Source: Christensenella sp. UBA1260
GTDB taxonomy: Bacteria; Bacillota; Clostridia; Christensenellales; CAG-917
DNA: 26,540 nucleotides
Direction: 5' to 3'
Assembly (NCBI GenBank): GCA_002308155.1
Contig: DBVQ01000012.1
Coordinates: forward strand, 3,819 to 30,358
Every line of letters starts with the position of its first letter. Position 1 is the stretch's first letter. This document shows, piece by piece, positions 1 to 26,540 of this stretch. Under the pieces are notes generated by a model that did not search any database, was not told the origin of the DNA, and saw only the letters and a list, made by a program, of their open reading frames with translations. A program made the position numbers and the translations under genes.

Positions 1-1121
1 AAGCGCATATCGGCGATGGCGGCGGCGCGGTCAAGCCCGCGCTCCTCCTCCATTTGCACGATGATGTGCTCAATCATTTCCTTTTCGTTGTCGTCAAGTT
101 GAAGTGCGTCAATGATGAGCTGGTCGCCCTCAACCACCTTGCACGCCGCAAAACGGATAGGGATTTCCGCCGCTTTGGCGTGGTCTTCAATGAGGTGCAT
201 TATGCCGTGCAAGCATCTGTGCACCGCGCCGCCGTGCTCCGTCTTGTCGCAGAAGTCCGTGCGCTCCGGCTTTTCTTGATAGGTTGCAACGTGTATCGCG
301 TGGTTTACAAGCTCGTCAACACCTTGGTTTTTCGCCGCGGAGATTGGCACTACAGGAATGCCCAAAAGTTCCTCCATAGCGTTGACGTCAACCTCGCCGC
401 CGTTGCCCTTGACTTCGTCCATCATGTTGAGCGCGAGCACCATTGGCGTCTCAAGCTCCATGAGTTGCATTGTGAGGTAGAGGTTGCGCTCTATATTGGT
501 TGCATCGACTATGTCGATGATGCCCTTTGGTTTGTTTTCAATGATGTATTTGCGCGACACAACTTCTTCGTCGCTGTAAGGGGAGAGGGAGTATATGCCG
601 GGCAGGTCCATAACCTGCGTGTTCTGGTGGCCTTTAATCTTGCCGCTCTTTCTGTCAACCGTGACGCCGGGGAAGTTGCCAATGTGCTGATTTGAGCCTG
701 TGAGTTGGTTAAACAGCGTGGTTTTGCCGCAGTTTTGATTGCCTGCAAGCGCAAACGTGAGGAGTGTCCCTTCGGGGAGCGGATTTTCCGTCGCCCTTTC
801 GTGATAGCGTCCGCCTTCGCCAAGACCTGGGTGTTCGCGCTTTTGATAGTCATTGCTATCGTTTGCGGTTTGAGAAGGCTCTTCCTTTTGTTTGACATAT
901 GGCTCGCCGACTTCAATCTTGTCTGCGTCAGCAAGGCGCAAAGTGAGCTCATAGCCGTGTATGAGCAGCTCAATCGGGTCACCCATCGGTGCGTATTTGA
1001 CGAGCGTAATCTCAACACCCTGTATCATGCCCATGTCAAGGAAGTGTTGACGGAGCGCGCCTTCGCCGCCGACGGATTGTATGATGGCACTTTCGCCTAT
1101 TTTCATGTCCTTTATTGTCAT
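1..1121 (-). CDS. feoB: Ferrous iron transporter FeoB with N-terminal fused FeoA domain (partial, runs off window start)
   Basis: Minus-strand translation from ATG at 1121 (GAGGG SD upstream): MTIKDMKIGESAIIQSVGGEGALRQHFLDMGMIQG...APMGDPIELLIHGYELTLRLADADKIEV (FeoA/SH3-like). It continues with G1 GNQNCGKT (743-720), G2 NFPGVTV, G3 DLPGIYSL and the NMMD G4 motif. 373 codons are visible with no stop, so it is absent from the ORF track. Confidence 0.97.
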   Translation of the reverse strand, partial: MTIKDMKIGESAIIQSVGGEGALRQHFLDMGMIQGVEITLVKYAPMGDPIELLIHGYELTLRLADADKIEVGEPYVKQKEEPSQTANDSNDYQKREHPGLGEGGRYHERATENPLPEGTLLTFALAGNQNCGKTTLFNQLTGSNQHIGNFPGVTVDRKSGKIKGHQNTQVMDLPGIYSLSPYSDEEVVSRKYIIENKPKGIIDIVDATNIERNLYLTMQLMELETPMVLALNMMDEVKGNGGEVDVNAMEELLGIPVVPISAAKNQGVDELVNHAIHVATYQEKPERTDFCDKTEHGGAVHRCLHGIMHLIEDHAKAAEIPIRFAACKVVEGDQLIIDALQLDDNEKEMIEHIIVQMEEERGLDRAAAIADMR

Positions 1122-1143
1122 ATTTTGCCCTCGTACTATCATA

Positions 1144-1173
1144 ATAATATATCATTTTTTTTGGCGATGTCAA
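1144..1173 (-). promoter_or_regulatory. sigA-type promoter for feoB
   Basis: Minus strand TTGACA (1173-1168), then TG-A-TATATT at 16 nt or TATTAT at 18 nt spacing. Confidence 0.7.
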
Positions 1174-1247
1174 CAAAATATGAAAAATATTTCACATTTA
1201 TTTCAACAACATTTGCATTATGTCCATTTTTGTGCGCAAATTATTTA

Positions 1248-1276
1248 TTGATTATTTATTTACCCTATGATAAAAT
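1248..1276 (+). promoter_or_regulatory. sigA-type promoter with extended -10, divergent from feoB
   Basis: TTGATT (1248-1253), 17 nt, TG-A-TAAAAT (1271-1276). Confidence 0.6.
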
Positions 1277-1322
1277 AAAAATATAATACAATTTGTCCCA
1301 TAATTTTGGGAAAGGAGTGCTT

Positions 1323-2162
1323 ATGGAAGACAGATTCAAGGCGTATCTCATTGAAGCCTTCAAAACAATTGCTCCCACAAAAGCAGCTATGGAATATCGC
1401 AAGCAGACCTTGAAGGCAATGCTTGACAGAGCGCAAGAGCTTCGTATCAAGGGCATGACAGATGAGGAACTCATCTATGACACCGTGCTTGAAGACTACG
1501 AGGACTTTGGCGACAAACTCAAAGAGTTTGAAGCAAGAGAGGTCAAGGTCAACTCCGCAAAGCGCAATGTGCTTCTCGGAGTGGTGCTCTCGGTGGCAGT
1601 GGTTGCAATCCTTGCAATAACCTATGTCATAATCGGCGTCGTTGCGCACGTGTGGCATCCAACGTGGTTGCTCATTGTAGGCGGCATATTTGCAGGGCTT
1701 CTCGTCATATTCGGGCTTGTCGGTGCAAAGGCGGTCAAGAACAAAGAGTTTACAATCCTTCGTTTGCTCATTGCGACAGGGCTGGTGCTGATTTCAGTCT
1801 TTGTGTTCCTCGTTTTGCAACTCGCATCTCCGCTTGAAAACGTGTGGCTCACGTTCCTTGCAATGGTTGCAGTCATCGTTGGCGCAGACACGGCAATCGC
1901 CTTCTTTGTGAACAGCAAAGCAAAATGGATTGAGCTTCCAATCTTTGTTGAAATCTTTGCGATTATGCTCTATGTGATGCTTGGCATACTTGTTCACATC
2001 TGGCATCCGGGCTGGATTCTTTGCCTTGCCGGTGTCGTTGCGGCACTCGCTGAGGTTTGCACTTTTGTTGCAATTCGCAATGGCAAAAAGGACAAAGCCG
2101 AAAAGAAAAAGATCTATGACAAAAACGTCAAAACCGATGAAAAATACTGGAGTGAATGGTAA
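1323..2162 (+). CDS. Membrane protein with permease-prefix-like N-terminal helical domain (279 aa)
   Basis: GAAAGGAG SD before ATG 1323. The N-terminus YLIEAFKTIAPTKAAMEYRKQTLKAMLDRAQELRIKGMTDEE resembles permease prefix domain 1 by eye. About 6-7 hydrophobic segments follow, with two WHPxW motifs. Confidence 0.75.
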   Translation: MEDRFKAYLIEAFKTIAPTKAAMEYRKQTLKAMLDRAQELRIKGMTDEELIYDTVLEDYEDFGDKLKEFEAREVKVNSAKRNVLLGVVLSVAVVAILAITYVIIGVVAHVWHPTWLLIVGGIFAGLLVIFGLVGAKAVKNKEFTILRLLIATGLVLISVFVFLVLQLASPLENVWLTFLAMVAVIVGADTAIAFFVNSKAKWIELPIFVEIFAIMLYVMLGILVHIWHPGWILCLAGVVAALAEVCTFVAIRNGKKDKAEKKKIYDKNVKTDEKYWSEW

Positions 2163-2173
2163 GCAAGTTTTGA

Positions 2174-2227
2174 CACAAACAGCAGTTTATTTGTGCAAAA
2201 ACGTGAAATAAACACGTTGTTTTGCAA
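2174..2227 (+). promoter_or_regulatory. Conserved intergenic element, copy A (paralogous to 5394-5447)
   Basis: 36/54 ungapped identity to 5394-5447 counted by hand, with shared core GTTTAT-n-T-n-TGCAAAAACG-n4-ATAAA and a downstream TGCAA. Confidence 0.45.
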
Positions 2228-2241
2228 ATTTGAGGACGATT

Positions 2242-3540
2242 ATGCCAAAGACTTTGAAAGCTGAAATATGGGACAAGATGCAATATTTGTTCCGCGATTT
2301 TTATGATAGAATGGTGCATTGTGTGCAAATCTATGATGCACCGATTGACGTTGCCGCTTTGAAAAACGTGCTCATTTGGACGACTGAGAAGACGCCTATC
2401 TTGCACTCTTCGTTTAGGGCGAATGCGGTTGAGCCGTATTGGCAGGTTGAAGAGTATACGATTGACGATATCTTGAAAGTCCAGCTTGACTGCGAGGACT
2501 TGGACGAGGTTGTTGACAGATTTATTTGTCAGTCAATCCCAGTTGACAACAACGTGCAATATAAGGTGGCGGTTTTTTCGGATGGCAATCGTTGGGCACT
2601 TGCCATGATTGTCAACCATATGTGCATGGACGGCGGCGACTTCAAATACTTTATGAAGAAACTCGCCGAAAACTACAACAAGCAAATTGCAGGCGAACGC
2701 GGGTTTATTATAAAGACGGGCAGTCGTGCGCTTGACGAGGTCTATTCCAATCTGACGGAGGAAGAGCAGGAGATTGCAAAGGGGCTGTACAAAAACATCA
2801 GCGCCGTCAAGGATGAACACTATTTCCCGCTCACGCCTTCTTCAAAAGACGACCATACCATGATTTGCAAGCGCAAGGTTGAAAAGGAGCTGTTTGACAA
2901 CTTCAAGGCTATCGGCAAAAAGTTGGATGTCACAGTCAACGACCTCATGCTCGCGTTCTACATCCGCGCGCTCTATGATATCGGCATGTTCAATGACAGC
3001 GAGAGACTTTCAATCCCTTGCATGGTTGACTTGCGCAGACACATTGAAGCAGGCGGCGCAAACACGGGGCTCACCAATCATACGGGATTTATGGTGTGCA
3101 GTGTTGAAAACAAGGGCGAAACCATCAACGACACACTCATCAATGTGCTTCGCTCCGTGCGCAAGAGCAAGGATGACCCGTATATGGGGCTCTATTCTTT
3201 GCCGCTCCTCAAGCTCGCCTATGCAGTGTTCCCGCAAGTTATCAGTGAGACCGCAATAAAAATCGGCTATATGAATCCGCTTATCGGCATGTCCAACATC
3301 GGGCTCTTGAACGATGCGCTCTTAAAACTCGGCGATGCAAACCTCATTGACGGATTTATGACGGGGGCAGTCAAATTCAAGCCGTATATGCAACTTGCTT
3401 TGACAACGGTCAAAGGCGTCATGACAATGACGATTGCAATAAGGGGCAATGACGAAGACAAAAAGATTGTTGAAAAGTTCTTTGACTTGATTGTCAAAAA
3501 TATGCAGGACTTTGTTGAACTCAACAGGGACAAACTGTAA
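2242..3540 (+). CDS. Stand-alone condensation-domain / CoA-dependent acyltransferase superfamily protein (432 aa)
   Basis: GAGGA SD before ATG 2242. It has the NHMCMDGG (HxxxDG) active-site motif at 2614-2637, TVNDLMLA and PCMVDLRR motifs typical of the family's second subdomain, and the expected ~430-aa length. Confidence 0.8.
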   Translation: MPKTLKAEIWDKMQYLFRDFYDRMVHCVQIYDAPIDVAALKNVLIWTTEKTPILHSSFRANAVEPYWQVEEYTIDDILKVQLDCEDLDEVVDRFICQSIPVDNNVQYKVAVFSDGNRWALAMIVNHMCMDGGDFKYFMKKLAENYNKQIAGERGFIIKTGSRALDEVYSNLTEEEQEIAKGLYKNISAVKDEHYFPLTPSSKDDHTMICKRKVEKELFDNFKAIGKKLDVTVNDLMLAFYIRALYDIGMFNDSERLSIPCMVDLRRHIEAGGANTGLTNHTGFMVCSVENKGETINDTLINVLRSVRKSKDDPYMGLYSLPLLKLAYAVFPQVISETAIKIGYMNPLIGMSNIGLLNDALLKLGDANLIDGFMTGAVKFKPYMQLALTTVKGVMTMTIAIRGNDEDKKIVEKFFDLIVKNMQDFVELNRDKL

Positions 3541-3561
3541 AAAATCCGCTTAATAAATCAA

Positions 3562-3596
3562 GGCGTATTCACATGAATACGCCGTTTTTTATTTTT
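3562..3596 (+). terminator. Rho-independent terminator
   Basis: Perfect 9-bp stem GGCGTATTC-ACAT-GAATACGCC followed by GTTTTTTATTTTT, just after the 3540 stop. Confidence 0.85.
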
Positions 3597-3620
3597 GGCG
3601 ACAAGAAAAATATTTTTGTC

Positions 3621-3649
3621 TTGCAACTTGCCATATTGTGTGATACACT
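3621..3649 (+). promoter_or_regulatory. sigA-type promoter with extended -10
   Basis: TTGCAA, 17 nt, TG-A-TACACT, with an AT-rich UP-like tract at 3605-3618. Confidence 0.6.
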
Positions 3650-3680
3650 AAGATATATCTTTATATAAAGGGGGCAAATT

Positions 3681-4595
3681 ATGACATTTGCACAATTTTT
3701 GTTTGTTGCAATCGACAAAATGTTCGATGGCGGCCAAAACAAGAAAAAAATGCTCAGATTCAAAGACGTAAAGTTTGAAATCGAAACGGACGTTCCGTAC
3801 ACCGAGGGCGAATATTGCAAACTCGACACCTACTATGTCAAGAAGGACAACGACGAGAAATATCCTGTTTTCTTCTATATCCATGGTGGCGGATTTGTCG
3901 CAGGCGACAAGTATCACAGACGCGGCCTTGCAAAATGGGCAGCGGCAAAGGGATTCTTTGTTGTCAACGTCAACTATGCACTTGGCCCAAAGGAACTTTT
4001 CCCACTCGGTATTCAACACCTTGTGACAGCTCTCAACTGGGTTGGCCAAAACGCAGAGAAGTATAATCTTGACCTTGACAATATGTGCGTCTCTGGCGAC
4101 TCAGCAGGCGGCTACTATTCTGCAATGCTTGGCTGCATCTGCGGCAACAAAGAGTTGCAACAACGCTTTGGCGTCCAAACGTCTCTCAGATTCCGCACAG
4201 CACTTCTTGACTGCGGCATTTATGACATTGACGAAGCACTCTCTCACAAGATGCCGTTCAGACTTACAGACAGAATCTGCCATGACTTCACAGGCAAGCA
4301 CGTGAAAGAGCTTGAGACGTATGAGTGGACAGACGTTCTTTCTCCTCTCAAACTCGTTGATGAAAACTTCCCAACAAGCTTCATTACATATGCTGAGAAG
4401 GATATGTTCTGCAAAGGACAAGGTCAAAGACTCATTGAAAAGCTTGAAGGGCTTGGCGTGCACGTAGAGTCTCATCACTCCACAAAGTTTATGGACAATC
4501 ACTGCTATCCTCTCAATTGGGACAAGGGTGCGGCAATTGAAAACATCAAACTCAGTGATGATTTCTTGAAGCGCGTAGTGGCAAAAGAAGTCTAA
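3681..4595 (+). CDS. Alpha/beta hydrolase, HSL/GDXG family esterase-lipase (304 aa)
   Basis: HGGGF oxyanion motif (3882-3896), VNYAL, GDSAGG nucleophile elbow (4095-4112), candidate Asp (EKDMF) and His (NHCY). AAGGGGG SD. Confidence 0.92.
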   Translation: MTFAQFLFVAIDKMFDGGQNKKKMLRFKDVKFEIETDVPYTEGEYCKLDTYYVKKDNDEKYPVFFYIHGGGFVAGDKYHRRGLAKWAAAKGFFVVNVNYALGPKELFPLGIQHLVTALNWVGQNAEKYNLDLDNMCVSGDSAGGYYSAMLGCICGNKELQQRFGVQTSLRFRTALLDCGIYDIDEALSHKMPFRLTDRICHDFTGKHVKELETYEWTDVLSPLKLVDENFPTSFITYAEKDMFCKGQGQRLIEKLEGLGVHVESHHSTKFMDNHCYPLNWDKGAAIENIKLSDDFLKRVVAKEV

Positions 4596-4632
4596 AGCCG
4601 CACTATTTGGCGAACAACTGCGTCAGGTTTGC

Positions 4633-4671
4633 GTGCGCTCAGCGTCATGTGCGCTCAGCGTCATGTGCGCT
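4633..4671. repeat. 16-bp tandem repeat, 2.4 copies
   Basis: GTGCGCTCAGCGTCAT GTGCGCTCAGCGTCAT GTGCGCT, exact, intergenic. Confidence 0.9.
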
Positions 4672-4745
4672 TCGAGTGAGCACTTTTCTCGTCACTCATC
4701 CAAAACTGAACAGTTTTAAATTAAAACTGGCAATAAATAACACCA

Positions 4746-5384
4746 ATGAGCGAAAAACCAATCTTTACGCCGTCTTCGTATCATACTAACGAAAGTGCTC
4801 TTTCGTCCAAGTATACCGAAGACGAAATTATGCATGCAAGAGCCGAAGTTGAAAGAGAACAGGCAAAAAGGCACAAGCGTTTGCATGCGCTTGAAATTGC
4901 TTGGGCGATAATTTCAACCATCTTCGCAATCATATCAACCGCAATCCTGCTTGCAAAAAACTGGGTTGAGGGCGCAGTGTCGTATGCCATACTTGGCATA
5001 CTCATTGCCTATATAATTGTGTTTTTGGTGCTCTGCGCATTGGTGTACAAAAAGCCGGACAGCGACCTGAGCTTCAAGGTTTACGGCAAAACAATCAAAA
5101 TCTTCAAGGCGCTTGCAAGCATTGCTTTCCTTGTCCTCACTGCGATGACAATGGCTGCAATGGTCAAAGAAAACAAGCATCTTGACCTCGCTCAATGGGC
5201 AATCTTTATTGGCAACTTGTTGGTTGCGGTTGTCAAGCTTGTCATAAAACTTGCGTCTTTGATCTCCTATCTGACAATACGTCACACCTCCAAACATTAT
5301 AGCGTGCAAGTGTCAAGATATGTTGACGGAGAAGAGCAAAAAAAGACGTTTGCCGACAGGCACGAAGAGAAGAAGTTCAAATAA
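4746..5384 (+). CDS. Hypothetical membrane protein, about 4 TM helices (212 aa)
   Basis: Long ORF with four hydrophobic segments and charged termini. No clear SD, so the start codon is uncertain. Confidence 0.7.
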   Translation: MSEKPIFTPSSYHTNESALSSKYTEDEIMHARAEVEREQAKRHKRLHALEIAWAIISTIFAIISTAILLAKNWVEGAVSYAILGILIAYIIVFLVLCALVYKKPDSDLSFKVYGKTIKIFKALASIAFLVLTAMTMAAMVKENKHLDLAQWAIFIGNLLVAVVKLVIKLASLISYLTIRHTSKHYSVQVSRYVDGEEQKKTFADRHEEKKFK

Positions 5385-5393
5385 AAATAATCG

Positions 5394-5447
5394 CACAACA
5401 CGGCGTTTATCTTTGCAAAAACGATGCATAAAATGCCTATTGTGCAA
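5394..5447 (+). promoter_or_regulatory. Conserved intergenic element, copy B (paralogous to 2174-2227)
   Basis: See copy A. It lies 40 nt upstream of the GH127-like gene. Confidence 0.45.
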
Positions 5448-5487
5448 TGACATGGCAAACACATATCAGCTTTTATAGGGTGATAAA

Positions 5488-7437
5488 TTGGCAAAATCGG
5501 TTGACAAAAACTTGAGAAAATTGCCGCTTGGGGCAATACATCCCGAAGGGTGGCTTCAAAGTCAAATGCTTGCGATGTGCTCTCTGCAAAAGAGGCTGGG
5601 GGCACTCTCAGGGCTTGTCAAAAACGGCGAGTGGACAGGCGGCGAATATCTGCCGAGATATTTCCGCGGGCTCGTGCTTTTGGCATCCGCTCTTGACGAC
5701 AAGGATTTGAAGGACAAGGCTCGCAGTTTTCTGTCTCCGATTTTGAACTCGGCAAACGAGGGCGGCGATTTTGGTCCGAAGCAGGCAAGAAGTTGGACGC
5801 CAAAGATTGAGGGCGTGAAGGCCCTTCTCACATACTACGAGTTTTCGCATGATGAGAAGGTGTTGCACTTCCTCAAAAAGTTTTTCAAAAACCAGTTCAA
5901 CACTTTTGCTGTTGCGCCGACGTGGTACAATTCTCGTGCGAGATTGCTTGAAGAGATCCTCGCCATTGAAGCTGTGTATCGCGAGACTGACCTTGAGTGG
6001 TTGCAGGACCTTGGCGAAAAACTCAGAGACAGCAGCAACGATTGGTTCAAACTTTCGGCAAAGTTCCCATACAAGCAACCTGCATACAAATATTTGAGCA
6101 CAAGCAAGTTGAAGCGTCTTCAAAAGATGATTGAGGCGTACGAGCCTTATGAGCTCCCACCAAAACTCAAACCATACACGTTTGATCTCGTTGAAAAGGA
6201 GTGGCGCAAAAAGTCGCATCAGGTTGCAATTGAGACAGACGGCGTCAATCTTGCCAAAGCAGTCAAATATCCTGCCGTCTATGGCAGATTTGTAGGTGAT
6301 GACGAGCTCAAGCATCTTTCGCAAAAACTCGTGCAAGCGCTTGACCGCTATCACGGGACGCCAATGGGTATGTTTGCGTGTTCTTCACGCCTCGGCGCGC
6401 CTTCGGCGACAGAGGGGATTGACGTTTTGGCATCCGTTGAAATGCTGGAATCCTTGGTGGAAGTCGTCAAGGAGACGGGAGATTATTCGATTATGGATTT
6501 GGTTGAGCGCATAATCTTCAACGTCATTCCGTCGTCGTGCTTTGAGGATTGTTCCGCCGTGCAGGATTTGGTGCTCGTCAACCAGATTGAGGCGTCCAAT
6601 GCGCGCAAACTCCCGTACGCGGACGAGGACAACGCCTTCTATACAAAGAAAGTGACTCGCGGAGCGGTTGCGGTGCTTTCCGCATACCCGCTGTATTTGC
6701 AGACCGCGTGTATGATAAAGAACGAAGAAATCAACTTTTTGACATACACTCCTTGCAAGATGGACTTGACAATTGCAGGATGTCGTATGAAGATAACCGA
6801 AAGCACCGGCTATCCGTTCAGAAACACCGTCACCTTCAAAGTTGACCACGTGGACGGCGAGCCGGAAGTTAAAATTAACTTCCGTGCCCCAAAAAACACC
6901 GTGATTCAACTCATATCCGGCGGACAAATTGTGGCGACCGGCACAAAGCAGATTTCTGTCAAGTGCGTGCTCAAGACGGGCAGTACGTTTATGATAAAGC
7001 TCAGCATCCCACTTGTTGCGGAAGAATCGGCAAAAGGGCTGGTCAGTCTGTTCAAGGGCAACTTGCTCATGTGCGAAAAAGTTCCTGCAGACATCAAACT
7101 CACTGCAGAGGACAGACGAGTGTTTTATATCAACTTCAAAAAACGCTGGACAATCGCGCCTATTCTTTCAAAAAAGAATACAAATGGCGTGCGCACCTTG
7201 TTTGAACAGGAGAGAACAGTTGTTCACGAAATCGGCGACAGCCCGTTCTCCTTTGAAAATCCGCCTTTTGAGTTGCTTGTGAGGTCAAAAAATATCGCAA
7301 ACTGGGACTATGATGTCAATGGTTTTGCCGAAATCCCCAAAAAACCGGCTTTTTCGGAAGAAAGCTTGGAGAGGGCATATATTCCGTGTGGGTGCTCGTT
7401 GCTCAGAATCGCAGAGTTCCCAAAATGCTTGAAGTAG
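5488..7437 (+). CDS. GH127 (beta-L-arabinofuranosidase)-like protein, apparently catalytically degenerate (649 aa)
   Basis: TTG start after AGGGTG. N-terminal LPLGAIHPEGWLQSQM, GVNLAKAVKYP, LVNQIEAS and TGYPFRNTVTF match GH127-like patterns recalled by eye. The Zn-binding Cys positions appear substituted. Confidence 0.75.
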   Translation: MAKSVDKNLRKLPLGAIHPEGWLQSQMLAMCSLQKRLGALSGLVKNGEWTGGEYLPRYFRGLVLLASALDDKDLKDKARSFLSPILNSANEGGDFGPKQARSWTPKIEGVKALLTYYEFSHDEKVLHFLKKFFKNQFNTFAVAPTWYNSRARLLEEILAIEAVYRETDLEWLQDLGEKLRDSSNDWFKLSAKFPYKQPAYKYLSTSKLKRLQKMIEAYEPYELPPKLKPYTFDLVEKEWRKKSHQVAIETDGVNLAKAVKYPAVYGRFVGDDELKHLSQKLVQALDRYHGTPMGMFACSSRLGAPSATEGIDVLASVEMLESLVEVVKETGDYSIMDLVERIIFNVIPSSCFEDCSAVQDLVLVNQIEASNARKLPYADEDNAFYTKKVTRGAVAVLSAYPLYLQTACMIKNEEINFLTYTPCKMDLTIAGCRMKITESTGYPFRNTVTFKVDHVDGEPEVKINFRAPKNTVIQLISGGQIVATGTKQISVKCVLKTGSTFMIKLSIPLVAEESAKGLVSLFKGNLLMCEKVPADIKLTAEDRRVFYINFKKRWTIAPILSKKNTNGVRTLFEQERTVVHEIGDSPFSFENPPFELLVRSKNIANWDYDVNGFAEIPKKPAFSEESLERAYIPCGCSLLRIAEFPKCLK

Positions 7438-7449
7438 GAGAGAAGTGTC

Positions 7450-8022
7450 ATGAAAACGCTGGAAAGAAAGTATTCTAAATCCGAACGAATTGTCGCAAAA
7501 GCCAAGTTTTCAAATCTTGTGTTTTTGAGGCAGTTGCTTATCGCGCTTATTCTCGGTGGAATTATCGCCGTGCTTTGGGTGTTTGGTGGACAAATCGTTG
7601 ATTTCATCAACGCAAAGCTCAACAAATCCATTTTGCTCTCAACTTATCTTTCGGGGCTCAAATGGGCAGTTTTGGGATGCGCAGGCATAGTCCTCGTGCT
7701 CGTCATTTTGCAAGCGATTTCCTTGTATAGCAAGGAACTTATTGTCACAGAGGATAAAATCGTCATGCGCTACGGCGTTTTTGACGTGCAAAATGCAATA
7801 ATCCCACTCGGCGAAATCCGTATTGTAGAGTCAAAACAACGCTTGTTCCAACGCATCTTGCACACAGGCGACATCAACATAGTTTCTGATGCTGAAAAGC
7901 CCTACATCGTCAAAGGCATAACCGCCTCCGACCGCCTCACAAGACGCATAATGCAGCAGATGAATTATAACAAGAAGAGTGGGGATAACAAGCGGATGCG
8001 CCTAGTTCTCTCTTCTAGATAA
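7450..8022 (+). CDS. Membrane protein with bacterial PH (bPH_2) domain (190 aa)
   Basis: Two TM segments, then LIVTEDKIVMRYGVFDVQNAIIPLGEIRIVESKQRLFQRILHTGDINI. The AGGAG SD overlaps the previous stop codon, so it is probably co-transcribed. Confidence 0.85.
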   Translation: MKTLERKYSKSERIVAKAKFSNLVFLRQLLIALILGGIIAVLWVFGGQIVDFINAKLNKSILLSTYLSGLKWAVLGCAGIVLVLVILQAISLYSKELIVTEDKIVMRYGVFDVQNAIIPLGEIRIVESKQRLFQRILHTGDINIVSDAEKPYIVKGITASDRLTRRIMQQMNYNKKSGDNKRMRLVLSSR

Positions 8023-8061
8023 AAACCGCACAGATTGGCGAATAGCATTGTCAACTTTAAC

Positions 8062-8090
8062 AAACGCCACCAAGATGGTGGCGTTTTTAC
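8062..8090 (+). terminator. Rho-independent terminator
   Basis: 10-bp stem AAACGCCACC-AAGAT-GGTGGCGTTT followed by TTAC. Confidence 0.7.
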
Positions 8091-8130
8091 TTGCTTTGCG
8101 TTGTGCAACCCTAAATAAAGCACCCCACAA

Positions 8131-8169
8131 GCTCGTACTGAGTGCAGACCGGGGCACTTCGGGGACTCC
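8131..8169. repeat. 39-bp direct repeat, copy 1
   Basis: GCTCGTACTGAGTGCAGACCGGGGCACTTCGGGGACTCC, 37/39 identical to 8449-8487. Confidence 0.92.
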
Positions 8170-8448
8170 CCCGACTTCGGCGTTGCCAAAGGCATCCGCC
8201 TTGTTCGCTTTGGCTACCAACAATTCACAGGATTGTTGGCTTAACGCGTCGCGCCAACGCGGAATAAGCCGAACACAAGTGCCAATGCTCCAAGGAATAA
8301 ACAGAATTGGTCGCATTGGCACGTTGCTATTCTCTGCAAGAGTGTACTACTCGCTCAGGGGACACCAAGTCGGCACCCTAAAATCCGTTTCCTCTATTCT
8401 TTGCCACTTCGCGTTCGTGGCGGCTCCGCCAACAGAATGCCACTCCTT

Positions 8449-8487
8449 GCTCGCACTGAGTGCAGACCGGGGCACTCCGGGGACTCC
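8449..8487. repeat. 39-bp direct repeat, copy 2
   Basis: GCTCGCACTGAGTGCAGACCGGGGCACTCCGGGGACTCC, followed by an overlapping 8-bp hairpin GACTCCGC-CTT-GCGGAGTC. Confidence 0.92.
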
Positions 8488-8528
8488 GCCTTGCGGAGTC
8501 GGTTCCGTCTTCGAAATAGTGAAGATTC

Positions 8529-8654
8529 AAAAACCGCGTGATTTTGATGAGATGCGCGAAAACAAAAAAAATCACCCCGCCCAATGTACTGGCGTACATG
8601 ACGGGGTGTATTTGTTGCAGTTGACAAAGCAGATCGCAAAATCACACGGTTTTT
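8529..8654. repeat. 126-bp segment bounded by an 18-bp inverted repeat
   Basis: AAAAACCGCGTGATTTTG (8529-8546) versus the reverse complement of 8637-8654, AAAAACCGTGTGATTTTG, with one mismatch. Confidence 0.85.
8559..8608 (-). terminator. Probable terminator of the minus-strand DUF1624 gene
   Basis: CACCCCG/CGGGGTG stem (8573-8579/8602-8608) with inner ATGTAC/GTACAT stem, followed on the minus strand by ATTTTTTTTGTTTT. Confidence 0.7.
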
Positions 8655-9618
8655 AGATGCCCCAAGTGCCTGTAAGGGCAAAAGTCGCAAGTTCTAATAT
8701 TCCTGCCAGAACGACAAGGTGGGCGAGGTAGAAATAGAGGGCGTATCTGCCGACAAAGGTTATCGGGGTGTGCCACTTGCCGTCGAGTTTTGGGAGCAAA
8801 GAGCGACGTTTTGGGTAGAGGAATGGAGCAAGCAATACGCCTGCAAAGAAGAAGGCAGAATATGGGATTATGCTGAACAAATCGCCAGGGGAGATTTCAT
8901 ATTGCTCATAAAACGCCAAATGATTGCCATAGATGTCTTTTGGGGCAAAGAATATTCCAAACACTCTGTGCGTGCTCGCGGGCGGAGTGTACAAGAAATA
9001 CAGGCACAAAACGACAATGATTATTGCTGCGCTAATCCCCACAATAATCCACTTTTGATACTTGGATTTTTGGGTTGCAAGAGCGATAATTGCATACAAT
9101 AGTATGCAAAATGCCAAAAAGTGCAGTACGCCAAAGGATGTGAAGACGCTCCCCGGGGCAAGGACTTCGGTGCTGTCAAATATGAGCGTCTGCACGCCGT
9201 ACGTGACGAGCGTATACAGGAGCGCAACGAGCGCGAGCAGTCCGCCGCGTTTCAAGTTTGAGCGCGAAAATGAACACGAAATCCCTGAAATTGAGAAGAA
9301 GATAAACAGCACAATCGGGTGGATTATGCGCCTTGTGAGGCTCTCAAAAAACCAGTTGAAACAGAACACGGAAAACTTGTCCCAAAGTGCGAAATCATAA
9401 TCGTACCAAGTGGGTGCAAAAAACGCCGCAATCAGCATTGTGAGGTGGTCAAGCACCATGAGACACACACAAAAACCGCGCAAAAAATCTATTTCCCAAA
9501 CGCGCGGTTTTTTGACCGGTGTTTTTGGGGCATTTTCTTGCGGTTTTTCGACATCTAACGCGGTATTTTGACTGTCGTCGACAATCTCGTTTTGCCGGGA
9601 GGTTTGTTCGTGTTCCAT
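8653..9618 (-). CDS. DUF1624 / heparan-alpha-glucosaminide N-acetyltransferase-like membrane protein (321 aa)
   Basis: RVWEIDFLRGFCVCLMVLDH N-terminal motif, FGVLHFLA, C-terminal GRYALYFYLAH and multiple TM segments. The start is set at 9618 (MEHEQ) because a promoter lies inside the longer 9747 extension. Confidence 0.88.
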   Translation of the reverse strand: MEHEQTSRQNEIVDDSQNTALDVEKPQENAPKTPVKKPRVWEIDFLRGFCVCLMVLDHLTMLIAAFFAPTWYDYDFALWDKFSVFCFNWFFESLTRRIIHPIVLFIFFSISGISCSFSRSNLKRGGLLALVALLYTLVTYGVQTLIFDSTEVLAPGSVFTSFGVLHFLAFCILLYAIIALATQKSKYQKWIIVGISAAIIIVVLCLYFLYTPPASTHRVFGIFFAPKDIYGNHLAFYEQYEISPGDLFSIIPYSAFFFAGVLLAPFLYPKRRSLLPKLDGKWHTPITFVGRYALYFYLAHLVVLAGILELATFALTGTWGI

Positions 9619-9625
9619 ATATGAA

Positions 9626-9654
9626 ATAGTAGCATCAAGTGCCCGCCGTGTCAA
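9626..9654 (-). promoter_or_regulatory. sigA promoter placing +1 at or near the ATG (leaderless)
   Basis: Minus strand TTGACA (9654-9649), 17 nt, TG-C-TACTAT (9631-9626), 7 nt, ATG (9618). No SD. Confidence 0.75.
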
Positions 9655-9848
9655 CTGCAAAATGCAGGGGAACAACGGCGCAGCAAGCGGGGCAGACAAC
9701 AAGCTTTGTTTTGAAAAATATTTTTGAAAAAGTTTTTGCTTAAACATAGTTTATGGGTGTCACATTTGGGCGCAAATCACAATAGATTGTGTATGGATAT
9801 GCGCACGCACACTACCTGTTGCGATGAGTAAGAAAAAAAAGTTTGGTA

Positions 9849-9876
9849 TTGACTTTTAGTGCACGCGTGGTATAAT
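9849..9876 (+). promoter_or_regulatory. Near-consensus sigA promoter of the giant gene
   Basis: TTGACT (9849-9854), 16 nt, TG-G-TATAAT (9871-9876), with an A8 tract at 9833-9840 as an UP-like element. SD GGAGGAG at 9928-9934. Confidence 0.85.
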
Positions 9877-9937
9877 TATTGTGTGTAATAATCTGCACAT
9901 ACGCGCATTATACGTGCGTATGAGCATGGAGGAGATT

Positions 9938-10012
9938 ATGAAAAAGCAAAAGTTACCACTTATCTTGTTGCTCGTGCTTGTGATCTTTATGATTGCAACA
10001 CTTGCTGCATGT
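9938..10012 (+). other. Lipoprotein signal peptide (signal peptidase II) with lipobox
   Basis: MKKQK + LPLILLLVLVIFMIAT + LAAC (Cys25 at 10010-10012), followed by a Ser/Gly/Pro-rich tether NPSTRRSGGNGSSIIDVPVVPTPDEPTENE. Confidence 0.9.
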
Positions 10013-13000
10013 AACCCGTCCACTCGTAGATCGGGCGGAAACGGATCGTCAATTATTGACGTACCAGTCGTTCCGACTCCGGATGAACCGACCGAAAACG
10101 AAAGGTATCTGGGATCACAGGACGCATGGAGCATATTGAAGTTGGCGGCACTCAACGCATCCGCACAAGGCAAGGACGCAAACTTCCTCAACTTCGATAC
10201 GGCGATTAATTTCGGGTTCGCCAAAGATACATACAATGCGCAATACGTGCTGCGTATCGCAGGCAGTATCTATACGGACTTCGACAAGACGCAATCGGGC
10301 AAAGATCCGAGCACAATATTGTTTGAGCTCACAAGGACTTCCAAGAACGTTTTGCCAAATGGTGAAGAGCAGCTCATTTATGACGATGAGCCTGTCATGA
10401 GTTTGTATTATCTTGACGAACAGATCATCCTTGACATTTCCGGACTTAAGAAAGGTGCGCACGTTGTCAAGACGAGCGACATCGATCTCGCGGCTCTCAT
10501 CACAAAACTTGACGGCATCGTTGACAAGATCGGCATCTCTGACTTGTTGTGGGACAAGGTGTTCACGATGAACATCGGCCAACTCATCAAGCAACTCGCC
10601 GGCATGGACATCGTCAACGTATCGCTTGAAGATTTGATTGTAAACTTCTTGTTTGGCTCAAACAAGAGTCGTTTTATTGATTATGGCGAGGGACACACAC
10701 AACTCCAAATCCCGTGCGATCTTTCATTGATTGCATCAATTTTGCCACTTGTTCAAAGCCTTATTCCAGAAGATATCTTCGACTTGGTCGACAGAGTGCT
10801 CGGTATTGACCTCCAAAAGATCGGCGCACTCAGCGGCATGGCTCTCTACCTCCAAGCAGATATCTATGACGACAAGCTCGCCGGTATTGACGCGGACATC
10901 GACGTCAACCTCAATTCCTTCGGCAAAGAAGAAATAATCAAGAAATACGGCATATTCCAAAACGAAATCGGCATCAACCTCGGCTATACGAAGTTTGACT
11001 TTGCCGGCACTTCCGACGTCAACGTCAGAGAAGTTGTAAATACAAAGTATCAAAGCGGCCTCGACAACATCAAGGACTACTCCATCCTCACTTTCGAAGG
11101 CAGGATGACAATCAATGTCAATGCAATTGACAAGACTGTCAAGATTGACAATATCATCGGCTCGTTCGGCACATTGATTTCCGGACTGCTTGAACAATAT
11201 CTTGATGCAGACTTGCTTGCAAGTCTTGCTCCGCTCTTCCAAAAGAACGTTGACTTCCACAAGGGCACGTTCACGTTTGGTTTGAGCTTGCAGGGTACAA
11301 TCAACACGCGCGACAATTCAAAGACGAATATCGCTCTTGAATTGGTGTCTGAAGACAACACAACTGCACTCGGCGTCTACTATGTGGGCGAAATGAACGC
11401 ACTCTATATTGACGCAAGCCATCTCCTCACGGGTGTTCCGGACGGAAACGGCGGCTATTCGGGTGCAAAAGTCAAAATCACGCAATGGGAAGGCAAGCCT
11501 CTCAACCTCAATGAAATTGTTGACGGCCTCTTTGATAAGGTCGGCGACATTATTGTTAATGCAATCAACAACATTGACATCTTCAAGAAAGAAGATCAAC
11601 AAACACTTCAAAATGTGAAGGCTGTTGTTGACGGCGTGCTTGAGGACAAGACTCTCCTCATCCCGCACAACGGATTTACATCCGCAGACGATGAGCAAAC
11701 TGTCGATACAATGACGCTCATCAATATGATTCTTGATTGCATCGACATCAATATGGACGGCAACATCTTCAATATTACGGAGATCAACGTCCAAATCACA
11801 CAAGCTGTTTTGAGTGCAATCCTTGGTCTCGTCCTCAAGGGAGATAACGCAGGAATCAAGATTCCTGTCACAAACATTGATTTGCACTATGCAAACCAAG
11901 GTGTCGGCAAGATCAAGACCCTTGGCCTCAATATCGGTCTCGGCGTTGACGTGGCAGCTCCTCCTGTATCCTTGGATCTCTCGGGCAGACTCCAACTCGG
12001 TCAACTCACGGATTCAGACAGCTTCATGGGCAAGATCAACGACGTCATTGCCAGCGACAATCAATACATCTCGATTCTCGAAGACGGCACGCTTGACATA
12101 AGCAAATTCAACATTTCGTTGTCAACCGGTCTCGCGATTGATTTGTCCACAATCCAAGGCAACCTTGGCGAAATCAACATTGCACTTGACAAACTCGGAT
12201 TGGCGGACGATTTGCTCTCGGGTATGTCGGCGCAGATTTTGATGGCGCTCGGCACGATTCAAGGCGGACTCAACATCAACCTCGATGCAAGCATCGACTT
12301 GTCAATGGGTCTCTCACTTGATACGCTCCTCAATTCGCAAATCAAACTCACAATCACGAAATCGCCGAAGTATTATGACAAGACCAGCGTTCCTGTGCCT
12401 GCGGGATACGCAGACACATATTACAGCCTCAGCAGCACCGGACAATACGTCGAAGACGTAAACGGCAAGTATTGGAAGGAAGAGAAGCAATTGCTCAGCG
12501 TATGCTTGGCAGACGGCTACATCTATCTTGACTTGTCCGTGTTGTTCGTTGGTGTTGAAAAAGTCAAAGTCAAAGTTGAAGATATCATGAGTCTCTTCGC
12601 CAAAGACGAAGAGCCTGCTGCATCTGCGGCAGAAGCTCTTGCCAGCGATGAAGAGGGCGGACTCCTTGGCGACATCTCCGTTGACGATATCATCGGACTC
12701 ATCGGACTTGTTATCGGCGACATCAAGGTGACGGACGGATTTATTGAAATCGCAATCGCATCCGGCATCATTGACAACATCATGGATATGCTCGGCATCA
12801 AGGGCATTGACATCAAGTTCTATGAGGAAGACGAGGGCGCAACAGATACAACAGGCGGTATTCGTCTTGCAGTGCCTGACACGCTCAACCTTGATGACTT
12901 GCAAGTTGAAGTTTGGCTCGCAGTCGGCAAGAACCTTGACCTCACAGTCGCACTCAACGGCTTCAAGGCAGGTATTGTTGAAAGAGATCTCTCTCCTGCG

Positions 13001-16000
13001 GACAAAGACCAATACACAAATATTTTTGAAGCACCTTATGCTTCAATCGATTTAAGACTCGGATTTGACTTCTATGGCGACGAAGGCGAAACAGACTTCG
13101 AACTCGGCACAAATGCTGAGGACATAGTTGTTGTTCCGTTCACTTTCAACGATCCGATGTCCTTTGAATACAAGCTCAGAGTGGCGGGCGATCTTGACCT
13201 CACACCAATCATCGACTACTTGTTTGGCGCACCTTCAATCAACACGAAGGACAATTCAAGCGAACTCCTCATTGAAATCACGGGCTCCAAGTTCGGTCGT
13301 CAAGAGGAAGTCTTGCTTGGTTTGTACTATACGGGCGGCACGCTATATATCGATGGCGCCAACTTTGGTATCACCAGAGTTTCAACGGATATTGACCTCT
13401 ATGAACTCATCCTCAACCTCATCATGAGCGACGTCAACGTCAAGATCAACGACGTCGGCGGCTCTACTGTTGCGGACGCACTTGTGAGCGGCGATGACGA
13501 AGAGAGCAGCGGCGCAAGAGAGAAGATAGCCTTTGCGGTTATGGCACTCCTTGCTTCCGATCGTATTAAGGTTGAAGTGACAAAGGGTATCACCGAGGCA
13601 ATCTTCCAAGTCTTCGGCGTTGATACAAACAACGCAGTCGCATATCTCAGCTATGTTTGGGACAACTATCAAGAGCAAGAATACAACAGCGCTCAACAAC
13701 AATTCCCGCACGGCGACGAGATGTTCTCCTTTACAGGTGCAATTTACAACGAAAACAACCAATACATCGGTGCGGCGACAATCTATGCAAGCCACGAGAC
13801 GTCAATCAAGGTCAAGAACCAACTCAACGGCCTCACGATTGCGCACCCAGTGTATGACCCAACCACACATCAGCCAATAGACAAGGTTTACACGCTTGCG
13901 GAATACGTGCACGCGAGCAACATCCACGGCGGATTTGACGAAGTCACGCTCTTCAACGACAGCAAAGACATCGTGTTGCCAAGCGTTTTCTTGGAACTCA
14001 AGGGTACAATCTCTCTTGATGCTTCAGCGGGCAACGAAGAGTGGACAATCGGTGAGTGGATTGAAAACTTCTTGTGCGATACAGACTTTGTCAAACTTGA
14101 TGAAGACACCGGATTGTACTCCGAAGTTTACAAATATGCAGGCAACGGCAATTACAAAGTGCTCTCCGCACAAGAAAGAGACGGCTACACCGGCGACAAG
14201 TATGTCAAGGTGTATGCAGAGGGCGGCACTATCGCATTCAACAAAGTTGACGACAGAGACAGTTTGACAAGCAATTCAAACATCTTCGTCAAGGTGGGCG
14301 ATACATATAGACGCGCAGTTCTCTCCGAAGTCCCACAAAATGAAACAATCTATGAACAAGATGCATTGACCTCGTTCATTGCTGATTTGTTGCTCCAATA
14401 CAACATCCCATCCGATATTGCAAGAGAGTTTGGTTTCCGTATCGCAGTCAAGTTGAGACTCAATCCGGAAGTTCCAATCAACCTTACGGCAAATATCATC
14501 TATGCAGAACTTGGCGATGACAATCCTGCATATACAGAAGTCTATAAACTCGTCAAGAACGAATACAAGTTGTTGGAAGGCGAGGAGAGAACAAGCTATC
14601 AAGGCAAGAAGTATGTCAAACAATACTTGCCGGACGGCATCCCGCTCAAAGCAATCGGCAGCAGAACAGAGCTTGAAGGCGTTGACAAAGTCTATGTCAA
14701 GGTTGGCGACAACTTTATCAAAGTTGACCCAAGCAAAGTTGAAAACGATACGCTCTACATTGCCAAGTCCTTGCTTGACCTCAACTATATCTTGTCTCAT
14801 ACAGACCTCGCAATTGAACTCTACAACAAGAACATCACAACAGTTGACAGCATGACATCGCTTGCTGAAAAGAACAAGGCTACAATCCTTGCTGTGCGTC
14901 TTGTTGCAGAACAAGATTCCGACGGCAACTACACAGGCACAAGTTCCATCTATCTTGACTTCAAAGATGACTTCCACATGGCAATAAGCAACCTCAATCT
15001 TGCAAGCTTGCTTGATACAGTGCTTGGACTCTTCAACAAAGACGATAGTTCCAGCGGCGAGGCTCAAACCTCGGGCGAAGCACAAACATCAGGCTTGCTC
15101 GACGGCATTGATATGAGCAATCCGTCAAGCATCATTGACACGTTGAAGGGCGTCATCGGCGGTGTTATCGGCACAATCAATGCTGACCAAGAAGGCTTCA
15201 AGATCAACCTTGCACAAGGTCTTGTGCTCATGCTTGTCAACATGATCACGGGCAAGAAGATCACCGCAGACAAGTTCTTGCAACTCAATCCTGACACGAG
15301 CTTCTTGGAGTTCTATTGGGAATATGCGCTCAAGTTCAGCATCGGTATTGATCCACTTGCATTTGCAATCAGCTTGTCTCAACTCAGAATTGAGTTGGGT
15401 GGCAGCGCAAGCGTATTGCCAAGCGACTTCAACAAAGCAAATTATATGTCCGTCGATCAACTCGACGAAATCTCGCTCCAGATGGCTCTTGACCTCAACT
15501 TGAAGCTCAAGGGACAACAGGAGCAAATCAGACTTGAAAAATATCTCGACGTGCTCATTGCAGACCTCGGGCTCAAACTTGGCATCGACTTCCCAACAGT
15601 GGATATGGATGCAAGATACAGCCTGACGCTTGGCGCAAACCTCGCACTTGACGATCCGAACAGTACACAAATTGTCCTCGAACTCTTGGATATGGCAGAG
15701 GATCCTGACGACGGCGAAATCGTCATGGGTGTCTATATCGACGGTCCGGAACTCTTTGTTGATATGGGCAAGTTCTCCAAGCAAGCAATCCACGTTGCAA
15801 ATACTGACATCGCTGACCGTCTCTGCGCGTTCATAAGTGAACTCATGGGCAAGATCGGCGAAGATGTCCCAGCAATCACAACTTCGGATGCATTTACTGC
15901 GGCAGACGACGTTTCTGCTGACCAAGCTATGGCTATCATGCTGAGCCTCGCCAACGGCAAACTCGGCTTGCTCGTCACAGAAAATGTTATCATTGGTCTC

Positions 16001-19000
16001 ATCGCGGCACTTGCCGGCAACACAGCGGTCACAAACGGCAAATCCATCACGGAAATCATCAAGGAGTTTGACCTTGATCTCGCACTCAATGTTGACGTTG
16101 CTGTTTCTCCGGAAATCGCACTTGACTTGAGCTTGGACAGCAACCTCATCGCACTTGAGATTTCACTCCACGACCTTGGCATTGCAACAGGCAAAGACAA
16201 CGATACGGCAGAGGGTATTTCTCTCAAGCTTGAAAGTGCTGTTGCAAGAAAGGACCTTGTTCTTATTGAACCAGGCGATGTCATCCCAGATGCAGAAAAA
16301 TATGACGAACAAGGCAATCAAAGCAATAGCGGTGCGTACAAGAAAGTTGACCACTTCAAGCAACAAGCAGATGCTCACATAATCTCCATTGACCTCGCAA
16401 TCGTGGTCGATTACAGAGCGTGCGCAACATATGTTCGTCTTGATGACGAAACACTTGCAAACTATCCGCTTGATGAGAGATATGAAAAGAACGCAAAAGA
16501 CGGCAAATTCGTCAAAGACCCAAGAGGTCATTATGTAAGAGACGGCTTCACATACGACCAGCTTCTCGATGCAATCTTTGGTTTGCCGGCGCTTGCAAGC
16601 ATCATGTCTTATGCGCTTCCTGTCGTGCGTTTTGGCGGCGAGAGCTTTGTCTCAGCCAACACAGACGGCTCGCTCACAGTTGGTGCTTTGCTTGAGCACC
16701 TCGGCCTCAGCGTGCTCCTCGATTCTGCAATCGCTGACAGCTTCCTCGTTGAAATCGGTCTCAAAGTTGACCTTGAAAAACTTGGCTTGTTTGATGAAAC
16801 AACAGGCGATTTGAAGCCAATTGACACAATTGTCATAACAGGTGCAAACCTCATCCGCGCACTTGAAGCAAAGATTGCAATAGACTTTGACTTTGAGCAC
16901 AATCGCGGTGCAACAAAGGTTGGTATCTATCTTGCAGACGGCGAGCTCTTCCTTGACCTCTCCGGCATTGGCAGTGAAAAGATCAGAATCAGTGTTGATC
17001 CGCTTCTTGATTTGCTCACAGAAGTCATGCCAAACAACTTTGACATCAGAGAGTTCAGCTTCAAAGTTGGCGATGTGGTTGATTTGGTCAAGAACATGAT
17101 CGGCGGCGACGATGCAGGCACAGATGCAGTTGTATCGGCAGACGATGACGAAGGCGGCGTGCTTGACGGACTTGACCTCAACGGTATCATGTCAATCATC
17201 AATGCGGCAATCACAAGAATCAGCCTTGAAGCTGCAGAGTATGTCAAGAATCCGGGGCTTTACAGAGTCAAGGATTTGGGCGTTTTCCTCAGCGCAAACA
17301 TCATCAATGATTTGCTTTCAATCTTGACAGGCGAAGAGATTTACTTTGAACAAAGTGTTCTTGACGAATCTCAAAGCGGCATCTTCTTGACATTTGGCGA
17401 CGACTCCTTCAGAGACTTGTATGACAGCGATATGTGGTCATTGAGGCTCTTGTTTGCCTTGGCAAACAAAGAAGACGTCAATGCAGAAGAAGTTGACGAA
17501 GACAAGACATACAAAGTTGACATCAAGTTTGGTCTCAACCTTGAAATCAACGTTGAAAGCAGTGAAACAGTAGTAAGCCTTGTTCCGCAAAACGACAGAC
17601 TCAACTTCATCAGCCTTGACGAATATGTTGAGAACTTGCTCAATGTATTCAACAAGGTGCTTGATTGCACTTATGACGAAGTTGCATCTCCTGCTGCGGG
17701 CAAGTTGTACTATACGTTTGCAAGCGATGCAAACGGCGACTATGTCTATCAAAACGGCACCTATCGTGAGCTTTTGAACACGAAGGATGACGAAGGCAAT
17801 ATCACGGGCAAAGAAGACGCAGGCGACAAGGCTCGCTTTGCACGCAGCTATGCAATGGTTGTCGGCGGCAAGAAGAGAGCAGTGTCCTTTGTCAAAGACC
17901 CGGACGGCGAATATACGTTTGATGAAAACAAGGGCACGTTTGTCCCTGTGTACGCAGGCGTAGGCGCGAACAATATATATAGTGTTCAAGTTGGCGACGA
18001 ACTTGCAAACGACGTCAAACTTTATGCAAGAAACGACATTGAAGAGTATGTTGATCAAAACATCTCATTCAGCGTTTCCGGTCTTGTGTACTTCAATTCC
18101 AACGGAGTTGGATACTCCAACCTCGGCGGACTTTTTGAAAGCTTGCTCGGCGATATGCTCATTGAACTCCAAACACTCAGTGCATTCCACAACGGCATTG
18201 GCTTCAAGCTTTCCGCAAACCTTGACCTCGGCGCAATCAACTTTGCAGGTCTCATGGACAGCAGTGGCGATCACGGCTCAATCCTCGACAGCGACTTTGA
18301 CAAGATTGAACTTGCACTTGAACTCATTGAAACAAACACAGAAAACGACTTTGTCAAGATTCCAAAGAAACAAGGCAGCAGTACTGTCTATGTTGACAAG
18401 GTGCTTGGTGGTATTTATCTGCACAACGGTTCACTCTATCTTGACGCAACCGGTATTGTTGACGTTGCTGAAAACTACTCCAAGATTGACAACTTTATGG
18501 ATATCTTGAACGCAATCATCGACAAGGGCGGCGCGTTTATTGACAAGATCAAGACTGTGTTCAGCAGTGAAGAGAACTCAGATGCTGTGACATCCGCAGA
18601 CGGCGGCAACAACCAAGTCATCCGCGATGCAATCCTTGCACTCGTCTATGGCGACAAGGCATTCCAAATCCAACTCACACGTTCAATCCTCTCACTCCTC
18701 ATCTCTTCAATCTTGCCTGATCTCGGTTCAATTGAAGACGTGTTTGATATGTTTGAAATCTCCTTGAATGTACAACACGGCGAGGAAATCTACTCCAAGG
18801 TTGCAGATATTGAAGCGGGTGTTCCTGCTGAAGAAAAGACAAAGTATTATGAGATAGAGATTGGCGGCAATTTGTATTATGTCACCAACAGCTATCAACT
18901 CTACTATAAAGACGGCGAAGATCAATATCACGAAGCTGCTCCAGGATACGTTGGCACAACTTATGTCTTGTATTATGACGACTATCGTGAAGTCCTCCAT

Positions 19001-22000
19001 GTCTATGATTCTGTTGAAGTCTTTGACACAGAGCTCTTCAAGAAAGACAGATACACATATTTCGAGGATGAGAACTACGAGACTATTGACAACGTCAACG
19101 GCAAGTATGCTGCTGTCGAAATCAATGGTTGGACTTATCTCCCGATCAGCATCTACAACCTCTACCACAAGGATGGCGAGGGCAAGCTCGTCAAGAACGA
19201 AGGCAACAAGTTCTTGACAGCTGGTGCAAACTACATCATCTACAACGGTGCAGAGAAGGCTGTTGACAGCTTGCGCACACGTAGATTCGGCTATGTCAAG
19301 TCTGATCTTGATCATGAATACACGCTTGACAAGAACGGCATGTACAAGAAGGTTGCAGATGAATATATCCTCATGGATTATGTCGAAGCAGAAACCTATG
19401 ACGGCGATCGCTATGTCAAGGAAGGCGAGTACTATCGTTCAGTGAGATATTACAACAGACTTGACGAGTTCTTTGTTGGTCTCAACATCGCAGTCGGCAG
19501 CGTTGATATGGGCTTTGAAGTCGGCGGATTGGAGTTCGGCTTTGGCGCAGGACAAACATTGCTTCCGGATTACATCAAGGACGGCAAAGAGCACACATAC
19601 AAGCTTTTGGGACAAGAATATGTCTATGACTCATTGGATGCGGATGCTGTTGCCAATACAAAAGACCTCAGCACCAACCCGTTCTATGATACAGTCATAA
19701 GAGTTGCATTCTCTGTTGAACTTGACTTTTCTATCACAGAAAGCACATTTGACTTCGGCAAGATTTTGCACAACATCTTGGGCGACATTGATGGTATTGT
19801 GTTTGAAGCTCCAAGCACGGCAAAGCACTATTCATCCGCACACTTCCGTCTTGATTTCAGCCTCATGCTCGACATGTACGACGTCACGAACTCCGAGCTC
19901 ACGGCAGAACTCTTTGCGGTCACAGAAACAGGCTATCAATCCAAGTGGCTTGGCATTTACTATCTCAACAATGCACTCTATATTGACGCAGAAGATTTCC
20001 TCAACATCCCGAAGATCTCAATCAGTGGTCTCAACATAGTTGACCTTCTCGGCGATATTTTGGGCATGGATGGCAACGATATCTTCATCCATTGGGACGA
20101 CTTTGCAGAGTCGAGCTCTGATGCAATGACTTCTGACGATGCAGAAGTTGACTTCTCCAACAAGGACCTTGCTGCGGCATTCCTTATCAGCAGAAATCAC
20201 CTTGCAATTGCTATCGGCGACAAGATGTTTGACTATATCATCAATCTTATCTCCGAGCTCACAGATATTGATCTGTCCAAGTTCATCTACACAGCAATTG
20301 ATGGCAACTTGCTCGTCACACTTGATACAAACGACGGCATCAACCTCGAAGCACAAGCTGGCTTGCAGATTGCAGGTGACAGATTCAATGTTGTCGGCAA
20401 GGCTTCATCTGTCAAGAACAATGTCATCACAAACTTGAAGGCGAACACAAAGGAATACTATGTGTTCAGACCGGCTGATGACGCAAGAGCAACAGCACTT
20501 GGTCAAGATGCATATTACATCTCTGCAAACAGCGGACAATACTTCCGTGCAATCACACCAACTGACAAAGAAACGACAAAATATGTCAAGTACATGGTCA
20601 GCTATTTGACAAATGGTTTGGATGAGACAGTTTTGATTGGCAGATTGGTGCTCGACGGCGGCATTTTGGACGATGCTGATGAGTACATTGCCATTGACAG
20701 TGAAGAAAGCGTCTATGAGCTTGTCTCCGGCGATTCAACAAACCAAGCACTCGTCAAAGACGGAGGCAAGTATGACATCGACCTCAAGTTGTTGCTTGCA
20801 ATCCGCGACCTTGACGTACAATTTATCAATTCAAGAAACTACTCCTTGACGGAGGAAGACTTTGACCAATATATGAGTCTCAACGACCTCGACCGTATCA
20901 GCCTCACTGAGAAGATCGAGATTTCGCCAAGCCTCAAAGTCAGTGTTGATGGCGAAAACGACATTGACCTTGCAGAGCTTATTGAATACTTCTTGCCAGG
21001 CATCAGCAGCACGGATGTCATCACTCTCATTTCAGCAAAATCTGACAGCGGCACAGACGTTGACAGACAATTCTGGCTTGAGCTTACAGTTGATATCCAA
21101 CTTGCCGCACTCATGAATGCAGTGCGTACAAGCATGAGCAAGGGCACAGAAGGCGACTTGCCAATCATTGAGTATGTCAACATGCTCATCGACAAGATCA
21201 AAGGCGTGTTCGATGGCGGATTGTCAGTTGATGCAATCATTGATATCGTGCAAGATGTCGCAAGTTATATTGGTATTTCCGCAAAGATCACAACCCTCAA
21301 CGGCGAAGAGAAAGCACATGGCGAAGATCCGCATACAGTTGCAGGTCTCTATCTCCTCGGCGGCAAGTATGAACTCATGACTGCAAACGAGTACTACGAA
21401 GCAGACAACGACTATGTCGCACCGGATGAGAGATACAGCCACTACTATGAGAACAGCAAGGGCAGCTACTATTACAAGGAAGGTTATGCTGAATTGTCTG
21501 GCGCAGAACTTGTGTCCTATGAAGGCCCAAGATACAGCTTTGTCAACAACGAGTACGTTGCAGATCCAGACGGCACATTCAAGAACGTTGGCGAATATGT
21601 CTATGACACGACAAAGACAGGCGTGACAAGATATTCGTATGACTCATCTTACTGCTATGAAAACCCACTTGGCGAATATTCTCGTATCAATGGTGGTATT
21701 TATATCGACCTCAGCTACTTCAACATTCCAAGTCTCTATATCAACAGTAGAACGATGAGAAAGCTGCTTGGCAACTTGCCATCAATCCTTGGCTCGTTTG
21801 GTATCAACCTTGGCGGCGATGCAGAGTCCAGTGGCGAAGCAATGATCTCTGATGATACACAAGAGAACGAGGAGAGCGGCGAAGGCGGCGGAATTCAACT
21901 TCCACTCATTGACGATACAGTCAGCGGCTATCTCAAGACCTTCCTCTATGGCATCAGAATGACATCATCCTATATTGCTGTCATGCTTGATCCAAACTAT

Positions 22001-25000
22001 ATCAACAGCATCTTGAAGCTTATCGGCGGTGAAGACTTCACACTTCAATTTGGTTATGACTTCACAAACAAGCCTGAACTCAAGATCTATTCTGACAACC
22101 ACAGATACAACTATATGTCAATGACCGACGTGCTTGCTTCGAGCAACACAGCAGAACTTGTCAACAAGACAAGATACAGATTTGTTGTTGAAGAAGTTGA
22201 CGGCAAAGAAAACGGCATGTACTGGAAAGACGAAGACGGCGCGTTCTTCTTGAAGACAGATATGACTGTTTCTCAACGCAAGAACTACGATGCTGCTGTT
22301 GATGCAGGCACAGAGCACTACTACGACATCAGTGTTGTTGACGTCTACATCAGAGTTGACGCCAAGTATGTGCTTTACAAGAACGCAACAACGTCTCAAA
22401 TCAGACGTTCTGACAAAGACCCAGTTCTTGATGCTCAAGGCATTGTGTTCCCACAACTCTTTGTTGAAAATACAGATCATGATCTTGTCCCAGTCTCATC
22501 TTATGGCAATGACAAGATTTACTGCGTCAACGTCCTTGACAAGCGCAACCCACTCATTGGTTTGCAACTCTATTTGTGGAACTATGAAGTTGCACTCAAC
22601 ATCTATATGCCTGAGTTTGATGCTCGTGAGTTTGTCTATGTCACGGCAGAAGAAGCAGAAGCAAAGCATGTTGATGCTCCTGATGGTGCAAAATATACAA
22701 CTCAAGTCCAAGAACTCATGACCGCTGTGGACAGAGAACTCGACGGACTTGATCAATGGTATGCAGATTATTATGACAGCGGCGACTTCAACGGCGCATT
22801 TGTCCCTGCTTTGTATAATGCATCACCACGTTATTATGAATATAAGAATCAATATTATGTAATCGACGTTGACACGCTCTGCGTAAAGAACGGTGACAAC
22901 TATGATCCTGTTGGCACAATGGTCGATTATATGGCACAAATCGCAGACGAAGTGAGCCCTGCAACTTACTATGTGAAAGTTGGCACTGCCTACGTCAAAC
23001 TTCAAAGATCATTTGTCTACAGAAAGACTGTGTACGATCTCGACGGCAAACGCTTGCTTGAAGCAAACGAACTTGATGACAACTTTGCAGAAGCAACAGC
23101 AGGTTCATACAAGCTTGTCGGCAATGAATATGTCGCACTCAGCGCAGCAGAGCTCGGCACATACGTTGGACCAAGATTCAGAAATGAGGGTGTCGGCATC
23201 TACATTGAAGATCATGCAGGCACATACGGCATAAACGAAGACGGCGAATACTTTGCTCTCACAAGTGACCAAAAGGGCGAGTTTACAGGCACAAGATACA
23301 CCAAGTACTTCGTACGCGACGTGCAACCAAGCCTTGTCAGACAACCTGACATCACTTATGTTGACACGGATGACATCTTCTATGTCTCATTGAAGCTCTC
23401 CGGCAGAATTGCGTTTGAAGGCGGAAGAATCTACTCCTCATACAGCGATTATAGATCACTCTACAATGCAATCCCAGCCCATGCGGCTCTCGATGAAGCA
23501 AGCGCAGACATGAGCAATGCTGACTGGGAAGTCATCAAGTACATCTCATTCAAGTACTTCCATGGCGACTATGTACAAGTGACCGACCGCGATGAAGTTG
23601 AAGCCCTCAGAAAGAGCGGTGCGCTCTACATTTGGGCAAACAACTCCGCATATTCCGACAAGTACAGCGGTGTCAACGAACCGTTGAACGAAGTTTTGAG
23701 AGGCATCCTCGGCGACATGCAAGGTTACTTCCAAGTCACTGAGAATACAAAGATGGAAATCTTCTTTGAAATCAAACTCAACATGAGCTTTGAAATCAAC
23801 TTCATGCCTGCATTCAACATCATCGTCAGAGACCTTGACTTTGCGTTTGATGCATTTGGCAGACAAGAAGACTTGAAGACCAACCCAATCGATGTTGACT
23901 ATGACGAATCTCAATATGAGTACTTGACAGAAGAGGAGAGAGCAAACCACACAGACAAACGCTACTATGGTTCACTCACTCACGTGCTCGGCATCTACTA
24001 CAGCAACGACCACGACACAGGCAATGCAGGCCTCTATATTGACCTCAGCTGGTTGCTTGGCAACGGCGGCAAGATGTACATCGATTTGAGCGAGTACTCA
24101 GTTGAAGATGTCATTGGTGGACTCGTTGGCGACTTGCTTGCCGGCACATCCTCCGATGCACTCACTTCGGACGAAACAAAACCGACGGATAAATTAAGCA
24201 TCAACTTGTCAACAAGAAAACCGTCAATTTATATCAACATATTCACAAACGCACTTGCACTCAAGTTGACTTCAAGCTTCTTGAGCGTCATCATTGCAGA
24301 GCTTGCTCCGGATTCCGGCAACATCCTTGAGATGCTTCCGAACTTCCAAATCTACTTGAAGCAAACTCTCAATCCATATGACTTGACTCTCGGCATCTTG
24401 CTCTACAACGAAGCGGGCGACGTGCCGATCCTCGACGTCAAGATGCAAGTGTACGGACTCAACGGCGACGAATTGTCATCAAGCGTCAAGTTCGGCAGAG
24501 AAGAAGACTTCCGTAGAGACGAAGCAGCACATTCTGACGATCCAAACTACAACATCTTCTACTATGCAAACTTCTACAACGATCAAGAGAACGGTCAGTA
24601 TGCAAAGAACAAGACGTCAAAGGGCTACGTCAAAGTTGACGACACATATATTGCAAATACGTTTGAACAAAGCAGCCTTGGCAGATACAAATACGAGGGC
24701 GGAAGATACTTGCCAATGACGGAAGAAGAAGCCGGTACTTTCAAGGGCGAGAGATACACGTCCGGTGGTACTCCTGCGGCAGATGGTGCCTACAAGAAGG
24801 TCAATGAGAGCTATGAGGCCCTCACTGCAACTGAAAGAGGTACATACACAGGCGTCAGATACTTGACACACACACCGTATGAGAGATTCTCATTGCCAGG
24901 CGGCAAGTTTGTTGAAGTCACAAGCAAGGCAAGATATGCATTTGGCTCAACTCACGTGAACACATACGACAACATCCTCTATGGCGATGAAGCTGGTCTT

Positions 25001-26540
25001 GAACCGCTCTTTGACGGCAAGAAATTCAGACAAGTCTATGGCACGAGAGAGTACAACGAGTACACAGGTCCAATCTATGTCCGCAACAACAGCGAGAACA
25101 CTGTTGAGTACTTCACAAAACTTGACCTCCTCGGCTTCACAGGCGTCAACGATTTGCAATACAGAATTGCACAAAACAGCACAGAGGAATCCGATCCAAG
25201 CACAGTCTTGTTGGACGGCATCTACTACTATCCGGTTGACCCGAATGGCGATGGTCGTACGGATATGTTTGAAGCTGACGAAATCGATCCAAGCGTCAAG
25301 GTTTACAAGTATGTGAGCAACTTCACGGCTTATGAGAAGATCGGTTCTATGAACTTGAACGAACTCATCAGCAGCATAAGCGGCGGTAGCTTTGAAATCT
25401 TGTCCTTGCTCAAAGCGTTTGAGAAAGACTTCAAGACACTTGAACTCAGCCTCAACCTTGATCTTGGCCTTAGACTCAAAGACATCATCAACTGGTCAAA
25501 TATCATGACCGACTTCATTGATGATCCAAATATCGCAAGCACAGTTAAGTTCCTTGTCACATCACTTGGCGATGGATTCAACGGACATGCTGACAACGAA
25601 TCATTTGAGAGTACGATTGGTCTTGACATTGTGCTCCATGTCTATCTCAACGTCAGCAACTTGATTGCGGCAATCACAAGCCCATACGGATTTGACATCG
25701 TGTCTGCACTCAAAGGTCTCATCCTCTATGCAGAGATCACATACGACACAAACTTCCATGGCGACGACGTTGCAACCGCAAGATTGTGGGTTGAAGTCAC
25801 GGAAGATGAGTATGACGGCAGTGGCAACCTTGTCAAAGAAGGCGGCAAGCTCAACGGCTATATCGACATGAAAGAGTTTGGCGATATCGTCGGTCTTGGC
25901 GACTACTTCTCCTATGGTCTCGTTGAAGACGTTGACATCAACAACTTGCTCGGCAAGGCATCCGGACTCCTCGGCGGCTTGACATCTGCTTCAACTGATG
26001 CATATGTCTCTGCTGACGATGACGAAAACAAGTCAACAGGCGTTCTTCCGGAAAATATCTGGAACATCGTCAACGCAATCATCGGCAGACTTCTCATCGC
26101 AGACGACTTCGTGACAATCGGTCTTGATGAAAACCTCATGAACGGCGTCATCAAGCTCATCCTCGGCGAAGGCAACGAAGACCTTGTCGAAATTATCGAG
26201 AAGTTGCCGCACTTGAGAACAACAAACGACAGAAATACATCCGGTATCACAATCAACTTCTACGGCACGGCGCCAACCATTGATTTGAACTTCGGTTGGG
26301 TCGTCGGCAAGAAGTATGCACTTGCACGCACAGAGTACAACAACAAGTACGGTTCAGAGTCAGAATACCATGGCTCCGACATCGTGGCAAATCAAGCAGG
26401 CATTGCATTTGACTCAGAAGGCAAGGTCGTGGTGTCCACAGAAGGGTATGCTCTCATTGACTTCGCATATCCGGATTGGGAAGGCGACACCTACAAGTGG
26501 GTAGGCGGCACGTTTGACTATGAGGACAGAAACGCAGACA
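9938..26540 (+). CDS. Giant multi-repeat lipoprotein (>5,534 aa, partial, runs off window end)
   Basis: ATG 9938 follows GGAGGAG. I read the frame by eye to the window end (...GTFDYEDRNAD) without a stop. The start and end codon phases agree, and the ORF track lists no ORF in this frame after 9938, as expected for a stop-less ORF. Codon usage is coherent and strongly biased (CTC/CTT, GGC, GAC, AAC, ATC, GCA). Confidence 0.95.
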   Translation, partial: MKKQKLPLILLLVLVIFMIATLAACNPSTRRSGGNGSSIIDVPVVPTPDEPTENERYLGSQDAWSILKLAALNASAQGKDANFLNFDTAINFGFAKDTYNAQYVLRIAGSIYTDFDKTQSGKDPSTILFELTRTSKNVLPNGEEQLIYDDEPVMSLYYLDEQIILDISGLKKGAHVVKTSDIDLAALITKLDGIVDKIGISDLLWDKVFTMNIGQLIKQLAGMDIVNVSLEDLIVNFLFGSNKSRFIDYGEGHTQLQIPCDLSLIASILPLVQSLIPEDIFDLVDRVLGIDLQKIGALSGMALYLQADIYDDKLAGIDADIDVNLNSFGKEEIIKKYGIFQNEIGINLGYTKFDFAGTSDVNVREVVNTKYQSGLDNIKDYSILTFEGRMTINVNAIDKTVKIDNIIGSFGTLISGLLEQYLDADLLASLAPLFQKNVDFHKGTFTFGLSLQGTINTRDNSKTNIALELVSEDNTTALGVYYVGEMNALYIDASHLLTGVPDGNGGYSGAKVKITQWEGKPLNLNEIVDGLFDKVGDIIVNAINNIDIFKKEDQQTLQNVKAVVDGVLEDKTLLIPHNGFTSADDEQTVDTMTLINMILDCIDINMDGNIFNITEINVQITQAVLSAILGLVLKGDNAGIKIPVTNIDLHYANQGVGKIKTLGLNIGLGVDVAAPPVSLDLSGRLQLGQLTDSDSFMGKINDVIASDNQYISILEDGTLDISKFNISLSTGLAIDLSTIQGNLGEINIALDKLGLADDLLSGMSAQILMALGTIQGGLNINLDASIDLSMGLSLDTLLNSQIKLTITKSPKYYDKTSVPVPAGYADTYYSLSSTGQYVEDVNGKYWKEEKQLLSVCLADGYIYLDLSVLFVGVEKVKVKVEDIMSLFAKDEEPAASAAEALASDEEGGLLGDISVDDIIGLIGLVIGDIKVTDGFIEIAIASGIIDNIMDMLGIKGIDIKFYEEDEGATDTTGGIRLAVPDTLNLDDLQVEVWLAVGKNLDLTVALNGFKAGIVERDLSPADKDQYTNIFEAPYASIDLRLGFDFYGDEGETDFELGTNAEDIVVVPFTFNDPMSFEYKLRVAGDLDLTPIIDYLFGAPSINTKDNSSELLIEITGSKFGRQEEVLLGLYYTGGTLYIDGANFGITRVSTDIDLYELILNLIMSDVNVKINDVGGSTVADALVSGDDEESSGAREKIAFAVMALLASDRIKVEVTKGITEAIFQVFGVDTNNAVAYLSYVWDNYQEQEYNSAQQQFPHGDEMFSFTGAIYNENNQYIGAATIYASHETSIKVKNQLNGLTIAHPVYDPTTHQPIDKVYTLAEYVHASNIHGGFDEVTLFNDSKDIVLPSVFLELKGTISLDASAGNEEWTIGEWIENFLCDTDFVKLDEDTGLYSEVYKYAGNGNYKVLSAQERDGYTGDKYVKVYAEGGTIAFNKVDDRDSLTSNSNIFVKVGDTYRRAVLSEVPQNETIYEQDALTSFIADLLLQYNIPSDIAREFGFRIAVKLRLNPEVPINLTANIIYAELGDDNPAYTEVYKLVKNEYKLLEGEERTSYQGKKYVKQYLPDGIPLKAIGSRTELEGVDKVYVKVGDNFIKVDPSKVENDTLYIAKSLLDLNYILSHTDLAIELYNKNITTVDSMTSLAEKNKATILAVRLVAEQDSDGNYTGTSSIYLDFKDDFHMAISNLNLASLLDTVLGLFNKDDSSSGEAQTSGEAQTSGLLDGIDMSNPSSIIDTLKGVIGGVIGTINADQEGFKINLAQGLVLMLVNMITGKKITADKFLQLNPDTSFLEFYWEYALKFSIGIDPLAFAISLSQLRIELGGSASVLPSDFNKANYMSVDQLDEISLQMALDLNLKLKGQQEQIRLEKYLDVLIADLGLKLGIDFPTVDMDARYSLTLGANLALDDPNSTQIVLELLDMAEDPDDGEIVMGVYIDGPELFVDMGKFSKQAIHVANTDIADRLCAFISELMGKIGEDVPAITTSDAFTAADDVSADQAMAIMLSLANGKLGLLVTENVIIGLIAALAGNTAVTNGKSITEIIKEFDLDLALNVDVAVSPEIALDLSLDSNLIALEISLHDLGIATGKDNDTAEGISLKLESAVARKDLVLIEPGDVIPDAEKYDEQGNQSNSGAYKKVDHFKQQADAHIISIDLAIVVDYRACATYVRLDDETLANYPLDERYEKNAKDGKFVKDPRGHYVRDGFTYDQLLDAIFGLPALASIMSYALPVVRFGGESFVSANTDGSLTVGALLEHLGLSVLLDSAIADSFLVEIGLKVDLEKLGLFDETTGDLKPIDTIVITGANLIRALEAKIAIDFDFEHNRGATKVGIYLADGELFLDLSGIGSEKIRISVDPLLDLLTEVMPNNFDIREFSFKVGDVVDLVKNMIGGDDAGTDAVVSADDDEGGVLDGLDLNGIMSIINAAITRISLEAAEYVKNPGLYRVKDLGVFLSANIINDLLSILTGEEIYFEQSVLDESQSGIFLTFGDDSFRDLYDSDMWSLRLLFALANKEDVNAEEVDEDKTYKVDIKFGLNLEINVESSETVVSLVPQNDRLNFISLDEYVENLLNVFNKVLDCTYDEVASPAAGKLYYTFASDANGDYVYQNGTYRELLNTKDDEGNITGKEDAGDKARFARSYAMVVGGKKRAVSFVKDPDGEYTFDENKGTFVPVYAGVGANNIYSVQVGDELANDVKLYARNDIEEYVDQNISFSVSGLVYFNSNGVGYSNLGGLFESLLGDMLIELQTLSAFHNGIGFKLSANLDLGAINFAGLMDSSGDHGSILDSDFDKIELALELIETNTENDFVKIPKKQGSSTVYVDKVLGGIYLHNGSLYLDATGIVDVAENYSKIDNFMDILNAIIDKGGAFIDKIKTVFSSEENSDAVTSADGGNNQVIRDAILALVYGDKAFQIQLTRSILSLLISSILPDLGSIEDVFDMFEISLNVQHGEEIYSKVADIEAGVPAEEKTKYYEIEIGGNLYYVTNSYQLYYKDGEDQYHEAAPGYVGTTYVLYYDDYREVLHVYDSVEVFDTELFKKDRYTYFEDENYETIDNVNGKYAAVEINGWTYLPISIYNLYHKDGEGKLVKNEGNKFLTAGANYIIYNGAEKAVDSLRTRRFGYVKSDLDHEYTLDKNGMYKKVADEYILMDYVEAETYDGDRYVKEGEYYRSVRYYNRLDEFFVGLNIAVGSVDMGFEVGGLEFGFGAGQTLLPDYIKDGKEHTYKLLGQEYVYDSLDADAVANTKDLSTNPFYDTVIRVAFSVELDFSITESTFDFGKILHNILGDIDGIVFEAPSTAKHYSSAHFRLDFSLMLDMYDVTNSELTAELFAVTETGYQSKWLGIYYLNNALYIDAEDFLNIPKISISGLNIVDLLGDILGMDGNDIFIHWDDFAESSSDAMTSDDAEVDFSNKDLAAAFLISRNHLAIAIGDKMFDYIINLISELTDIDLSKFIYTAIDGNLLVTLDTNDGINLEAQAGLQIAGDRFNVVGKASSVKNNVITNLKANTKEYYVFRPADDARATALGQDAYYISANSGQYFRAITPTDKETTKYVKYMVSYLTNGLDETVLIGRLVLDGGILDDADEYIAIDSEESVYELVSGDSTNQALVKDGGKYDIDLKLLLAIRDLDVQFINSRNYSLTEEDFDQYMSLNDLDRISLTEKIEISPSLKVSVDGENDIDLAELIEYFLPGISSTDVITLISAKSDSGTDVDRQFWLELTVDIQLAALMNAVRTSMSKGTEGDLPIIEYVNMLIDKIKGVFDGGLSVDAIIDIVQDVASYIGISAKITTLNGEEKAHGEDPHTVAGLYLLGGKYELMTANEYYEADNDYVAPDERYSHYYENSKGSYYYKEGYAELSGAELVSYEGPRYSFVNNEYVADPDGTFKNVGEYVYDTTKTGVTRYSYDSSYCYENPLGEYSRINGGIYIDLSYFNIPSLYINSRTMRKLLGNLPSILGSFGINLGGDAESSGEAMISDDTQENEESGEGGGIQLPLIDDTVSGYLKTFLYGIRMTSSYIAVMLDPNYINSILKLIGGEDFTLQFGYDFTNKPELKIYSDNHRYNYMSMTDVLASSNTAELVNKTRYRFVVEEVDGKENGMYWKDEDGAFFLKTDMTVSQRKNYDAAVDAGTEHYYDISVVDVYIRVDAKYVLYKNATTSQIRRSDKDPVLDAQGIVFPQLFVENTDHDLVPVSSYGNDKIYCVNVLDKRNPLIGLQLYLWNYEVALNIYMPEFDAREFVYVTAEEAEAKHVDAPDGAKYTTQVQELMTAVDRELDGLDQWYADYYDSGDFNGAFVPALYNASPRYYEYKNQYYVIDVDTLCVKNGDNYDPVGTMVDYMAQIADEVSPATYYVKVGTAYVKLQRSFVYRKTVYDLDGKRLLEANELDDNFAEATAGSYKLVGNEYVALSAAELGTYVGPRFRNEGVGIYIEDHAGTYGINEDGEYFALTSDQKGEFTGTRYTKYFVRDVQPSLVRQPDITYVDTDDIFYVSLKLSGRIAFEGGRIYSSYSDYRSLYNAIPAHAALDEASADMSNADWEVIKYISFKYFHGDYVQVTDRDEVEALRKSGALYIWANNSAYSDKYSGVNEPLNEVLRGILGDMQGYFQVTENTKMEIFFEIKLNMSFEINFMPAFNIIVRDLDFAFDAFGRQEDLKTNPIDVDYDESQYEYLTEEERANHTDKRYYGSLTHVLGIYYSNDHDTGNAGLYIDLSWLLGNGGKMYIDLSEYSVEDVIGGLVGDLLAGTSSDALTSDETKPTDKLSINLSTRKPSIYINIFTNALALKLTSSFLSVIIAELAPDSGNILEMLPNFQIYLKQTLNPYDLTLGILLYNEAGDVPILDVKMQVYGLNGDELSSSVKFGREEDFRRDEAAHSDDPNYNIFYYANFYNDQENGQYAKNKTSKGYVKVDDTYIANTFEQSSLGRYKYEGGRYLPMTEEEAGTFKGERYTSGGTPAADGAYKKVNESYEALTATERGTYTGVRYLTHTPYERFSLPGGKFVEVTSKARYAFGSTHVNTYDNILYGDEAGLEPLFDGKKFRQVYGTREYNEYTGPIYVRNNSENTVEYFTKLDLLGFTGVNDLQYRIAQNSTEESDPSTVLLDGIYYYPVDPNGDGRTDMFEADEIDPSVKVYKYVSNFTAYEKIGSMNLNELISSISGGSFEILSLLKAFEKDFKTLELSLNLDLGLRLKDIINWSNIMTDFIDDPNIASTVKFLVTSLGDGFNGHADNESFESTIGLDIVLHVYLNVSNLIAAITSPYGFDIVSALKGLILYAEITYDTNFHGDDVATARLWVEVTEDEYDGSGNLVKEGGKLNGYIDMKEFGDIVGLGDYFSYGLVEDVDINNLLGKASGLLGGLTSASTDAYVSADDDENKSTGVLPENIWNIVNAIIGRLLIADDFVTIGLDENLMNGVIKLILGEGNEDLVEIIEKLPHLRTTNDRNTSGITINFYGTAPTIDLNFGWVVGKKYALARTEYNNKYGSESEYHGSDIVANQAGIAFDSEGKVVVSTEGYALIDFAYPDWEGDTYKWVGGTFDYEDRNAD

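Follow-up and report, generated by a model that had tools for sequence, protein, structure and literature searches.

A single gene of ~27 kb in Christensenella sp. UBA1260 encodes a predicted lipoprotein of ~9,052 residues with 14 modules of a poorly described class

The surface proteins Ebh and Embp of Staphylococcus, which are highly acidic, repetitive and ~1.1 MDa in mass, are thought to form long rods that span the wall of these monoderm cells. Ebh ends in a C-terminal membrane segment and is built of helical FIVAR, GA and DUF1542 repeats, whereas the giant protein described here carries an N-terminal lipid anchor and alpha/beta modules, and no part of it matched FIVAR, GA or DUF1542 in Pfam at E <= 1. 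The LPXTG adhesins with Ig-like repeats (Rib/alpha-like, SasG/Aap and Big-domain proteins) likewise expose arrays of Ig-like beta-sandwiches that evolve rapidly, but they are linked by sortase at the C-terminus; the giant lipoprotein would have the opposite polarity, its Ig-like part being the free distal end. The same logic of a long repeat extender, acidic inter-domain sites and a distal binding region is seen in SiiE and in RTX adhesins of the LapA/MpIBP type. These, however, belong to diderms, are exported by type I secretion and combine BIg with RTX domains, whereas the protein studied here would depend on Sec and Lsp in a monoderm and gave no RTX or BIg matches (for RTX, no HemolysinCabind match in Pfam at E <= 1); that it binds cations is conjecture.

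The 1.5-Mb genomes of Apilactobacillus (Lactobacillus) kunkeei, gut-associated Bacillota, reportedly encode giant extracellular proteins of several thousand amino acids, said to be of unknown function. These are reported to form a cluster of several genes, as against the single gene in Christensenella sp. UBA1260, and they were absent among the 27 matches of our exhaustive HMMER search. The LolA and LppX-LprG fold resembles the modules described below in having a curved antiparallel sheet packed on helices, and LppX shares the lipoprotein context, but these carriers are single domains of ~200 aa without significant structural or profile similarity to the modules. A literature search returned no paper describing the family to which the giant protein belongs. 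Judged by its sequence, the protein would be set apart from Ebh/Embp, the LPXTG adhesins and the RTX adhesins by its N-terminal lipid anchor, its reversed polarity, and a stalk module and neck without known relatives.

The stretch of DNA analysed (the window; 26,540 nucleotides, C50:3819-30358) is flanked on contig C50 by runs of N and belongs to a bin of 1.23 Mb in 100 contigs that is 68% complete. Its plus strand is open from position 9881 to the window end, and the ATG at 9938 opens a run of 5,534 codons with zero stops (9938-26540), as an earlier note made from the window alone had described; the frame running off the window end is the sole reason why the ORF track had missed the gene. This frame is only the first 60% of a 27-kb gene that continues to C50:40842, so that the note was right to call the protein giant, at more than 5,500 aa, but the true length is ~9,052 aa rather than ~5,500. 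Following the frame along the contig past the window, in line with the note's proposal, led to a stop codon at C50:40840-40842.

Beyond a run of 140 N the same frame goes on to an apparent stop three codons past a run of 45 N. A second frame of 701 aa follows the latter run and a third, of 2,109 aa, follows a run of 80 N; these two frames are colinear with residues 5656-6266 and 6421-7910 (the C-terminus) of one homologue of 7,923 aa. Public bovine-gut contigs, with runs X3, X4 and X18 as independent samples, bridge the gaps of 140, 45 and 80 N with 173, 58 and 106 letters, and the differences of +33, +13 and +26 are the exact shifts that join codon phases 1, 0 and 1. Since these independent contigs restore one frame, the three N runs are mis-sized, under-estimated scaffold gaps. 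They occupy C50:30359-30498, 32748-32792 and 34676-34755. With the 72 bases hidden in them, C50:13756-40842 amounts to 27,159 nt or 9,053 codons, i.e. one gene of ~27.2 kb encoding ~9,052 aa and ~1 MDa (983 kDa, with a pI of 4.4, from the known residues alone).

An uninterrupted ORF of 9,521 aa in the congeneric genome G005 aligned with the window part in one BLASTP segment (65% identity, residues 1-5476) and with the concatenated protein from end to end, both junctions being crossed by a single segment. Near-identical DNA was found in 19 bovine, sheep and other gut runs, and run X1, probably the source sample, showed only 3 differing positions. Neither an in-frame stop nor a chimeric join was found. 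A stop inside the three gaps is unlikely, because the orthologues are open there.

Upstream of the gene, on the plus strand, lie a sigma-70-type promoter (TTGACT-16 nt-TG-n-TATAAT, 9849-9876) with 11 of 12 matches and a TG before the -10 box (extended -10), and a Shine-Dalgarno sequence GGAGGAG (9928-9934) placed 3 nt before the ATG. Boxes of the TTGAC type at -35 and of the TATAAT/TAAAAT type at -10 occur upstream of most orthologues listed, and a GGAGG/GGAGA-type Shine-Dalgarno sequence is kept in most, with weaker variants in a few. With an effective number of codons of 40.0, where the median of 449 long ORFs of the genome is 48.1, the gene falls in the 5th-6th percentile. The near-consensus promoter, strong ribosome-binding site and strongly biased codons of the earlier note are thus all present. 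Its further claim that the gene is expressed agrees with these features and with three bovine RNA-seq metatranscriptomes containing 20%, 11% and 6% of the sampled 31-mers of the gene; such k-mer presence in assembled RNA runs suggests that the gene is transcribed in vivo, DNA carry-over being another possible source.

In the 5' leader (window 9877-9937; orthologous leaders L028, L031 and L034-L043) a box GTATAWTAATCTRYG is kept right after the -10. Between this conserved AATCTRYG box and the Shine-Dalgarno sequence lies a hairpin with a 9-bp core stem (9894-9926, plus strand; -16.8 kcal/mol, z -2.4). A GC-rich hairpin of 6-9 bp and varying sequence sits just upstream of the Shine-Dalgarno sequence in most of the 12 orthologue leaders folded, with stems such as CAUACGCGC/GUGCGUAUG and ACAUAUGC/GCAUAUGU, the proteins being only 27-65% identical. 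The leader had no Rfam match, and RNAalifold on a MAFFT alignment of the leaders gave no consensus structure. The hairpin may stabilise the 27-kb mRNA or may be a regulatory site or operator.

The protein begins with a lipoprotein signal peptide (residues 1-24 plus the lipobox Cys25, 9938-10012, plus strand; Cys codon at 10010-10012). Its N-terminus MKKQKLPLILLLVLVIFMIATLAAC comprises a basic n-region, a hydrophobic core of 16 residues and the lipobox L-A-A-C, in the layout MKKQK-LPLILLLVLVIFMIAT-LAAC, which fits the pattern [LVI][ASTVI][GAS]-C; the earlier note had already recognised this lipobox, and one is found in every homologue whose N-terminus was recovered. The same genome (G000) encodes both Lgt (PF01790, 181 bits) and LspA (PF01252, 115 bits), as do four of four congeners, and the protein qualifies by sequence as a predicted lipoprotein substrate of Lgt and LspA. 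Apart from the signal peptide, its ~9,000 aa contain no hydrophobic segment. No C-terminal anchor was seen: the C-terminus ...KPVAQATISKSSFNAQG (...SSFNAQG) has no LPXTG motif, hydrophobic stretch or charged tail. Omp85/BamA was found in none of five genus genomes, of which four have a completeness of 97% or more, the controls being positive in all seven diderms, which argues for a monoderm host; penicillin-binding proteins are present, and the cells are predicted to be monoderm and walled. Lipobox, processing enzymes, absence of Omp85 from the five genus genomes and the single hydrophobic segment all agree with the surface location that the note had proposed.

Behind the lipid anchor the protein consists of 14 alpha/beta modules joined by acidic loops, a neck of 620 aa and an Ig-like tail. 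Iterated HMM searches with jackhmmer gave exactly 14 core copies, and ten other full-length homologues of the family also contain 14 each, down to 27% identity; a distant homologue, P0017, has 15. Twelve cores lie in the window on the plus strand, at 10217-10537 (core 1, aa 94-200), 11243-11845 (core 2, aa 436-636), 12272-12838 (core 3, aa 779-967), 13238-13645 (core 4, aa 1101-1236), 14771-15277 (core 5, aa 1612-1780), 15554-16054 (core 6, aa 1873-2039), 16856-17392 (core 7, aa 2307-2485), 18290-18775 (core 8, aa 2785-2946), 19769-20323 (core 9, aa 3278-3462, the jackhmmer seed), 21647-22048 (core 10, aa 3904-4037), 23705-24352 (core 11, aa 4590-4805) and 25658-26203 (core 12, aa 5241-5422), cores 5 to 7 being supported by an AF2 model as well as by jackhmmer; cores 13 and 14 lie beyond it.

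The modules, measured by core spacing, are 260-690 aa long and share a core of ~150-185 aa (consensus ...selalEl....lG.Yy..g.LYiDlsg.LG..k.k....l..ll, acidic loop eA.t(s).D, i.v.l...ll..ll). Each core ends in a hairpin G-x-Y-Y-x-x-G-x-L-Y-I-D-L-S, followed by a disordered acidic loop with the motif [DE]-A-x-[TV]-S-x-D-[DE]. The extra length of the longer modules consists of inserts rich in Tyr hairpins, in which a 17-aa motif Y-x2-[LMVI]-x3-[EQD]-x3-[YF]-x-G-x-[RK]-[YF] (8 observed vs 0.005 expected) and [DN]-G-x-aromatic (24 observed vs 4.6 expected) recur. When the protein was cut into chunks and compared with itself by BLAST, module copies were only 15-35% identical to one another, so the array is ancient rather than a recent expansion; neither the module nor the tail repeat has a copy elsewhere in the same genome. 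The net charge of the array is -495. In an AF2 model of a two-module stretch (38 sequences; pLDDT 67, pTM 0.55, medium confidence), each module has a helix, a hairpin and another helix, and then long antiparallel strands that form a sheet and lead into the conserved hairpin and a last helix; the acidic loops are modelled as disordered.

The neck (C50:32793-34675) and the Ig-like tail (C50:34756-40839) both lie beyond the window. Across 36 orthologues the neck has 12 invariant and 30 nearly invariant positions, and its profile reaches E 1e-175; AF2 predicts, with medium confidence (pLDDT 71, pTM 0.68), beta-rich parts around a helical bundle. The tail of ~2,000 aa is made of beta-rich repeats of ~100 aa, 6 of them found by jackhmmer and 13 by hmmsearch. 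The tail itself had no Pfam Ig match at E <= 1, and its Ig-like character is drawn from Big_4 in the tails of homologues (P0017 30 bits, P0007 21.5 and P0031 15.4, against a cut-off of 22.1) and from look-alikes in the ESM Atlas (Big_3 and Big_4, both at 0.85, SSURE and Rib). The earlier note had recognised no Ig-like, LRR, SLH, RHS, collagen or NRPS/PKS repeats; this holds for the window part by Pfam and NCBIfam, but probably not for the whole protein, given the Ig-like repeats of the tail.

Identity to G005 is 77-94% in the flanking genes, 60-83% in the module array and 40-60% in the tail, so the distal part evolves fastest, as expected of an exposed binding end. The strain represented by run X4 has other sequence in place of three segments of module 14 and the neck, with lengths changing from 177 to 297, from 815 to 782 and from 157 to 250 letters (L033 4073-4251, 5423-6239 and 6280-6438, i.e. 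C50:32073-32251, 33423-34239 and 34280-34438). These are hypervariable patches at strain level, the rest of the gene being ~95% identical. The X4 contig covers most of an 8.5-kb stretch in successive pieces, and some stretches correspond to the replaced segments.

All parts of the protein were searched against Pfam and NCBIfam at E <= 1 without a curated match; the sole Pfam match, WAC_Acf1, lay below the curated cut-off and is spurious. NRPS/PKS, RHS/YD, LRR and collagen domains had no Pfam or NCBIfam match, and SLH, CWB2 and CW_binding_1 none in Pfam at E <= 1. Profile searches of the PDB with the module alignment and the neck alignment returned 0 matches, Foldseek returned nothing at E <= 1e-3 (both AF2 models against the PDB, and the neck against BFVD), and the ESM Atlas held no feature match for the neck. 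One weak ESM Atlas lead, DUF6583, was rejected, as the module profile and a DUF6583 protein, compared by hhalign, gave a probability of 0.1%. For around 7,000 of the ~9,000 residues there is thus no match to a described domain or a solved fold. No full-length match to a characterised adhesin or S-layer family was found, and the homologues are all annotated 'hypothetical protein', which bears out the earlier description of a poorly described class.

Homology searches in protein and metagenome collections, also suggested in the note, revealed a family that is narrow but well conserved, and no one-off. An HMMER search of 1.84 billion representatives with a two-module query yielded only 27 matches (62-7,924 aa), all of them unnamed proteins, which by their length look like family members or fragments, and profile searches for stand-alone single-module or neck proteins gave only fragments on contigs of 1-2 kb. 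The 'hypothetical proteins' K2J16_00875, K2G31_00515 and DEF02_03285 from NCBI MAGs, together with P0007-P0016 (7.3-8.0 kaa), are true homologues, colinear over their full length; lipobox, neck domain and Ig-like tail are all shared, as are the 14 module cores. They are 27-65% identical to the protein described here, differ in the lengths of their inserts and are slightly shorter than its ~9,052 aa. Named homologous loci come from gut MAGs, among them 'uncultured Christensenella sp.' (mouse), Clostridia bacterium (rabbit and other hosts) and Candidatus Limadaptatus stercoripullorum (chicken).

Within the genus, whose genomes range from 0.8 to 1.8 Mb, the gene was found in 21 of the 24 species searched, mostly as open frames of 8,000-9,583 aa and shorter in a few fragmented assemblies; intact single ORFs in the genus and family span 7,263-9,583 aa. 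It takes up 1.5-2% of genomes of ~1.5-1.8 Mb. Profile searches of 301 genomes of the order (G000 included) found it in 13. In family f1, to which G000 belongs, 11 of 13 genomes and five of seven genera carry it; outside this family, one of 287 genomes of the order was positive (family f11, one of 14 genomes, one genus), with none in the 273 genomes of 40 other families. By these searches, the gene appears to be a marker of one family of small-genome gut and rumen Clostridia.

A divergent membrane acyltransferase (HGSNAT_cat / Acyl_transf_3; 8653-9747, minus strand) precedes the giant gene. It adjoins it in all five genomes of the genus that were checked (G005, G009, G024, G146 and G280), lies ~4.3 kb upstream in two genomes of genus g18, and did not appear in the flanks, which were short, of three other genera. 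On its downstream side the giant gene is directly followed by genes for an SPFH/Band_7_1 protein, which bears three zinc ribbons at its C-terminal end, and for a membrane protein with a zinc ribbon (L001 10556-12775, i.e. C50:40914-43133); the pair, whose synteny was checked in G005 and G009, occupies the same place in both (90% and 58-69% identity, respectively). A 12-bp hairpin separates the stop codon of the giant gene from this pair. Neither the acyltransferase nor the SPFH/zinc-ribbon neighbours point to a known pathway.

Several other features of the locus and genome were observed. Upstream of the acyltransferase, a hairpin-rich intergenic element (window 8032-8682, C50:11850-12500) proved to be a dispersed repeat without an Rfam match, with more than 25 partial copies (73-97% identity) that are spread over at least 20 contigs and frequently lie at their ends; one inverted copy of 329 bp (87% identity, C50:43519-43841) lies just downstream of the giant-gene block. 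The ORF of 649 aa at window 5488-7437 matched no Pfam family at E <= 0.001, Glyco_hydro_127 included, and is 83% identical in G005. A second very large open frame, of 3,656 aa, runs to the contig end on the minus strand of C75 (26-10993) in G000 and lacks both the module and the tail repeat found in the giant gene.

The most likely role of the protein is that of a long surface fibril or adhesin, as suggested by its architecture and evolutionary rate only. We consider it, on balance, probable that this one gene encodes an acidic lipoprotein of ~9,052 aa which serves as a lipid-anchored surface fibril or adhesin, with a polarity opposite to that of the LPXTG adhesins. After export, Cys25 would be diacylglycerol-modified and the N-terminus would stay in the outer leaflet of the cytoplasmic membrane. 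The anionic module array would form a wall-crossing stalk whose length is fixed and which, by conjecture, may be stiffened by divalent cations at its acidic junction loops. It would hold the neck and the fastest-evolving Ig-like tail at least 100 nm from the cell, where the tail would bind an external ligand, e.g. a plant or host glycan or another cell.

Three other explanations were weighed against this one. The three N runs inside the gene, with frames that differ across two of them, could be read as signs of an assembly artefact, a chimera or a decaying pseudogene, the long frame being a scaffolding accident. We give this hardly any credence, as the gap sizes taken from independent contigs give back a single frame, a contig from another animal (X4; 31.3 kb, 40x depth) has coordinates that extend past both gene ends, intact orthologous ORFs with conserved synteny occur in more than 30 species, and the N-free window alone holds 5,534 stop-free codons. 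The protein might instead be the polyprotein precursor of a cell coat, its acidic loops forming 13-14 processing sites and the freed modules an S-layer-like or matrix coat. Throughout the family, most module junctions do carry the motif [DE]-A-x-[TV]-S-x-D-[DE] in a loop predicted to be disordered, and the signals of high expression would suit an abundant coat protein, but the gene has no conserved protease partner next to it, the protein has no SLH or other wall-binding domain to hold released pieces, and modules that are 15-35% identical do not resemble lattice subunits. That the orthologues keep the number and order of their modules suits a single ruler-like molecule, and we regard a polyprotein as unlikely.

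A function in lipid traffic was also considered, in which 14 half-open, LolA/LppX-like modules would be chained into a conduit or scavenger for lipids or other hydrophobic cargo; it would link the membrane of a fatty-acid auxotroph to its environment or to a partner cell and ferry fatty acids or lipids between them. FabF/B (PF00109) and FabH (PF08545) were not found in five genomes of the genus (G000, G002, G005, G006 and G024), whereas DegV/FakB is present, which implies that the genus must import fatty acids. The loss of fatty-acid synthesis was nevertheless rejected as an argument for lipid transport: the search for FabF came back empty in 171 of the 301 genomes of the order (57%), so that fatty-acid auxotrophy looks widespread in this order of gut Clostridia, and with the giant gene in only 13 of them the co-occurrence is unspecific. 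On the structural side, the modules are amphipathic alpha/beta units in the AF2 model, lipid binders are over-represented in the weak Foldseek lists (LolA-like 4mxt, START, CD1, LptD, LmcA and LBP), and the ESM Atlas leads were DUF6583, DUF6612 and DUF4925; yet the best Foldseek probability was 0.09-0.23 and 4mxt reached only E 0.26, TM 0.21 and an rmsd of 15 A (with a two-module model of pLDDT 67, hence of limited power), and the hhalign result for DUF6583 speaks against that lead. The protein is, moreover, extremely acidic and hydrophilic, and an Ig-like tail and fast evolution suit binding more than transport. A conduit or scavenger is therefore quite improbable in our view, and we would rate as very improbable the more specific proposal that the 14 modules are a new extracellular relay for lipids or hydrophobic cargo in a monoderm, i.e. 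a membrane-tethered conduit or 'fishing line' of ~100 nm with which a bacterium without fatty-acid synthesis would catch fatty acids or lipids, or reach a partner cell that supplies them. If true, such a relay would be a Gram-positive functional counterpart of the bridge-like lipid-transfer proteins.

Scaffold gaps, as this case shows, can make a megadalton gene look like several 'ORFs', and a solved module and neck would add new folds. In a genome of ~1.5-1.8 Mb from which fatty-acid synthesis has been lost, 1.5-2% of the DNA still goes to this one gene, whose 14-module architecture is kept throughout a family of gut and rumen Clostridia and which bears signs of strong expression. In a widespread rumen and gut lineage, a large, conserved and probably abundant component of the cell surface is thus unannotated, and its ligand or role would help to explain the attachment and life of these uncultured Clostridia with reduced genomes.

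Follow-up and report, generated by a model that had tools for sequence, protein, structure and literature searches.

The Giant1-5 proteins, Ebh and the serine-rich repeat (SRR) adhesins are secreted, elongated proteins of 3,000-10,000 aa from small-genome Bacillota; each occupies a percent-level share of its genome, is restricted to particular lineages and evolves fast. In Apilactobacillus kunkeei, Giant1-5 are extracellular proteins of 3,000-8,000 aa encoded by a 1.5-Mb genome (PMC12863079). The protein described here, from an uncultured rumen Clostridia bacterium, resembles this class in all of these respects, yet beta-solenoid, FIVAR/GA, Rib and SRR domains are all absent from it; its putative stalk is made of a new ~250-aa alpha/beta module, its anchor is an N-terminal lipid instead of an LPXTG or other C-terminal anchor, and it is encoded by a single gene instead of a cluster. 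It also differs from MSCRAMM-type adhesins, which are sortase-anchored: neither an LPXTG motif nor a sortase was found.

The repeat module also invites comparison with lipid-binding beta domains. DUF4925 (PF16272) proteins of Bacteroidota are likewise lipoproteins, built on an antiparallel-beta domain of ~200 aa whose interior is hydrophobic; one of them, A6LA28 of Parabacteroides distasonis, uses a beta-rich hydrophobic pocket to bind LPS and a triacyl lipopeptide (PMC13034630). These are, however, single-domain, 330-aa proteins of diderms, as opposed to a 15-fold tandem array in a monoderm. The LolA structure comprises 11 strands and three helices. LolA/LolB, LppX-LprG and DUF6612 domains share with our repeat ~11 antiparallel strands plus three helices, one-sided hydrophobic strands and a lipoprotein context, whereas the length of ~250 aa, the 14-residue strands and a conserved acidic loop, which those families lack, set the repeat apart. 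The AsmA-like or repeating-beta-groove (RBG) proteins, e.g., TamB, YhdP and VPS13, are also very long: antiparallel beta-meanders, hydrophobic on one face, recur along the chain and are interrupted by disordered loops; by contrast, our protein has a lipobox anchor where these have an N-terminal TM helix, its host seems to have no second membrane, its units are separated by large inserts and show evidence of internal packing, and no sequence or structure match links the two.

An intact giant gene with a lipoprotein signal

The window, i.e., the whole 26,540-nt stretch of DNA that was analysed, contains the first ~5,530 codons of the gene (9938..26540, + strand), which begins with ATG at 9938 and leaves the window at 26540. 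Some 3,500 aa more follow on the contig, across three N runs, to about C50:40839, giving a full protein of ~9,050 aa of which the window carries about the first 5,500 residues. The initial annotation had placed a tandem-repeat feature at 10100-26540; the repeats are there, whereas both ends of that span had to be moved to those of the gene. A sigma-70-type promoter (TTGACT, a 17-nt spacer, TATAAT) can be read at 9850..9878, and a Shine-Dalgarno GGAGG precedes the start codon (9929..9940), both on the + strand. The GTG at 9881, which the ORF list takes as the start, is improbable as an initiation codon because it directly follows the -10 box.

The translation opens with a lipoprotein signal peptide (9938..10012, + strand) composed of MKKQK, a hydrophobic core and the lipobox L-A-A-C, the Cys codon being 10010-10012. 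LAAC fits the pattern [LVI][ASTVI][GAS]C of Lgt/Lsp-pathway lipoproteins, Lgt (PF01790) scores above cut-off in the bacterium's own genome and in four congeners, and an ortholog (G005) shares this N-terminus. The membrane anchoring that had been proposed for the protein is borne out by this signal and by Lgt. The protein is strongly acidic, with a net charge of -0.06 to -0.09 per residue.

Genomes of the genus measure 1.3-1.9 Mb, and the gene accounts for about 2% of this. It is present as one copy per genome in 21 of the 24 species, with open frames of about 7,400-9,583 aa (two are shorter, on short contigs). Independent rumen DNA runs cover it with a sole variant, an in-frame change of 3 nt, and RNA-library contigs from three rumen metatranscriptomes map onto it. 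Given the open frames in 21 genomes, the independent DNA coverage and the RNA-library contigs, an artefact or a pseudogene can be dismissed. The many antisense ORFs of 100-270 aa inside the gene were rejected as genes; they are by-products of composition, and the antisense strand of one ortholog segment is likewise fully open.

The gene was not found in three of the 24 congeneric genomes, two of which are 91-95% complete, and occurs in none of the 16 other families of the order. Its identity of 55-77%, against 59-91% for neighbouring genes, indicates somewhat faster divergence than that of most neighbours. Synteny is conserved, with a membrane acyltransferase adjoining the gene; the surroundings encode an esterase, a GH127-like ORF, bPH_2, acyltransferase_3, SPFH with zinc ribbons and housekeeping functions, and no operon partner was found among them. 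PBPs are present in the genus and a search of four genomes of 97-98% completeness revealed no Omp85/BamA, which together point to a walled monoderm; the relatives are recorded as Clostridia, and the host looks as monoderm as had been assumed.

One conserved copy in nearly every species, the constant acyltransferase neighbour, the acidic character, the failure to find sortase (PF04203) in five genomes and the lack of an SLH match in the protein would also suit a structural envelope protein, one that serves not as an adhesin but as a coat or as a scaffold through the wall, S-layer-like or wall-organising in kind. A 9,000-aa monomer would, however, be an unusual building block for a lattice, the three genomes in which the gene was not found argue against essentiality, and a core structural component would be expected to diverge more slowly; such a role is unlikely.

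Tandem modules, tyrosine-rich inserts and the C-terminal region

All 13 motif sites listed in the initial annotation carry the peptides given for them, in the frame of the giant gene. A strict regular expression for the motif has eight matches in the protein, compared with a mean of 0.002 in 500 shuffles, and an HMM seeded on these eight sites gives 12 units in the window, in agreement with the ~12 domains first counted, and 14-15 in the full gene. In a leave-one-out analysis, 14 of 14 units outscore all 200 of their own shuffles (7.8-46.5 bits for units, at most 10.9 for shuffles). Applied to an ortholog that is independent and free of gaps, this HMM recovers the same 15 units, and it finds 9-14 units in every full-length relative; module number and order are conserved among orthologs.

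The units, all on the + strand, lie as follows. Unit 1 spans 10100..10957 (aa 74-359 of the translation P0001; leave-one-out score of 18.5 bits, where no shuffle exceeds 10.9); HMM and leave-one-out analysis then define unit 2 at 11087..12046 (aa 403-722), unit 3 at 12047..12958 (aa 723-1026), unit 4 at 12986..13822 (aa 1036-1314) and unit 5 at 14591..15436 (aa 1571-1852). Unit 6 (15422..16207, aa 1848-2109) was chosen for AF2 modelling and illustrates strand amphipathicity. Further HMM and leave-one-out assignments are unit 7 at 16625..17527 (aa 2249-2549), unit 8 at 18002..18889 (aa 2708-3003), unit 9 at 19619..20428 (aa 3247-3516), unit 11 at 23642..24448 (aa 4588-4856) and unit 12, the last in the window, at 25370..26317 (aa 5164-5479), after which two to three more units follow on the contig. 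In unit 10 (20849..22207, aa 3657-4109, from the HMM) the central hairpin is broken by a Tyr-rich insert of ~110 aa; the paired motif sites at 21341 and 21692 are therefore the two halves of one hairpin. The shortest spacing measures 274 aa, next to the ~275 aa noted earlier, and larger spacings arise because Tyr-rich inserts lie between or inside units. In about 40% of cases one unit follows another directly, 15 aa or fewer lying in between, and over half of the junctions bear inserts of 25-450 aa.

A unit of ~250 aa, divergent between copies, comprises about 11 strictly amphipathic strands and three helices, also amphipathic; a conserved loop of acidic character, [ED]-A-x-T-A-A-D, lies between these elements in the modelled unit. 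In an alignment of 116 units, the positions along each predicted strand switch between Kyte-Doolittle means of +3 to +4 and of -1 to -3, so the amphipathic strands seen at the outset are real; such strands alone do not discriminate between folds, because any beta-sandwich or barrel has them. The boundary motif P-x-D-F/Y...Y also holds up in orthologs, with L352, P353, F356 and Y361 invariant in one alignment (A2). The repeat constitutes a previously undescribed domain family, of which more than 570 instances were collected.

Tyr-rich inserts on the + strand carry a 35-aa mini-module: two copies (aa 1411-1446 and 1549-1583) belong to the insert at 13823..14590, one (aa 3149-3183) to that at 18890..19618, where Tyr reaches up to 17% per 100 aa, two (in aa 4404-4478) to the long insert at 22208..23641 and two (in aa 4930-4999) to that at 24449..25369. 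In an AF2 model of A2 the mini-module is predicted as a beta-hairpin, a short helix and a strand (residues 24-134, pLDDT 70-88). Further large surface ORFs in this genome carry it too.

The final ~2,600 aa, rich in beta structure, are probably Ig-like, as faintly suggested by the nearest language-model clusters (Big_3/Big_4/Big_2/SSURE/Rib, scores of 0.77-0.85) and by faint Big_4 HMM matches, together with one HMM match at E=0.004. The C-terminus has neither LPXTG nor a TM segment, its last 2,028 aa give 0 matches to PDB sequences, and a homologue search with this region returned only fragments labelled 'hypothetical protein'.

Family and fold searches and the question of lipid binding

Pfam and NCBIfam have no credible match to the whole protein (one sub-threshold match is due to chance), no Pfam model matches the part encoded in the window at E<=1, and 116 single units and the C-terminal parts of four relatives score at chance level against both collections; the family-model searches found no enzyme, toxin or transporter domain anywhere in the protein. 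A two-unit ortholog profile compared exhaustively by HMMER with 1.84 billion representative proteins has 47 matches, which are, as far as checked, family members or fragments; when single-domain relatives were sought with the 116-unit profile in a k-mer-seeded search, fragments alone came back, and the unit profile has 0 matches to PDB sequences at E<=10.

Structure comparison gave no match either. The AF2 model of unit 6 has a pLDDT of 77 and a pTM of 0.68, and a Foldseek search of the PDB with it returns nothing below E 5e-3 and TM values of at most 0.17; the weak two-unit model (pTM 0.42) reaches a TM of at most 0.3. Both models against the PDB and the unit model against BFVD yield nothing below E 2e-3. 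MHC/CD1-like proteins, FatA, FMO, TbpB and FlgH appear in the Foldseek list as noise.

The initial annotation had read the chain as a possible lipid conduit. Its repeated beta-rich amphipathic modules, membrane anchor and monoderm host are supported; the resemblance to LolA/LppX, DUF6612 and RBG proteins is not. LolA, LolB and LppX-LprG have no Pfam match here and none of these families appears among the 116 units; Foldseek with the unit model lists no LolA, LolB, LprG or TamB in the PDB top 50, and the LolA chain retrieved by the two-unit model (E=0.21, TMt 0.29) is not significant. For DUF6612, hhalign of A3 against an eight-member DUF6612 alignment gives a probability of 0.08%, and PF20316 has no candidate in the bacterium's own genome; a language-model score of 0.81 is the sole signal in its favour. 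AsmA, AsmA_2, TamB (DUF490), DUF748 and Chorein_N have no match either. A lipid-carrying role of the protein is so far not supported.

A continuous groove of the AsmA/TamB/VPS13 type, in which successive sheets join to bridge the membrane and another surface, would make use of the long, 14-15-residue meander strands with one fully hydrophobic face, of the direct junctions and of a disordered loop in each unit, which could serve as the groove-crossing element. The inserts at over half of the junctions, the low pTM of the two-unit model, the absence of family matches and a host in which no second membrane is apparent all speak against it. So does residue coupling: mean-field DCA of 575 units is too noisy to yield a topology and detects, besides local hairpins, a few couplings across the domain, but the long-range couplings within units, which join b4 to b8 and the acidic motif to several elements, suggest that each unit is a self-contained domain. 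Junction DCA over 215 direct junctions (Neff 189, noisy) has no antiparallel b11(n)-b1(n+1) streak. We regard such a groove as very improbable.

What keeps lipid binding alive is the language-model neighbourhood of the unit and the apparent fatty-acid auxotrophy of the host. In the Atlas feature space, the named clusters nearest to a single unit are DUF4925 (0.92, 172 shared features), DUF6583 (0.85) and DUF6612 (0.81), where scores >=0.9 are reached by 4-10% of shuffled proteins and the family vote of the top matches is split. FabF was not found in 23 of the 24 genus genomes (the remaining one has a weak partial match), nor FabZ in the five genomes searched, while DegV/FakB and PlsX are present; judged by gene content, the genus appears to be a fatty-acid auxotroph. 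Each unit might then, in the manner of the DUF4925 'chalice' or of LolA/LprG, enclose a hydrophobic pocket with a curved sheet and a helical lid, and the chain might capture fatty acids or lipids from rumen fluid or neighbouring cells for a bacterium that does not synthesise them. The ~45 inward-facing, strongly hydrophobic strand positions per unit, set against only ~16 hydrophobic helix positions, would require the sheet to curl or pair to bury them, and 11 strands plus three helices is the element count of LolA.

Against this, no lipid carrier is tied to the unit by a sequence, profile or structure test. In the bacterium's own genome nothing matches the DUF4925 HMM at E<=0.01, nor do any of the 116 units, and neither DUF4925 nor DUF6583 is present in the 301 genomes searched across the phylum. 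Of the 16 other families of the order, 10 likewise lack FabF and all 16 lack the giant protein, and a link between FAS II loss and the giant gene was therefore discarded as specific evidence. Fifteen pockets on a ~9,000-aa tether would be a costly design for uptake, and no transporter partner adjoins the gene. A scavenger of lipids or other hydrophobic ligands is doubtful, and it is unlikely that the units contain hydrophobic pockets, are distantly akin in structure to the DUF4925 'chalice' and make up a multivalent harvester of lipids or fatty acids.

A proposed lipid-anchored adhesin or fibre

We infer that the protein is a giant lipid-anchored adhesin or surface fibre, with a probability of about one half. 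It would be exported by Sec, lipidated on the Cys of the LAAC lipobox and held at the cytoplasmic membrane on its outer side, the lipid anchor replacing the LPXTG anchoring for which no sortase was found in the genus. The first ~6,400 aa would form a stalk of about 15 beads of the alpha/beta module, decorated by the Tyr-rich inserts with their mini-modules, and the last ~2,600 aa, without a C-terminal anchor, would be the distal end. Such a very long adhesin or 'antenna' could pass through and beyond the wall and bind plant-fibre glycans, other cells or host material. The analysis itself shows an intact gene, its lipoprotein signal, the repeat architecture, the restriction to one genus and the lack of known domains; the surface fibre, its adhesive function and its ligand are deduced.

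This reading draws on the signal and lipobox behind a consensus promoter and Shine-Dalgarno site, Lgt, the failure to find a sortase or a C-terminal anchor, the features of a walled monoderm, the couplings within units, the Ig-like neighbourhood of the C-terminal region, the precedent of Giant1-5 in A. kunkeei, the tandem conserved modules in a protein without enzyme, toxin or transporter domains, the one copy in 21 of 24 species, the faster divergence, the RNA-library contigs and the Tyr mini-module common to other large surface ORFs. The protein has the features of the giant surface adhesin class, i.e., a secretion signal, a repeat stalk, a distal beta-rich region, restriction to a lineage and fast evolution, the Ig-like tail being faint. 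Against it, no recognised adhesin stalk or tip domain is significant in the family-model searches, and 'stalk bead' is a reading by exclusion because the repeat fold matches nothing solved. The amphipathic sheets, the lipoprotein signal, the fatty-acid-auxotroph host and the DUF4925 neighbourhood also fit a hydrophobic-ligand binder.

A gene that takes up ~2% of the genome has been kept intact across a genus of uncultured rumen Clostridia, and none of its ~9,000 residues credibly matches a curated family or a solved structure. One soluble 260-aa unit is a tractable structural target for deciding between adhesion and lipid binding. If lipids are its ligands, the protein would be a new kind of extracellular machine for acquiring lipids, the first multi-pocket harvester of this sort in a monoderm auxotrophic for fatty acids, by which a bacterium lacking FAS II would draw acyl lipids out of neighbouring cells or its environment. 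The lipid-anchored, sortase-independent architecture is a new construction of a giant Gram-positive surface protein and, if it is an adhesin, the protein probably governs the attachment of abundant small-genome rumen bacteria to fibre or partner cells.

Gene start, extent and frame

One open frame of 5,553 codons runs from position 9881 to the end of the window. A consensus promoter (TTGACT-17-TATAAT, 9850-9878, + strand) lies upstream of the gene, and a Shine-Dalgarno GGAGG (9929-9933, +) precedes an ATG at 9938, which is therefore taken as the gene start. The product, hereafter the giant, begins with MKKQK, a hydrophobic core and the lipobox L-A-A-C (Cys codon at 10010-10012, +), a textbook lipoprotein signal. 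Beyond the window, the frame continues on the contig to about G000:C50:40839 through three N runs (G000:C50:30359-30498, 32748-32792 and 34676-34755), with apparent frame shifts across them. The window itself corresponds to G000:C50:3819-30358. These runs are gaps or withheld bases, not stops, since all four pieces of the gene are fully open; the pieces total 8,957 aa, and the giant is thus about 9,050 aa long. In G005, the closest species genome, the ortholog has no gaps and spans 9,540 aa if its start is placed at the corresponding GTG.

The antisense strand of the gene carries many ORFs of 100-270 aa (10115-26256, - strand), and both strands of L020, an ortholog segment, are fully open; such ORFs most likely reflect the composition of the sense frame and are not genes. 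An in-frame 3-nt deletion variant at 20669, carried by contigs from one bovine gut DNA run, is consistent with frame-keeping, strain-level length variation. In a relative's locus (L003:6388-29717; ENA ERZ1052052 scaffold_5003; 55-66% identical), gene calling splits the gene into three successive ORFs of 469, 3,983 and >4,080 aa, which points to frameshifts or assembly errors there, or to a genuinely split gene.

Repeat units and Tyr-rich inserts

The initial annotation described about 12 tandem repeats marked by a recurrent motif, and both observations stand: each coordinate that it listed holds the peptide reported for it, and a unit HMM, grown from the sites of a strict motif regex (8 matches in the giant vs. 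0.002 expected from shuffles), places 12 units within the window and 14-15 across the gene as a whole. In a leave-one-out test, each unit outscores all 200 of its own shuffles. The HMM also recovers the same set of 15 units in the G005 ortholog and 9-14 units per full-length relative. The minimum unit spacing is 274 aa, with longer spacings due to Tyr-rich inserts: about 40% of the unit junctions are direct, and the remainder hold 25-450 aa. In unit 10, an insert placed within the central hairpin splits it, accounting for the paired motif sites at 21341 and 21692.

The AF2 model of one unit, built on a 116-member unit alignment, has a pLDDT of 77 and a pTM of 0.68. Six meander strands (two of 14 residues, pLDDT >90) and one helix are followed by a low-confidence acidic loop, a short hairpin (helical according to AF2, although its hydrophobicity alternates), two helices and three further strands; the helical half is only moderately confident. 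Within the acidic loop, the core [ED]-A-x-T-A-A-[DE] is conserved, with one site per unit (11672-26026) and its Ala retained in 89% of 575 units drawn from about 70 proteins. Couplings of the loop to several other elements, the central hairpin and the helices among them, argue that it is probably packed, not a free linker; a packing element, a metal site and a modification site are candidate roles.

The Tyr-rich inserts contain about ten copies of a 35-aa mini-module, modeled as a hairpin, a short helix and a strand (pLDDT 70-88) in a two-unit AF2 model built on an ortholog alignment. The mini-module recurs in two other large ORFs of the genome: one of 3,656 aa, which has a signal peptide and is anchored by a C-terminal TM segment (G000:C75:26-10993, -), and one of 1,003 aa, whose N-terminus holds TM segments and whose tail is charged (G000:C32:1827-4835, -). 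No other ORF of the genome, which is 68% complete, contains the ~250-aa unit.

Lipid binding and fatty-acid supply

The units had been likened to LolA/LppX folds or to an RBG (AsmA/TamB/VPS13) groove acting as a lipid conduit. Profile searches give this likeness no support: Pfam/NCBIfam match the window's part of the giant with no model at E<=1 and the rest with one sub-threshold chance match, lipid-carrier families are absent among the matches of the 116 single units, the unit profile finds nothing at E<=10 among PDB sequences, and an hhalign comparison with DUF6612, aligned from eight Clostridia genomes, returns a probability of 0.08%. Structural similarity is likewise not found, with Foldseek TM <=0.17 for a unit model that is moderately confident in its helical half. 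Against the PDB, the best E is 5.5e-3 with an rmsd >20 angstroms; CD1/MHC-like, FatA and FMO chains head the list, and LolA, LprG and TamB are not in its top 50. The weaker two-unit model finds one LolA chain (E=0.21, TMt 0.29), and BFVD yields no match. By the refuting condition set in the initial annotation, a lack of structural similarity to LolA-like or RBG folds, the proposed likeness fails at this level of testing. Each strand strictly alternates strongly hydrophobic and polar columns across the 116 units. Any sandwich or barrel is expected to show such amphipathicity, which is thus no argument for an open groove. A continuous RBG-like groove is very improbable.

A multivalent binder of hydrophobic ligands is a different, rather unlikely, reading. 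In its favor, a search of language-model features, queried with one unit, places DUF4925 clusters first (0.92, 0.91 and 0.91, with 172, 168 and 164 shared features; 4-10% of shuffled proteins reach >=0.9), followed by DUF6583 (0.85) and DUF6612 (0.81). In a 2026 study, A6LA28, a DUF4925 protein from Parabacteroides distasonis, was shown to bind both LPS and a triacyl lipopeptide, an activity that needs a predicted hydrophobic "chalice" of antiparallel strands (PMC13034630). The family vote among the top matches is split and a DUF4925 HMM has no match in the genome; DUF4925 kinship is a tentative lead drawn from language-model features. The lipid supply of the host bears on this reading too. 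FabF was not found in 23/24 genomes of the genus, nor FabZ in 5/5 genomes searched, while DegV/FakB and PlsX are kept; this pattern makes the genus a probable fatty-acid auxotroph that lacks type II synthesis, and suggests that it depends obligately on exogenous fatty acids. However, 10/16 further families of this order lack FabF as well, and the giant gene was not found (with the query used) in any of the 16 genomes that represent them, so auxotrophy is permissive, not specific, evidence for a lipid role.

An orphan giant, probably on a monoderm surface

Searches of four genomes (97-98% complete) recovered no Omp85, and sortase was not found in five genomes; PBPs and Lgt are present. These findings point to a walled monoderm with surface proteins anchored by lipid or TM segments. 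A structural envelope protein is an unlikely identity for the giant.

Three relatives share the gene order orf649, bPH_2, acyltransferase_3, giant; in them, the giant is 55-77% identical vs. 59-91% for its neighbors. The 649-aa ORF (5488-7437, +; 80-84% identity) matches the GH127 beta-L-arabinofuranosidase catalytic domain below threshold (E=0.002, 17.6 bits; cut-off 24.9). Directly upstream of the giant and divergent from it, the acyltransferase_3/HGSNAT-type membrane acyltransferase (8653-9747, -) may modify a surface polymer or the giant itself. Directly downstream of the giant, at L001:10571-11695 (+), lies an SPFH/Band-7 gene with triple zinc ribbons, and after it the gene for a second zinc-ribbon protein.

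Orthologs are present in 21/24 species genomes of the genus in the GTDB set, mostly as open frames of 7,400-9,583 aa, and all 18 N-terminal 20-kb stretches fetched are open throughout, including one ended by a contig edge. In genomes of 1.3-1.9 Mb, the gene takes up about 2%. Searched exhaustively with HMMER, 1.84 billion cluster representatives include just 47 matching proteins, all family members or fragments as far as checked; the giant thus defines an orphan family of narrow distribution. The records closest to it are "MAG: Clostridia bacterium RGIG7896", from water-buffalo reticulum, and "uncultured Clostridiales bacterium RUG767", and the sequence is present in many bovine and sheep gut metagenomes. 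Three RNA libraries also yield contig pieces that fall along the gene, to which carried-over DNA could contribute.

Past about residue 6,400, some 2,600 beta-rich residues give chance-level Pfam matches only and end with neither LPXTG nor a TM segment. Their nearest language-model clusters are the bacterial Ig-like Big_3, Big_4, Big_2, SSURE and Rib (0.77-0.85); together with faint Big_4 matches in relatives' C-terminal regions, these weakly suggest an Ig-like fold.

The most economical reading, to which we assign a probability of about one half, is a lipid-anchored surface fibre or adhesin. In kind it would be comparable to giant Gram-positive adhesins, including Giant1-5 of Apilactobacillus kunkeei (PMC12863079), with other building parts and other anchoring: new alpha/beta beads would form the stalk, aromatic-rich inserts would decorate it, and the distal region may be Ig-like.
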